Source: an uncultured Lentisphaerales bacterium (GTDB lineage: Bacteria > Verrucomicrobiota > Lentisphaeria > JABSQK01 > UBA12247). Taken from it: 64,000 nucleotides of DNA. The stretch spans positions 63,769 to 127,768 of the forward strand of contig CALSSJ010000030.1 in the NCBI GenBank assembly GCA_943788985.1, read 5' to 3'. Below the pieces are notes generated by a model. It searched no databases. It was given only the letters and a program-made list of their open reading frames with translations, and was not told where the DNA came from. This document shows, piece by piece, positions 1 through 64,000 of the stretch. The first letter of the stretch is position 1. Every line of letters begins with the position of its first letter. The translations under genes were made by a program, and so were the position numbers.

Positions 1-132
1 GGTAAGGAACGTTCAGCGCGGTCACCGTAGGTTCGAGCGATGTTTTGGCGAGGGGCCCTCTGCGGGGGAAGACGACTAGGCAGGGGTAAGGGCGGACCAC
101 TCTGCGAGAAGCTGTGGAATCTGCGGAGAGAA

Positions 133-663
133 TCACTCCCGACCAAGTGTCGTTGCGCTCTCCGGCTGATCGAATGTAAATTGGTAGAGGACGAGGTCAA
201 GGGACCGATCAGCCTTGCGGGCAACGCCGGGTAGTAGACCAACCTGGCTGAAGCCCTCGCTCTCGTGAAGGCGACAGCTCGCGTGATTGCGGGAGTCTAG
301 GGCACCGATGATGACCCGATAGCCAGCGGTGCGAGCGTGCGAGATCAGTTCGCGAAGCAGAGCGCGGCCAATGCCGTGCCGGCGGGCATCGACGCGGACG
401 TAGAGTGAATGCTCGACGGTCTGCGAAAAGCCAGCTTGGCCGCGAAATGGGCCGTAGCTGCCAAAGCCGACCAGGCCGCCAAGATCGTCAAGCACGCCGA
501 TGACTGGCAAGTTGGCTGGCTGCCGTTCCTCAAACCAGGTTGCGATGTCCGCAATCGTCAAGAGTTCGGTCTCGTACAGCGCGTCGGAGGTCGCGATCTC
601 GTGGTTGATGATGGCAAGGACGGCGTCGCCATAGGCGTCCAAGGTGCACTGGCAGAAGGTCAT
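133..663 (-). CDS. GNAT N-acetyltransferase, phosphinothricin acetyltransferase (Pat/YncA)-like
   Basis: 176 aa with AIINHEI, GFGSYGPFR, TVEHSLYV, acetyl-CoA loop RRHGIGRALL and NHASCRLHE.EGF..VG. Confidence 0.85.
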   Translation of the reverse strand: MTFCQCTLDAYGDAVLAIINHEIATSDALYETELLTIADIATWFEERQPANLPVIGVLDDLGGLVGFGSYGPFRGQAGFSQTVEHSLYVRVDARRHGIGRALLRELISHARTAGYRVIIGALDSRNHASCRLHESEGFSQVGLLPGVARKADRSLDLVLYQFTFDQPESATTLGRE

Positions 664-925
664 TCTTGGCCCCCTCGTCTGGTGATTTATCGCGCGTTCG
701 GTCAGGCTGGTACCGTAATCGGGAACCGCTGGTTCCCAAGAGATTTTTGCGCAATCTGAGCTGCCGAGCTCCCGATAGGACGATAAATGATGTGATTCGA
801 CGCATTCGGGTGTACCTCAGGTGGAACATGGCTCGATTGCGGACAGCGGATAACGGGCTTGCTTTCCCATCGTCGCTGGTCACAGTCCGGCATCAGCATT
901 TTAAGATTTTTAAGGCTTTTAAATA

Positions 926-2033
926 ATGAAGACACGTGACGAATTGCAGGCCGCGGGCAAAGATGCCCAAGCACGGTTGGAGCAGTTAAGGGGGTTCCTT
1001 TGACGTCGTGGGACGAACGACGCTGAGAGCAGAACTGGAGCAGCGGATGTCTGCGCCGGATTTCTGGGAAGATAAAGATCGGGCGCAGCAGACTGTGGCC
1101 GAACTGAGTATTTGCAAGAACCTGCTGGAGCCATTCTTCGCGCTGGAGGGGAACGTCGAGGATTTCGGAGTTCTGCTTGAGTTAATTGACGAGGAAGACG
1201 GCTCCGCGGAGATGCTTGCTGAGGGCAACGAGACTGTGGAAACGCTCTTTGGAGAGCTAGAACGGCTGGAGATTGTCAGCTTCTTGAGTGGTGAGTTTGA
1301 CTCGAGTAACGCCTACATCACGCTGAAGCCCGGGTCCGGTGGAACTGAGTCTTGCGATTGGGCAGCGATGTTGTTCCGCATGTATTCTCGTTGGGTGGAA
1401 CGGCGCGGCTTCGTCGGGGATATCATGGAACTACAGAGCGGTGAAGTGGCGGGCATTAAGAGCGCGACTCTCTACGTCAAGGGCGACTTTGCCTATGGCT
1501 ATCTTGCTGCAGAACGCGGGGTGCATCGGCTGGTCCGGCTGTCGCCATTCGACAGCAGTAATCGCCGGCACACGTCGTTTGCCGCACTGGATGTGGTGCC
1601 CGAGATTCCGGATGATGTCGAGGTGGAAATCGATGAGAAGGACCTTCGCGTGGATACCTACCGCAGTAGCGGAGCTGGTGGCCAGCACGTGAATGTAACG
1701 GATAGTGCAGTGCGGCTGACGCATCTGCCGACCGGCATTGCCTGCGCTTGCCAGAACGAGCGCTCGCAGCACCAGAACAAGGCGACGGCCCTGCGGATGC
1801 TAAGATCGAAGCTGTACGAGCTACAACTGGCAGAGCGCCAGGCGGCACAGGACGCAGAAATTGGGCCGCGCGAGGATAACGCGTTCGGCAGTCAGATCCG
1901 CTCTTACGTCCTGCATCCCTACAAGATGGTAAAAGATTTACGTACAAATGAGGAAACCAGCGACACAAACGGTGTCCTTGATGGGGATCTTGATGCGTTT
2001 ATCGAAGCCTACTTGAGGAAATCAGGGAAATGA
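926..2033 (+). CDS. prfB: Peptide chain release factor 2, expressed through a +1 programmed frameshift
   Basis: ATG at 926 gives MKTRDELQ...LEQLRGFL, ending at CTT TGA C (998-1004). The +1 frame continues into ORF 1008-2033 with the SPF stop-recognition motif (RLSPFDS) and GGQ (GAGGQHVN). Confidence 0.97.
989..1004 (+). promoter_or_regulatory. RF2 autoregulatory frameshift site (internal SD plus slippery CTT-TGA-C)
   Basis: Sequence AGGGGG TTC CTT TGA C matches the canonical AGGGGG NNN CTT TGA C. Confidence 0.95.
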
Positions 2034-5000
2034 CAGACCAAGGAATCCACGCCATTCTTCGTAGCGAGCGGCAAGCGCTTACGCGACGGTTGCTGCTGAC
2101 TGCTTTCGGGCAGGCAGTCGGGGTGGCGTTGTTCCCTTTACTACTGATCACGGTCGCCGATCGGTTCATGGTCCTGCGCGAGCCGGTGGCGTTTGGCCTA
2201 GCCTTGGCCTTGGGGGTGACGGGCGTGATCTTTGTGTTATTCCGGCTGGCCAGCGCGCTGCGCCGGATTCCTACCGAGCAGCAGGTGGTCCTGCTCCTCG
2301 AGAAGAATTGCCCCCAACTGATGGACTCCCTCGCCTGCCTGCAGGAGGAGCTCGCGAGCCCCGAGCGGCGATCCGCCTTGCACGAGGTGCTGTTGGCGCG
2401 TGTGAGCGAGATGCTGAACGCGCTGGATCTGCGCCAAGAAGTGATGCGAGATGCTACCCCCATGGGCCGGGTGCTTGCGGTCTATGTACTGACCGCGGCG
2501 ATGATCATCGGGGTCGCCGTGCAACCATTTGCCGGCAAGGCGCTGGCGCATGGCCAGTCGCTGGCGGATAAGGACGCGAGCGGGCTGCTGGTTTTGCCAG
2601 GAAATGCGGAGTCCGCAATCGGTGGCGATGTGGCCATCTCCGCAGAAATCCTGCGCGGTGCGCGTGAGGCGACTGTTGAAATTCGCAGTGCCCGCGGCGA
2701 GCATAGCTATGCCATGTACGAGGCGGAGGAAGCCAAGCTGGCCTACGATGTGTTTGCAGTCGATAGCGATTTTAGCTACCGCGTGTCGACGCCGACGCTG
2801 CGCTCTGCCTGGTACGCGATCAGTACCTACGAGCGGCCGGGAATCCGACAAGTGACGGTGCGGGTGACTCCGCCCGCCTACACCAAGCTGCCAGCACGTG
2901 AGCAGCTATCACTCGACGATCTCCAGGCCCCAGAGGGCTCGGAGATCGAAGTCAACTTCGTGTTTACGTTGCCTGTGGCGCTGGAGTTGGTGCCCGTCGA
3001 GGGGGATGCCCTCACGGTCGGCGAAACACTGGCGGCCACTGGCCGCTATGCGGCTGTGCTGGAAGAGACCATGGACTACGGAATCGTGATGACAGATGCG
3101 GCTGGCCATCGCGAACAGGCCGGACGGCGGTTGCGAATCGAGGCGGTACCTGATCTCCCGCCAGCCGTCCACGTGGTGGCCCCGGAAGATGATGCCCACG
3201 TCCATGTGGAGTCAGAAGTGACCTTTGCCTTGAGCGGGATTGATGACTACGGCATCACCGCTATGACTATTTTTTACGCAATCAATGACGATGACTTTCA
3301 ACCGCACCCGGTCTACTTCGCGAAGGATGGTGAGACGCTCGAGAAGAGTCGCACTGACAGCGCGGTGTTTGAACTCGACGGGCTCGTCGTGGAAGGCGAT
3401 GTGATCTCCTACTATGGCGTTGCGTCCGATAATGCTGAGCCCGAGAACCAGACCGGAGAGACGGATGTACGCTTTCTCGAAATACGGCCTCTGGAGGATG
3501 AAAGCATCTCGACACAGATGTCGGGCGGCAGCGGCAGCAAGAGCGAGGACTTGAACATCAGTGACCTGATCGTGGAACAAAAGCACCTGATTCGGGCTAC
3601 GTGGGGCGCGCTGCGGCGGATCGAGCGGCCAGAAACCAAGGCGGAACTGGAGCGCGTGACCCGAGACGCGGAGCAGCTGGCAACGGCCGCAGCCAAGCGC
3701 TGGGAGGAACTGAAAGAGCGCGCCGGCGAAGCCCTGGGTGGCCCAATTCCGGAGCTATTCGAGGAGGCCTTGACCAGCATGCAGAATGCATCCGTCGCCC
3801 TGGAAAGCGCGTTGCCCCGGGAGTCCATGAAGTTTCAACAGGATTCGCTGGCGAAACTGATTCAGATCGAAATTGAGCTACTGAAGAACAGCATGCAGGC
3901 CGAGGGCCAGGGCGGAGAAGGTGGGGAACCGCCCAAAGAGCCGCCGGAGAACGCACAGGCACAAGAAAGTGAGGGGGACGAGAAGAGCGCCCAGAAACAA
4001 AAAGAGCGGGTTGCAGATCTGAAGGCATTTTTGAATCGGTTGGAAATGTTGATTCACAAGCAGGAGAACATCATCTCCGAGATCAGCCGAAATCTGCGGA
4101 AACCGATCACGCCGGCGGCGCGGGATCATCTCGCGAATGAGCAGCATGCCAACGAGCAAGATTGCGAAGTGCTGCGCGCGGAGCTGCGGCAGTTTGAGGA
4201 GGCCTATCCCGTGGCTTCGGAGTTGCAAAATGCATCCGCGAATATGGGGGAAGCTAAGAGGCGCCTGCGCTCTGGCGCGACCGGAGCCTCGCACGTGCTG
4301 GCCAAACGCGGCCATCATTTTTTAGAGCGGGCCTATGAGCGCTTGAGCCAACTGATCGATGCCTACGAGGCAGACCAATTTACCAAAGCGCAACGGCAGC
4401 TCGATCGCCTGGTGAAGAAACAGGAAGAGCTCAAGCGGGATACCGAGACCGCGGCAAAGCAGAAGCAGGATCAGAAAAAGGCGGAGGCGGCCAAGAAATC
4501 CGAGCCTAAGCTTGCCCGCAATGACGAGAAGCAGCCGTCCCCAGGGCAGAGCGGCAAGCCACAGCAGCCGGGAGAGGCTGGCAAAGCATGTGCCACCGGT
4601 AAGCCAGGCCAGACCGGGGCTCCCAGCCAACAGGCTGGTGGACCGGGTGCTGGCGGTCAAAGCGGGGGCAAGGACGGGCAACCACCGCTGGATAGTGCCC
4701 CGAAGTCGGGCCAACCCAGCGCGGATGAAACGGCGCAAGCGAGCAAGACAGGCACGTCCTCCGCTGAGCTTAAGAAGCGGCAGGAAGAGCTGCGCGACGA
4801 GCTGAACAAGTTCATGTCCCAGCTGTCGTCCATGGCGGGCGATTATGAGTCCACCAATCCGGGGCTGTCGAACGGAATCTCGGAGGCGGCGTCCAATGCC
4901 AGGAAGGATAAGGTCGACGCCAGCATGAAGCGGGCAGAGAACGCCTTGCGCTATAAGAAGGAAGAGCGTGCTGCCGATTTTCAGGAGAAAGCCCTCGCCG

Positions 5001-5659
5001 GTATGGCTGGGCTGTCCAAGGGACTGGAGAAAGCGGCTGCGGCCGGTGGCGGTGCCTCGCAAGAGCAGCTTAGCGAGATGCTGGAAGAGGTGCTGGATGA
5101 CCTCACCAAGGCCCAGGATAAACAGAGCGAGGCTGGCGGTGAAGAAGGCCAAGCCGGTGGTGAAGAAGGCCAGGCCGGCGGTGAAGAAGGCCAGGCCGGC
5201 GGTGAAGAAGGCCAGGCCGGCGGTGAAGAAGGCCAGGCCGGAAAGTCCGGCGAGGATGGCAAGGGCGAGGGGGAAAAGGCCAAAGGCGAGGAAGGAACAG
5301 CCGGTCAAGGGCACGGAGCCGGTGCTGGCATGTCTTCTGGCGACCCAAACCAGGGCGCTGGCTCGCTGCGTGATCGAGTTACGAGCAGCCTTGCGACCAT
5401 GGGCAGCAAGCTAAGTGACCCGGAGATGGCGAGTATCGCCAAAGGCGTTGCACAGTTGAGAGCCGACGGCGATCCCAGGCTGGTAGCCTATTTGGCGCAG
5501 GCCGCACAGATCCTCGAAGAGCACCTGGCCGCCGGGGCGATGCAGAATCGAATAGAACTTTCCAGACTGCCCGGCAGCCGGCCGCCCGACGCATATCGCA
5601 AGCTCGTGAACCAGTACTTCAAGCAACTGAGCGAGCGCGCCTCCGCGCGTTCCCAGTAG
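2030..5659 (+). CDS. Large membrane-anchored coiled-coil protein, DUF4175-like
   Basis: 1209 aa: three N-terminal TM segments, Ig-like region (VTPPAYT, DDYGI), long Q/E/K helical repeats, G/Q-rich linkers and C-terminal PP.YR.LV.QYF..L. ATGA overlap with prfB. Confidence 0.65.
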   Translation: MTDQGIHAILRSERQALTRRLLLTAFGQAVGVALFPLLLITVADRFMVLREPVAFGLALALGVTGVIFVLFRLASALRRIPTEQQVVLLLEKNCPQLMDSLACLQEELASPERRSALHEVLLARVSEMLNALDLRQEVMRDATPMGRVLAVYVLTAAMIIGVAVQPFAGKALAHGQSLADKDASGLLVLPGNAESAIGGDVAISAEILRGAREATVEIRSARGEHSYAMYEAEEAKLAYDVFAVDSDFSYRVSTPTLRSAWYAISTYERPGIRQVTVRVTPPAYTKLPAREQLSLDDLQAPEGSEIEVNFVFTLPVALELVPVEGDALTVGETLAATGRYAAVLEETMDYGIVMTDAAGHREQAGRRLRIEAVPDLPPAVHVVAPEDDAHVHVESEVTFALSGIDDYGITAMTIFYAINDDDFQPHPVYFAKDGETLEKSRTDSAVFELDGLVVEGDVISYYGVASDNAEPENQTGETDVRFLEIRPLEDESISTQMSGGSGSKSEDLNISDLIVEQKHLIRATWGALRRIERPETKAELERVTRDAEQLATAAAKRWEELKERAGEALGGPIPELFEEALTSMQNASVALESALPRESMKFQQDSLAKLIQIEIELLKNSMQAEGQGGEGGEPPKEPPENAQAQESEGDEKSAQKQKERVADLKAFLNRLEMLIHKQENIISEISRNLRKPITPAARDHLANEQHANEQDCEVLRAELRQFEEAYPVASELQNASANMGEAKRRLRSGATGASHVLAKRGHHFLERAYERLSQLIDAYEADQFTKAQRQLDRLVKKQEELKRDTETAAKQKQDQKKAEAAKKSEPKLARNDEKQPSPGQSGKPQQPGEAGKACATGKPGQTGAPSQQAGGPGAGGQSGGKDGQPPLDSAPKSGQPSADETAQASKTGTSSAELKKRQEELRDELNKFMSQLSSMAGDYESTNPGLSNGISEAASNARKDKVDASMKRAENALRYKKEERAADFQEKALAGMAGLSKGLEKAAAAGGGASQEQLSEMLEEVLDDLTKAQDKQSEAGGEEGQAGGEEGQAGGEEGQAGGEEGQAGGEEGQAGKSGEDGKGEGEKAKGEEGTAGQGHGAGAGMSSGDPNQGAGSLRDRVTSSLATMGSKLSDPEMASIAKGVAQLRADGDPRLVAYLAQAAQILEEHLAAGAMQNRIELSRLPGSRPPDAYRKLVNQYFKQLSERASARSQ
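5135..5239 (+). repeat. In-frame 21-bp tandem repeat x5 encoding (GGEEGQA)5
   Basis: Unit GGCGGTGAAGAAGGCCAGGCC; copies 1 and 2 each carry one synonymous change, copies 3-5 are identical. Confidence 0.95.
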
Positions 5660-5675
5660 ACCTGCGGAGAAGAGT

Positions 5676-7208
5676 ATGGCACCACGCCTCGCCGGAGTTG
5701 TAGAGATTGGGTCTAGCGCCATACGCCTGGCCATTGCGGAATTCGCAACGGCGGAGGGCTCTCGCACGCTGGATCAGGCAGATATTCCGGTAGCGCTCGG
5801 CCAGGACGTCTTTGTCAACGGGAAAATTAGCCGCGAGACCATGCGCCAGTCCACGCTGGCCCTGCGGGGGTTTCGTGAAGTGCTCAATAGCTGGGGCGTT
5901 GCCGACGAAAATGTGCGCGTGATCGCCACCAGCGCCGTGCGGGAAGCAGAGAATCGTGATATGTATGTGGACCAGACCGCGTTGCGCACGGGTTTCGAGG
6001 TATCGGTGCTGGAGGGGGTCGAGGCGATCTATCTGACCTACCTGGCGGTCTCTTGGGCGCTACGGCGTGGCTGGCCGTCCTTTTCGCGCGCCAACTCGTT
6101 GGTGGTCGAGGTCGGCGGGGGTAGCACGGAGGTGATGGTGCTACGCCGCGGCAAGATGGTCGCCGTGCACACACTATCGCTGGGGACGGTGCGGCTGGAA
6201 CAGCAATTGCGCCAGATGTTCGGCACCCGCGCCTTTCTGCCTAAGTTTATCCGCGACAACCAGCACGCGGCAATGGACACCATTGGCCAGGAGTCGGACC
6301 TGAGCCGGGTTCGACGCTTCGTCGCGATTGGTAGTGATGTACGGGTAGCCGCGTATGAAGTGGGCCATCAGGCTAGCGATCACCACCACGTGATTCCGGC
6401 CGACGCGTTTCGCGACTACGTGACCAAGATGGAGTCGCTGTCCACGGAACAGCTGGTGCGTCGTCTGGAGTTGAGTTATGAGGATGCTGAAGCCCTGTTA
6501 CCGGCGTTGCTGATCTACCGCGGTTTTTTAGATCAGACCAAGGCCGAGGAGATCATCGTGCCGTATGTGAGCATCCGCGACGGCATTATTCTGGACACCT
6601 TTCGCAGCGAGAGCCGCGGTGAACGCGAACGCATGGATGCACACGTGGTGGCGGCTGCAAAAGCGCTGTGCGAGCGCTACAATGGCGATGTTGGTCACGG
6701 CACGCACGTGGCCGAGCTAAGCCTGGCGATCTTCGATACGATGCAGCGCGAGCATCGCCTTTCCCCACACGAACGCCTGCTCATGGAAGTGTCGGCAATT
6801 CTACATGAGATCGGCCAGTTCGTGAATCAGAGCGGGCATCACAAGCACGGGCAATACCTGGTGGAGAACGCCGAGATTTTTGGGTTAGACCGTGACGACC
6901 GCCAGATCGTCGGCAACGTCGTGCGTTACCATCGCAAGGCGCTGCCCAGCAAGAGCCACCCATACTATATGTCCTTGAACCGTGAACAGCGGCTGGTGGT
7001 CTCGAAGCTGGCTGCGATTCTGCGCGTAGCTGATGCGCTCGATCGCGGGCACGCGCGGCGGATGTCTGGCCTAGCGATAGAGAAGACCGATACCGAGTTG
7101 GTGCTGCACGGCGGCGTCGATGATGTCGGCATCGAGCGCTTTAGTCTGGCGTCAAAGAGCGACCTGTTCGAGCAGGTCTTCGGGCTCAGAGCGGTATTGA
7201 GAGATTAG
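5676..7208 (+). CDS. ppx: Ppx/GppA exopolyphosphatase with C-terminal HD-type domain
   Basis: EIGSSAIR, ATSAVREAEN, EVGGGSTE, LHEIG, HHKHG, LRVADALD; adjacent to ppk1. Confidence 0.92.
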   Translation: MAPRLAGVVEIGSSAIRLAIAEFATAEGSRTLDQADIPVALGQDVFVNGKISRETMRQSTLALRGFREVLNSWGVADENVRVIATSAVREAENRDMYVDQTALRTGFEVSVLEGVEAIYLTYLAVSWALRRGWPSFSRANSLVVEVGGGSTEVMVLRRGKMVAVHTLSLGTVRLEQQLRQMFGTRAFLPKFIRDNQHAAMDTIGQESDLSRVRRFVAIGSDVRVAAYEVGHQASDHHHVIPADAFRDYVTKMESLSTEQLVRRLELSYEDAEALLPALLIYRGFLDQTKAEEIIVPYVSIRDGIILDTFRSESRGERERMDAHVVAAAKALCERYNGDVGHGTHVAELSLAIFDTMQREHRLSPHERLLMEVSAILHEIGQFVNQSGHHKHGQYLVENAEIFGLDRDDRQIVGNVVRYHRKALPSKSHPYYMSLNREQRLVVSKLAAILRVADALDRGHARRMSGLAIEKTDTELVLHGGVDDVGIERFSLASKSDLFEQVFGLRAVLRD

Positions 7209-7258
7209 TGAAATGAACACGGCAAATCAACGGAACGACGCAGCTGAACGGAGGCCTC

Positions 7259-9355
7259 ATGGCATCACTGCCCTTCTTTAATCGCGAACTCAGCTGGATC
7301 GAGTTCAATGCGCGCGTGCTGAATGAAGCATGCCAAGAGCAGCTTCCAGTCCTCGAACGGCTCAAGTTTCTGGCAATCGTCAGTTCAAACTATGACGAGT
7401 TCTTCATGGTGCGCGTCTCCACAATCAAGTCGGACCTCACGGCCGGAGACGTGGCCAAGTGCCCATCTGGGATGTGTCCTTCTGAGATTCTCGACGCTGT
7501 ATCCGTACGCACACATGAGCTGGTGGCTACTCAGTATTGCGAACTTCGCAATGCCGTGCTCCCGAAGATGGCCGCGGGCGGGATGTCCTTGCCAGCACCG
7601 GCCGAGTGGTCGGAGACCATTACCCGCGAGGCCCGTAGTTTCTTTGACTCAGAGATTTTTCCCGCGCTGACGACCATTGCGGTGAGCGATGACGTGGCGT
7701 GGCCGCCATTCAGAAATATGTCTCTGCACATCGCAGTACTCATGCACGGAAACGACAGCAAAGAGCGCCTGGCGATTATTCCAGTCCCATCCGGACTCGG
7801 GAGATTTCGGACGGTCGGCGCGACGCGAACGTCCCGGAGCATCATCCTGCTCGAAGACATCATTACCCATCACGTCTCGCTGTTGTTTCCAGGCATGGAC
7901 ATTCAGGAATCGACCGTGTTTCGCTTCACACGCGATGCCGACATGGGCGTGGACGAGGACTCGGATCAGGACTTTGTCGGGGCCATGTCACAGATTCTGA
8001 CCGAGCGTCAACAGGGGCAACCCGTGCGGTTGGAAATTGCGGCCGGAGCAGCGCGCCTGCGTGACCGCCTATGCCAAGCACTGCAACTGGAAGAGCGAGA
8101 CATTTACGATATTGACGGCCCGATCAATCTGACCCCGTTTATGGACCTGACGTTCACATCGGGCTTCGGCAAGCTAAGCTACGAGAAGTGGGGTTCTCAG
8201 CCTCCCGAAGACCTAAATGAAGAGGAGACGATCTGGGAGTCCATCAGCAAACGCGACGTCCTGCTTCACCATCCATATGAATCATTCGACCCGGTGGTGG
8301 ATCTGCTACGCCAAGCTGCGGTCGACCCAGGCGTGATCGCCATCAAGATGACACTCTATCGCACCAGCGGAGATTCCGCGGTGATCGACGCCCTGATCCG
8401 GGCTGCAGAGAATGGCAAGCAGGTGGTGGTGCTCGTCGAGCTGAAGGCGCGCTTCGATGAAGAGCGAAACATCCTGCGGGCTGATCAGCTTGAGCGGGCC
8501 GGGGCGATCGTGATTCACGGCATTGCCCAGCTAAAAGTACACTCTAAGATCACCATGATTGTGCGCCGCGAGCCCGAAGGCATCCGCCAGTATCTGCATC
8601 TGGGCACGGGGAACTACAACGAAAAGACTGCCAAGCTGTATGTGGACATGGGCCTGCTCACGGTGAATCGTGAACTGGGATTTGATGCGGCCCGCTTCTT
8701 TAATGCAGTCCTCGGCTACGCAGAAATCCCGAATCTGCAGCACCTCGTGATGGCCCCAACCGGCTTGAAACGGCGGCTGCTGGTTCTAATCCGACGTGAA
8801 GCCGAGCGCAGCAGCGAGCATGCGCCGGGGCTGATCATCGCCAAGATCAACTCACTTGCCGATCCGGACGTGATCCGGGCGCTTTACGACGCATCGCAGA
8901 AGGGCGTGGTGATCAAGCTGAACGTACGCGGCATCTGTGCGTTGCTGCCCGGTATTCCAGGCGTCAGCGCCGGCATTGAGGTGGTCAGCATCATCGACCG
9001 CTATCTTGAACACACGCGCATTTTCTACTTCCAGAACGGTGGCGATGACGAGGTGTACCTGTCCAGCGCAGACTGGATGCCGCGAAACCTCGAGAAGCGC
9101 GTGGAGCTTATGTTCCCGTTGCTCGAGCACGCCCTCAAAGAGCGCGTTCTGGAGATGCTGAGGCTGTACTTCCGGGACAACCAGAAGGCGCACCGTTTGT
9201 TGCCAACTGGACGCAGTGAGCGAATTGAGACTTCTGATCCGCCCGTAGAGGCGCAGCGGACGTTACATGATCGCTCGCTCGAGATCACCGAGCGCCGCGA
9301 TCAAGAGCGACGTCGCAGGCTCCAGGTTCGACGCCGTCCTCCGGGCACGAAGTAA
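7259..9355 (+). CDS. ppk1: Polyphosphate kinase 1
   Basis: FFNRELSWIEFNARVL, LLHHPYESF, ELKARFDEE, KVHSK, GTGNYN, DRYLEH, SSADWMPRN. Confidence 0.97.
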   Translation: MASLPFFNRELSWIEFNARVLNEACQEQLPVLERLKFLAIVSSNYDEFFMVRVSTIKSDLTAGDVAKCPSGMCPSEILDAVSVRTHELVATQYCELRNAVLPKMAAGGMSLPAPAEWSETITREARSFFDSEIFPALTTIAVSDDVAWPPFRNMSLHIAVLMHGNDSKERLAIIPVPSGLGRFRTVGATRTSRSIILLEDIITHHVSLLFPGMDIQESTVFRFTRDADMGVDEDSDQDFVGAMSQILTERQQGQPVRLEIAAGAARLRDRLCQALQLEERDIYDIDGPINLTPFMDLTFTSGFGKLSYEKWGSQPPEDLNEEETIWESISKRDVLLHHPYESFDPVVDLLRQAAVDPGVIAIKMTLYRTSGDSAVIDALIRAAENGKQVVVLVELKARFDEERNILRADQLERAGAIVIHGIAQLKVHSKITMIVRREPEGIRQYLHLGTGNYNEKTAKLYVDMGLLTVNRELGFDAARFFNAVLGYAEIPNLQHLVMAPTGLKRRLLVLIRREAERSSEHAPGLIIAKINSLADPDVIRALYDASQKGVVIKLNVRGICALLPGIPGVSAGIEVVSIIDRYLEHTRIFYFQNGGDDEVYLSSADWMPRNLEKRVELMFPLLEHALKERVLEMLRLYFRDNQKAHRLLPTGRSERIETSDPPVEAQRTLHDRSLEITERRDQERRRRLQVRRRPPGTK

Positions 9356-9359
9356 CCGC

Positions 9360-10451
9360 GTGAGCACGCCACTCTGGCTGCGGTTCGCGCGCCTGGATCA
9401 TGCGCTTCGCCCGCTCTGGGCCCAAACCTTGCCAGCGAACTGGACCGCTGCGCTCTATTCCGCCTCGCGAAGCCGCTTCCTGTCGATGTTGAGCGATGCA
9501 AACTTGGGGACGGTTGCCAAGGCCCAGCACCCAGTCACCGTGATGGGCATTCCGTTCCGTAATGACTTGGGCAACGCTGCTGGCGTCGATAAGGATGGCT
9601 CCCTGCTCAATTTTCACCACGCCTTAGGCGCGGGCTTTGCCGTCGTCGGAACCGTGCTGGACGCTCCTCACACGGGAAACCTCTGGTCTCCGCTGGGGAT
9701 GCGCTGCAATCCTTGGACGCCCCTGCCCCAGTCCGGCGGCGCTCTTAACTCACTCGGTCTGCCGAGCAAGGGCATCGATGTCGCCCTCGACACGATCAAG
9801 CGCTTTCAGGACGAGGTTCAACCCGAGCAGTTTCCGATCGGGCTAAGCATCATGGGCCATCCCGCGAAGGAGGGCGAGGCCAAATTGCGCGGCATAGTCG
9901 AATGCGTCCGCAAGGCCACCGGCGTGGTCGACTTCATCGAGATTAACGAAAGCTGTCCCAATGTCCAGCATGAGCAGGGGGATGTAATCGGCCGGTTGCG
10001 CTTGCTCGTCGAAGCACGCGACGAAGCGGGCAGCACCCCACTGCTCGTGAAGCTGGCCGAGATTCACCAGCCTGAGACCTTGATTCCCGGATTGCTCGAA
10101 GCAGGTGTCCGAGGGTTGGTCGCGACAAACACCCAGAACGCCTACGAGGCCTATGCTGCGAAGATCGCGAAAGGCGATGCCCGGCTATTTCGCTATTACA
10201 CGAACACGCATGCTGGCGGGCTCAGCGGCCGGCCCATTGCGGGGTTCGCAGCCCAGCAGATCGAGCAAGCTAAACAGCACATCCCAAAAGGCGCAGACTT
10301 CTCACTGGTCCATGTCGGCGGCATTGAAAGCCCTGAGGATGTGGACCGGAGTCGTAAGATTGCTGAATTGCGCGAGTGGTACACCGGCTTCTTCGAGCGC
10401 CTAATCCTGTGTGGCCCCGCCACCCTTTACCGGGACATGACCCAGCGGTAG
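9360..10451 (+). CDS. pyrD: Dihydroorotate dehydrogenase (class 2-like)
   Basis: AAGVDKDG, NSLGLPSKG, NESCPN, LLVKL, ATNT, GGLSG.PI, VGGI. The GTG at 9360, just after the ppk1 stop, is preferred over 9267. Confidence 0.8.
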   Translation: MSTPLWLRFARLDHALRPLWAQTLPANWTAALYSASRSRFLSMLSDANLGTVAKAQHPVTVMGIPFRNDLGNAAGVDKDGSLLNFHHALGAGFAVVGTVLDAPHTGNLWSPLGMRCNPWTPLPQSGGALNSLGLPSKGIDVALDTIKRFQDEVQPEQFPIGLSIMGHPAKEGEAKLRGIVECVRKATGVVDFIEINESCPNVQHEQGDVIGRLRLLVEARDEAGSTPLLVKLAEIHQPETLIPGLLEAGVRGLVATNTQNAYEAYAAKIAKGDARLFRYYTNTHAGGLSGRPIAGFAAQQIEQAKQHIPKGADFSLVHVGGIESPEDVDRSRKIAELREWYTGFFERLILCGPATLYRDMTQR

Positions 10452-10529
10452 CCCAAGTGCTCAGCCGATACACGGAGCTGGCCTGTCTTGAGGCCAGCGT
10501 CGCGGCACGCACACACGCGATCTGCAAGA

Positions 10530-11603
10530 TCACTTCCCAGCTTTGAGTTTCTCGATGATCCCCTGGGCATCTTGAGCCTTGGTGATCATCTCACCGTACG
10601 AAATGACGCCTTGCTCGTAAAGAGCGGTGAGATGAGAGTCCAGGGTGTTCATCCCGTACTTCGCACCAGTCTGGATGTCAGAGGTGATCCGGTAGGTCTT
10701 GGCATCGCGAATCAAGGCCTTGATCGACGGTGTGCTGACCATGATTTCGAACCCGGCGATACGACCAGGCTTGTCTTTGCGAGGCATCAAGACCTGCGAG
10801 ACCACAGCAACAAGCGATACGGACAGCTGCGTGCGGATCTGCTCTTGCTGGTCGGTCGGAAATGCATCCACAATACGGTCGATCGTGGGAGCGGCGCCAG
10901 TGGTATGCAGCGTGCCAAAAACCAAGTGACCGGTTTCGGCGGCGGTCACGGCAGCCTCGATGGTCTCCAGGTCTCGCATTTCGCCCACGAGTATGACGTC
11001 AGGATCCTGACGCAGAGCGCGTTTGAGGGCCTCGCCAAATGACGGGACGTCAACGCCGACTTCTCGCTGGGTCATGATGCAGCGCTTGTGTGGATGGTAA
11101 AACTCGATTGGGTCCTCGATGGTGATGACGTGGCATTCACGCTCGATATTGATGACGTTGACCATGGAGGCCAAGGTGGTGGATTTTCCGGAACCGGTCG
11201 GACCGGTTACCAGAATCAGACCGCGCGGTCGAAACAGCAGGTCCTTGACGGAGGTAGGCAGACCAATTTTTTCGAGCGTAAGCAGGTCATTCGGAATACT
11301 ACGCAGGACCATTCCGATGCTGCCCTTTTGCTTGAGCACACTGACGCGAAAACGACCTTGGTCGCCGAAGGCGAAGCCAAAGTCACAGCCGCCATCGCGC
11401 CGCACCTTCTGCTGATTGCCTTCGGAGGTGATAGCCTGCATAAGGACCTCGGTATCATCCGCCTTGAGCGGGCCGGTATCAAGCTGCTCCATGCGCCCGC
11501 CCATGCGAAGAGTGGGCGGGGCACCTACGGAGATGTGTAAGTCGCTGGCGCCTTCGTCGATCACGAGTTGCAGCAGGTCGTTCATGTCCAGGTTAAGTGC
11601 CAT
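10530..11603 (-). CDS. pilT: Type IV pilus retraction ATPase PilT
   Basis: [60 protein letters not shown]-like SIKALIRD. Confidence 0.95.
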
Positions 11604-11616
11604 GGGTGCTCTCCAG

Positions 11617-13320
11617 TTATGTGTACTTCAGGACTTCCTCGACGGATGTTTCGCCGGATAGGATGCTCATGACCCCCGCCTCACGCATAGAACGCATCCC
11701 TTCCTCACGAGCCTTGTTGCTGAGGTCGTTCGCGGGGCGGCGCTCAAGAATCAGTTCTCGGAGGCTGGTGGAAAGAACGAAAAGCTCGTAAAGGCCCTTT
11801 CGACCTCGGTAGCCAATGTCGTTACAAGCAACGCAACCTTTGCCATAGTAAAACTTGTTGTCCCCGATCTCCTCTCGCGTCATCTCGAGCATTTTCAATT
11901 CGTCGTCGGTGGGGTCGTAGCCCACCTTGCAGGAGGTGCAGACGCGGCGCACAAGCCGCTGCCCCAGCACGCACTCCATTGTCGAAGTGATCAGAAAGGG
12001 CTCGATTCCCATATCGGTGAGACGGGTCACGCTACTGGGCGCATCATTGGTGTGAAGCGTGCTCAGCACGAGATGCCCGGTAAGCGCCGCCTCAATAGAG
12101 ATGCCCGCGGTCTCGAGGTCTCGGATTTCTCCCACCATGATACGATCGGGATCTTGGCGGAGAAAGGCCTTGAGCGCTTTCGCAAAAGTCATCCCAATGG
12201 CTTCGTTTACAGGAACCTGCATCAGTCCTTCGATCGCATACTCGACCGGATCCTCGGCAGTAAGCACTTTATCCTCGATGGTGTTGATCTCGCGCAGACA
12301 GGAATACAAGGTAGTCGTCTTGCCTGATCCCGTCGGCCCGGTCACCAACACGATACCATTGGGCTTGCGGATGAGCTCACGAAGCGTTGCCTTGATGTCG
12401 TCCGGCAAGCCAAGGACATCAAGGTCGAGCGAGATTGCACCTTTGTCGAGAATACGAAGCACGACGCTTTCACCGTACTGCGTAGGTAGTGAGGACACAC
12501 GCAGGTCGATGCGCTTTCCAGAGATGCGCAGTTCGATACGACCATCCTGCGGCTTACGAGATTCCGAGATATCCAGGCCGGAGAGAACCTTCACCCGTGA
12601 GATCACCGGAATCGCCAGATGGATAGGCGGCGGCTGCATCTCATAAAGCGTACCGTCGATGCGGTAGCGGATGCGGAATTCCTCGGCAAACGGCTCGAAA
12701 TGAATATCGCTGGCACGATCCTTCACGCCTTGGGCCAAGATCACATTTACGAATCGCACGATGGGAGTGGCGTTCGCCAAATCTTCCTCGTCTTCCTCAT
12801 CATCGTCATCGTACACAGCGTCGGGGGCGAGCTTCTCCATATCAGCAATGATACTTCTGAGGTTGCCTTCGCTCGCCTCGTCTTCCGGAAAATATTTCTC
12901 GATGCTCGCCATGATCATGTCTGGCTGGGCGACGTTAATGCGCACATCCATCCCCAGCACGTAGCCCAGCTCGTCCATCGTCTGATAGTCCATCGGGTCG
13001 GCAGCGACGATGTGCAGCGTTTCTTTTTCTACATAGAGTGGCAGAATGCGATATTGCCTAGCCACCATGCTCGGTACGCAATCTATGGCGTCGGGCTTGA
13101 CTGCCACTTTGTTCATGTCATAGAACTGAGTACCGAGGGCTACCGCGATGAGCTTAAGCATCTCGGATTCGGAAATAATCCCGAAGTTATAGAGAATCTT
13201 ATCAAACGGGATGTTCGTGCGCTGATGCTCCTCATACGCCTCTTCGAGTTGTATCTCGGTGGCTACTTGGTTGTCCAGCAAAATGTGCCAGAAGGCACTA
13301 ATATCCGAACCGACGTCCAT
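11617..13320 (-). CDS. pilB: PilB/GspE assembly ATPase (paralog 2)
   Basis: [37 protein letters not shown], tetracysteine CTSC...CVAC. Confidence 0.9.
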
Positions 13321-13327
13321 ATGGGGT

Positions 13328-15034
13328 CTACTCCTCTTCCTCGCTGTCGCCCTTAGTCACGCGGATGACTTCTTCCAACGTGGTTGACCCGGCTTGTGCT
13401 TTGCGAGTCCCGTCGTCACGCAATGTCCGCATACCAAGCTCACGGGCTCGTGCCTTAATTTCATCTGATGGTGAGCCGGCAAAGATCATGGGAATGATCT
13501 CCTCAGTCACCATCATAATTTCATAGAAGCCTAGGCGGCCTTTGTAGCCATTGCTGCATGAGCCACAGCCTGCACCCTTCAACAGTGTGGTATCTTTAAA
13601 GAAATCGGCGTCAAGTTCAAGCAGGCGCAGTTCTTCTGGCTCAGGCTCTACTTCTCGCTTACAGTTCTTGCAAATGCGCCGTCCTAGGCGCTGAGCCATA
13701 ACTGCCTTCACACCGGATGCGACCAAGAAAGGCTTGATGCCCATGTCGAGTAGACGAGTAATGGCACTGGGCGCATCGTTCGTATGCAGAGTGCTGAACA
13801 CGAGATGCCCGGTCAGGGCTGCATTAATGGCGATGGCTCCTGTCTCGATATCCCGAATCTCCCCCACCATGATAATGTTGGGTGCCTGGCGAAGCATGGC
13901 ACGCAACGCGAGAGCAAAAGTCATCCCGATTGACTTGTCACATTGGACCTGATTGATACCAGGGAGATCGTACTCCACCGGATCCTCTGCGGTGATGATC
14001 TTGCGGTTCGGAGTGTTGATGGTGTTGAGAAAGGCGTAAAGGGAGGTCGTCTTTCCTGATCCAGTCGGACCCGTCACTAGGAAGATTCCGTCGGGAAACG
14101 ACAGGATCCGGTCGATCAGCACTTGATCGTCACTGAAGAAGCCCAGTTCGGCAATCCCCAGCATGATGCTGCTTTTATCCAGAATACGCATAACGATGGA
14201 CTCGCCATACACAGTGGGAACCGAAGACACGCGCAGGTCGATCTCTTTGCCCGGAAACTTGAAGTTAATTCTCCCATCCTGTGGTACCCGCTTCTCGGTA
14301 ATATCGAGCTTGGCCATGATCTTGATACGCTGAAGAATTGCGGCCTGGAGATACTTGGGCGGGTTGTCGAACTCTTGCAGCACGCCGTCAATTCGATAGC
14401 GAACCCGAAAGCGCTTCTCCAGAGGTTCTAAGTGAATGTCACTAGCGCTGTTGCGGTAGGCTTCGATGATAAGCATCCCGACCAGACGAATGAGACTTGA
14501 CTCTTCCGCTTGGTCATCTTGAGGATCTTCGTCAAGGTCCTGGGTCACGGTCGTAAGTGACGCGGTCACGTCGCTGATCACCTCGGTCATTTTATCCTCG
14601 GCGGAGGAGTAATTGATCTTAATCACGCGCTCAATATCAGCCTGCTTACAGATAACCGGCTCGATGTCCTCATTGGGCAGGAAACAGCGAACAGCATCAA
14701 TGCTCTCAAAGTCCGTAGGGTCTGCAACTCCTACACGTAACATGTGCTCATGGTGCATAATCGGAATCACGCGAAAGCGCCGAACGGTATCGCCGTCCAA
14801 AGCAGACAGCACGTCTGGCGGAATCTTGTAATCCGTCAGGCTCATGAACTCCATCCCATACTCTTGGGCAATCAGCTCGTAGAAGTCATTTTCTTCCAGG
14901 ATCTCAAGTTCAACCAGACACTCTACAATGGGGCGATCGGGAGTGTCGATCTGCATGTTCTTCGCTCTGCTTGCCTCAGCGTCCGTGAGCACGCCTTTAT
15001 GCACCAGCAAGTCGATCACGTACGCATCATCCAT
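13328..15034 (-). CDS. pilB: PilB/GspE assembly ATPase (paralog 1)
   Basis: [44 protein letters not shown]...CGSC. Confidence 0.9.
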   Translation of the reverse strand: MDDAYVIDLLVHKGVLTDAEASRAKNMQIDTPDRPIVECLVELEILEENDFYELIAQEYGMEFMSLTDYKIPPDVLSALDGDTVRRFRVIPIMHHEHMLRVGVADPTDFESIDAVRCFLPNEDIEPVICKQADIERVIKINYSSAEDKMTEVISDVTASLTTVTQDLDEDPQDDQAEESSLIRLVGMLIIEAYRNSASDIHLEPLEKRFRVRYRIDGVLQEFDNPPKYLQAAILQRIKIMAKLDITEKRVPQDGRINFKFPGKEIDLRVSSVPTVYGESIVMRILDKSSIMLGIAELGFFSDDQVLIDRILSFPDGIFLVTGPTGSGKTTSLYAFLNTINTPNRKIITAEDPVEYDLPGINQVQCDKSIGMTFALALRAMLRQAPNIIMVGEIRDIETGAIAINAALTGHLVFSTLHTNDAPSAITRLLDMGIKPFLVASGVKAVMAQRLGRRICKNCKREVEPEPEELRLLELDADFFKDTTLLKGAGCGSCSNGYKGRLGFYEIMMVTEEIIPMIFAGSPSDEIKARARELGMRTLRDDGTRKAQAGSTTLEEVIRVTKGDSEEEE

Positions 15035-15134
15035 ACAATCGGTCTCCGTTCCCTCTTCCTAGCCGTCTCGCGGCCCGACTATTACACTCTCTTTGACCCT
15101 ACCGCGAATGGTGCTGAATTCAATACACAGACAC

Positions 15135-15168
15135 AAAAACGGCGCTGACAATTTCTCGCCAGCGCCGC
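15135..15168 (-). terminator. Rho-independent terminator after rpoC
   Basis: Minus strand GCGGCGCTGG-cgagaaattg-TCAGCGCCGT followed by a T run, about 30 nt after the rpoC stop. Confidence 0.85.
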
Positions 15169-15197
15169 TTCATCTCGATACCATTTATCAGTTTTCG

Positions 15198-18100
15198 CTA
15201 AATTACATCATCCAAGCCAAGCTTGGCGATTGCATCGCGTACGGCAGTGTCGTTATCATAGTTTCCGCCTTCTGCTGAGTCACTTGCAGAGACCTCGCGG
15301 CCAACCTTTTTGTAACGCACCTTCTGCATCTTATGATAGCCAGTTCCTGCCGGGATCAGATGGCCCATGATCACGTTCTCCTTAAAGCCACGCAACGGGT
15401 CGCTCTTGCCGAGAGTCGCTGCGTCAGTCAGGATACGTGTCGTGTCCTGGAAGGAAGCTGCCGAAATGAAGCTCTCCGTTTCCAGGGCGGCCTTGGTGAT
15501 ACCAAGCAGAATGGGCTGCGCTTCGGCTGGTTGCCCACCTTCAGCGATAACCCGTTGGTTCTCAATCACGAAGGTATCACGTTCGATCTGCTCACCGTAG
15601 AGAAAGGACGTACTCCCTGGCTCAGAGATGCGCACCTTCTGCAACATTTGGCGCACAATCACTTCGACATGTTTGTCGTTGATCTCCACGCCTTGCAGGC
15701 GGTACACTTCCTGAATCTCGTTCACGAGGTATTCCTGCAGGTCTTGAGGTCCGCAGACCTCAAGAATCTCGTGGGGAACAACGGCGCCTTCCGTAAGCGG
15801 CTGGCCCTTTTTCACGTACTCGCCTTCGAAGACGGCGATCTGCTTCTCAGCAGGGAGCAAGTGCTCCTCAGTGACGTTGTTCTCAGTGTCACGAATCAAG
15901 ATCTGTCGCTTATCCCGGACAAAGCCACCCACTTGGATTGCACCATCGATGCGTGCGATCTCGGCGGCTTCCTTCGGACGGCGTGCTTCGAAGAGCTCGG
16001 CAACACGGGGCAAACCACCGGTGATATCCTTGGTTTTAGCAGATTGACGTGGCGTACGGGCCAGAGTCTGGCCAGCAGTCACGGTCTTCCCGTCTTCCAC
16101 CATGATATGGGCGCCAGAGGGAATCGAGACGTGATACAGCATCTCGCCATCTTTGTCCATGATCAGGATTTGTGGCAGCAGGTCATCACGATGATCCAGC
16201 ACACTAATTTCCTTAGTGCCGGTCGCTTCGTTGATCTCTTCCTTCATTGTGATCCCTTCCACCAGATCGGCGAACTGGATCTTACCACCACGCTCGGTGA
16301 TAATCGGAATGTTGTACTGGTCCCACTTCACGAAGACTTCGTCTTCGGCAATCGTGTCGCCTTCCTTCTTTAGGATGACGGCACCAGCGACGAGCGGGTA
16401 CCGCTCTTGCTCGAAACCGTTCATGTCGCACAACATGACCGAAGCCGTCTTGTTCAGCACGATGAGATTTCCTTCGGAATCCTGCACAGTACGCGCATCA
16501 TCCAACTTCAGTACACCAGCGGTCCGTGCCTTGTGGAACGGGTTGGTGGTCGTCACCGTAGCAGTACCACCATGATGGAAGGTACGCATGGTCAACTGAG
16601 TACCCGGCTCACCGATGGACTGTGCGGCGATAATCCCAATCGCGTCACCTTCCTTAGTAATCTCGTCATTGGCAAGATTTCGGCCGTAGCACTTGGCGCA
16701 GACACCATCATCACTCTGACAAGTCAGAACGGAGCGAATTCGCACGCGGTCAATCGAGCAATCCTTGATCTCCAACGCGATACTCTCGACGATTTCTTCG
16801 CCAGCGGCAACGAGCAGTTCATCCTCAGCGCTCTTGGGGTTACGGATATCGTCAGCGCTATAGCGACCAATGATCCGATCCTCAATTGGCAGCATCTCCT
16901 CATCGCCTTCACGGATCGGACGGACCCAGATGCCCTGCGTCGTCAAGCAATCGTGCTCGACGCAGATCACGTCATGGGCCACGTCGACAAGCTTCCGAGT
17001 CATGTACCCGGAGTCCGCGGTCTTTAGAGCTGTATCCGCAAGTCCCTTACGAGCACCATGCGAGCTAATAAAGAACTCGAGGACCGACAGTCCTTCGCGA
17101 AAGTTAGCGAGGATTGGACGCTCGATGATCTCACCAGATGGCTTGGCCATCAGGCCACGCATTCCAGCCAGCTGACGGATCTGGTCCTTACTACCGCGAG
17201 CGCGGGAGTCAAGCATTGCCCAGACCGGGTTGATTTCGCTCAGACCATTGTTCCGTTCAAGTGTATCGAACAGGCGGTTCGCGATCTGCGTGTTCGCGTG
17301 GGTCCAAATGTCGATGCACTTGTTGTACCGCTCGCCATTGGTTATCACGCCCTGCTGATACTGCTCACGGACCGTGACCAGCTCTGTTTGCGCAATCTCG
17401 AGGAATTCTTTCTTCTCTTTGGGGATAATCATATCCACGATCGCGATAGAGAAGCCAGCCTTGGTGGCAAATTTGTACCCAAGATCCTTGAGGTCGTCGA
17501 GGAACTCGACCGTGATATCCAAACCAAGCTGGGTGTAGGCAATAGCCACCAACTCGGAAAGGGTCCCCTTCTTGCCGATGTCATTGAAGAAACCAAGGCC
17601 GCCCGGAACAATCTCGTTGAAGATACAGCGTCCAGCAGTGGTCACCAGCAAGCGCTGTGTGTGGTCTCCGTTGGGAGACTCCACGCCGAAGTCGGGATTC
17701 CACAATGCAATTGGCGCGTGAATCTGAACGCGGCCGCTGTCGTAGGCCCGCATGGCTTCCCATGAGTCTTTAAAGATCCGGAGGGATTTCGCCTCTACAT
17801 CCAACGACCCAGGCTTCGCATAAGTGAGGAAATAGGAGCCGAGTGTAATGTCCTGCGAAGGCGTAGCCACTGGCTTGCCATCCGATGGTTTGAAGATGTT
17901 GTACGGTGCCAACATCAGCAGCTTGGTCTCAAGCTGTGCCTCGTTTGAAAGCGGGATATGCACAGCCATCTGATCCCCGTCGAAGTCGGCGTTGTACGCA
18001 GAACAGACAAGCGGATGAAGACGGATTGCGCGGCCTTCGATCAGAATCGGATCGAATGCCTGAATCGACAGTCGATGCAGAGTCGGTGCCCGGTTGAGCA

Positions 18101-19373
18101 TGATCGGGTGCCCCTTGGTCACATCCTCGAGGATGTCCCAGACCTCTGTGGCTCCGCGCTCAATCATCTTCTTGGCACTGCGAACAGTGTGTACGTAGCC
18201 CAGTTCCTTCAAACGACGAATGATGAACGGCTCGAACAAAGTCAACGCCATCTTCTTCGGCAGACCACACTGATGCAGCTTGAGCTCCGGCCCCACAACG
18301 ATCACGGAACGACCGGAGTAGTCCACTCGCTTACCCAGCAAGTTCTGACGGAAGCGCCCGGACTTGCCCTTGAGCATGTCACTGAGCGACTTGAGTTGGC
18401 GATTGCTTGCGCCTGTGACCGCACGACCATGACGGCCGTTATCGAGCAACGCATCGACGGCCTCTTGGAGCATGCGCTTCTCGTTCCGGATAATGACTTC
18501 CGGAGTGCGCAGGCTTAGCAGATTCTTGAGCCGATTGTTTCGGTTGATTACGCGGCGGTAGAGATCATTCAGATCACTCGTCGCGAATCGACCACCTTCC
18601 AGCGGCACCAACGGACGCAAGTCCGGAGGAATCACGGGCAGCACCGTCAAAATCATCCACTCAGGCCGCATTTCCGAATCGCGGAAACCTTCCAGCAAGC
18701 GCATGCGCTTTGCTAGTTTTTTGCGTTCTGCCTTGGAACGAATCGTGACGATCAGCTCTGACAATTCTGCGTAATCAGTCTCCAGCACAATCTTCGACAG
18801 AAGCTCGCGAACTGCATCTGCGCCCATACCAGCACGGAAGGACTTCTTGTACATTTGGCGTGCTTCACGGTACTCATCTTCGGTCAGCAGTTGCTTGTCC
18901 TCAAGCGGCGTGTCGCCCTTGTCGACGACAATCCAGCTCTCGTAGTAGATGACGCGTTCCAGGTTCCGGGCCGTCATATTCAACATCAGCCCCAGGCGAC
19001 TCGGCATACACTTGAAAAACCAAATGTGCGAGACCGGGACGGCCAGGTCGATATGCCCCATCCGCTCCCGACGAACCCGCGAATGCGTGACTTCAACGCC
19101 ACACCGGTCGCAGACAATGCCTTTGTGCTTGATACGCTTGTACTTTCCGCAGCTACATTCCCAGTCACGGGTTGGGCCAAAGATCTTCTCGCAGAAAAGG
19201 CCTCCCTTTTCGGGTTTGAATGTGCGGTAGTTCAGTGTCTCAGGATTGCGAACTTCACCGCGACTCCAAGACCGGATCGTATCTGGCGAAGCTACGCCGA
19301 TACTGACCGAACTAAAGGTATCGGATGAATCCATTCCGAGAATCTCTCGGACCATTGCGCTATGGCTATTCAT
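15198..19373 (-). CDS. rpoC: RNA polymerase beta' subunit
   Basis: NADFDGDQM catalytic motif, zinc finger CSCGK...[23 protein letters not shown] at 19373 with a GAGGA SD. Confidence 0.99.
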
Positions 19374-19390
19374 AAGATGTCGTTCCTCGC

Positions 19391-22300
19391 TTACCGTGGG
19401 CCTTTGGTCGGACGGACGTCCAAACAAAGACTTTTCATTTCGTTCATGAGCACGTTGAAGGACTCTGGGATGTCCGCCTTCAGCGAGTTATCGCCGCGTA
19501 CGATCGATTCGTAAATACGAGTACGTCCGGTCACGTCGTCACTTTTCACCGTGAGCATTTCCTGCAACGCGTAGGCCGCGCCATAGGCTTCGAGTGCCCA
19601 CACTTCCATTTCGCCAAATCGCTGGCCACCGTGCTGGGCTTTACCACCCAAAGGCTGCTGTGTCACGAGCGAGTACGGCCCAACGGCACGGGCATGAATC
19701 TTACTGACGACCAGATGGTCCAGTTTCAGCATGTAGATGATACCGACCATAACGCGCTGCTCGAAACACTCACCGGTTTGACCATCGTAGAGCGTGGTCT
19801 TTCCGTCTTCGTTGACAAAGAAGCCGTCGCGACGACGACCTTGGTCATCGACCGCTTCGCCATCTTCTCCAAGCGTCCATCCGGGCTGTTGCTCAAGGCG
19901 CTTCACCTTCGCATCACGCAGCAGGTTGTGAATCTCGGTCTCGTTGATGCCGTCAAACACTGGCGTCGCAACCTTGAAGCCGAGCATTCGCGCCGCATAG
20001 CCGAGATGTGTTTCAAGCACTTGCCCGACGTTCATTCGACTTGGTACGCCAAGGGGGTTTAGGACGATATCCACCGGAGTTCCATCCGCCATAAAGGGCA
20101 GATCCTCCTCCGGCACAATGCGGGCCACGATACCCTTGTTTCCGTGGCGACCAGCCATCTTGTCGCCCACTTGCAGCTTGCGCTTGCCAGCCACATAGAC
20201 CTTGACCTGCTTGATGATGCCTTGGTCCTCACCGTCTCCGGCCTCCAGACGCTCGGTCATCTCATCGCGGCGCATCTCAGCGTCACGAATCCGCAGATTG
20301 AACATCTTCATCGCTTCGTCTACCTGATCCTTGGTAGGCCCAGGCGGAATCTTGTATACGTCATGGGCAGCCGCCAGTCTTTTCAGCAAGACCTTCGTGA
20401 TCTTGCGGTTCGCTGGGATAATCGGGCTGCCGTCTGTCTTATCGACGACGTCGAAAGAAAGCTTCGAACCCAGCAGCAGCGTACCAAGTTTCTCGGCCAA
20501 CTCGTCGAGGATCTCATTGTACGTAGCCTTGAACATCGCCTGCTGTTCACGAATCTGGCGCTTCACCTCAGCTTTCGTAAGCCGAGCCTTGTTCGGATCC
20601 ACCTTACGCTCGATTTCCACGTCCATGACGATACCAGTAGAACCGCTCGGGACAACGAGCGAGCTGTCCTTCACGTCCGCAGCCTTCTCACCAAAAATTG
20701 CGCGCAGAAGGCGCTCTTCAGGATCCAACTCGGTCTCGCTCTTCGGCGTGATTTTGCCGACCAAAATATCGCCAGGATTGACCTCAGCACCAACGCGAAT
20801 GACGCCTTCGGGACCTAGGTTACGCAGGGCTTCTTCGCTCACATTAGGAATATCACGGGTGATTTCTTCGGGACCAAGCTTGGTGTCCCGTGCGGTGATG
20901 TCGAACTCGCTGATGTGGATGCTGGTGTAGACATCTTCCTTGACGATGCGCTCGCTGATCACGATCGCATCCTCAAAGTTATAGCCATTCCAAGGCATGA
21001 AGGCGACAAGCACGTTACGGCCCAAGGCCAGTTCGCCATCATTGGTCGCAGCACCGTCGGCCAGCACCTGTCCAGCCGTTACCGCTTGACCGCGGCGTAC
21101 GAGTGGCTTCTGGTTGATACAGGTGCTGCTGTTCGAGCGTACGAACTTCCGCAAGGCGTAGACCTGTGTCGACTCTGGCGCAGCAGTCTCGTCTGGAGAG
21201 CGGCCATCCGCAGTGATCACGATCTCCTTGGCATCCACAGAAGCCACGACGCCACCCTCTTCAGCGCACACGACAGCGCGTGAAAACTTGGCCACGTGCT
21301 CTTCGAGTCCGGTGCCGACGTAAGGAGCATCGGTGATCAACAATGGAACGCCTTGGCGTTGCATGTTTGATCCCATAAGCGCCCGGTTTGCATCATCGTG
21401 CTCAAGAAACGGAATCAGGCCTGCAGCACCGCTCACTAACTGTCGCGGAGAGACGTCCATATACTGGACCTCTTCAGCCCGTGCTTCGATCACTTCACCG
21501 CGCTGGCGCGAAACAACATATTCATTCTCGAAGTGATTGTCGCCGGTCAGCGGCGCATTTGCCTGCGCGACGATGAAGCGCTCCTCTTGGTCTGCCGACA
21601 AATAGTCGACCTCCAGCAGAGCATGGCGGTTCTCCACGCGACGGTACGGAGTCTCGATGAAGCCGTACTTGTTGGTGCGGCCATAGATAGCCAATGACGA
21701 AATCAAACCGATGTTCGGTCCTTCCGGCGTCTCAATCGGACAGATGCGGCCGTAATGGCTGGTATGCACGTCGCGCACTTCAAACCCGGCGCGTTCACGG
21801 CTCAGCCCACCCGGGCCCAAAGCACTGAGACGACGCTTGTTCGTCAACTCCGCGAGCGGGTTGGTCTGGTCCATAAACTGCGACAACTGGCTACGGCCGA
21901 AGAAGTCGCGAATCACGCCGACAAATGCCTTGGGATTGATCAGCTTGCCCGGAGTGACATCCTCTTCTTCCATATCCTGAAGCGTCATGCGCTCACGGAT
22001 CAGACGCTCGGTCCGGCTAAGCCCAACACGAATCTGATTTTGGACCAGTTCCCCAACCGTACGTACACGCCGAGCACCGAGATGATCGATGTCGTCCAAG
22101 TCACCCTTGCCGTCACGCAGGCCCATCAGGTACTTGGTCGCCGCGACCAAATCTCCCTCAAGTAGCGTGCGTTCTTTTTCGTCGACTGTTGTGCCAAGTT
22201 TCTGGTTGATCTTATACCGTCCAACCAAGCCCAGGTCGTACCGCTTGGGGTCGAAGAACAGGCGTGCCAACAGTGCCTTAGCGTTGCTGGCACTCGGTGG

Positions 22301-23257
22301 ATCGCCCGGACGCATGCGGCGGTAGATTTCCTTCAACGCATCGTCCGTTGTCTTGGTGGGATCATCCTGCACGCAGAGGATGAAATAGCGGCCGCTCTCA
22401 CGGGTGTCGACCACAGGCAGCTTTTTCAGGCCTGCCTTTTCAGCAGCTTCTAGTAACTCGTCGCTGACCGATAGCAGTTCCAGCCCCAGCTCGTTGCTCT
22501 GCTCGTCCATGATCGGAAAACCTTCCGGATCACTGACAGTCTCGGCCAAGTGGTGCTTTGCCAAATCGTCCGGCTCCAGCTTCCGCAGCTCTTTGATCGT
22601 CGCCGAGCGTACGCCATAGACCACATCCAACAGCTCGCGATTGGTCTCATGTCCCAAGGCGCGAAGGAAAGTGGACATCAGAAACTTTCGGCGCCGACGG
22701 CGGCGATCAAGATAGATGAAAATTTTGTCGTTAATGTCGAATTGCACTTCCAGCCAGGAACCGCGATCTGGAATCACGCGAAACGCGTACAGACTACGGC
22801 CACTCGTGTGGCGTTCGGTTTCAAAACAGATACCCGGCGTACGATGCAGCTGGCTGATGATCACACGTTCAGCGCCGTTAACCACAAATGTGGCACGCTC
22901 GGTCATTAAGGGAATATCTCCCAGAAATACGCGCTCCTCGCGCACCTCACCCTTCTTCATGTTTTCAAAACGCATCGTCGCGTACATTGGCGCAGCATAG
23001 GTTTTACCTGCACGAATGCAGTCTACGACGGCAGTCTTGGGCTCGCCAATCTCATAAGAGACGAAGTCCAACTGGCACGTCTGATCGAAACTCTCAATGG
23101 GAAAAACTTCTTGAAAGACTTCCTGGACGCCCTTGCTCACACGCTCGCGCGGGGGAACCTCCATCTGCATGCAATCGTGGTATGAGTCGAGCTGAATTCC
23201 GATAAGGTCGGGAATATCGAGAACGTTCTGCAGCTTGCCGTAATTTTTACGCTCCAT
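19391..23257 (-). CDS. rpoB: RNA polymerase beta subunit
   Basis: [43 protein letters not shown]. Confidence 0.99.
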
Positions 23258-23299
23258 GGAAGGCCCCTGAGCTAATGGTGATAACTAGTAAGTTGAGAC

Positions 23300-23338
23300 G
23301 GCAAAGCACGGGGGGCGCGGACGCCCCTCGTGCTTGCC
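23300..23338 (-). promoter_or_regulatory. Strong hairpin in the rplL-rpoB spacer (attenuator or processing-like)
   Basis: Minus strand GGCAAGCACGAGGGGCG-tccg-CGCCCCCCGTGCTTTGCC with no clear U-tract. The position is analogous to the known rplL-rpoB attenuator. Confidence 0.5.
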
Positions 23339-23380
23339 TGATTCCCGGAACTCCGCTGAGTTACGGGAGGAATGGGAATG

Positions 23381-23776
23381 CTACTTGACCTCGACGCTTG
23401 CGCCGGCTGCTTCGAGCTTACCCTTAAGTTCCTCTGCCTCTTCCTTCGACACGCCTTCTTTGACGGGCTTCGGGAGATTGTCAACCAGTCCCTTTGCATC
23501 CTTCAAGCCGAGACTTGTGATTGCGCGAACTTCCTTGATCACTGCAATCTTCTTCTCGCCTGCACCAGTCAGGATGACATCGAATTCGGTCTGCTCTTCA
23601 GCTGCAGGTGCTGCATCAGCAGCAGGCGCAGCCATCATTACAGAACCGCCGCCGGACGCCTTAACGTCCCAGCGTTCTTCCAAGGTCTTGACCAGTTTGG
23701 ATACATCCAGAACCGTCAGTTTCTCAAGATAAGAAATGGCTTCTTCCATCTCGGAGCTCAGTGTTTCTTCGGACAT
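23381..23776 (-). CDS. rplL: 50S ribosomal protein L7/L12
   Basis: [41 protein letters not shown]. Confidence 0.98.
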
Positions 23777-23792
23777 TTTCTATTCCTCCAAC

Positions 23793-24314
23793 TTAACCGT
23801 TTTGTTCGTTTAATTTTTCTTCGTAGGCCTTCAGGACCCAAACCATCTGTGCGACGGAGTTGTTGAGTACGCCAACAAGGTTGGTCATCGGAGCTTGGAT
23901 TGTGCCAAGCAGCTGTGACCGCAGTACGTCAATGGACGGTAGTTCTGCCATCGCGCGAGCATCGCCCGGCGACAGGAACTTTCCACCAATCAATGCACCC
24001 TTGAAGTCGACGTTCTCGACGTCCTCATTAAAGGTCTTAATCGTTTTTGCAACAGGGCACGGATCTGCGGAACCAAAAACGACGGCCGTATCGCCAGCCA
24101 GTTTTTCGACGCCGTCAATCTCCTGGCTCTTGATCGAGCGATTCAGCAGAGTATTCTTCAGGACGTGGCACTGTGCTTCATTGGCATGAAGCTGGTTGCG
24201 CAGATCACTGAACTGCGCGACCGAGACGCCGCTGTACGAAATGAAGAATACATACTCTGAATCACTGACAAGAGAGTCGATGTAGGCACCCAGTTGTACA
24301 CGTTCCGCTCTCAT
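23793..24314 (-). CDS. rplJ: 50S ribosomal protein L10
   Basis: Y.GVSV...LR..L, VLKNTL, ELPS; lies between rplA and rplL. Confidence 0.93.
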
Positions 24315-25006
24315 GCGTTACCTCCGGAAATAGCGAGTTTGATGCCCGGCCCCATTGTCGAAGACAGTGTACAGGACAATAGATATTGCCCCTTGATCGT
24401 CTCCGGCTTTGCGCGCCGAACTTCATTTACAACCACTTCTGTATTGGCGACGAGTGCTTCCGCTGTGAATGATACCTTGCCCACCGGCACATGCACGCAA
24501 CCTGTACGATCGGCCCGGTACTCAACGCGACCTTTCTTGGCCTCGCTGACTGCCGCTGCTGGATCATCGGTTACAGTTCCAGTGCGAGGATTAGGCATCA
24601 GGCCACGTGGACCGAGTACACGGCCCAACGTACGCACCTTTTGCATCGTCTGCGGTGTCGCGATCATCACGTCGAACTCGAGCCAACCGCCCTTGATGCG
24701 CTCAAGAACGTCCTCGTAGCCGACCAAGTCAGCGCCAGCAGCTTCTGCAGCAGCAGCCGTATCACCAGTGGCGATCACGACAACCTTAACGTCCTTTCCG
24801 GTACCATGCGGCAGCGAAACTGCGCCGCGGACGGTTTGATCACCCTGACGAGGATCAATGCCCAAACGAAATGCAATATCCACTGTTTCGTCAAACTTCG
24901 CCGCTGGAAGCGACTTCAGGGTGTCGACTGCTTCCTGCAGCGCGTAGGTCCGCGTGCGGTCCACTTGCGACAACGCCTTCTTTAGTCTTTTTCCTCGCTT
25001 AGCCAT
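24311..25006 (-). CDS. rplA: 50S ribosomal protein L1
   Basis: [37 protein letters not shown]; start MAKRGK at 25006. Confidence 0.98.
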
Positions 25007-25427
25007 CGACCACCTCAATTCCCATGCTGCGCGCGGTGCCAGCAATGATTCGAATAGCCGCTTCATCATCACGGGCGTTCAAGTCGTTCATCTTCATCTT
25101 CGCAATCTCCAAAGCTTGGTCCCGCGTGACTTTGCCAACGAGCTCGCGTCCGGGGTGATTCGCACCGGATGCAAGCTGCGCCGCTTTTTTCAGCAGGATT
25201 GCAGCAGGGGGAGATTTTGTAATGAAGGTGAAGGAACGATCTTGATACACCGTGATAACCACGGGCACGATCATGCCAGGATCACCCTGGGTCGCAGCAT
25301 TGAATTGCTTACAAAATTCCATGATATTGACACCTGCCTGGCCCAATGCCGGACCAACTGGTGGTGCCGGATTGGCCTGACCGGCCGGAATCTGCAAACG
25401 GATCTCGGCTGTTACCTTTTTTGCCAT
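24999..25427 (-). CDS. rplK: 50S ribosomal protein L11
   Basis: [35 protein letters not shown]. Confidence 0.98.
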
Positions 25428-25446
25428 AACAACCCTTCTTGTTCGG

Positions 25447-25479
25447 GCGTGGTACAAAGGGACAGACCTTCTCCCACGC
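25447..25479 (-). promoter_or_regulatory. Probable L1-binding autoregulatory leader upstream of rplK
   Basis: Minus strand GCGTGG-GAG-AAGG-tctgtc-CCTT-TGTA-CCACGC: two helices separated by an asymmetric internal loop with the GTGGGAG...ACCAC signature of L1 mRNA targets. Confidence 0.7.
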
Positions 25480-25499
25480 GTTCAATTAACCGTGGAGTG

Positions 25500-26054
25500 C
25501 TATTCGCGCTCCACCTGCCAGTATTCGACCTCCATCTGCGTGGAACGGCCGAAAATGCTTACGGAAAGGTTCAGACGACCGCGATCGGAATCAATGCTTT
25601 CGATCTTCCCCTCCAGATTTTCGAAGGCGCCGTCGCGAATTTTTACGACCTCGCCCACTTCAAACGCAATGCGAGGACGGCTGTCCTCTTTGCCGCGTTC
25701 AAGCTGATCCAGGATATCCTGAACCTCGTTTTGGCTCAACGGTGCGGGATGGTCGCCGCCAACAAAGCCAATGATGCCATCAGTCTCGTTCAGGAACGAC
25801 CAGACCCGGTCATTGATGGCACGATTTGCATCGTAAAGCTCCGTCTGGACAAAGATGTATCCGGGATAGAACTTGCGGTTGATGGTCATCTTCCGCCCCA
25901 GCTTCACCTCAGTGACGCGCTCTAGTGGCACCAAGACGTTGTGAATCACCTCGTCTAGCTCGGCTTGCGCCAGGCGCTTTTCGATACTATCGCGAATCTT
26001 CATCTCCGACCCGGAGAGAGTCTGCAAGACGTACCAATCATCTAGTCTATCCAT
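25500..26054 (-). CDS. nusG: Transcription termination/antitermination factor NusG
   Basis: WYVLQTLSG.E, KFYPGYIFV, KOW motif VKIRDGAF, SIFGRST; ATG at 26054. Confidence 0.97.
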   Translation of the reverse strand: MDRLDDWYVLQTLSGSEMKIRDSIEKRLAQAELDEVIHNVLVPLERVTEVKLGRKMTINRKFYPGYIFVQTELYDANRAINDRVWSFLNETDGIIGFVGGDHPAPLSQNEVQDILDQLERGKEDSRPRIAFEVGEVVKIRDGAFENLEGKIESIDSDRGRLNLSVSIFGRSTQMEVEYWQVERE

Positions 26055-26082
26055 GCTATCAATATCCTTGAGTAGACCGAGT

Positions 26083-26277
26083 CTACAGAACAACCTTTTT
26101 GATGATCTCTTGCAGCACCGTGTCAACACCGAGAATAAAGAGCGTGAGAATCGCCATGGTGACTACCACTATGAGGGTTTGCTCGCGGAGATTTCTCTTC
26201 TCCGGCCAGTTACACTTCTTGACTTCCTCCATGACTTCATGGAAGTAGTTCTGAATGCCCCGTATTGGATTTGCCAT
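26083..26277 (-). CDS. secE: Preprotein translocase SecE
   Basis: EVKKCNWP followed by one TM segment; canonical position upstream of nusG. Confidence 0.93.
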   Translation of the reverse strand: MANPIRGIQNYFHEVMEEVKKCNWPEKRNLREQTLIVVVTMAILTLFILGVDTVLQEIIKKVVL

Positions 26278-26300
26278 AATAATTTATTCCGTGCTAAAAA

Positions 26301-26376
26301 TGGCAGGTGAGACAGGACTCGAACCTGCGACCGGCGGATTTGGAGTCCGCTGCTCTACCAACTGAGCTACTCACCT
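26301..26376 (-). tRNA. tRNA-Trp (CCA)
   Basis: AGGTGAG/CTCACCT acceptor stem, anticodon loop CT-CCA-AA, GGTTCGAGTCC T-arm, encoded CCA end, 76 nt. Confidence 0.97.
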
Positions 26377-26483
26377 GCTTACAAGCTCTTGATCGACCTC
26401 GCGATCTCTCGGCGCAACAGAACCCGGGCATCCACAGAAGCTGCGCATGCCCAGGCCCCGGTCATTCAGATTACTAGATCTGC

Positions 26484-27654
26484 CTAGTCAACGATCTCTG
26501 CCACGCGTCCTGCTCCGACAGTACGTCCACCCTCGCGAATCGCGAAGCGCAGCGTCTGCTTCCATGGCAATCGGGGCAATCAGCTCGACGACCATCGAGA
26601 CATTGTCACCAGGCATCACCATCTCACGTCCCTCAGGAAGTTCACAATCCGGTCACATCCGTCGTACGGAAGTAGAACTGCGGACGGTAGCCTTGAAGAA
26701 CGGCGTGTGACGGCCACCTTCTTCCTTGGTCAGGACGTAGACCTCAGCCTTGAACTTGGTGTGCGGCGTCATCGACCCGGCTTGCAGAGCACCTGGCCAC
26801 GCTCGACATCTTCCTTCTTGTCCCACGGAGCAGGCAGCCGACGTTGTCGCCTGCACGACCTTCGTCAAGAGCTTGCGGAACATCTCGACACCAGTACAGG
26901 TGGTCTTCTGGTGTCGTCGAATACCGACGATCTCGACTCTTCGCCACTCTTGACGATGCCACGCTCGATACGACCAGTGCAACCGTGCCACGACCGTCGA
27001 TCGAGAACACGTCCTCAATCGGCATCAGGAAATGGCTGGTCCACGTCGCGCTCGGGCTCAGGGATGTACTGTCGACTGCTCCATCAGCTTGAGAATGCGG
27101 CCGTCACTTCGGATCATCACCTTCGAGCAGCCTTGAGCGCAGACCCTGACGATCGGAATGTCATCGCCGGGAAATCGTACTCGCTGAGCAGCTCACGACT
27201 TCCATCTCGACCAGCTCGAGGAGCTCTTCGTCGTCGACCTGGTCAGCCTTGTTAAGGAAACAACGATGGCAGGCACACCAACCTGACGAGCGAGCAGGAT
27301 GTGCTCACGAGTCTGCGGCATGGGCCGTCGGCTGCGCAACCACGAGGATCGCGCCGTCCATCTGGGCAGCACCAGTGATCATGTTCTTGACGTAGTCAGC
27401 GTGACCTGGGCAGTCCACGTGAGCGTAGTGACGAGCTTCGGTCTCGTACTCAACGTGAGACGTGTCGATGGTGATACCGCGCTCCTTCTCTTCGGGAGCC
27501 TTGTCGATCTCGTCGTAACTGCGCTACTCAGCCACCCTTCGTCTGCCATGGTCCTGGTGATCGCTGCGGTCAACGTCGTCTTACCATGGTCGACGTGACC
27601 AATGGTGCCGACTTTACAGTGCGGCTTCGTTCGCTCGAAATTTTCCTTTGCCAT
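26484..27654 (-). CDS. tuf: Elongation factor Tu, broken by many small deletions (likely assembly error)
   Basis: [42 protein letters not shown] and terminal [11 protein letters not shown] appear in different frames. The 1171-nt span is shorter than an intact tuf. Confidence 0.93.
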
Positions 27655-27730
27655 GCTGTTCCTCCGGAATGGTGCGATTAGGGTTGCAAGTGGTGGATGC
27701 CGCTCAGGAAGAGCGGCGGTTGATTTTAGG

Positions 27731-27806
<76 letters not shown>

Positions 27807-27834
27807 CGCCATTTTGGACGCAGAGAAAGCGGCA

Positions 27835-27863
27835 AACCTAGGCACTTGCCACTATCTATGCAA
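27835..27863 (-). promoter_or_regulatory. Sigma70-type promoter for the tRNA-Thr/tuf operon
   Basis: TTGCAT-N17-TAGGTT, with an AT-rich upstream tract and a GC-rich discriminator (TGCCGC). Confidence 0.6.
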
Positions 27864-27903
27864 GTCTAAAACCGCAAAGATAAAGAATTTACTTATACTT
27901 TTC

Positions 27904-29628
27904 TCAAGCGTCGTGGGACTTGCCGAAGAAATCTTCCATAGAACCGAGGTCGGTTCCTGGCTTGAGATCGGGAGCGCGATTTACCTGTTGACTGGCGGCA
28001 CGACCAGGCTTCAAGCTCAGGCCCACGCGACGTTCATTGGTGTCGACCTTGATCACCCGCGCATCAATCTCGGACCCGACTTCCAGGACGTCCTTGATCT
28101 TGTCGACTCGATCATCGCTGATCTGCGAGACGTGAATCAAGCCATCGATGTCGTGCTCAAGCGTGACGAATGCGCCAAAGCTCGTGACCTTGGTCACAGT
28201 GCCCTTGACCATCTGGTCGAGCTTAAAGTACTCTTCGATATTGGACCATGGATCCGTAGTCAACTGCTTGATCCCGAGCGAAATGCGACGCTGATCTGCG
28301 TCCACGTTCAACACGATAGCCTCGACCTCCTCGCCCTTCTTGACCATCTCAGCAGGATTATTGATCTTCCGCGTCCAAGACATATCGGAGACATGAACCA
28401 TGCCGTCAATCTCTGGCTGGATCTCGACGAAGGCGCCATACGAAGTCATGTTGCGCACGCGACCGGCTACGCGACTCCCTGGCGGGTACTTGCGAGCAAC
28501 CACTTCCCACGGATTCTCCATGGTCTGGCGAAGGCCAAGCGAGATCTTCTTCTGCTGCTTCTGGATCTCCAGAACCACAACTTCAATCTCTTCATTAACC
28601 TGCAGGACATCGCTGGCGCGAGTTACGCGACGCGTCCAAGACATTTCTGAAACGTGAACCAGGCCTTCGATGCCTTCCTCGATCTCCACGAAGGCACCAT
28701 AGGGCATCACATTGACCACGCGGCCCTTGATCCGAGTGTTCCGGATCGGGTAGCTGCCCGTCCACGGCTCTCCCACGGGTCTGCGCTCTTCTGCTTGAGC
28801 CCCAGTGCTGACGCGCTCCTTCTCGCGGTCCACGTCGAGGATCACTGCTCTCCACTTCGTCGCCGATCGTTTAGACCACCTCGGACGGGTGCGCAATCCG
28901 GCCCCAGGACATATCCGTGATGTGCAGCAGAGCCATCCAGGCCCGCTGAGGTCGATGAAGGCGCCAAAGTCGGTGATGTTCTTGACCTCGCCCTTGACGC
29001 AACTGCCCGGGCAGGATGTCGGCCATGAATGGCGGAGCGCTGGCGTGCCTTCTCTTCTTCGAGCAACTCGCGGCGCGACACCACAATGTTCCGGCGCTCG
29101 TTGATTCACTCTTCAGAATCTTCAGGCTGCAGGTCAGTGGCCGACGAGCTCGTCCAGATTGCGAACAGGGCCCAGGTCGACCTGTGATCCGGGAAGGAAC
29201 GCATCCACACCCACATCCACAATCAAACCGCCCTTGACGCGATACTTGGCATTGCCCGTAAGCACCGCACCTTCAACGTTCTCTTTAACAAACTTGTCCC
29301 AGCGATCCTGCTGGATAGCGCGCTCAATACTCAGCAGCGGCATGCCGTACTCTTCGTCTTCGAGAGTCACGAGCATTGCCCGTGCCTCCTGACCTACCTC
29401 GATCAGAGTAAAGTCTTCATACTCTTCACGTGGAATGATGCCCTCGGCCTTGTAGCCGAAATCAACGACAACCCCAGAATCACGCTTCTCAACTATCTTG
29501 CCCGTAAGGATCTTACCTTCGCCATAGTCAGCAGACTTATCTTCACCTAGAAGATCGTCCATGCTAGGCAGATCGCTTAGGTCTACAAAAATGGGTGGCT
29601 GGTTCGGGGCAATTGCGTGGGTTGACAT
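27904..29628 (-). CDS. rpsA: 30S ribosomal protein S1 (frameshifts at about 28750-29140, likely errors)
   Basis: Multiple S1 repeats (AFLPGSQVD, NITDFGAFIDL, YGAFVE...GLVHVSEMSW); ATG at 29628 with a GAGGA SD. Confidence 0.95.
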
Positions 29629-29842
29629 GAAGTTCCTCGGTGAAACAGATACGGACGGAATACACTTGCGCCACATGGCGGAAGCAAAGCTGGGTAACTT
29701 GCGAGGGTCCGCCTTGGAGTCAACAACATTCTGCAGAATGTGCGCTGCCAACCCGCCTGAAGGCACGATTCCCTTGAGCGCAATCCGAGCGTAATTGGAG
29801 ACCAAGCCGGGCTTCCAGCCGTAGCCCCGCGACCGAGGACTA

Positions 29843-32800
29843 CTATTTCGCCTGCTGGCGCAGGAGTTGCTCGCCCAGGTTGAACAGGCCGCCGCGAAGG
29901 GCACGATTCTTCTTCTTTTTCTGCTGTTCTTGCTGTCGCTTCTTCTCCTCTTCGGTCAGCGGGACTGCATCAGCCTTGTCCCTCACAACTGTCGCTGCAG
30001 GCGCCTCCGGCGTGGGCTGCGCGCCGCCCCCCAGCAGGCCGCCTAAAATTCCTTGAATGGCCGCACCGCTGCCCGCCTTCTCCCCGCTAGCCTTATCCTC
30101 CGCGCCGCTGTCTGGCATCACAGCGTTGAGCAATCCCTTGAGGCCTCCCCCATCGCCCTTGTCACTTCCACCTCCGGTGAATAGATTCAGGATTGCACCA
30201 TTGGGCACCCAACTAAGGACGCCCTTGCCCACCGTCCCCCAGTTCTTGGAGATCGTCAGTGGTGGCGCGTACTCGTAGCCGTCGCCGTTATTGGTCAGGC
30301 TAATCTGATTAGCCTTCATATTCCGCGCGAGGCTATTCTTGGCACCAAGTTCAAGCTTCATCTCAGGCGCCCAAGTGGCCATCGACATCGCTCCGGATAG
30401 TCCGAGCAACATACTGTTGCCATGCACAGATACGGGCTGCAAATTCAGCTGGCCATCTTTTGTCGACAGCACGGCCTTCCCACCGATAAAATCAAAGTCA
30501 TCCCACGACAAACCAATCAGAGGCAGCGCTGCAGCAACCATCGTAGAAGTTCCGCTCCCCGGGCCAATCTTCAACTTGTCGACATCCAACGTCAGATTAC
30601 TGACCAGCTGGTCACGAATCTCTTCCCAGCCGCTACCAGCTCCCTTGGCATCCACCTTAAGCGTGTTCAACGAACCAGTTAGGGCCACCGGCAGCTTTGG
30701 CGCAAACGTGCTCAGGACAGGAGCCAGATCCAGCGCATCAAGCGAAACGTTGGCGGCAAACGGCGATGTCTTATCCTTGAGGTTCGCGGCGCCGGTCACG
30801 GAAAGTGGTGAGCCATTGAGCTTGGCGTTGCATTTCGTGAGCTTCGCCTCTCCATCCTTCACGGAAGCCGCGATATCCAGGCCCGTGATTTGAAGGTCAC
30901 CATACGTAGCATGCTTCACATCAGCGGTAGCCTCCACCCAAATATTCGGCAGCTCCGGTGCTGCGTCCTCCACATCCTCGCTTACCTCTTCGTCCTCGGC
31001 CTGCTCGTTCGCCTGCCACAACTTCGACAGCGCCATGGCGTCCACTGGTGTCGGCACAGAAACTTGTAAGGTGGACTTCTTGGCCTGCGTCCCTGCCTCG
31101 GCAGGCAAGAAGAGCTGGCCAATCACGTTTACATTGACCGGTTGCAGATCATCGGCACGCACAATCAGCGATAGTTCGGGAGCCAGGCTACCGCCATCAA
31201 AAGTCGTGTGGTAAGTTAAGGTAAGCGCAGGCTTCCCTTTCACCTGCCCCTGGGGAAAGTTCGCCTTGACGCCGCTCACCGCCAGCTTCCCGGAAGTTGA
31301 GACACTTAGCTTCTCCAAGTCCTCCACACGAGCGATCCCCTCTACGCCAATCATGGCGTCGACATCAAGCCCTTCCGGCAGCACGCCGCGCAAAGCAGCC
31401 AAACTCTGCACATTCACCCTGTACGCCGGCTCTAGTGCTTCCTGCAGCTTGAACCCTTGGAGTGAAGCAACAACGTCCGTCCCCTGAACCGTGGCACTGA
31501 TGTCTTTGCCAAGCGCACAGGCGACCACGTAAGACGAGACAGTGATGGTTTCCTCACCTAGACTGCCCTCAGCCTTCACCTGGATATCCAGCAATTCCTT
31601 CACTTGCCCACTCACAATGCTGCTGACATTCAAGCCTTTAACGCTAAGCGCCAGCACCGCTTTCTCCCCCACTTTAGCATCCCACAGTCACCATTGGCTC
31701 GCCAAGATCCTGCCCAGCAATCCCGCCGGCAATCTTGGCAAACTTAGGCTTGGTCGCAGCTTGCAACGTCAGTGTAGATTGCGCGGGGTCCTCGAGATCG
31801 ATACGGCCCGCTACATTCGCGGTCAGCACCTCTCCCTTGCCCACACGCAAGGTGCAGCCCCCCTGCTTAACCACTGCCGTCAGCGGCAGCCCCGCAGCCG
31901 ACCAGTCTGGGATCTCCGCGCGAACGTCCAACATCGAGCCCGACATTGCTGAATACCTCGCCCTGTGCTTTGAGGATGCCCTTCTCGAAGCGGATCCCCG
32001 CGTTCACAGCTTCCTTCCCCTTCAATTCGACATGCGCATTGAGCATCCCCGCTGCGATCGAAAACGTCTCGTCATTCGGAAGAAACGACTTGGCAAGCGC
32101 GATATCAAAGCCAAATAGCGCTGCGCTGAGGGTGTGCATCGGGTATCCCTGGTGCATTCAGATCCAGACTTAGCGGCTTCTTCAACTCGACCTTCACCAG
32201 CGGCATCGCGTCCGCTGCCTGCACTGTCAGCGCCAGCGAATCCACAGTGACGGCAGACAGCCCCGTCAAGCTTGCGCCGCTGGTCAACGTTAGTGTGTAC
32301 TTGGGCGGTTCCACCCCTGGCGCCTCGATCACCAAGTCGCGAATCGTCAGGGCCAGATCGAGCACAATCTCCTCCAAAGAATCGCTTACCCTGCCCTTTT
32401 CGGTCTGCTCTAGCTCGCCGCGGACCGTTGTCGTGCCATCGGTAAACTCAAATCCTGCCCGTACCACGACCTCAAAATCACTCCCGGTCGCGATCTGCGC
32501 AGACTCAATGGAGAGGTCTCTTACCATAATCTTCATCGGGCCATCAATGACCGTTGCATTCACCTCACTGATCATCACGTCCTCGATCAGGATCGCCGGG
32601 ATCCCACCAGCAGAAACGGTTGTGAACTCCGCAGCCGGCGCTGGATCGCTCTTTTTTTTCGCAGCAGCGAGGTCGTACACCAAGTCCACGCCAATAATGT
32701 GCAAGCGCGTCACCTCAACCTGCTGTTGGGTGACAAACGCTACCGCGTTGTAACGAAGGTCAATCTTCTTGGCAGTCAACAGCGAGTCGCCCACCTTCAG

Positions 32801-33025
32801 GCCAGCAAAGCCAATGTGAGATAACGCGGTGAACTCGATTGACTCCGCTTCGATTGGCTGCCCAAGTGCGTCAGCCGCGACCGGCAGCACGTGCGTGCGA
32901 ATAAATGCGCCCCGGTTGACATAAAAATGACCCGCTACAGCGATAACGATCAACAGCACGACCGCAGCAACAGCAAGTTTCAGCAGTGCTCTTACGAATG
33001 TTTTTTTTGGACGATCAGCAGCCAT
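29843..33025 (-). CDS. AsmA-like (repeating beta-groove) envelope protein, split by about three frameshifts
   Basis: N-terminal TM anchor plus ADALGQPI, long beta-rich body, AsmA-type C-terminal region. ORFs 32105-33025, 31867-32157, 31674-31946 and 29843-31672 join end to end. Confidence 0.7.
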
Positions 33026-33036
33026 ATCTTTGATCC

Positions 33037-34779
33037 TTAATTTTTTTGTTCATGTACCGGCCCATCAGCCACTGGACTCGGTGCCTGGGTTTGCGGAGTC
33101 CGCAAACGGCCTGGAACGCTCCACAGCGTAATCTCACGGTTCGCCAGTGTTGCGATACCACCATCCGGGTGAAACGCAACATCCTCGATCTCGCCACTGG
33201 CGACCTTGCCCAGCACATCCCCTTCCACGGCGTGAATCACGAGCTCTCCGCGATGATATACCACGATCTGCCGGCCGTCCTGCGAAGTTCGCACCATCGA
33301 CCACGGACCCCGCAGTTCCTTGATCAGCTCGCCATCCTGGGCAGAATAGATGCGTAGCACATCCGTATGTTCCACGGCTTCAACCGCGACCGCTGTATTC
33401 CCGGCAAACCACATGCGCCGCACCAGGCCGTTCAGAGGAACCCGCGCGAGTTCGTCGCCTGATTCCGCGTCATAGGTCTGCAGCGTCCGATCTGCGATCA
33501 CCGCAGCAATCTTGCTATTAGCACTCATCTCCAAAAAGCGAAAGTCCAGGTGCTGCAACGAGCCTGGTGGTACCGGTGCGGGCTCCGGAGCACACCGTTT
33601 TTCGGTAGGCTCTTCTTCGTCAGAGGCGTACACCCAGCGCGCCTGCTCAGTGCTCGCAACCAACAGGCTCTCCTCGAACGAAAGCGTCGCCTTATTGGGG
33701 GCGCTCCGGTAGTGCCCGACTGGCTTGAACCATGCACCGTAGTAGCTGCGAACTCCGCAAAGCCTGGCAAGCATCCGCGCAAGACGGACCTCCGCTTCGT
33801 CATCCCCCTCAGGTGGTTCCTTGGCTGCCTCAATGAGCACAGTTCCGGCAGCATCCCAGTCCTTCGCATCAATCGCAGCCTGCGCCTGCAACAGGGCCTC
33901 CCAGTACGCTGCGCGGTCTCGCAGCTCCAAGAGTACGGCGTCTGCTGGCGCCAGTTGCAGGGCTTGATCGGCCGCCATGCGCGCAGTCTCCCAGTCTTCT
34001 TTCATGGCAGAGCGGTATGCGCTTTGGGCGTGGATCGTGAAGAGCGCCTCATTGCAGAGCTCACGCGCCGGGTGCGACAAGGGCGAAAGCGCCAGCGCGG
34101 CCGAGGCATAGCGATGCGCTTCCTTCCAATTTTGATTGGCGGCCTCTTCCTTGGCGATGGTCAGCGGCACCAAATGCATCACCCGCCTGTCGCCCGTGAG
34201 GGCAGCGATCAACTTGCCGGTTTCTTCCGCCTCCTCCCAGCTTCTGGCGGCCAACTGCCCCTGCAACTCGCGCTCCATAATATCGCGCAGTGATTTCTGC
34301 ATAGTGCGACTGTCTTCGCTCGGGAAGCTGTGGGTCAACTCCGACAATGCCGCCAGCGAGTCTGAATCTCCACGTTCCACTGCCGCGACCAGCCTCTTCC
34401 GGTATTGATCGCTCTGGACCAGAAAGCGCAGCCCCCCGATTGCATAGCGCCCCGGAATGAGCGGCGCACGCGGGACCCATTCGATCATTTCCGGCTGGCC
34501 TTTAACCGGCCGTGCACGGCAGAGCACCGGCGCCGCGCCAGCTTGGCGTTGGCTTCGCAGGTCTAGCTCGACCTGCCCTAGGGCCACCCGCTTGCTAAAA
34601 AGAAGAAAGGAGGTGGGAATATGCTCCAAGGCCCGGGAGTCCTCGGTCAGTTCGACCCACTCGCCCGCCTGCTCCGCATAGACTCCGTAAAACTCTGGGC
34701 GATCTCCTGCCGCCGCCGTGACCACGAGCAGGACAACGAGCGTAAGCTTATTCAGCAACAATCTGGACAATGGAGTCAC
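33037..34779 (-). CDS. Exported hypothetical protein with TPR-like helices and a C-terminal beta-propeller-like region
   Basis: Signal peptide; repeated W..A....ALAL.P helices; WD-like ends (VAFHPDG, ITLW). Confidence 0.55.
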   Translation of the reverse strand: MTPLSRLLLNKLTLVVLLVVTAAAGDRPEFYGVYAEQAGEWVELTEDSRALEHIPTSFLLFSKRVALGQVELDLRSQRQAGAAPVLCRARPVKGQPEMIEWVPRAPLIPGRYAIGGLRFLVQSDQYRKRLVAAVERGDSDSLAALSELTHSFPSEDSRTMQKSLRDIMERELQGQLAARSWEEAEETGKLIAALTGDRRVMHLVPLTIAKEEAANQNWKEAHRYASAALALSPLSHPARELCNEALFTIHAQSAYRSAMKEDWETARMAADQALQLAPADAVLLELRDRAAYWEALLQAQAAIDAKDWDAAGTVLIEAAKEPPEGDDEAEVRLARMLARLCGVRSYYGAWFKPVGHYRSAPNKATLSFEESLLVASTEQARWVYASDEEEPTEKRCAPEPAPVPPGSLQHLDFRFLEMSANSKIAAVIADRTLQTYDAESGDELARVPLNGLVRRMWFAGNTAVAVEAVEHTDVLRIYSAQDGELIKELRGPWSMVRTSQDGRQIVVYHRGELVIHAVEGDVLGKVASGEIEDVAFHPDGGIATLANREITLWSVPGRLRTPQTQAPSPVADGPVHEQKN

Positions 34780-37234
34780 GGAGCTGAATCATCATCTGAT
34801 CAGGCGAGTTCGCGTACAACATGACTCGGGCCACTCTGCGGTCGATCTCGATCTCGCGAAATGCGAGCTGCACGTGGGCAATGCGCAGCCCGAACGAATA
34901 GCGACTCGCGAGCGGACCTGTTGCCTCAGGTGGAAGCGGGGCGACGTGCTTGCCCACCACCATGCCGATCACCTGGCCGTCGTCGCCCACGATTGGCGCG
35001 CCGTCATAGGAGCTTGGCAACTCGCCGATCATGCCGCAAAACTGCGTGTGACCGACCACCCTCGGCTCCGCAACCGCAGCCTGTATAAAGCCGGGCGTGA
35101 TCTCCTCGCCTTCGCCGCTCACTCCGAGTGCAAAGAAGCGGTCTCGTTTCGAGAGCCTGGCACCACTCATCCAAAATGCAGGGGGCAGTGAGAACCGGCC
35201 GGTGGGCTTGAGCAGTGCTAAATTCTCTTTCGCATCTGAGAACACCAACTCCATGTTGCGTTCCTTTCCCTGAATCATCGCGATGATCTCGCGGCGCCCG
35301 GAGACCACATGGAAGGCGGTCGCAATCAGACCGTTCTCCGTGACCCAACCAGTTCCACGGGCAATTTTCGGCCGCGTCGCGGGGAGCCCGATCACTGTTT
35401 GCGTGGGCACTCCCGGTGAAGGCGGTGACTCCAGATCCAGCCCCAGCTCCTTGCTCAACTGTCGCAAAATCCCTAGTTTTTCCGGGGAAACGGCGACCGC
35501 CCGCGTGGGGGTGCCGGTCGCGTGCGAGGGCTGAGTTGACTCCTGTGTCCTGGACGAAGGCCCTGCACCCGATGGTGCACCTGCAGCCATGTGGAGTTCT
35601 GCCGCGGCCATAGCCTTACTCACAACCTCGGGCACGGTCGGCGCAATGCTAAAGGGCTCAGCCTTTACGAACTCAACTTTGATGCGCGGTATCGAGTTGG
35701 TCAACTCGCTTGTTCTGATATTCGAAGCCAGCGGTGACCAGGCATAGTTGGCAACAAACATCGCACGCAAGTCTCCAGCCTCCTCGCTCGGCGGCAAGAA
35801 GTTTATGCGCCGCAGCTCCGTGCGCGCCGCATCTCTAGCCAGCTCCATACCGCGCGTTATGTCCTTGGCCACGCCAATCCCCTGCTGGTACATGCGGCCC
35901 AGCTTGCTCTGCGCCGCTGCGTGACCTGAGTCTGCCGCCTTCGTATACCACTCGGCCGCTGCTTCGTAATCCACCTCAAGCCCCATATCTCCAGTCTGGT
36001 AAGCATGCCCGATGTAGACTTCTGCATCATGGTCCCCGCCCTCAGCAGCACGCTGAAAGCACTCCATCGCGCGATGTGGGTCCTTCTTTACGCCATTCCC
36101 CTCCAAATGCATGATTGCGATCTGCGTGACTGCCGAAGCACTGCCAGCTCTTTCCGCGTCGCGGAACGACTTCATCGCGTCGCGAAAGTCGCGCTGATCC
36201 AGATCCCCCATCCCGCTGAGTTGCAGTTTCCCCAGCAATGTCATTCCCTCCGCGGAGCCGCGGTTCGCCGCCCGCTCGTAATAGGCATACGCCTTCGCAT
36301 AATCCGGCCTCTTTTGCGGATCTAGGATTCCCATTTCGTAGATTTCCCCCAGAGCCAGCAGTGCCGGCGGATGGCCAACCAGTGCAGCCTGCTCATACCA
36401 GTGAAGCGCCTTGGCGACGTCCTGATCCATGCCAACGCCATGCAGATGGATGCGTGCTAAGGTCTCAATAGCTGCCATGTTCTCATTGCGAGCGGATGCC
36501 TCAAGCCATTCCAAGGCCACTTGATCCAGCTTCTGACTCTGGCGAGTGCCAATAGTCAACAGTGCTCGAAACAGCTGCGCGTCCGTGTTGCCATTTGCCG
36601 CCGCCGCATCGGCCCACTCCTGGGCCATCCCCAAGTCCTTGTCCACGCCATGCCCGGTAGCATGGATCAGCGACATAAAGAACTGTGCGCTGTTATTCTG
36701 CGTTTCTGTGGCTTGGTGCGCGTGCAGGATTCCCTGCTGAAAATCGGTCGTAATCCCGAAGCCATTGTGATACATCCAGGCCAGGTTAGCGATTGAAGGC
36801 GCATGCCCTTTGGCCGCGGCTATCTTGTAGTACGTCACGGCTTCACGCGGCGATTGCTCACCACCCAGCCCACTTAGAGCCATCGCAGCGTACAAGTACA
36901 TCCCATCCAAATGACCGGCATCCGCGGCCTTTCGCGCCCAGTCGCGCCCCCTCTCCGGCGATACCGCCTTGTCACGCACGGACATCAGCGCAAGTTCATA
37001 CATCGCCTTACTGTGGCCTTCCTTCGCCGACCGCTTAAACAGGTCTTCTGCCTCCAACAGTTTGTTGCTACTGAGCGCTTGGTAGGCTCGATCAAACGCC
37101 GTCACGCCAACAGAAAGCAACGACAGCTTTCGAGCATCGGAGCCATCGCCCGAGTTTACATTTGGCGGCGGAGCTTGCCACACGATTAGGGTGGCGACGA
37201 CAACAACACCGTACCAACAGAATAATCTTACCAT
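34748..37234 (-). CDS. Sel1-like repeat protein with a C-terminal trypsin-like domain
   Basis: N-terminal TM; roughly ten or more Sel1 repeats (A..W..KAA..G...A...LG..Y..G.GV); GTGW...IATAFHVV...LALLK...GAPIV...G.VIGM. Confidence 0.8.
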   Translation of the reverse strand: MVRLFCWYGVVVVATLIVWQAPPPNVNSGDGSDARKLSLLSVGVTAFDRAYQALSSNKLLEAEDLFKRSAKEGHSKAMYELALMSVRDKAVSPERGRDWARKAADAGHLDGMYLYAAMALSGLGGEQSPREAVTYYKIAAAKGHAPSIANLAWMYHNGFGITTDFQQGILHAHQATETQNNSAQFFMSLIHATGHGVDKDLGMAQEWADAAAANGNTDAQLFRALLTIGTRQSQKLDQVALEWLEASARNENMAAIETLARIHLHGVGMDQDVAKALHWYEQAALVGHPPALLALGEIYEMGILDPQKRPDYAKAYAYYERAANRGSAEGMTLLGKLQLSGMGDLDQRDFRDAMKSFRDAERAGSASAVTQIAIMHLEGNGVKKDPHRAMECFQRAAEGGDHDAEVYIGHAYQTGDMGLEVDYEAAAEWYTKAADSGHAAAQSKLGRMYQQGIGVAKDITRGMELARDAARTELRRINFLPPSEEAGDLRAMFVANYAWSPLASNIRTSELTNSIPRIKVEFVKAEPFSIAPTVPEVVSKAMAAAELHMAAGAPSGAGPSSRTQESTQPSHATGTPTRAVAVSPEKLGILRQLSKELGLDLESPPSPGVPTQTVIGLPATRPKIARGTGWVTENGLIATAFHVVSGRREIIAMIQGKERNMELVFSDAKENLALLKPTGRFSLPPAFWMSGARLSKRDRFFALGVSGEGEEITPGFIQAAVAEPRVVGHTQFCGMIGELPSSYDGAPIVGDDGQVIGMVVGKHVAPLPPEATGPLASRYSFGLRIAHVQLAFREIEIDRRVARVMLYANSPDQMMIQLRDSIVQIVAE

Positions 37235-37271
37235 GACAACAAACCCTCGCAACCTATAAGATTCAGAACTG

Positions 37272-37964
37272 CTACCTTACCTTCAAACGCAGCGAAGCGT
37301 TACTGTCCTCCGCACTTTTCGAGACAACATGCAAGACATCATCGCGAATCTCAACCGTTTTGGCACGTGACAGAATCTTCTGTACCTGTTCATGCTGGGA
37401 CACGCGATCAATCACGGTATCGGCCCGCCGCAGCAGCGTAGTCGGAATCGCAATGCCGTTTAGACTGAGTTCATTGAATTTCACGGTCAGCACTCCCTCG
37501 GAGGTGCTTATCTCCACGTCATAGGTTGCGTTAAAATAGCCGCCTCCGCCACTATCCGGCCTGTCCCCAGATGCCTTGGACACCAGATTTCGCGGGATGC
37601 TGAGTTGACCAATCATCCGATCGCCATCTATCTCCACCCGAGACTTGACACCAGCGGCTCTCATCAACGGGTTTGCTGACAGTAAGGTGTTCAGTTCCTC
37701 CGTGCGGTAGCTGAATGCTTCCCCGGTGCCAAGTTTCAGGGCCTGGAAGGTCCGCTCAACGCTGCGGTTCACCCGTGCCACTTCCTCCTTACTCGGCCGA
37801 TAGGGAGCAATCTGCAGCGGGGCCGCCGTCTTTGCCGCGCGGTTGATATCCGCCGCTTTCTTTGCCCACGTCACTGCCAGGCCAATCACGACTACCACCG
37901 CGGTCAGGAGTCCAGCAGATAGGCCCAAACCGCCCAGCAAAACAGCCACGAGGAATTCCTCCAC
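37272..37964 (-). CDS. Membrane-anchored hypothetical protein (5' end uncertain)
   Basis: N-terminal TM followed by a soluble domain. An upstream KKRRGGIPRGCF segment in another frame suggests a frameshifted start. Confidence 0.5.
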   Translation of the reverse strand: MEEFLVAVLLGGLGLSAGLLTAVVVVIGLAVTWAKKAADINRAAKTAAPLQIAPYRPSKEEVARVNRSVERTFQALKLGTGEAFSYRTEELNTLLSANPLMRAAGVKSRVEIDGDRMIGQLSIPRNLVSKASGDRPDSGGGGYFNATYDVEISTSEGVLTVKFNELSLNGIAIPTTLLRRADTVIDRVSQHEQVQKILSRAKTVEIRDDVLHVVSKSAEDSNASLRLKVR

Positions 37965-38301
37965 GGCGCTTCTTCGTTACAGCTTCAGGCTCCCGCCCTC
38001 TGTTCGGTCCATGCTGGCTCCGGCAAAATCAAATGGCGGGTAGGGTACTCGGATCACTCCATATCTTCAAGCTCATTTGTACCAAAAATCCCTAAATTTT
38101 ACGCATTCCGTTTTCACTCGAGCATTATTCCTCAGCTCATGATCCTACTCCTGGCCGTCAGAACTGCGATGGTGAGAGGCCCCTTCGCGATGTACTGTAT
38201 CGGTCCACCTCCGCGGGCTTCCCGCTGACCATCCCCCCAAAGGTTATACCGACGATGATGATTGAATCCTGCGCCTGCCTAAGCCGCCTTCGAGTCCACA
38301 T

Positions 38302-40937
38302 TTGAGGGGGCTGCTAGCATTCCTGATCCGGCGAGCACTGCGTGTCCGCTACGACATTTCCTTCGAAGGCCTCGACCAAATTCGCGGCCAAAAAGGCGTA
38401 TTCATCCTACCAAATCATCCCGCCGAGATGGATCCGGTGATCATGTCCTGCTTTCTCTGGAGCCAACTCACACCCGCATCCAGTCCCAATCGAGGACGTC
38501 TTCGAAATGCCAGGCGTAAACTGGCTGATGAAGCAAGCTGGTGCGATTCCCATGCCCAACATGGACTCCGGCGCGGGGCCGTATAAACGCCTTCGCGTCG
38601 AGAAGTTCGATTGCGAACATCGCAACGCTCCTCGCCGACGGCGAAAATGTCCTCCTATATCCAGCTGGACGGCTGATGCGGGGCGAGCTAGAAGACCTGC
38701 GCTCTACCAGCGCCGTAGCCGATATCCTCGCCCAAGTACCCCAAGCAAAAATACTGCGCGTGCGCATCCGCGGGCTACTCGGCAGCTCATTCTCCTGGGT
38801 TGCCCATCAGAACAGGCCACCACTCGGCAGCATGCTGCTGCGAGGAATCAAGTATGCCCTAGCAAACCTGCTCCTGTTCTGCCCAAAGCGCAAAGTCACC
38901 GTCACAGTCGAACTCTGCGATCCAGCCGATGTGCCGGCGGAGCGCGTCGCCCTCAATCGCTGGCTCGAAAACTGGTATAATGAGCCCGGCCCGGAGCCAT
39001 TGACCCAAGTCTCCTACCTCTGCTGGACGGAACGACTTTTTCCCTATCAGGAGCAGGCTGAGCAGGACCAAGTCGACCTCACGCAGATTGATGCTTCGAT
39101 CCGCGCCCAGGTTTGCGCAGAGCTCGCGCGGCTTTCCGGCCGCGAGCCCGACGAGGTCCAGCCTGGCCAGTCCATCGAGCGTGATCTTGACCTAGACTCC
39201 TTAGCCTCCGCCGACCTTGTCAGCTGGATTGACGAGACCTTCCACGTCAGCGATGTCGACAACGCCGATCTCAGGCGTGTCTCGGATGTCATGGCCGCTG
39301 CTGCCCACTTACTCAAGGGAAGCCAAGACGGAGCTCTCCCCCCCCAAAAAGGTTGGGAGGAAGCCCGCCGGCCGCAGCTACGCGCTCCTGCCCTGGACCA
39401 GAGCATCGTCGAGAACTTCCTTTGGACCACCACCCGCATGGGGCCATACGTCGCCATGGCCGACCCTGCCCGAGGTGCCGTGAGCTACGCGCAGGCACGA
39501 ATCGCAGTGATTCTCCTGGCAGAGGTCATCCGGACGCGAGAAGAACAAAACATCGGCATCATGCTCCCAGCAGCCTGCGGCACAAACCTACTTATTATGG
39601 CTACCATGCTAGCGGGCAAGACTCCCGTCTTGATCAACTGGACCGTCGGGGACACCAACCTGCGCCATGTGATCGAGATTGCTGGTGTGAAAGTCATCTA
39701 CACCTCAGAAGCCTTCCTGGATCGGCTCGACGCCATTGACTTCGACTACCTCGCCGCCTTCATCCAGCCTCTCGAAGTCCTCAAGGGGGTCCTCACTCTC
39801 GGCCGCAAGCTCAGCGCCCTACGCAAAGCCAAGCAGACCGACAGCGACATTCTTGCGCACTTCGCACACGAACGAGACCTCGACAAGCCTGCCGTCATCC
39901 TCTTCACGAGCGGATCAGAGTCCGTCCCGAAGGGCGTACCACTGAGCCATCGCAACATCCTGGCAAATGTCACCGGCTGCATGCAGCACGTAGCCCTCGA
40001 CAGCAGCGACATTCTATACGGCTTTCTGCCCCCCTTCCATTCGTTTGGCTTCACCGTCACCTCCATGCTTCCCCTCCTGTCTGGGCTCAAGGTCTGCTAC
40101 CATCCCAACCCCACCGAAAGCAGGCGCCTCGCCTCCGGCATCGCCCGCTGGCAGGCCACCCTCATCTGTGGCACCCCCACATTCGTCGCTGGCATCTGCC
40201 GCGCTGCTGAGCCTAGCCAACTCCACTCGCTGCGACTCATTCTCACCGGCGCGGAAAAAACCCCAGACTCACTCTTCCAGGCCCTGGCGACACAGGCACC
40301 CGGCGCCGCCCTGCTCGAAGGCTACGGAATCACCGAGTGCGCCCCCGTTCTCACCCTCAATCAAGCACAGCTTCCGCGTTGTGGGGTCGGGGCCCCGCTC
40401 GGCGACGTCCAGATCCAGATCGTCCATCCCGAGACCCACGAACCCGTCCCTCCTGGCGGCCAAGGCCTCATCCTGGTGCGTGGCCCCAGTATTTTCGCCG
40501 GCTACCTGGCGCTACCAGAGAATAATCCCTTCCTCCAACATGACGGTTCCTCCTGGTACAACACTGGGGACCTCGGCTTCCTCAATGAACTGGGCCAGCT
40601 CACCCTATCCGGCCGACTCAAACGCTTCGTCAAGATTGCTGGCGAGATGATCAGCCTGCCCGCGATGGAGGCCGCCCTCCTGGCCGCCTGGCAGCCAGCG
40701 GATGACGCCGAGGGCCCTGCCCTCGCCATCGTCGCCTACGAGGCCGATGGCGAGCGTCCCGAGCTAGTCTTGGGCACCATCTTCGACAAAGATCAAGACG
40801 CTGCCAATGAAGCGCTACGCGAAGCCGGCTTTGGCAGTCTCGCCCGCGTCCGCCGCGTCGTCACCGTACCCGAGATTCCCCAGCTAGGTTCCGGCAAGAC
40901 CGACTACCGCAGCCTGAAAGCGGCGCTCGCTACCTAG
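38302..40937 (+). CDS. Aas-like acyltransferase-ACP-acyl-adenylate ligase fusion (two early frameshifts)
   Basis: HxxxxD motif NHPAEMDP and LLYPAG; ACP motif DLDSL; AMP-binding motifs LFTSGSESVPKG, EGYGITE, YNTGDLG, GRLKRF, GSGKTD. Confidence 0.85.
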
Positions 40938-40968
40938 CCAGCCAGCCATCCCGGAAGGATGAACGAAC

Positions 40969-40991
40969 GTAGCCGGTGGTGCAACCACCGG
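40969..40991 (+). repeat. REP-like palindrome
   Basis: GTAG-CCGGTGGT-GCA-ACCACCGG: GTAG foot plus a perfect 8-bp stem. Confidence 0.55.
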
Positions 40992-41241
40992 AGCGCCCAA
41001 AAAAAACGGTTACGCCCGAGAAGGGCGACAGAAGGCGCGCTTCAGCCGAGCTCAGTCTCTGCCTCTATGTGCTGTGATGCGGCCTCCTCGGATGCCCGTA
41101 AGGTAACCGCCAATACACACACCTTCCCGATCAATTATCTGCGATTCTCCAGACCGACCCAATCTGCGAGAATTTGTGCAATCTGCGGATGGAGTTCCCC
41201 CCCGGCTAATCTTTGACCATCACAGTGGAATTCGAAAATCG

Positions 41242-42480
41242 ATGACTGAAATTAGAACGATTGTTTTTTTGAGTCTCGCGGTTGCAGCCTACCAGCTAGC
41301 TGCCGGTGACAAAAACTGGCCCCCGACTAAGGTCGATGTAGACGGGCGTAAATGCGAGGTCTTCCGCCATGGGCCCCAGGCAGCGTGGGGCTACAAGACG
41401 TACCAGAATGACAGCTTCGTCGTCGTTCATCCCAAGGCCCCCCGGACCAATGCCCCGCTGTACGTGGTGCTGCATTCCGCCGGGCATGACGTCTGGAGTG
41501 CGGTGAAATGCACGGCCCAGTTCGGCAATCACGACATCTATCGGGCGCCAGACGATTTCTATGCGCTGTACCTTGATTGCCGGGCGAACAAAGGCGACTG
41601 GTGGTGGGGCGGAAGAAATCCCAAGTCACGCGAGAGCGACGCAGCCAAAGGCGGCGGTGCCCTATCACCGGCAGAACGACGTGTCATTGGCACCGTCGCG
41701 TGGGTTATCGACACCTACGGGATTGACCCGAACCGCGTCTACCTCTCTGGAAATTCCATGGGTGGCAGCGGCACCCTAGGCATCGGCCTGCGCCATGGCG
41801 ACCTCTTTGCTGCCATCAAGGCCAACGTGCCCGCCGGAATCGAGCACGTCTGGGACCGCATGCACCTAGCGGCCGCCACACTCACGGCCGAGAACAAGAT
41901 CCCCGAGCCTCCGGTGGTCATTGACTACTCGGGCGTAAACGATCATTGGTCCATCCGCCACGAAGCCTTTGCCAAGGCGATGAACGACCGCAAATATCCC
42001 TTCTACTTCTACTGGGGCCCCTTCGGCCACGCCAACAACGATCAGAAGATGATGAAGGTGAATGACCTGATCCATTCATTTGACTGGCTGGCGATCCGCA
42101 AGAACGCGGCCTATGCAGTCTTCACCAACGCGTCCTGCAACGATGCCCTGCCCACATTCGGCAACCGCGACAGCAAGGCCTTGGGCCAAGTCAATGCGTT
42201 CTTTCGCTGGACTGCCATTGCGGACTCCGCAGCCAAGTTTGAGATGTCCCTGCATCTAATCTCGCCGAAGGAGCTGACGACCCGCTTCACGATTCCCACC
42301 GAAGCCACGGCAGACGTCTCGATCCGCAGGCTCCAGGAATTCGTAATCTCCCCCGGCGACACCCTAAACTGGCGTTTTGCCCCTGTCTCCGGCACCGTCA
42401 CAGCCGATGCTTCAGGCCTCCTTACTATCCCTGCCCTTACCATCACCGCCACCCCAGAAACCTTGACCATCTGGCGATAG
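41242..42480 (+). CDS. Secreted alpha/beta-hydrolase (esterase/peptidase-like)
   Basis: Signal peptide, LYVVLHSAG, IDPNRVYLSGNSMGGSG nucleophile elbow, GH near the end of the catalytic domain; ATG at 41242. Confidence 0.75.
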   Translation: MTEIRTIVFLSLAVAAYQLAAGDKNWPPTKVDVDGRKCEVFRHGPQAAWGYKTYQNDSFVVVHPKAPRTNAPLYVVLHSAGHDVWSAVKCTAQFGNHDIYRAPDDFYALYLDCRANKGDWWWGGRNPKSRESDAAKGGGALSPAERRVIGTVAWVIDTYGIDPNRVYLSGNSMGGSGTLGIGLRHGDLFAAIKANVPAGIEHVWDRMHLAAATLTAENKIPEPPVVIDYSGVNDHWSIRHEAFAKAMNDRKYPFYFYWGPFGHANNDQKMMKVNDLIHSFDWLAIRKNAAYAVFTNASCNDALPTFGNRDSKALGQVNAFFRWTAIADSAAKFEMSLHLISPKELTTRFTIPTEATADVSIRRLQEFVISPGDTLNWRFAPVSGTVTADASGLLTIPALTITATPETLTIWR

Positions 42481-42528
42481 CCGGACGGCGCAGCCGCAGA
42501 ATACTGGTGCCAGCGTTTTCTGCTTTTG

Positions 42529-42556
42529 GACTCGCGACTTGCGACTGGCGACTAGC
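42529..42556 (+). repeat. Heptamer tandem repeat GACTNGC x4
   Basis: GACTCGC GACTTGC GACTGGC GACTAGC in a convergent intergenic region. Confidence 0.75.
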
Positions 42557-42661
42557 GTTTTTCAAGAGACGCAACGACGCGATGACTCGAGATTTCAGTC
42601 CTGCGATCTGAGAGGACGAAACAACCCTGAGCTGCCTGCCGGGTTGCCGCAAGAAACAGAT

Positions 42662-43789
42662 CTATTTCAAGTCGTCGAGCAGGCTTCGCTTGACCCCATC
42701 ATCTTCAGCCACAGGTGCTGGCGCCGGATTCTCATTCAAGGCCCCCAGCGCGGCGGTATCCACCGCTGGCCCTGCGGCTACCACTGGGGCCTTGGGCTTC
42801 TCCTCGCCCAGTTGCCCCAAAAGCTGCTCATCCAGCTCAATTTTGGGCGCCTCATAGGCCTCATCCTGCAAGAAATCTGCGACGCCTGTGCCCATTTTAG
42901 CCCCGGCCGTCTCGGTCTCTGCGTTGTTGGCAGCCACAGACTTGAGAAAGAACTGCTCTAAGGACTCACTCGGAGTGGCCACCTCAAGCTTCAGCTCGCC
43001 AAGCTCGCCCTTAAGCACCTGCTCGACAGCACCCAGCGTCTTGTCAGACACACGCGGGAACTCCAGCCGCATCCGACCCCGGTCGTGCAGCAAATCACGG
43101 GTCGCACCCGCGGCCCGCTGCTTGCCGCCATAAACCAGCATCAATTGATCGCAGACATCCTCTACGTCGGCAAGCAGGTGGCTGGTCAGAAGCACGGTCT
43201 TTCCCCGCTTTGACAGCGTCAGAATCAAGTCCTTCACTTCCCGACAGCCAACTGGATCCAGCCCAGCTGTTGGCTCGTCCAGAATTAAAAACTCTGGGTC
43301 ATTCAGCAACGCTTGGGCCAAGCCCATTCGCCGCCCCATCCCATGGGAAAACTCACCAATCTTGCGCCGTTTGGCATTAGTCAGCCCGACCATTTCGAGT
43401 AGCTGCTCGCTTCGCTTCTCGATCTGCTCCTTATTCAGGCCCAGCAATTCGCCAAAATAGCGCAGCGTTTCCTCGGCGGTGAGCTGCTTGTACAGCTGCG
43501 AACGCTCCGGCAAATAACCGATTCGATGCTTATTCTCCACGTCGCGCGGATCCTTGCCCAGCACCGAAATGCGCCCACTGGTGGGGAACAAATGCCCAAG
43601 GATCAGCTTAATCAGCGTCGATTTCCCAGCGCCATTGGGACCGAGCAAACCGAAAATTTGCCCCTGTTCGATTTCGATATCCACGTCGTCCAAGGCTGCG
43701 ACCTTCTTGCGCCCCCAAAAATCACGAAATGTTTTGGTTAGGCCGCGGCCGTATACGACGCGTTGTGCCTGGTCTGTTTCGAGAGCCAT
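42662..43789 (-). CDS. ABC transporter ATP-binding protein
   Basis: GPNGAGKST, FSHGM signature, LILDEPT, TSH switch; acidic low-complexity tail. Confidence 0.93.
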   Translation of the reverse strand: MALETDQAQRVVYGRGLTKTFRDFWGRKKVAALDDVDIEIEQGQIFGLLGPNGAGKSTLIKLILGHLFPTSGRISVLGKDPRDVENKHRIGYLPERSQLYKQLTAEETLRYFGELLGLNKEQIEKRSEQLLEMVGLTNAKRRKIGEFSHGMGRRMGLAQALLNDPEFLILDEPTAGLDPVGCREVKDLILTLSKRGKTVLLTSHLLADVEDVCDQLMLVYGGKQRAAGATRDLLHDRGRMRLEFPRVSDKTLGAVEQVLKGELGELKLEVATPSESLEQFFLKSVAANNAETETAGAKMGTGVADFLQDEAYEAPKIELDEQLLGQLGEEKPKAPVVAAGPAVDTAALGALNENPAPAPVAEDDGVKRSLLDDLK

Positions 43790-43802
43790 GCTCTTACCTC
43801 AT

Positions 43803-45692
43803 CTACTGTTCAAGATCCAAGGTCTCGCCCTGACGAATCAGTCTGGCACTATTCAGCGCGACAACCATCGCCCCAAATACCTGAAGAATAGAGGCCAGCA
43901 TTGGCGAAAGACTGCCAGCTGCGCTCAACGCGACACCGACTAAAATAATCAGACTGCCCAACACGAAGTTTTGAATCACCGTGCGCTTCATAGTCCGGGA
44001 CAGTTGCAGCAGAAATGGCAGCCGGTTCAGCTTGCTGTTCATCAGCGCGATCGAGGCGCTGTCTAGAGCCACATCGCTACCCGCCGCGCCCATGGCGATG
44101 CCGATGTGGCTATTCACCAGTGCCGGTGCATCATTCACACCGTCTCCGACAAAAATCACGTGATAGCCCTCTTCCTTCGCCTTCTCCACGTACGTCACTT
44201 TATCGGCCGGTGTGCATTCTGATTTCCGCGCGCTCACTCCCAACTCATCGGCCACGGATTCTACTACCTGGCGGCGATCCCCAGAGACAATCGCGGTATG
44301 GCGGACGCCACTTTCATGCAGTTCTGCGATCACCGCCTTCGCCGTGGTCCGCACCGTATCCGCCACGGCAATCCAGCCCAAGGCCTTGCCATCTTCTGCC
44401 AGAAACAGGATACTAGCCCCCATTTCGTTCACCTCAGCCATGCGGGGGAACTGCTCCGCCAAGACCTTGTTGTCCACCATCCACGCCAGGTTGCCGGCGA
44501 TAATCGTACGCCCACCTACGGTGGCCTTCACGCCACGGCCTGGCTCTTCGTGCAACTGGTCTGGATGGACAGGCTCAAGGTTCACCTTTTTTGCCAGCCG
44601 CATCACAGCCTGCGCGACAGGATGATTACTTGCAGACTCCGCTATCACCGCCGCACGCATCAACCCGGTCGTATCGATGCCCTCAACCGGCGCCAGCTTC
44701 GACACCTCCAAGTCTCCGGTCGTCAGCGTACCGGTCTTATCGAACACCATCGCATCCATCCGCGTAAGCGCTTCCAAATCCCCTATATCCTTGAACAACA
44801 CGCCTACGCGCGCCGCCGCTGACAGCGCTGCAACCACCGAAGCTGGCGTTGCCAGAATGATCGCGATCGGGCAGGTCACGACCAACAGCGCGACCACCCG
44901 CTCGAGGCTATCTTCCGCGCCACGGGTAAAGAACAGCACGGTCCCAGCCACCACTAAGACAAACGGCGTGTAGTACGCCACGTATTGGTCCACTACCCGG
45001 GAAAATGACAGCCGACTCTCGTGCGCACGCTCGATCAACTCCCGCACTTTGCCGATCGTCGTATCCTTCCCAGCGCGGGTAATCTCCACTTCCAACGCCC
45101 CTGAGAGGTTGGTCGTCCCGGCAAAGACTTCCGCGTCCGGGTTCTTATCAATCGGCAGCGATTCACCCGTAACATTCGCCTCGTCCACCGAACTTCGCCC
45201 CTTCCGGACGATGCCGTCGGCCATAATGTTCTCGCCCGGCAAAATGCGCATCCGGTCCCCAGGTGCGACTTCAGTGCTCTCGCACATCACCGTCGTCCCG
45301 TCGCTCGCCAGCTTGCGAATCTTCCCAGGCGTAATCTTGGCCAGGGCTTCCAACGAAGCCTGCGCGCCGCTGGCCGTCCGTTGCTCGATCATCATTGCCA
45401 GCAGCATGAACAGCGCGATCAAGGCTGACGTCTGAAAGTCGCCCTGCAGGCAACTTGCGAACACTGCAACGATCGCCAGCTCATGCATCCTCATGCGCCG
45501 TTGGCGCAGGTCAGCAAGCAAAATCCGCATCATCGGTACCAGCACCAGAATCACGGCAATCAGCGCTGATACCGAGGCCACGAATCCGCCATCACTCACC
45601 AAGCGGCCAGCGATGAACGCATTGACCGTAAACAGCAGGCCGCCAGCCGCCCAGCGCGCCATCGACATCATTTCAGAATCGCGCTCACTCAT
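43803..45692 (-). CDS. P1B-type ATPase with an atypical CPI motif
   Basis: TGES, DKTGTLT, ES.SNHP, GDGVNDAPAL; TM motif VVTCPIAIILATP; no N-terminal metal-binding domain. Confidence 0.9.
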   Translation of the reverse strand: MSERDSEMMSMARWAAGGLLFTVNAFIAGRLVSDGGFVASVSALIAVILVLVPMMRILLADLRQRRMRMHELAIVAVFASCLQGDFQTSALIALFMLLAMMIEQRTASGAQASLEALAKITPGKIRKLASDGTTVMCESTEVAPGDRMRILPGENIMADGIVRKGRSSVDEANVTGESLPIDKNPDAEVFAGTTNLSGALEVEITRAGKDTTIGKVRELIERAHESRLSFSRVVDQYVAYYTPFVLVVAGTVLFFTRGAEDSLERVVALLVVTCPIAIILATPASVVAALSAAARVGVLFKDIGDLEALTRMDAMVFDKTGTLTTGDLEVSKLAPVEGIDTTGLMRAAVIAESASNHPVAQAVMRLAKKVNLEPVHPDQLHEEPGRGVKATVGGRTIIAGNLAWMVDNKVLAEQFPRMAEVNEMGASILFLAEDGKALGWIAVADTVRTTAKAVIAELHESGVRHTAIVSGDRRQVVESVADELGVSARKSECTPADKVTYVEKAKEEGYHVIFVGDGVNDAPALVNSHIGIAMGAAGSDVALDSASIALMNSKLNRLPFLLQLSRTMKRTVIQNFVLGSLIILVGVALSAAGSLSPMLASILQVFGAMVVALNSARLIRQGETLDLEQ

Positions 45693-46702
45693 GGCTGCAC
45701 CAGCGATTTCTTGGTTTGTCGTGGCACCGACAGGCGAAGCTCCTGATTCTCACCGCCGTCCAGCAGGAAGATCTCATCGGCATTGCTCAACGCCGTCCGC
45801 ATCCGGTCCAGATACAGCGTCTGGCGAATCACTTCCGGATTCTGCTGGTACAGCTCATGGAGTTTTGCAAAGTTCGCTGCGTCTGCACGCACGCGGCTTT
45901 CTTTCCGCGTGGCCCAGGTTTCGGCAGCCGAGACGATCTGCTTTTGTGCACTTTCGGCCTCGCTTACCATGCGCCCTTGCACACTCTCGGCTTCCGCCTT
46001 CAGCCGGCCAGCTTCGTTCCGCGCCGCCCCAACCTCGGCCAGCTGGGGTGCCAGTTGTTTCGGCCAAGCAAGCGCGAGATCCACCGCATCGATGGTCACG
46101 CCAAGGCGCAGCGTGTTCACGCGCTCCTGCAAATGGCGCCGCACCTCTGCCCCTACTTCTGATTTGCGCGTCATCGCCTCAGCCAGCGGATAGCGTGAGA
46201 CCACGGCTACCAGCGCATTGTCGCACAGATTGTGCAGCACGCGATCCATCTCACGCGCTCGAAAGGCATACGGCACCAATTCCCCCACCTGATACCGCAC
46301 CACGGCCTTCGTGTGCAGAATTGCGGAGTCCGCAGAAACCAAATAACGATCGACCGTCGGGCGCATGCTCTCGCGCACAGCTGGCTGCGAACCGTCCGGA
46401 TTCGGCTTCAGATTGTGCCAAAATGTGGTCCGCTCGAAGCTACGCGGGCGTTTTGCGTCCAAGACCACCAACTCATCAATCGGCGAGGGCAACGCCAGGA
46501 CCAAACCTGGGTCCTTATGCATGTCCTGGACCGAGCCAAACCGCAACACAACGGCAGTCTCGAACTGCTCCAGACTGCGTACACCACTGACACAAAACGC
46601 CACGGCCAGCAGCACCATCAGCACCTTCATCAGGCGGACAACGGTACGCAAGCCATCTTCGACGGCGTCCAGCGCCCGGTTCTCGGATCCAGATTCGTTC
46701 AC
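45689..46702 (-). CDS. SPFH protein, HflK-like
   Basis: TM, then E.AVVLRFG, PG...LP.PIDE, coiled-coil AE repeats, YQQNPEV.RQ.LYLD. Confidence 0.85.
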   Translation of the reverse strand: MNESGSENRALDAVEDGLRTVVRLMKVLMVLLAVAFCVSGVRSLEQFETAVVLRFGSVQDMHKDPGLVLALPSPIDELVVLDAKRPRSFERTTFWHNLKPNPDGSQPAVRESMRPTVDRYLVSADSAILHTKAVVRYQVGELVPYAFRAREMDRVLHNLCDNALVAVVSRYPLAEAMTRKSEVGAEVRRHLQERVNTLRLGVTIDAVDLALAWPKQLAPQLAEVGAARNEAGRLKAEAESVQGRMVSEAESAQKQIVSAAETWATRKESRVRADAANFAKLHELYQQNPEVIRQTLYLDRMRTALSNADEIFLLDGGENQELRLSVPRQTKKSLVQP

Positions 46703-47592
46703 GGGCGGGCGGTCTGCTTCATCGGCTTGAGTTCCAGCAAGTCAAACGGCGGCGTATCTGGGTCCAGCACGATCGTCGTCTTCGTGCTCATCATTTCCAC
46801 CAGCGCGTCCATCTTGCGCAGGAAGATCGCAAATTCCAGGTCTTCCTCGAAGGCCGGATACAGGCTGGCCGCTGCGATCACCGCATTGCCACGAATCTCC
46901 TTCGCCTCGGCCTCCGCCAAGGCCAACTTTTGCGCCTTCTGGCTGGCCGCGTTGTCGCGCATGATCTTCGCTTCCTTCTCCCCCTCGGCGCGGATCGCAT
47001 GCGCTAGCGTTTGCTGCTCTTGACGCATGCGGGCAAAGACCCCAGCGGTGCTATCCTCGGAGAGGCTGACCTCTTGTAGGCCGACCAATGAGACGGTGAT
47101 ACCGTATGCTGCGACGGCCTTCTGGGTCGCCTCCAGCATGGCAGCTTCGATCTCCTTCGCGTCCGTCAGTAACTCGGTAAGTGTGTACTGCCGGATCGAA
47201 GTTTCCTGCTGCGCCTCGATCAGCGGTCGCATCTGCGCTTCGGCTTCGAGCAAAGTTCCGTAGCGGTTGAAGAACGCCTGCGGATCGGCCACGGACCAGA
47301 GCGCGAAGAAGCGGCTGACCACATTGATGCTGTCTTTGGTATTGATTTCCTTGGCCGTCAGCTCGAGGCATTGCAGACGCTTGTCCAGCCGAGTGACTTG
47401 CTGCACAGGCCACGGCAGGCGCACGTGCAATCCTGGCTTCGTCACCACCTTGGGCTTTCCGAGCGTAGTCACAATAGCCACATGGGTCACGCGGAGTTGG
47501 TAGAGGCAAAGTACACCAGCCATCACCAGCAGGATTACCCCCGCGATGATCATCGGTGCCTTTCCGGCCTTGGGTTCGCTATCTTCTGTCAT
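46699..47592 (-). CDS. SPFH protein, HflC-like
   Basis: TM, then AIVT.LGKP...PGLH.RLPWPVQ, DKR, T.D..NV, VFARM..E, RAEGE.EA..+R. Confidence 0.88.
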   Translation of the reverse strand: MTEDSEPKAGKAPMIIAGVILLVMAGVLCLYQLRVTHVAIVTTLGKPKVVTKPGLHVRLPWPVQQVTRLDKRLQCLELTAKEINTKDSINVVSRFFALWSVADPQAFFNRYGTLLEAEAQMRPLIEAQQETSIRQYTLTELLTDAKEIEAAMLEATQKAVAAYGITVSLVGLQEVSLSEDSTAGVFARMRQEQQTLAHAIRAEGEKEAKIMRDNAASQKAQKLALAEAEAKEIRGNAVIAAASLYPAFEEDLEFAIFLRKMDALVEMMSTKTTIVLDPDTPPFDLLELKPMKQTARP

Positions 47593-47596
47593 TCTT

Positions 47597-49426
47597 CTAA
47601 TCCTCCAATGGTCCCAATAAATCGGTCTGCTGCTTCAAATCCAAGCTGATCACCTCGCGCATCGAGCGCTTCGCCAGCACCACCTTGTTCACATCCGCCA
47701 GCCACGTTTCCAGCAAGGCCATGTGCTCACGCGTTGTGTACAGCTCCGGATGCGCCCGGTACACGGCCAGTTGGCGACGAAAGTTCGCCACTTCCACCTC
47801 TGCCAACTTGCGGGTGCGAATCGTCTCGGCCGTCGCCTCAGCCACCATTTGGTTGGCCTCAGACTCAGCGGTTGCTTCGTACTCTGACGTCACTTGTCGT
47901 GCCTCGGCAATCGCCTCACGCGCCTTCTGCCCAGCCCGCAGTACGCCGTCAAAGGCGCTAGCGACGGCGGCAGGTGGTTGCAAGCGGCGAATCGCTACCC
48001 AGTCCACGGCCACGCCAGTTCCCATCGCTTCGCCCTCTTGGTTCATCGCCGCCACCAGCGCAGCTTGCGAACTCCGCAAATCAGCGGACAGCAGGTCGAC
48101 GATCTCATGCTCCAGCAGGAAATGGGTCAGAGCGCGTTCGGCCAAGGCACGTTGCACGCGCTCGGGCTCGCTGCAGGCCAAAGGCGTCTGGGTCGAAAGC
48201 GAGACCGCCAGCGAGACAGTTGCCAGGTTTGCGGAGTTCGCATCACGTGAGCGGCAAAGCGCCAGGCGCTGCCTGCTATCTCCCCACAGCGTCACCCCCT
48301 CGACCGCCTCGATGGCTGGCAGCGCCCTGCCCCCTTCGTTCCCAATCTCTACGATCGAGGCACGGGCCACCGGCACGCGCGTCACCCGCGTCATCGGCCA
48401 GGGCAGGCAGACGTGCAGGCCAGGCTCCAACTCGGCGATCTCGTCCGAGCCCCAGCGCTCGGCCAACCCTTTCTCAAAGGTCTGCACATGCACCAGCGAC
48501 GTCAGCAGCATCAGCGCCATGACCTGCACGGCCAGAAATGGCAGCAGCCGACGTTGGCCAAAAATCAGCAACGCAGTCGTGGACAACTTAAAGCCAAACT
48601 GATACTCGACAATCTCGGCCAGGGTCGCCATTGGCCCATGGGGCTGACTGAACAGGCCCAGCAGACGACTTTCATAGACCGGCCGCGACGTCTCGTTGCT
48701 GCGCTTTGGCCGATACAACTCGACCACCCAAACCAGGATCCGTTCTACAGCCAACACCAGTGCCAACCAGCAGGTAAGCCGCGCCCAATACACGGCCCAA
48801 ACGGGGTAGCCAGAATACACCAGCGCAGCCACGACTGCGGTGCCCACCGCGACCCCGGCCATGCCCAGAGCCACTGCGGCCACCGGGCGCAAAAATACCT
48901 GCTCGTTGCCATACGCCGCACCGACGCAGTACTTGCCGACGAAGAACACGAGTAGCGCCAACGCCACACAGGTCGCCGCGACCGGCAGCACCGCCCCTAG
49001 GTTCGCATCCCGCAAGGCCAGCATTTCCACCGGCTTCACACCGCGCAGCACGAAAACTGCCAGCACCACTTCCAAGGCCGAAAAGCCAAGCAGAATCACC
49101 GGAATCACGCCCTTCTCGAACTGTGACAGCGCCCGTTGCCGGCGTTGCCCAGCATCGATTCCTTCGCCGAACATATCGTCCTGCTTGGGCGCACCGTCAG
49201 CCTCCGCCCGTTCGTCTGCCGCCAGCACCGCTGTATGGGCATGAAACCCGGACAGCAGCGCCGTCAACCCGGCTAGAATCAGCAGGTTAGCCGTTTGCAG
49301 CACGAACGCATTCGGCAGCTCGGCCAACATCTGAAAGGCCATCACATACAGCGTCAGCGCCGCAACCAGGCAGATCCCGCTGACGACAAAAGCCATTTTT
49401 GCCTGACCGCGTGCGACTTGCTTCAC
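47597..49426 (-). CDS. Polytopic membrane protein fused to an HflK-like SPFH domain
   Basis: About seven TM segments, then ERWG...LEPGLH..LPWP, PP.AVA.AF..V..A and YRAHPE. GTG at 49426 with a GGAGG SD and GTGA overlap. Confidence 0.8.
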   Translation of the reverse strand: MKQVARGQAKMAFVVSGICLVAALTLYVMAFQMLAELPNAFVLQTANLLILAGLTALLSGFHAHTAVLAADERAEADGAPKQDDMFGEGIDAGQRRQRALSQFEKGVIPVILLGFSALEVVLAVFVLRGVKPVEMLALRDANLGAVLPVAATCVALALLVFFVGKYCVGAAYGNEQVFLRPVAAVALGMAGVAVGTAVVAALVYSGYPVWAVYWARLTCWLALVLAVERILVWVVELYRPKRSNETSRPVYESRLLGLFSQPHGPMATLAEIVEYQFGFKLSTTALLIFGQRRLLPFLAVQVMALMLLTSLVHVQTFEKGLAERWGSDEIAELEPGLHVCLPWPMTRVTRVPVARASIVEIGNEGGRALPAIEAVEGVTLWGDSRQRLALCRSRDANSANLATVSLAVSLSTQTPLACSEPERVQRALAERALTHFLLEHEIVDLLSADLRSSQAALVAAMNQEGEAMGTGVAVDWVAIRRLQPPAAVASAFDGVLRAGQKAREAIAEARQVTSEYEATAESEANQMVAEATAETIRTRKLAEVEVANFRRQLAVYRAHPELYTTREHMALLETWLADVNKVVLAKRSMREVISLDLKQQTDLLGPLED

Positions 49427-50391
49427 CCTTGGACCTCCTGCCGCTCGTACAGCAGGGTGGCCAGGGGTAGGCACAACAGCATAAAGAACAACACGCGCAG
49501 CACGCAATCAACCACAAAAGCGCCGGTAATCATGCCGCCATCCGCTAGAAAATCAGTCAGCCAGAACAGCTGCCAATCCGGCAGCACCCCGCCGATCACC
49601 ATGCCAGCGGTACCGCTCAGATCAGCAGTCACCGATGCATTCGTGATCAACCCCAGAAAAAACACAGCCAGCCCACAGCCGAACACCACGGGAGAGTCCC
49701 AAAGCACCGCGACCGGCAGTAGAATGGCCAGAAAAATAAGCATCGCCGGCACCAGGAACACCCCGCTCTGAACGCCGGTCATGTCCGTATGGCTCCCCAA
49801 TAAGGTGCGAATCACCGCCCCCAGCAACACAGCGACTGCGATTGCGAAGTTCGCAGGGAGCACGAAACTGCCGCCGAATACGCCCTGCCAGATAGCAGCG
49901 CCGATCAGGACCAGCAGAACCAGCCCAGGCAGCATCAACAGCGCCAGTTGGTCAATCTCCCCGGTCTCCGTCGCCACTTGTGAAACCCAGGCAAATCCCG
50001 ATTGCCCGGTCACGCAGAATAGCAGCAGACAGATCGCGCAACCCGTCCACTTTCCTGTGATCAGCACAAACGGAAGAATCGGCCGACTCCGCAATTCCGG
50101 TGCCGCCCCCCGGCGTAATTCATCAGTCACCGCCCGAATCAATAAGAAGCACCCGCCAAGGCAGCCGAGGATAAAGATCAGAGATTGGCATTGATCGCGT
50201 AGCAACCGCGTGTGCTCGCCATAGGTAAATCCCGGCATCTCCCCGAGCAGAACCAGCAAGGTGATCAGGCCAAGGTGCAAGACAAGGAAGAACGGGTCCG
50301 CCAAAAGCTGGCGAACCGTGTTCTTAGTCACGGATATGGATTGTTTCACTATCATATGCACTCGTGCACTACCATAGTCATTCGCAGTCAC
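49423..50391 (-). CDS. ABC-2-type permease-like membrane protein
   Basis: Multiple TM segments; +KNT.R at the start and DE+.RG....+.SRP+.....+.GKW.G motif. Confidence 0.7.
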   Translation of the reverse strand: MTANDYGSARVHMIVKQSISVTKNTVRQLLADPFFLVLHLGLITLLVLLGEMPGFTYGEHTRLLRDQCQSLIFILGCLGGCFLLIRAVTDELRRGAAPELRSRPILPFVLITGKWTGCAICLLLFCVTGQSGFAWVSQVATETGEIDQLALLMLPGLVLLVLIGAAIWQGVFGGSFVLPANFAIAVAVLLGAVIRTLLGSHTDMTGVQSGVFLVPAMLIFLAILLPVAVLWDSPVVFGCGLAVFFLGLITNASVTADLSGTAGMVIGGVLPDWQLFWLTDFLADGGMITGAFVVDCVLRVLFFMLLCLPLATLLYERQEVQG

Positions 50392-50477
50392 GGATCAAGC
50401 GGCCTTAGGGGTAGCCTGTACCTATACCGCCAAATCCGCGATTTGCAGCGCGCCCTCGCGCGAGCGCTCGAGGTCAA

Positions 50478-51551
50478 TCAATAACGCACCGAGATGTTGA
50501 AGCCGAAGATGTCCAAAACGTCCTGCTTGTAACCGCCCGTCATGGTGGCATTGAAGGCCGTGTTGGAGGTGTTGGTCGCGAACAAGTTGTACTCGGCCAC
50601 GAAGTGCCCGTAGTGCAGTTTTAGCAACCGCGCGCCCACCGCCAAAGATGGCCCTTCGCCCGTGTCGTAGCCATCCACAGGCGCGACGGCTTCGGCGAAC
50701 AGCTGAAACTGCGGCGTAATCGCCAGACGCAGCGTCAGCGGGATTGCGACCGTATGATCCTCCCCATCGCTGCGAGAGCCCACCGAGTCGGGCTCATTCG
50801 GATGGCGCTTCGGCAATGCGGTGTTCGCATGCGGGCTCACCGTCGACTGGAAGTCAGACCGCGAGGCAAACAGCAGCCCGCTGCCCAGATAGACGCGCTG
50901 GCCCCAAAAGGACCGCTCAGCGATCATGCCAAGATCCAAAGACAGGCTCGTCGATTCATCATCCTCAAGCATGATCGATGTTCCCGCTAACAGCGACAGG
51001 TTAAAGCCATGCTCATGCTCTTGTCGCAGCTGATATTTCCCCAAGATATCATACGTGTCATAGCTGCTGACATCGGGGACATCGACCAGGAATCCGCCAA
51101 AATCCTCGGTCCGCGTGCCGGTGGTGATGTCCCGTCCGACACTCCGCTGGCCAAAGATCTCGAAGCGATCGGTCAGGCCGTAGCCTGCACCCAGGCCAAT
51201 GCGCACTTCATTATCGAGGCCCAACGCATTGTGCAAGGGTTCCGTTTCCGTGCGATTGCCGTTTGCCTTCGCCTGGACAGAGTCTTTAGAGATGTGGATG
51301 ATGCGCCCGTAGACTTTCTTCTTCGGGACGGTCACCGCAGACGGATAGAGCATATGCATGGAGCTAGACCAAGTCAGCGAACGGTCCGGTTTCGCCGAAA
51401 TAGATGCGGCCTCACTCGGATCTCCGCCCAGAGATCTGACCAGCGATTGCAACCGCAGAATCTCGGCCCGGGCTACCTCAAGCTCTGCGGCCTGATCGGC
51501 GCACAGGGCCAAGGTTGCGAATATCGCAACGCCGATCGCCAAGCGCCGCAT
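50478..51551 (-). CDS. Outer-membrane beta-barrel, DUF5777-like
   Basis: Signal peptide, short coiled coil, LGLD...RIGL..GYGLTD, amphipathic strands, FATN, terminal FGFNISVRY; ATG at 51551. Confidence 0.65.
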   Translation of the reverse strand: MRRLAIGVAIFATLALCADQAAELEVARAEILRLQSLVRSLGGDPSEAASISAKPDRSLTWSSSMHMLYPSAVTVPKKKVYGRIIHISKDSVQAKANGNRTETEPLHNALGLDNEVRIGLGAGYGLTDRFEIFGQRSVGRDITTGTRTEDFGGFLVDVPDVSSYDTYDILGKYQLRQEHEHGFNLSLLAGTSIMLEDDESTSLSLDLGMIAERSFWGQRVYLGSGLLFASRSDFQSTVSPHANTALPKRHPNEPDSVGSRSDGEDHTVAIPLTLRLAITPQFQLFAEAVAPVDGYDTGEGPSLAVGARLLKLHYGHFVAEYNLFATNTSNTAFNATMTGGYKQDVLDIFGFNISVRY

Positions 51552-51553
51552 TT

Positions 51554-52465
51554 TTATAACCGCCAGCCGCGATTCTCGAGCCAACGCCCGAAGTGCCAGA
51601 GGTTCGACGCATCACGCTTGAACGGATTGACACTTGTGTAAAAACGAGTGCCAGTGGCAACCTCATCGCCAAGTGCCTTGTCACGGCCGATATACGGCTC
51701 CGTCCACCAGCCCATCAGCGCCTGCTCCCACGGCTTGAGCGAGCCACGGACGTAGCCCTGCCGATCGCCATCATCCTCGCCATGGAACATGCTAACAGTG
51801 CCATCTTCGACCGGCAAATACAGCAGATCGTTCATCGGTAGCAGCCGCGTGGTGTCCCAACCGGATTGGGTATTGGTGATGGACTGCACGCGATGACTGT
51901 CCGCCTTCAGCTCGATCTCGGGCCGCCAGCGATGCAGATCCAGGCCACTCATTTCCAGCAGGCCCGTGAGCTGCTCGCCATAGACATCCTGCTCTGCCGG
52001 ACACCATTCCGCGGGCAGACACTCGGCAGGCAGATACGACGTGGGCACGATCGCCGCGTAGCAGCCGCAGGTGTGCACCGTCGTAATCAGTACCGGCGCG
52101 TTTGTTTCATTCTCGGTCACGATCACGAACAGCCCGACGTTCTTGCCCATCGCCAAGTGGCCCACAGGGACCTTCTCGAAGTGCAGCCGATAGATGTGAT
52201 TGCGATAGCTCCCACGTTCGGTTGCGAACTCCGCAACTTCGTGGTACATGGCCGGCCGAGTCGGGTCTACAGAGACCGTCGAATCTGCGGTGTGCCCGCA
52301 AGCGCGGACGGTGCCGAGCTTGTTCAGCGACTTTTGGGTACCGTTCGCGATCACCACCGGAGAGAACTTCCCTTTTGGCGCCGCATAGCGGGTTTGCTGC
52401 GATACTGGGGTGCGGCAGCTCGTACACAAAGCTACGGTCAAAAAAACAAGAAGCAAAGACTTCAT
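51554..52465 (-). CDS. Hypothetical lipoprotein
   Basis: Lipobox-like LCTSC; conserved-looking VHTCGCY. Confidence 0.65.
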   Translation of the reverse strand: MKSLLLVFLTVALCTSCRTPVSQQTRYAAPKGKFSPVVIANGTQKSLNKLGTVRACGHTADSTVSVDPTRPAMYHEVAEFATERGSYRNHIYRLHFEKVPVGHLAMGKNVGLFVIVTENETNAPVLITTVHTCGCYAAIVPTSYLPAECLPAEWCPAEQDVYGEQLTGLLEMSGLDLHRWRPEIELKADSHRVQSITNTQSGWDTTRLLPMNDLLYLPVEDGTVSMFHGEDDGDRQGYVRGSLKPWEQALMGWWTEPYIGRDKALGDEVATGTRFYTSVNPFKRDASNLWHFGRWLENRGWRL

Positions 52466-54315
52466 GGGGGGGCCTCACGCAGATCTAGAGTGGCGCCATC
52501 CTGGAAATACATCCAGTAGGCTTGTCCTGGGAAAATAAGGTCGCCCGCCGCAAGCGGCTCGTACGAAACGCCGGAATAGCGAAAGACTGCCGCTGCAGCC
52601 GGCGGCGCAGGCACGATATCAATGGGCCCAACCGGCAACCAAGTCTCGGGTGGCAAGACCACGGGACTGAAGGTTTCCACGCCAAACCCGTGATAGACAT
52701 GCGCCGAGGGAGAGAAGAGCCACAGGCCCATGCCACTCGGGTGAGGCCCGCCAGTTGGCACAGCCGCCAGCGCCTCCCCCGTCCACAGCCAAGCTTGGCC
52801 CGGCAACTGAGCATCCGGGTGAAGGTCGAACGGAAAACTGATCAGATTCCAGCCGCGCCGCAGCGACAGCGCAAGAGTCGGCATCGCCATCAGAGTGACG
52901 GTATCCGTATCAGAGCGACCAAACTCGTCCGTGACTCTCAGCTGGTAGGTCACCGCGACACCCACGTCACCGAGAGTCGCAAAAGTCAGAACCTGGTCCG
53001 CGTCATCGACCGGGGCTGGGCTACCCCCGATCTGACTCCACTGATACGACCCGATCTGGACCGTGCCCGCGTGGGATCCCCGCCCATCTAGCGGCACCGC
53101 CGTGTCCGTAGGAACCGCTCGGTCTGGTCCGGCATCGGAAACTAAGGGAGTGTCTTCCGGGAAAACGGTCACGCTCACCAAATCAGACGCGCTATCCCCC
53201 GAATTATCGGTCACCGTCAGCCGAAACGTCAGCACGATCGCAACCGCGACGTCGGGCGTCGCAAAGGTGGGCGTAGCCAAGGAGTCGTCACTGAGCATGA
53301 CGTCCGTACCTTGCGTTTGGGTCCAGGAAAAACTGCTGATCTGACCGTCGGGATCGGTCGAGGCGCTCCCATCCAATAGCGCCTCGGTCAGCTCAAGCGC
53401 ATTGGCATCCGCCCCAGCTTTGGCAGTCGGAGGCTGGTTCCGGGGGGAAACTGTGATTTCGACGGTGTCAGTCGCCATTAGGCCGCCATCGTCAGTCACC
53501 GTGAGCTTGAACGTGATCGACTCAATCGCGTCGGCCAACGGCGCGACGAACGTGGGCATCGCCAATGCCGTGCTGTTCAGCACCACTGCTGGCCCCACCG
53601 TCCTCTCCCATTGATAGGCGACGATGCTGCCATCCGGATCTTCGGAACCCGAGCCATCCAACTGCACGGCGTCGCTCTCCTCCACGGCCTGCGGCATCCC
53701 GGCGTCGGCGACCGGCGGCAGATTATTGTCCGTCACCGTCACCACGATCTCGTCGGTATCGGTCGCGCCGTCATTGTCGGTGACCGTGAGTCGAAAGGTC
53801 AGCAGCGCCCCAGCTACGGGAACCTCCGGCGTGATGAACGAGCTAACGCTAGGTCCCAGCGGCGCGAGCGCAACGCTCGGCCCCGCTACTTGCGCCCAAG
53901 CGTGATTCGCAACCATTCCGTCCAGATCGGACGAATCCGTGCCGTCCAGAAACGCCTCCACGCCTTCTGGGATCTCAAAGTCATCGCCGGCGTCTGCCTG
54001 CGGCGGAAGCGCCACGGCCGCCTCCAGCGCCCCACCCTCGATCCACGCTTGAAACAGCTGCCGATCAGCCGTCCCCAACGGCGCGCCTTGCGGCATACGT
54101 CCTGCTTGAATTGCGCTGTTCGCACGGGCGTGTGCGCCCCCAGAGGTCGCCGACGCGTACGTGTGGAACCGCAGCCCTGCCGAGGCCTGGCCTGGACCGT
54201 GGCACGACACGCAGAATGGCCCGAGAATCCGAGGCAGGATGTCATCGTCATAGGTCACTTGCTGCCCCAGGCAGGACAGAGCGAACGTCGCCCAGCACAC
54301 GCACCACTTCATCAT
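52462..54315 (-). CDS. Exported monoheme cytochrome c fused to four PKD/Ig-like repeats
   Basis: CVSCH plus a candidate distal Met (GRMP); four repeats of PP.ADAG...LDG..S.D.DG....W.Q..G...F.LTVTD..G..D; C-terminal GWNLISFP domain. Confidence 0.8.
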   Translation of the reverse strand: MMKWCVCWATFALSCLGQQVTYDDDILPRILGPFCVSCHGPGQASAGLRFHTYASATSGGAHARANSAIQAGRMPQGAPLGTADRQLFQAWIEGGALEAAVALPPQADAGDDFEIPEGVEAFLDGTDSSDLDGMVANHAWAQVAGPSVALAPLGPSVSSFITPEVPVAGALLTFRLTVTDNDGATDTDEIVVTVTDNNLPPVADAGMPQAVEESDAVQLDGSGSEDPDGSIVAYQWERTVGPAVVLNSTALAMPTFVAPLADAIESITFKLTVTDDGGLMATDTVEITVSPRNQPPTAKAGADANALELTEALLDGSASTDPDGQISSFSWTQTQGTDVMLSDDSLATPTFATPDVAVAIVLTFRLTVTDNSGDSASDLVSVTVFPEDTPLVSDAGPDRAVPTDTAVPLDGRGSHAGTVQIGSYQWSQIGGSPAPVDDADQVLTFATLGDVGVAVTYQLRVTDEFGRSDTDTVTLMAMPTLALSLRRGWNLISFPFDLHPDAQLPGQAWLWTGEALAAVPTGGPHPSGMGLWLFSPSAHVYHGFGVETFSPVVLPPETWLPVGPIDIVPAPPAAAAVFRYSGVSYEPLAAGDLIFPGQAYWMYFQDGATLDLREAPP

Positions 54316-54860
54316 TCACTCATCCTCAGCCTGCTTCGTCTGGATCCATATACTACCGAGATCGCGACCCGTGTCGAGTCAAGCCGCACAACCTCTTACA
54401 TCACGCTGCATGCGGACTACGACATCAATAAGGCGGACCGCTTTCAGGAGTGTTATACATGGTCCTCTACTTCAACTTCTCCGTCGTCAATAAAAATAAG
54501 GACCAGGTTCAGCAAAGCTTCAATGACTAATGTGTCGATCACATCGAATAGTTTTCCGAGCGCTACAGTCACCTACTGCCAGCCCCATTCATCGCCAGAA
54601 TGGCGAAAAAAACGGCCTATGAGAAGCTTCGGTTGATGGCAACTCGCGCCCCACGGCGGGATCACACTGAAAAAGCTCGTGCTCATCTTCAAAGGCTGGC
54701 ATCTGGTGCATCGCTGCGAAGCGGAGTAGGCGGGCTGCCCGCGCTCCCAGCCTGTGAACTGAACCTCTTGCCCCGGTGGCCTGTTTGGTTTCCGGCATTA
54801 TGTTGCCTCACGGCCCCGATAGGAACACCCCAAGCGTCGCGTGATCAAGGAAAACTGAGT

Positions 54861-55343
54861 ATGGCTGGCCCGCAAGATCGTAAGGATGACACCTTCTCCC
54901 GCAAGGAGGTCTACGGCTCAGGCCACAAGCGGCGCAAGAGTTGGGCCGCGCAGCGCCGCGAACGAACCTTCCAAGACTGGTATGGCCCGCAGGGTGCGGA
55001 CCTGGAGATCGAAGGACGACAGCCCCCGCCCCAACAACTCGCCGACCTAATCGGCGCCGAATTGGTCGGCATGAACGCGGACAATCACCAGCTCATGCGC
55101 AGCCTCATGGACGCCTGGGAAGATCTAATCCCTCCAGAAATTTCCAGCATCGCCGGCCCGCAGCGGTTCTATCGCGGCTGCCTCTACATCGAGGTCTGGG
55201 AGCAAAGCTGGATCTTCATTCTCCGCACCCGCCATGAACGCGAGCTGATGGCCATTTTGCGGCGGCATTCACAAGGGCGCATTCGGCGCATTCAGTTTGT
55301 CCCCGGCGGCAGCACCAACACCAAAAAACCACGTTTCACATGA
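54861..55343 (+). CDS. DciA/DUF721-like protein
   Basis: L...W..+.P.EI...A.P.....G.L.+.V....W...L, ending with I.F; ATG at 54861 with an AAGGA SD. Confidence 0.65.
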   Translation: MAGPQDRKDDTFSRKEVYGSGHKRRKSWAAQRRERTFQDWYGPQGADLEIEGRQPPPQQLADLIGAELVGMNADNHQLMRSLMDAWEDLIPPEISSIAGPQRFYRGCLYIEVWEQSWIFILRTRHERELMAILRRHSQGRIRRIQFVPGGSTNTKKPRFT

Positions 55344-56083
55344 ATATCGGGCTCTTCGTCCCCTGCTTTATCGACCAGCTTCATCCCCCAGCCGCAATCG
55401 CCACCCTGCGCCTGCTCGAGCACTACGGGCACTCGGTAGCCTATCCTGAATCACAAGTCTGCTGCGGCCAGCCAGTGATCAATGCGGGACAGTCTGACAT
55501 CGCCGAATATGCAGCCAGATTTGAAACCTCGTTCGAGCAGTATGACGCCATCGTCTGCCCATCGGCGAGTTGCGTCGCCACCATTCGCCATCTTTATCCG
55601 CAGCTTACCAGCCGCTGCGCAGCGGTAGTCGAAAAGACCTACGAGCTGTGCGAGTTTCTGGTGGATAAGCTGGCCGTGGCATCAGTGCCGGGGCGTTGCG
55701 GAGATCGCATCGCCGTCCACCAAAGTTGCCATGGCTTGCGCGAGCTCCGCCTTGGCCCTGCCTCGGAGTTACTCGGCGAGCACCTGCCGCAGCCAACAGA
55801 TCGCCTGAAACAGCTGCTGGGGATGATCCCCGACGTGCAGCTGGTGACGCCGGCCCGGCCCGACGAGTGCTGCGGCTTCGGTGGCATGTTTTCCGTAGTC
55901 GAAGAGACCGTCTCCTGCCTCTCCGGTAATGCCCGTCTGAAAGCCTGCCTGGACGTAAAGGCAGACATCGTCACCGCTACGGATTGGTCCTGCCTCATGC
56001 ATCTGCAGGGCCTGGCTCAGCGCCAAAAGCTACCCCTGCGCTTTCAGCACGCAGCCGAGATCCTCGCCGGAGATCTGCCATGA
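55340..56083 (+). CDS. lutA: Lactate utilization protein A (CCG domains)
   Basis: LFVPCFID, Q.CCGQP, PSASC, HQSCHGLR, ECCGFGG.FS, D.SCLMHL. Confidence 0.9.
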   Translation: MNIGLFVPCFIDQLHPPAAIATLRLLEHYGHSVAYPESQVCCGQPVINAGQSDIAEYAARFETSFEQYDAIVCPSASCVATIRHLYPQLTSRCAAVVEKTYELCEFLVDKLAVASVPGRCGDRIAVHQSCHGLRELRLGPASELLGEHLPQPTDRLKQLLGMIPDVQLVTPARPDECCGFGGMFSVVEETVSCLSGNARLKACLDVKADIVTATDWSCLMHLQGLAQRQKLPLRFQHAAEILAGDLP

Positions 56084-57438
56084 AGGGCCATCCTGAACGG
56101 GCTGCGGAATTCGCAAAAGACGCGACTCGCGTCGAGACCACCGACCGGAATATGTGGACGGCCCGCTCGTCCCGTGATCGGGCGCGAGCCGCCGTTCCTG
56201 ACTGGGAAGAGTTGCGAACCGCTGCCAGCACGATCAAGGCGCACACCATGTCTCGGCTCGACCACTACCTCACGCAGTTTGCGGACTCCGCAACTGCCAA
56301 CGGGATTCACGTGCATTGGGCCAAAGATGCCGAAGAGCATAACCAAATCGTGCTGAAGCTGCTGCGCGAGGCAGAAGTGACCGAAGTGGTCAAGAGTAAA
56401 TCGATGCTCACCGAAGAGTGCGAACTGAACCCGTTTCTCGAGCGCAACGGCATTCCCGTGATCGACACCGATCTCGGCGAACGCGTCGTGCAATTGCGCG
56501 AGGAAGCGCCCAGCCACATCGTCACCCCGGCGATCCATCTCAATCGCGGCCAGATCGCCCAGACCCTTGCCGAGCACCTGCACAGCGACCCTGATAACGA
56601 TGACCCACACTACCTCACCAGCGTCGTCAGCAAAGACCTGCGCGGGCGCATTCACCGCTCCAAGGTCGCGCTCACCGGCGTGAACTACGCGGTCGCAGAG
56701 TTGGGCGGCATCGTAATCTGCACCAATGAAGGAAACGTCGACCTAGCCGTCGCCACCAGCGACATCCACATTGCCAGCATGGGCATCGAGAAGATCATCC
56801 CGCGCCTTGCCGATCTGCCGGTCTTTCTACGCTTGCTGGCGCGCTCCGCCACCGGCATGCCGAGCACGATTTATACCAGCCATTTCACCGGCCCGCGCCA
56901 AGACAGCACCATGCATGTGATCATCGTCGATAACGGGCGCAGCCAGCTCCTGGCGGACGAAGACCACCGGGAAGCACTGCACTGCATTCGCTGTGGTGCC
57001 TGCGCGAACACCTGCCATGTCACCCGCCGCGGCGGTGGCCACGCCTATGACTTTTCCACCAGCGGGCCGATCGGCAGCATCGTCGCCCCGGCGCGCGATC
57101 ACGATCGCTACGGCTCGCTGCCCTTCGCCTGCACCCTCTGCGGCTCCTGTAGCGATGTCTGCCCGGTGCGGATTCCGCTGCATCGCCTGCATCTGTCCTG
57201 GCGACGACGGTTGCTCTCACAAGGCCATGTCTCCGCCGACAAGCGCCGCCTGCTGGCGCAAATGAACATGGTTTTGCGAACTCCGCAACGCTACCGACTT
57301 GCTGGCAAAGCACTGCGGACCGCGCTGCGCATCGCCCCCGGATTGCTCGCACGCCTGTCCCCCTGGGGCAAGCAGCGCGATCTGCCCCCAGCGCCACCGG
57401 AGTCGTTTCGAGACTGGTACCGGAAGCACCGCAAATGA
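56080..57438 (+). CDS. lutB: Lactate utilization protein B (Fe-S)
   Basis: VKSKSM.TEE, TDLGE, PSHIV.PAIH, TNEGN, CIRCGAC..C, CTLCGSC..VCPV; ATG at 56080. Confidence 0.93.
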   Translation: MKGHPERAAEFAKDATRVETTDRNMWTARSSRDRARAAVPDWEELRTAASTIKAHTMSRLDHYLTQFADSATANGIHVHWAKDAEEHNQIVLKLLREAEVTEVVKSKSMLTEECELNPFLERNGIPVIDTDLGERVVQLREEAPSHIVTPAIHLNRGQIAQTLAEHLHSDPDNDDPHYLTSVVSKDLRGRIHRSKVALTGVNYAVAELGGIVICTNEGNVDLAVATSDIHIASMGIEKIIPRLADLPVFLRLLARSATGMPSTIYTSHFTGPRQDSTMHVIIVDNGRSQLLADEDHREALHCIRCGACANTCHVTRRGGGHAYDFSTSGPIGSIVAPARDHDRYGSLPFACTLCGSCSDVCPVRIPLHRLHLSWRRRLLSQGHVSADKRRLLAQMNMVLRTPQRYRLAGKALRTALRIAPGLLARLSPWGKQRDLPPAPPESFRDWYRKHRK

Positions 57439-58001
57439 GCCGCGACGCCGTTCTCAACGCGGTCCGCGCGGGCAAGCCCCCGAAACTGCCGCTCCCGCCG
57501 CCCTATTCAGCGCCCGAGCGCGCAGACGACCCAGTTGCGGAGTTCGCACGGATCCTGACAATCGTCGGCGGCCACTGGCATGTGGCGACCGACCTGGCGA
57601 CGACGCTTGCCGAGATTACGGGGCCACTCGCTGAGCATGGCCCGGTCCTGGATTGCACCAGCGCCGAGACGTCAGAAGTTGCGAAGTCCGCAACGCCGCG
57701 GAGTGCGGTCATTGTCGAGGGAAGAGTCGGGGTTGCCGAGATGGGGGCGGTCTGGGTCGGCCCGACTCTGCTTGCGCGGTCCTACTTGCCGGTGGTCTGC
57801 CATGCGCTCGTGGTGGTGATCACGCGCGAAGCGATCGTTCATTCGCTGCACGAAGGCTACGCACGAGCAGCCCAGTATTTGGAAGACGAGCCCTATGGCA
57901 TGTGGATCGCTGGCCCGAGTAAAACCGCAGACATCGAGAAGACGCTAGTGATCGGCGCGCAGGGCACCGCTGCGCATCATATCGTCCTAAAGACATGCTA
58001 G
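57435..58001 (+). CDS. lutC: Lactate utilization protein C (LUD domain)
   Basis: GVAE.GAVW, IAGPSKTADIE..LV.GA.G. Confidence 0.9.
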   Translation: MSRDAVLNAVRAGKPPKLPLPPPYSAPERADDPVAEFARILTIVGGHWHVATDLATTLAEITGPLAEHGPVLDCTSAETSEVAKSATPRSAVIVEGRVGVAEMGAVWVGPTLLARSYLPVVCHALVVVITREAIVHSLHEGYARAAQYLEDEPYGMWIAGPSKTADIEKTLVIGAQGTAAHHIVLKTC

Positions 58002-59869
58002 ATCTCGAGTTCCCCCTGGCCTTTGGGCTCCTCCGCCTGTGCGCCGAAGGTCGCCCAGACGAAACGGCCGCTGTCGACCTAATCTGCCACGCCCTAGATC
58101 AGGGCGTACGCGTTCTCGACACTGCCGATTCGTACTCGCTGGGTGCCCGCGATATGCACTATGGCGAGCATCTGGCCCGCAAAGCCGTGGCCGAATGGGG
58201 CGGCGCAGCCGACACCGTCAAAATCCTGACCAAGGCCGGCCTGACGCGCCCCAAGGGACGCTGGGTCCCGAACAGCAGTCCAGAACACCTGCGCAAAACG
58301 ATCGAAGGCAGCCTGCGGAACCTGGGCGTGGACTCGATTCCCACGCTGCTGCTCCATGTCCGCGACCCCAGACGTCCGTTCGAGGAAACCCTGGCCGCGC
58401 TGGCGAAGCTGCAACAAGAAGGAAAGATCCAAAACCTGGGGCTGTGCAACACCAGCGTTCCTGAAATTCTCCAGGCATCGCGGCATTTTTCGGTCACCAT
58501 GATCCAGAACGAACTCAACGTCATGGACCGCAAGAGCGCAACCGACGGCGTGCTGGCCTACGCAAAAATGAACGCGATCCCGTTCCTGGCGCATCGCCCG
58601 TTGGGCGGCCATGGCAAGGTTACGAAGCTAGCGGGAAACCGGGCGATAAAGCCGATCGTCCAGCGCCACGGCATCACCCCTTACGAAGCGGCATTTGCGG
58701 TGATCGCAAACCTCGGCAAGCCAGTCATTCCGTTGCTCGGTGCAACCCGCCGCGACTCTCTGGACTCATCGCTCCGCGCCGCCCGGATTCAGCTCGATGC
58801 CGAGGATTGGGCCGCGCTCCGGCAGCGCATTTCATTCGCAGCCCGGCCGCAAACTTCGGCACTGCTGGCACCACCGACTTCGCCCTCAGACCTGGCTCCA
58901 TTGGAGCGCGGAAAGGGTCCGGGCTTCGAGCCGGAGGTCGTCATGGTCATGGGCATTCAAGGTGCGGGCAAGTCCAGCTTGGTCTCCCAGTATGTGGAAG
59001 CTGGCTACATTCGCTTGAACCGGGATCTGCTCGGCGGCTCCTTGGCCGACTTGGTCCCAATTCTCGACGACGCGCTGCTGCATGAGCCACGGGTGGTCTT
59101 GGACAACACCTATCCGACCCAAAGCTCGCGCTGCTCGGTCATTCGTATCGCCCACGCCCACGGAGTACCGGTGCGCTGCAAATTCATCGCGACGCCGTAC
59201 CACGACGCCATGCTCAACGTCGTCGGCCGCGTACTCGACCGCTATGACCGACTTCCCGGCCCAGATGAGCTGAAGTCCCTGGCCCGCACCGACCCAAATC
59301 TGCCGCCGCTCGGCGCGCTCAAGCGCTGGCAGGAGAGCTTTGAGGTACCGAGCCCCGCCGAGGGATTCTCGATGATTGAAACCGTTCCGTTTATCCGCCG
59401 CCCGCAGCCCGGCACCAAGAAAGCACTATTGCTCGATGTAGACGGCACCATCCGCACGACGCAGAGCGGCGAGAAGTATCCCCGCCATCCCGATGACGTC
59501 GTGCTATTGCCGAACCGACGCGAGGTGTTGTCGTGCTGGCTGGCCGAGGGCTATGCCCTGTTTTTTGTCTCGAACCAAAGCGGCATTTCGTCAGGGAAAG
59601 TCAGCCAGGAGGCCGTCGATGCAGCCTTCGCCAGAACGGTAGAATTGCTGGACCTACCGGTAGTCGAGGTCACGTACTGCCCACATAAGGCATTTCCAGT
59701 GACCTGCTTTTGCCGCAAGCCCTACCCGGGCTTGGGCGTGATGCTCACCCGCAAGCACGGCCTGGATCTCCATGAACTAGTGATGGTCGGCGATCGCGCC
59801 AGCGATGCGGAGTTCGCACGCGCCCTTGGCGCGACCTACCACGAGGCCGAGGCCTTCTTCCAACTCTGA
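57995..59869 (+). CDS. Aldo-keto reductase / polynucleotide kinase / HAD 3'-phosphatase triple fusion
   Basis: AKR: DTADSY, TKAG, LLH, GLCN, QNE. Kinase: GIQGAGKSS, NRD, LDNT. HAD: DVDGT, SNQSG, CRKP, VGD...D. Confidence 0.85.
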   Translation: MLDLEFPLAFGLLRLCAEGRPDETAAVDLICHALDQGVRVLDTADSYSLGARDMHYGEHLARKAVAEWGGAADTVKILTKAGLTRPKGRWVPNSSPEHLRKTIEGSLRNLGVDSIPTLLLHVRDPRRPFEETLAALAKLQQEGKIQNLGLCNTSVPEILQASRHFSVTMIQNELNVMDRKSATDGVLAYAKMNAIPFLAHRPLGGHGKVTKLAGNRAIKPIVQRHGITPYEAAFAVIANLGKPVIPLLGATRRDSLDSSLRAARIQLDAEDWAALRQRISFAARPQTSALLAPPTSPSDLAPLERGKGPGFEPEVVMVMGIQGAGKSSLVSQYVEAGYIRLNRDLLGGSLADLVPILDDALLHEPRVVLDNTYPTQSSRCSVIRIAHAHGVPVRCKFIATPYHDAMLNVVGRVLDRYDRLPGPDELKSLARTDPNLPPLGALKRWQESFEVPSPAEGFSMIETVPFIRRPQPGTKKALLLDVDGTIRTTQSGEKYPRHPDDVVLLPNRREVLSCWLAEGYALFFVSNQSGISSGKVSQEAVDAAFARTVELLDLPVVEVTYCPHKAFPVTCFCRKPYPGLGVMLTRKHGLDLHELVMVGDRASDAEFARALGATYHEAEAFFQL

Positions 59870-59872
59870 GTG

Positions 59873-60010
59873 TCAGCCTTCATTGTCGTGATCAAAGGCT
59901 GTGCAGTCCTCAAAGGCGGTGTGCCACTTAGCGTATTGCTCGCCGAAGATGCCCGGCCGAAACTCTAGCAACTCCTCCTTGTTCTTGGTAACGATGAGCG
60001 CACCAGTCAT
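59873..60010 (-). CDS. Possible 45-aa small protein
   Basis: AAAAGGAG SD about 10 nt before the ATG; MTGALIVTKNKEELLEFRPGIFGEQYAKWHTAFEDCTAFDHDNEG. Confidence 0.35.
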   Translation of the reverse strand: MTGALIVTKNKEELLEFRPGIFGEQYAKWHTAFEDCTAFDHDNEG

Positions 60011-60044
60011 GGCTGTATTCGCTCCTTTTCGGAGGCAAGTGTGC

Positions 60045-60913
60045 TCATTCTATGTCATACGTTTGGTCCTCACAATCCAAATATACCTGCAGTGTGCAGG
60101 TTTCATGCTCCCAGCTTACCAGCCCGAATTGGAGAGGAAAGCCAGTGCAGACGATCGCCTTCAAACTTGCGGGGGATAATCCGGGATTTCGCCCTTCAAT
60201 CAGGTCCCACAGCCGGAGCCAGGCAAGATGCCTGCAGCCCCACCAGGTACCCGCACCGAGTATAGCAACCAGCAGCGCGGGCAGCCCTAATTTCAGAGCC
60301 CAAAGCGCCAAGTGAGTTTTACCGTCAATCCAGTACTCCGCACTGATAAACAGGATCCCACATGCGAGAGTTCCGACGACAAGCGCGACGGCCAGGGCGC
60401 AAGCTCTGGTGCCCCCCCAGAAGCGCAGACCACGGGTCTCGTATTGGACGAGCAGCGATCTTCCTCGGTGCGGCCTCGACATTCTCCAGCGGCGGGGTGT
60501 GCGCAATGGAGTCTTCGAGATACGCCTGCACGCTGGGCGCGTCCGTCGCAGACACAGTCAGACTGGCGTATGTTTTGGCGCTCGTGGCGGCAGCGACCAG
60601 GTCGAAGACCACCAGCCCTCCCATGAGTTGCGAACTCCGCATGACAGAATCAGGCAGAAGACGACAACCACCCCGCTCAGAATTCTGAATGCCAGTTGGG
60701 GTAAGCAAAGTTGGGACGGGAGCGTCTGGGGCCGCAAATGAAGCAGCAAAAGGCCCAGGTCGCTAACCAGGTAACAGGGATCAGCACCAGAACCGAAAGC
60801 GAGGCAAGTGGCCAGCTCACCTAGGACAGGGCGATGGCAATGACCACAGTGGCGACCAGTCGGATACGAGTCCTTCCTATGCGCTGCCGTGCCTTCGCAG
60901 CCGCATGGTCGTG
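60045..60913 (-). pseudogene. Degenerate membrane-protein gene fragments
   Basis: Hydrophobic segments spread over several frames, with an in-frame TAG at 60821 and no own start. Confidence 0.4.
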
Positions 60914-61153
60914 CGTGTGCATCCAGGTGATGAGGCCGACGCAGTTCTCGTCGGCATTGACGTCACGGCAGATCGCGTAGACTTCATCCGGTGTGGTCAC
61001 GGTCGGCTTCCAGACCACCTCCACCGGAATTGCGGAGTCCGCATGGAATGCCGCAGCTATTTCTTTGGCATTGGCCGCCACCTGTTCGAGCGTCTCCGGC
61101 CCGTAGAGGTGCTGACTGCCGGTGACAAACCAAAGTGTACCTGTCTTGCTCAT
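60914..61153 (-). pseudogene. araA: L-arabinose isomerase, N-terminal 80 codons only
   Basis: WFVTGSQHLYGPETL...C.G+ITWMHT, after which homology ends (the expected FSPAK is missing). Confidence 0.88.
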
Positions 61154-61165
61154 GCCAATGTTCTT

Positions 61166-61867
61166 CTATTTCTGCCCGTAGTAGGCATTCGCGCCATGCT
61201 TGCGGAGGTAATGCTTGTCCAAAAGAAACTGATCGACCGCGCCGATCTCGGGAGCCAGGGCGACGGTCGTGGTGGCCATCTTGGCGACCTCTTCCAGGAT
61301 CTGGGCACTGATGACCGCCTTCATCGCGGTTGCTGCCCAGGTGAATGGTGCGTGACTCGAGACCAGGACGCCGGGAAGCTCATCGGCCTTTAGGTCATTC
61401 TCCGTGAAGTGCTCGGCGATCACCTTGCCGGTGTTGAGCTCGTTGGCGCTCTCAATCTCGGCATGGGTCAGGGGCCGGGTGCAGGGAACGGAGCCGTAGA
61501 ACGTATCGGCATGGGTGGTGCCAAGGCATGGAATCTCGCGCTGGGCCTGCGCCCAGGCCGTGGCATAGGTCGAATGCGTGTGCACGATTCCGCCAATGGT
61601 GGGAAACGCGCGCTACAGGTGCCAATGGGTGGCAGTATCGGACGAGGGGCTCAGCGCGCCTTCAACCTGTTCGCCGGTCTCCAGCGAGATGAGTGGAATG
61701 TCGGCTGGCGTCATTTCGGCGTAATCCACACCGCTCGGTTTGATCGCAAAGACACCGGCGTCACGGTCGATCTCCGAGGCATTCCCCCACGTAAGAATCG
61801 CGAGCTGAACCCGGTTCATCTCTTTGTTCGCGGCACAGACTCGTTCTTGTAGAGCTTTATATCCCAT
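61166..61867 (-). pseudogene. araD: L-ribulose-5-phosphate 4-epimerase with an internal amber codon
   Basis: TWGNAS, IKPSGV.Y, PSSDT.TH..L*RAF..IGGIVHTHS, GTTHAD.FYG, HY.RKHG.NAYYGQ; TAG at 61613-61615 is in frame. Confidence 0.88.
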
Positions 61868-61909
61868 CAACCTTCTCTTACCGTTGAACTAAGCTGGTGC
61901 CGGGAGAAC

Positions 61910-62052
61910 GTAGGACGCGGTTCCCACCGCGTCCATGCTAACGTGTCGTGCTGTTGGAAGCAACGCGGTAGGAACCGCGTCGTACGACGGTCCGTACGAC
62001 GTGTCTCCGTGCACGTCGATTGCTTGGTGACGGGCACGGAGACCCGTCGTAC
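61910..62052. repeat. BIME/REPIN-like mosaic of four 24-nt REP palindromes
   Basis: Inverted pairs at 61910-61933/61962-61985 and 61994-62017/62029-62052, each with a GTAG or GTAC foot and a hairpin. Confidence 0.8.
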
Positions 62053-62072
62053 TCGTAATGAAGCATCCATGA

Positions 62073-63680
62073 CTAAGCCAAGGCCTCAACGGCGGCTCGC
62101 TGAATGGCCAGCCCCTTGTGGTAGCGCGCGAAGAACTCATTGAAGCCAGCGACATCGGTCGGATCTGGCTGAACGGCTTCGCTCATACTGCCTGCGAATA
62201 CCTGTTCTAAAAATGCTGGCAGTGTTTGCTCACGGGTCTCACGGGTCATGTAGGCCGCCAGCAAGGCAATGCCCCAGGCACCACCTTCACCAGCGGTGGC
62301 CAGGGTCGAGACTGGTGTGTTGGTGGCGGCGGCCATAATGCGCTCCCCGACCACCGGCGTTTTAAAGAATCCGCCGTGACCGCGGATCTCATCCACTTCC
62401 ACGCCCTCTTCGGCCACTAGGACATTCAGGCCCGTCCGCAAAGCGCACAGCGCCGTGAACAGGTGCGCGCGAACAAAATTGGCCAGGGTAAAGCTGCTGT
62501 CTGAAGAGCGGGTAAATAGTGGTCTTCCTTCGCTGAAGCCGGTCATGTGCTCGCCGGAAATATAGCCATAGGAGAGCAGGCCACCGCAGTCTGGATCTCC
62601 CTGCAGAGCCAGCGGGAGCAAGGTCCCGTAAAGGTCCGCCGTCGGGACCTTGGCGCCCAGCGCTTCGGCGGCCTGGCCGAAAAGGTCAAACCAGGCGTTG
62701 AGATCTGACGTACAATTGTTGGCATGCGCCATCCCGACGAGTTTTCCGTCCGGCGTGGTGATGAGGTCGATCTCGCGGTGGGCTTGCGAAAGGTCTTTCT
62801 CCAAAACCAGCATGGCAAACACCGACGTGCCCGCCGAGACATTGCCCGTTCGCACAGCCACGCTGTTTGTGGCCACCATGCCAGTGCCAGCATCGCCTTC
62901 CGGGGGACAGAGCGGGATGCCCGCTGCCAAATTTCCGGCTGGATCCAACAGTTGCGCTCCGTCGGCTGTCAGCAGCCCTGCGGACTCGCCAGCATTCAAG
63001 ATTTTAGGCAGTAGATTTCTTAGCTTCCAGCTATAGCCGTTGCTCTCGACGTGGGCATCAAATGTATCAACCAGGGCGGCATTAAAATCCTGACTCTCAA
63101 GATCAATCGGGAACATGCCTGAGGCTTCGCCAATCCCCATCACCTTCTGTCGTGTCAGTATCCAATGGACGTAGCCAGCCAGCGTCGTGATGTGCGCGAT
63201 TCGGCCCACATGCTCTTCGCCGTTCAACATGGCCTGATAAAGATGGGCAATGCTCCAGCGCTGTGGAATCGGATAGTTGAACAGCTCGGTGAGCTCTTCG
63301 GAAGCCTGCTCGGTAGAGGTATTCCGCCAGGTACGGAACGGCGTCAGCTGATTTCCTGCTGCATCGAAAACCATGTAGCCATGCATCATGCCGCTGAAGC
63401 CGATGGCCTTCACCTGCGTTAGCGACACCCCGTATTGCGCCTGCACATCTTCTTGCAGCTCGGCAAAGCTCGCCTGCAGCCCCAGCCAGACTTCGGCGAG
63501 CGGATAGGTCCAGATGCCGTCGGCCAGCGTGTTCTGCCAGCCGTGCCCACCGGAAGCAATGGGCGCGTAATCCGGGCCAATCAGCACCGCCTTGATCCGG
63601 GTCGAGCCCAGTTCAATCCCGATCGTGGCCCGTCCCCTCTGAATGATCTCTGCAACCTGCTGAGGATCTCGATCTGCCAT
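62073..63680 (-). CDS. araB: FGGY-family L-ribulokinase
   Basis: [63 protein letters not shown] at 63680 with an AGGAG SD; upstream of araD/araA. Confidence 0.88.
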
Positions 63681-64000
63681 TGAATTACTCCTGAACACCT
63701 TACTAAGCTCGCCATAGCAGAATCTGCTGCGGGCCCCGCCTTGGGGGTAGATCTGCCCACTATACGCCCTTTAGTCGATCGATTCTGCCACCAAGGATCA
63801 TTTTTTCGCGGTGTCTTGCTAACAGCCCATGGCGGGATTTGGCTGAGGCTACTCGAACCAATCCTGCCAGTAGACTTCCTGGAGCGCATACCCAGAGGAA
63901 CCGTGTGGAACCGCGCCCCCCACAAGGGATAGAGTCGGGTCTTGGAGGGTTTCTGCATGGCCGTCAACGTAGGCCGCCTGGTAGGCAGTTACATGCCAAG

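Follow-up and report, generated by a model that had tools for sequence, protein, structure and literature searches.

The window (the whole 64 kb stretch of DNA that was analysed) carries on its + strand an ORF, P0001, that starts with an ATG at 57995, stops with a TGA at 59867-59869 and encodes 624 aa. In its product an aldo-keto reductase (AKR) domain is followed by a kinase domain resembling that of PNKP and then by a HAD-IIIA phosphatase domain. Three lut genes with the same orientation are found upstream. The features of the region are the following.

55340-56083, + strand: lutA, upstream and co-oriented (Pfam CCG)
55984-57438, + strand: lutB, upstream and co-oriented (Pfam LUD_dom plus Fer4)
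57435-58001, + strand: lutC, upstream and co-oriented (Pfam LUD_dom)
57995..59869, + strand: whole ORF P0001, 624 aa, with the AKR, then the PNKP-like kinase, then the HAD-IIIA phosphatase
58016..58825, + strand: aldo-keto reductase domain, residues 8-277 (Pfam PF00248)
58118-58120, 58133-58135, 58232-58234 and 58355-58357, + strand: AKR tetrad residues D42, Y47, K80 and H121, respectively, conserved in 74/74 relatives
58826..58927, + strand: AKR-kinase linker (residues 278-311), which contains a single short helix at 285-291
58928..59392, + strand: P-loop domain resembling 5'-OH polynucleotide kinases, residues 312-466
58970-58972 and 59024-59026, + strand: kinase residues K326 of the P-loop GIQGAGKS and the NRD motif with R343 and D344, respectively; R379 and R412 lie further on
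59420..59836, + strand: HAD-IIIA phosphatase domain, residues 476-614
59435-59443, + strand: HAD motif I (D481/D483), with motifs II (S526), III (K575) and IV (D600/D604) further on, all intact in this protein
59678-59713, + strand: CxH...CxC loop, C562-C573

The lutC stop codon (TAG, 57999-58001) overlaps the ATG of the fusion ORF, an arrangement which suggests that the latter is probably co-transcribed with lutABC. Downstream lies a decaying ara operon with broken genes, and the region is otherwise housekeeping. Scans for promoters and terminators near the operon brought up nothing over the shuffled expectation that bears on the fusion gene, and the PADLOC defence-system models did not match the fusion ORF or its 8 neighbours. 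No DNA-repair family was detected by Pfam in 48 ORFs of the window (17 near the gene and 31 elsewhere). Likewise, no ligase, Prim-Pol or ExoIII-like gene was recovered in the 64 kb by tblastn with the corresponding proteins of related loci. The lutABC context is uninformative on the function of the fusion enzyme.

All of the motifs quoted in an earlier note on this DNA were present in the translation: DTADSY (42-47), TKAG (79-82) and LLLH (118-121) in the AKR; VMVMGIQGAGKSS, YIRLNRDLLG, VVLDNTYPT..SR, GVPVRC and FEVPSPAEGFSMIETVPF in the kinase region; and LDVDGTIRTTQSGEKYP, SNQSG, RKPYPG and VGD in the HAD region. The three modules that it had described were also recovered by Pfam above the gathering scores, with limits close to those it had drawn, as Aldo_ket_red (residues 8-277, E 1.3e-42), AAA_33 (residues 315-418, E 2.7e-8) and PNK3P (residues 479-604, E 1.5e-8). 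The full-length AlphaFold model is a single compact structure (pLDDT 95.2, pTM 0.87) whose linker, residues 278-311, has a pLDDT of 86-90, and the prediction implies that the AKR, the kinase and the HAD form a fixed three-domain assembly. The same architecture was common to 120/120 of the homologues listed, which are near-length matches covering 96-100% of the protein, and an identical protein (cluster P0002) is present on other contigs. The ORF is real and the fusion genuine. An assembly or frameshift artefact joining separate genes has a negligible chance of being the explanation: the neighbouring ara genes are broken and the region is thus not lesion-free, but the 120 listed homologues, which come from many sources and carry the same domains, effectively rule this out, and the identical protein on other contigs and the one confident three-domain model speak against it as well. 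Literature searches for an AKR-kinase-HAD architecture found no relevant paper, in agreement with the earlier note, which knew of no characterised protein of this kind; in the portion of PMC10140301 that was available there is no mention of AKR or PNK.

With PF00248 the AKR domain (residues 8-277) scored 146.3 bits, where the cut-off is 24. Its catalytic tetrad, which the earlier note had judged to be apparently intact, is in place and invariant in 74/74 aligned relatives. In a wider collection of 400 sequences, an AKR region was called in 258, and 251 of these had an intact tetrad; the 7 exceptions were mostly fragments, and one was a WD40 fusion without an AKR domain. This invariance argues for a catalytic AKR domain and against a dead scaffold. 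The nearest solved relative in the sequence search was AKR13B2 (8hnq, E 1.5e-29, 31% identity), also matched by Foldseek (E 2.8e-21, TM 0.83 on the target), so that the two have in common the short-loop (alpha/beta)8 TIM barrel and the intact D-Y-K-H tetrad. They differ in that the AKR studied here has kinase and HAD domains joined to it, and in a 9-residue gap that HMMER places in AKR13B2 just past the catalytic Tyr, facing query residues 48-56. In both the sequence and the fold searches, the closest AKR relatives are enzymes that act on small molecules. Kv-beta-type AKRs were seen among the weak matches.

Mammalian PNKP (1yj5, 3zvl, 3u7e) is the nearest solved relative of the kinase in sequence and in fold, and the likeness that the earlier note had drawn from motifs is real. 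Mouse PNKP (1yj5) aligned with query residues 311-466 over chain residues 223-363 in the single-sequence search (E 2.5e-13), and the profile search gave 89.4 bits (E 2.1e-24) for its kinase domain. A profile built on the kinase-HAD module again had mouse PNKP as its best solved relative (E 3.4e-44), and PNKP also ranked first when the model of the module was searched with Foldseek (mPNKP, 3u7f, E 6.9e-12, 34% identity). The P-loop, the catalytic Asp of the NRD motif and the SR arginine are shared with PNKP. K326 of the P-loop and D344, which aligns to the NRD of PNKP, are invariant in 74/74 relatives, as are G320, G325, R343, D370, T372, R379, R412, E456 and G457. The remaining PDB matches of the kinase domain were the polynucleotide kinases T4 Pnk, Pnkp1 and one labelled as Metallophosphoesterase (the 4jst group, which we take to be C. 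thermocellum Pnkp), together with two fungal kinases without assignable identity. No known small-molecule kinase was found among the 28 sequences with E<=0.01 in the profile search of solved structures. Small-molecule kinases of the PFK-2 type match the kinase fold more weakly in Foldseek (E about 2e-6).

The HAD domain passed the cut-off of TIGR01662 (HAD-IIIA, 75.4 bits vs 44.6) and that of Pfam PNK3P (34.9 bits vs 22), and fell below that of TIGR01664, the DNA 3'-phosphatase model (46.7 vs 107.65). Its best scores were with the group of GmhB (D,D-heptose 1,7-bisphosphate phosphatase) and HisB-N (histidinol-phosphate phosphatase), all under the equivalog or other cut-offs: TIGR01656 (81.5 bits with the whole protein, 83.2 with a sub-range, vs 84.15), PRK08942 for GmhB (77.1 vs 178) and TIGR00213 (45.3 vs 149.6). 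The closest solved HAD in the profile search was the heptose bisphosphate phosphatase 4pnh (80.3 bits). The CRKP motif is shared with this group, and so is the CxH...CxC loop (C562, H564, C571 and C573, each conserved in at least 90% of the 74 relatives), which is presumably the zinc-binding loop of GmhB/HisB-N. The earlier note had held that a HAD domain that groups with GmhB and histidinol phosphatases and acts only on sugar phosphates would refute its end-repair enzyme, and the result goes half of the way there: the profile scores (81.5 and 77.1 against 46.7 bits) and the loop make a sugar phosphate a possible substrate, whereas the fusion to a PNKP-like kinase sets the domain apart from GmhB/HisB-N, as does the loss of catalytic residues in much of the family. 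These residues are degenerate in 40/43 rows of one major clade. The term 'three-activity' may suit the protein studied here, in which the catalytic residues of all three domains are intact, but it does not extend to the whole family.

The kinase-HAD part can be compared with two known end-healing systems. PNKP also combines a 5'-kinase with a HAD phosphatase, and its HAD aligned with ours, the segment past DxDGT included (profile score 55.3 bits). Both domains of 1yj5 aligned, the HAD at query residues 476-584 and chain residues 26-129 (E 4.9e-8), and the chain and query ranges show that the domain order is permuted: PNKP runs FHA, phosphatase, kinase, whereas here the kinase (312-466) precedes the HAD (476-614), as the earlier note had stated. 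Other differences are the added AKR domain, the lack of any FHA match, the absence of the CxH...CxC loop from the aligned PNKP segment, and the score with TIGR01663 (94.1 bits vs an equivalog cut-off of 502.8), to which only the kinase and part of the HAD contributed. The order P-loop kinase then HAD-type phosphatase in one chain is that of T4 Pnk (1ltq, 2ia5), an RNA-repair enzyme, and of bacterial Pnkp1. Foldseek aligned both domains with 2ia5 over about 337 columns (E 1.4e-10), but with an rmsd of 12.8 and 14% identity, so that the inter-domain geometry differs; sequence similarity to T4 Pnk is weak (39.3 bits with the profile), and T4 Pnk has no AKR.

The family is large, widespread and uncharacterised in bacteria. 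At E<=1e-30, far beyond chance, 478 library representatives matched, and relatives were found in Myxococcota, Planctomycetota, Actinomycetota, Chloroflexota, Gemmatimonadota and Dormibacterota. Current annotations of family members go no further than 'aldo/keto reductase' or 'HAD-IIIA family hydrolase'. Judged from the alignments, the AKR and the kinase form the constant core, and HAD catalysis appears dispensable in one clade. Asgard archaea and jumbo phages have a standalone kinase-HAD module, and a relative of this module carries an HNH nuclease domain (P0210, HNH-kinase-HAD). The phage collection yielded two jumbo phages with the module on its own; its neighbours there include NAD synthase, NADAR and APS kinase but no ligase, so the phage context has no bearing on the choice of function. 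The plasmid collection gave AKR-only matches, none spanning at least 80% of the query. Long members of the family carry an N-terminal extension of roughly 170-230 aa. Pfam did not match it at E<=1e-4, nor at E<=5; there was no Atlas match, no PDB sequence match and no shorter homologue either, and a copy was found neither in the window nor in the related loci. The net charge of the domains over the 74 relatives was unremarkable, with medians of about 0.

A DNA-repair neighbour was present at 6/16 related loci, on the same strand and in an apparent operon. An ATP-dependent DNA ligase is encoded directly upstream in L003, with a 4-nt overlap, and in L005 and L006, and a LigD-type Prim-Pol directly downstream in L009, L010 and L016, together with a convergent ExoIII-like gene; L005 additionally has an ExoIII-like gene. 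The Prim-Pol of L010 and the ExoIII-like genes of L009 and L016 were recovered by tblastn, not by Pfam. These six loci represent about two types of arrangement, L005 and L006 belonging to one MAG, and all come from a distant clade (31-38% identity, degenerate HAD, Actinomycetota-type MAGs). No repair neighbour was seen at the other 10/16 loci. LUD or CCG domains, as in lutABC, were absent from the 123 neighbour ORFs scanned at the 16 loci. The ligase, Prim-Pol and ExoIII-like neighbours and the HNH fusion lend indirect support to a role in nucleic-acid end repair.

From these comparisons nucleic-acid end processing appears to be the probable role of the protein. We tentatively propose that the fusion is an end-healing enzyme in which the AKR would fix a 5'-aldehyde, the kinase would phosphorylate the end and the HAD would clear the 3'-phosphate. 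In this scheme an aldehyde on the broken strand would be reduced by the AKR at the expense of NAD(P)H; that its aldehyde is strand-borne at all is a suggestion that we also make with reserve. The likeliest substrate would be the nucleoside 5'-aldehyde left by C5' sugar oxidation (by hydroxyl radical, radiation or enediyne antibiotics), which would be turned into a normal 5'-OH, although this specific assignment is doubtful. The PNKP-like kinase would then use ATP to convert the 5'-OH into a 5'-phosphate, and in the clade of this protein the HAD-IIIA domain would take off the 3'-phosphate that accompanies such breaks. The resulting 3'-OH and 5'-phosphate ends would be sealable by a ligase, with gap filling where needed. 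In the clade with a degenerate HAD, an ExoIII-like partner may clear the 3'-phosphate in its place. We infer that the substrate is a nucleic acid, DNA rather than RNA, and that 3'-phosphate ends are what the HAD works on. Chemically the constant pair is coherent: the reductase would make a primary alcohol, and the kinase would act on primary 5'-alcohols. The protein might thus be dedicated to the direct reversal of C5'-oxidised strand breaks, the AKR restoring the 5'-OH, the kinase adding the phosphate and the end going to ligase or Prim-Pol, a possibility that we regard as no stronger than the 5'-aldehyde assignment itself.

To our knowledge there is no dedicated repair enzyme for 5'-aldehyde strand breaks. 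When radicals attack the sugars of DNA and RNA, such termini are among the commonest products, and they persist for days, according to the available portions of PMC12564780 and PMC4227780, and borohydride turns the 5'-aldehyde into a 5'-OH (PMC4227780, in the part available). The accessible sections of an end-processing review (PMC3825254) describe 5'-aldehyde termini as products of C5' oxidation and, in double-strand breaks of the neocarzinostatin or calicheamicin type, one end with a 5'-aldehyde plus a 3'-phosphate or 3'-phosphoglycolate; the same sections call the resolution of these 5'-aldehydes after enediyne damage 'essentially unknown'. In the available portion of a 2025 review, the only repair route given is non-specific long-patch BER (PMC12564780).

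Three other functions were considered. The first, which we find unlikely, is a small-molecule pathway in which the AKR turns a free aldehyde (sugar, nucleoside 5'-aldehyde or alpha-oxoaldehyde-derived metabolite) into an alcohol, the kinase phosphorylates this alcohol and a GmhB-like HAD dephosphorylates a sugar phosphate, for salvage, detoxification or biosynthesis, possibly linked through lutABC to lactate or aldehyde metabolism. The GmhB/histidinol-phosphatase scores with the CxH...CxC loop, the match to 4pnh, the small-molecule substrates of the closest AKRs and the probable co-transcription with lutABC would all suit it, and PFK-2 is proof that the kinase fold can serve small molecules. 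Yet the identifiable PDB sequence relatives of the kinase are polynucleotide kinases, lutABC-type domains are missing at 16/16 related loci while a ligase or Prim-Pol adjoins at 6, and the HNH fusion exists; in addition, if a kinase-phosphatase cycle on small molecules were obligatory, the loss of HAD catalytic residues across an entire clade would not be expected. Somewhat less likely still is a PNKP-like end healer whose AKR works off the strand, either as an NADP(H) sensor or regulator, as in Kv-beta subunits, or as a detoxifier of small reactive aldehydes set free at oxidative breaks. Kv-beta-type relatives are there among the weak matches, and the compact predicted assembly would permit allosteric coupling, but the strict retention of the tetrad in 74/74 relatives argues for chemistry over sensing alone; for the detoxifier, the present data do not separate strand-borne from free aldehydes.

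The version put forward in the earlier note, with an AKR reducing aldehydic abasic or 3'-unsaturated remnants, to which 5'-dRP can be added, and the kinase and phosphatase acting as in PNKP, seems to us improbable. It draws on the same neighbours, HNH fusion and PNKP-like kinase as our proposal, and the ExoIII-like and Prim-Pol genes suit repair of the base-excision type, a LigC/Prim-PolC apparatus having been reported in mycobacterial BER (PMC5663958, in the part available). On chemical grounds, however, a reduced AP site, 5'-dRP or 3'-PUA would be an alditol-type residue, still blocking ligation and offering no substrate to the kinase, and the invariant pairing of AKR and 5'-kinase with a dispensable 3'-phosphatase would be left unexplained. 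Reduction of a 5'-aldehyde to a 5'-OH would fit this pair better.

If the proposed 5'-aldehyde repair is true, this would be the first known enzyme to repair DNA through the reduction of an oxidised sugar end, and it could shield soil bacteria from enediyne-type antibiotics and radical damage. An AKR hard-wired to a 5'-kinase is a concrete and easily assayed candidate for the missing repair activity. Even with another substrate, the family, with its 478 library representatives at E<=1e-30, is a large one.

The open reading frame at 57995-59869 on the forward strand is real, and its product of 624 aa carried three Pfam domains, each above the gathering score:

Pfam domains of the 624-aa product
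residues 8-277, Aldo_ket_red, E 1.3e-42
residues 315-418, AAA_33, E 2.7e-8
residues 479-604, PNK3P, E 1.5e-8

The three modules read from the sequence in an earlier note (aldo-keto reductase or AKR, PNKP-like kinase, HAD-IIIA phosphatase) were borne out, and every motif it had quoted was found in the translation. In a search against solved structures, the N-terminal part of this protein, the query, matched AKR13B2 (8hnq, E 1.5e-29), residues 311-466 matched the mouse PNKP kinase (chain 223-363, E 2.5e-13) and residues 476-584 the mouse PNKP phosphatase (chain 26-129, E 4.9e-8). Since mouse PNKP aligned in two pieces whose order was swapped, the kinase precedes the phosphatase here, the permuted arrangement that the same note had claimed.

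Of the 7999 candidates scored in the near-length search, 1017 proteins reached E<=0.001. The 120 matches listed of these 1017 were all 621-691 aa long, covered 96-100% of the query and, one identical cluster aside, were 59-64% identical to it; AKR, AAA_33 and HAD-type Pfam domains were present in 120/120. These listed matches come from Nannocystis, Minicystis, Planctomycetes and Nanopelagicales, and their source names were only 'aldo/keto reductase', 'HAD-IIIA family hydrolase' and 'histidinol-phosphate phosphatase family protein'. An exhaustive search of representatives returned 19461 proteins at E<=0.001, many of which must be plain AKRs, and 478 at E<=1e-30. AlphaFold, with 74 relatives as input, produced a single compact model (pLDDT 95.2, pTM 0.87). 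The three-domain fusion is genuine and widespread; an assembly artefact joining separate genes was excluded by this model and by the shared architecture of the listed homologues. No paper on the AKR-kinase-HAD architecture was found within the limited collection searched, in agreement with the earlier statement that no characterised protein is known to have it. The domains are of known kinds, and it is their combination and the implied chemistry that are new.

The AKR tetrad (D42/Y47/K80/H121) was invariant in 74/74 aligned relatives, and the best Foldseek matches of this domain were short-loop AKRs (AKR13B2, perakine reductase, pyridoxal reductase and AKRtyl). Among the same 74 relatives, the kinase residues G320, G325, K326, R343, D344, D370, T372, R379, R412, E456 and G457 were invariant. 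A profile of the kinase-HAD module built from 17 sequences (A2) matched mouse PNKP at E 3.4e-44, with 89.4 bits for the kinase part. Its other kinase-domain matches were T4 Pnk, Pnkp1, chains labelled 'Metallophosphoesterase' (4jst and related), which we take to be the C. thermocellum Pnkp kinase, and two fungal kinases. None of the 28 PDB matches at E<=0.01 was a known small-molecule kinase, the two fungal kinases among them being without assignment. The AlphaFold model of the module (pLDDT 94.0) had mPNKP as its top Foldseek match (E 6.9e-12, 34% identity), and PFK-2 was matched only at ~2e-6. T4 Pnk could be aligned across both domains, although the inter-domain orientation differs (rmsd 12.8).

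Judged by profile scores, the HAD domain is the weakest of the query's links to PNKP:

Scores of the HAD domain
TIGR01656 histidinol-phosphatase domain, 81.5 bits, cut-off 84.15
PRK08942 GmhB, 77.1 bits, cut-off 178
TIGR01662 HAD-IIIA, 75.4 bits, cut-off 44.6
TIGR01664 DNA 3'-phosphatase, 46.7 bits, cut-off 107.65
Pfam PNK3P, 34.9 bits, cut-off 22
GmhB 4pnh (A2 profile), 80.3 bits, cut-off n/a
PNKP phosphatase (A2 profile), 55.3 bits, cut-off n/a

The domain scores above the Pfam cut-off for PNK3P but below that of TIGR01664, which TIGR01656 and PRK08942 both outscore. The domain also carries a CxH...CxC loop (C562, H564, C571, C573), at least 90% conserved in the 74 relatives and presumably the zinc loop that it has in common with GmhB and HisB-N. 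Its catalytic motifs are all present in the query (D481, D483, S526, K575, D600, D604). We file the query as a probable variant of the PNKP/T4-Pnk-type end-healing enzymes, outside the PNKP equivalog family because it does not reach the equivalog score and has the order kinase-phosphatase, whereas PNKP has phosphatase-kinase.

Conservation of the catalytic HAD residues breaks down across the family, with D481 found in 45/74 relatives, D483 in 57/74, K575 in 59/74 and D600 in 33/74, while R574 and P576 are invariant and the Cys/His loop is kept. A FastTree tree of these 74 sequences, made from the AKR and kinase columns only, fell into two groups with SH-like support of 99 each. Group 1 (31 rows) holds the query and all long forms, with the HAD intact in 30; in group 2 (43 rows) it is degenerate, its catalytic residues lost, in 40. 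A larger set of 400 sequences (387 proteins and 13 locus proteins), in which fragments are counted and which is biased by the mode of collection, was classified as follows:

Classes among 400 sequences
AKR, kinase and HAD all intact, 154/400
AKR and kinase intact, HAD degenerate, 78/400
AKR and kinase intact, HAD shortened, 17/400
kinase-HAD only, both intact, 99/400
AKR-region call without the tetrad, 7/400, mostly fragments, one being P0237, a WD40 fusion without an AKR domain

From the residue counts, the tree groups and these classes, the constant core of the family is a predicted active reductase joined to a predicted active 5'-kinase-like domain; phosphatase chemistry appears optional, the HAD domain itself being retained.

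The genome scan gave 16 loci, all distant (31-38% identity to the query), in MAGs of Actinomycetota, Dormibacterota, Chloroflexota and Gemmatimonadaceae. Thirteen of the 16 locus proteins were aligned, L012, L013 and L015 being left out because their matches were split across frames. All 13 kept the kinase motifs, lacked DxDGT and had CRPP in place of CRKP; the AKR tetrad was present in 11, L004 and L007 being N-terminally truncated. The neighbours were surveyed with Pfam on 123 ORFs of the 16 loci and by tblastn cross-checks. In L003, L005 and L006 the gene directly upstream, in the same orientation, encodes a three-domain ATP-dependent DNA ligase, with an overlap of 4 nt in L003; L005 has an additional ExoIII-like gene. 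In L009, L010 and L016 the next gene downstream, again in the same orientation, encodes a LigD-type Prim-Pol, and an ExoIII-like gene of convergent orientation comes after it. These six loci of the 16 are all actinobacterial and amount to about two types of arrangement, L005 and L006 being from one MAG; at the other 10 no repair genes were found by Pfam and tblastn. No lutABC-type (LUD or CCG) domain was found in the neighbour ORFs of the 16 loci. At two Dormibacterota loci (L004 10268-11625 and L012 10525-11894) the same three genes come after the family member, encoding a methyltransferase, a small zf-UBP protein and a DUF5996 protein.

The surroundings of the query were as follows:

Features of the window
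10533-15034, reverse, three successive T2SSE-family secretion/pilus ATPase genes, two with MshEN domains
45692-49507, reverse, three successive SPFH/Band 7 genes
52462-54315, reverse, protein of 617 aa, four K319L-like PKD domains, weak 'Planctomycete cytochrome C' motif
54600-55343, forward, DciA-like gene, then lutA, lutB and lutC up to 58001
60821-61153, reverse, L-arabinose isomerase remnant within 59870-61165, AraA_N profile positions 3-80 of 168
61166-61888, reverse, araD-like gene (class II aldolase), interrupted by one in-frame TAG at 61613-61615
62073-63698, araB-like FGGY kinase, looks intact

The ATG of the query overlaps the stop of lutC, which lutA and lutB precede on the forward strand; the query would thereby be translationally coupled to a lactate-utilisation operon. 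Downstream, on the opposite strand, the ara operon is decaying, because the isomerase is cut to its first ~110 residues, and no frame between there and the query's end shows anything recognisable; the araB-like gene looks intact. The araD-like gene is probably a pseudogene, Aldolase_II profile positions 1-76 lying before the TAG and 88-182 after it in an unchanged frame. The 617-aa protein hints at a PVC-group or similar host, and elsewhere the 64 kb carry housekeeping genes (rpoBC, prfA-like, ppk/ppx, pilus-type ATPases). No DNA-repair family was detected by Pfam in 48 ORFs of the window, and tblastn with the ligase, Prim-Pol and ExoIII-like proteins of the distant loci gave no match there.

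AKRs convert an aldehyde to a primary alcohol, and PNK-type kinases phosphorylate the primary 5'-alcohol of a strand. A nucleoside 5'-aldehyde, arising from C5'-hydrogen abstraction, would be the one nucleic-acid lesion that joins the two steps. The AP site and 3'-PUA, suggested before as substrates, would on chemical grounds give no kinase substrate when reduced. According to PMC3825254, 5'-aldehyde ends count as major radical products, enediyne breaks carry a 5'-aldehyde along with a 3'-phosphate or 3'-phosphoglycolate, and the resolution of 5'-aldehyde ends is termed 'essentially unknown'. These ends last for days, and the sole repair described in section 2.5 of PMC12564780 is non-specific long-patch BER. 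PMC4227780 reports that borohydride reduces the 5'-aldehyde to 5'-OH and that in RNA, too, hydroxyl radicals yield mainly 5'-aldehyde ends.

We tentatively propose, at somewhat below even chances, that the AKR would reduce the 5'-aldehyde of a strand end to 5'-OH, the PNKP-like kinase would phosphorylate this 5'-OH, the HAD would remove the 3'-phosphate, and ligation would follow. Such an order would use every domain, would make AKR and kinase inseparable and the phosphatase losable, and fits the ligase and Prim-Pol neighbours of the distant loci, where the ExoIII-like neighbour possibly stands in for the lost phosphatase. As to the putative substrate, the neighbours lean towards DNA rather than RNA.

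A small-molecule pathway enzyme would agree with the GmhB-like HAD, with AKR relatives that act on small molecules and with the coupling to lutABC; we consider it unlikely, given the affinity of the kinase domain to polynucleotide kinases, the repair neighbours at related loci and the existence of a fusion to an HNH domain. It seems quite improbable that the AKR works away from the strand, either as a sensor or by detoxifying aldehydes that have been released; the invariant tetrad speaks for catalysis but is silent on where catalysis takes place.

The architecture also has variants. Many representatives of 770-1059 aa have an N-terminal extension of ~170-230 aa, which had no match in Pfam, Atlas or PDB sequences and for which no shorter or standalone homologue was found; in the long forms P0123-P0138 it is a conserved domain followed by a low-complexity linker. 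The kinase-HAD module is fused to an HNH endonuclease domain in P0210 (427 aa), and P0237 (818 aa) joins it to a WD40 beta-propeller. Two jumbo 'uncultured phage' genomes encode it as a standalone protein:

Phage kinase-HAD genes
L017 5965-6933, LR756511.1 (595 kb phage), 38.9% identity
L018 5983-6939, LR756500.1 (462 kb phage), 31.3% identity

One of them adjoins the gene of a glutamine-dependent NAD synthase; next to the other are genes for an APS kinase and for a protein with a NADAR domain. Standalone kinase-HAD proteins of ~310 aa are common, with records from Myxococcales, Gemmataceae and Promethearchaeota among them. Two such homologues, P0344 and P0372, are annotated as from MAGs of Promethearchaeota (Asgard archaea), and the kinase-HAD proteins of this group may be relevant to where the PNKP domains of eukaryotes came from.
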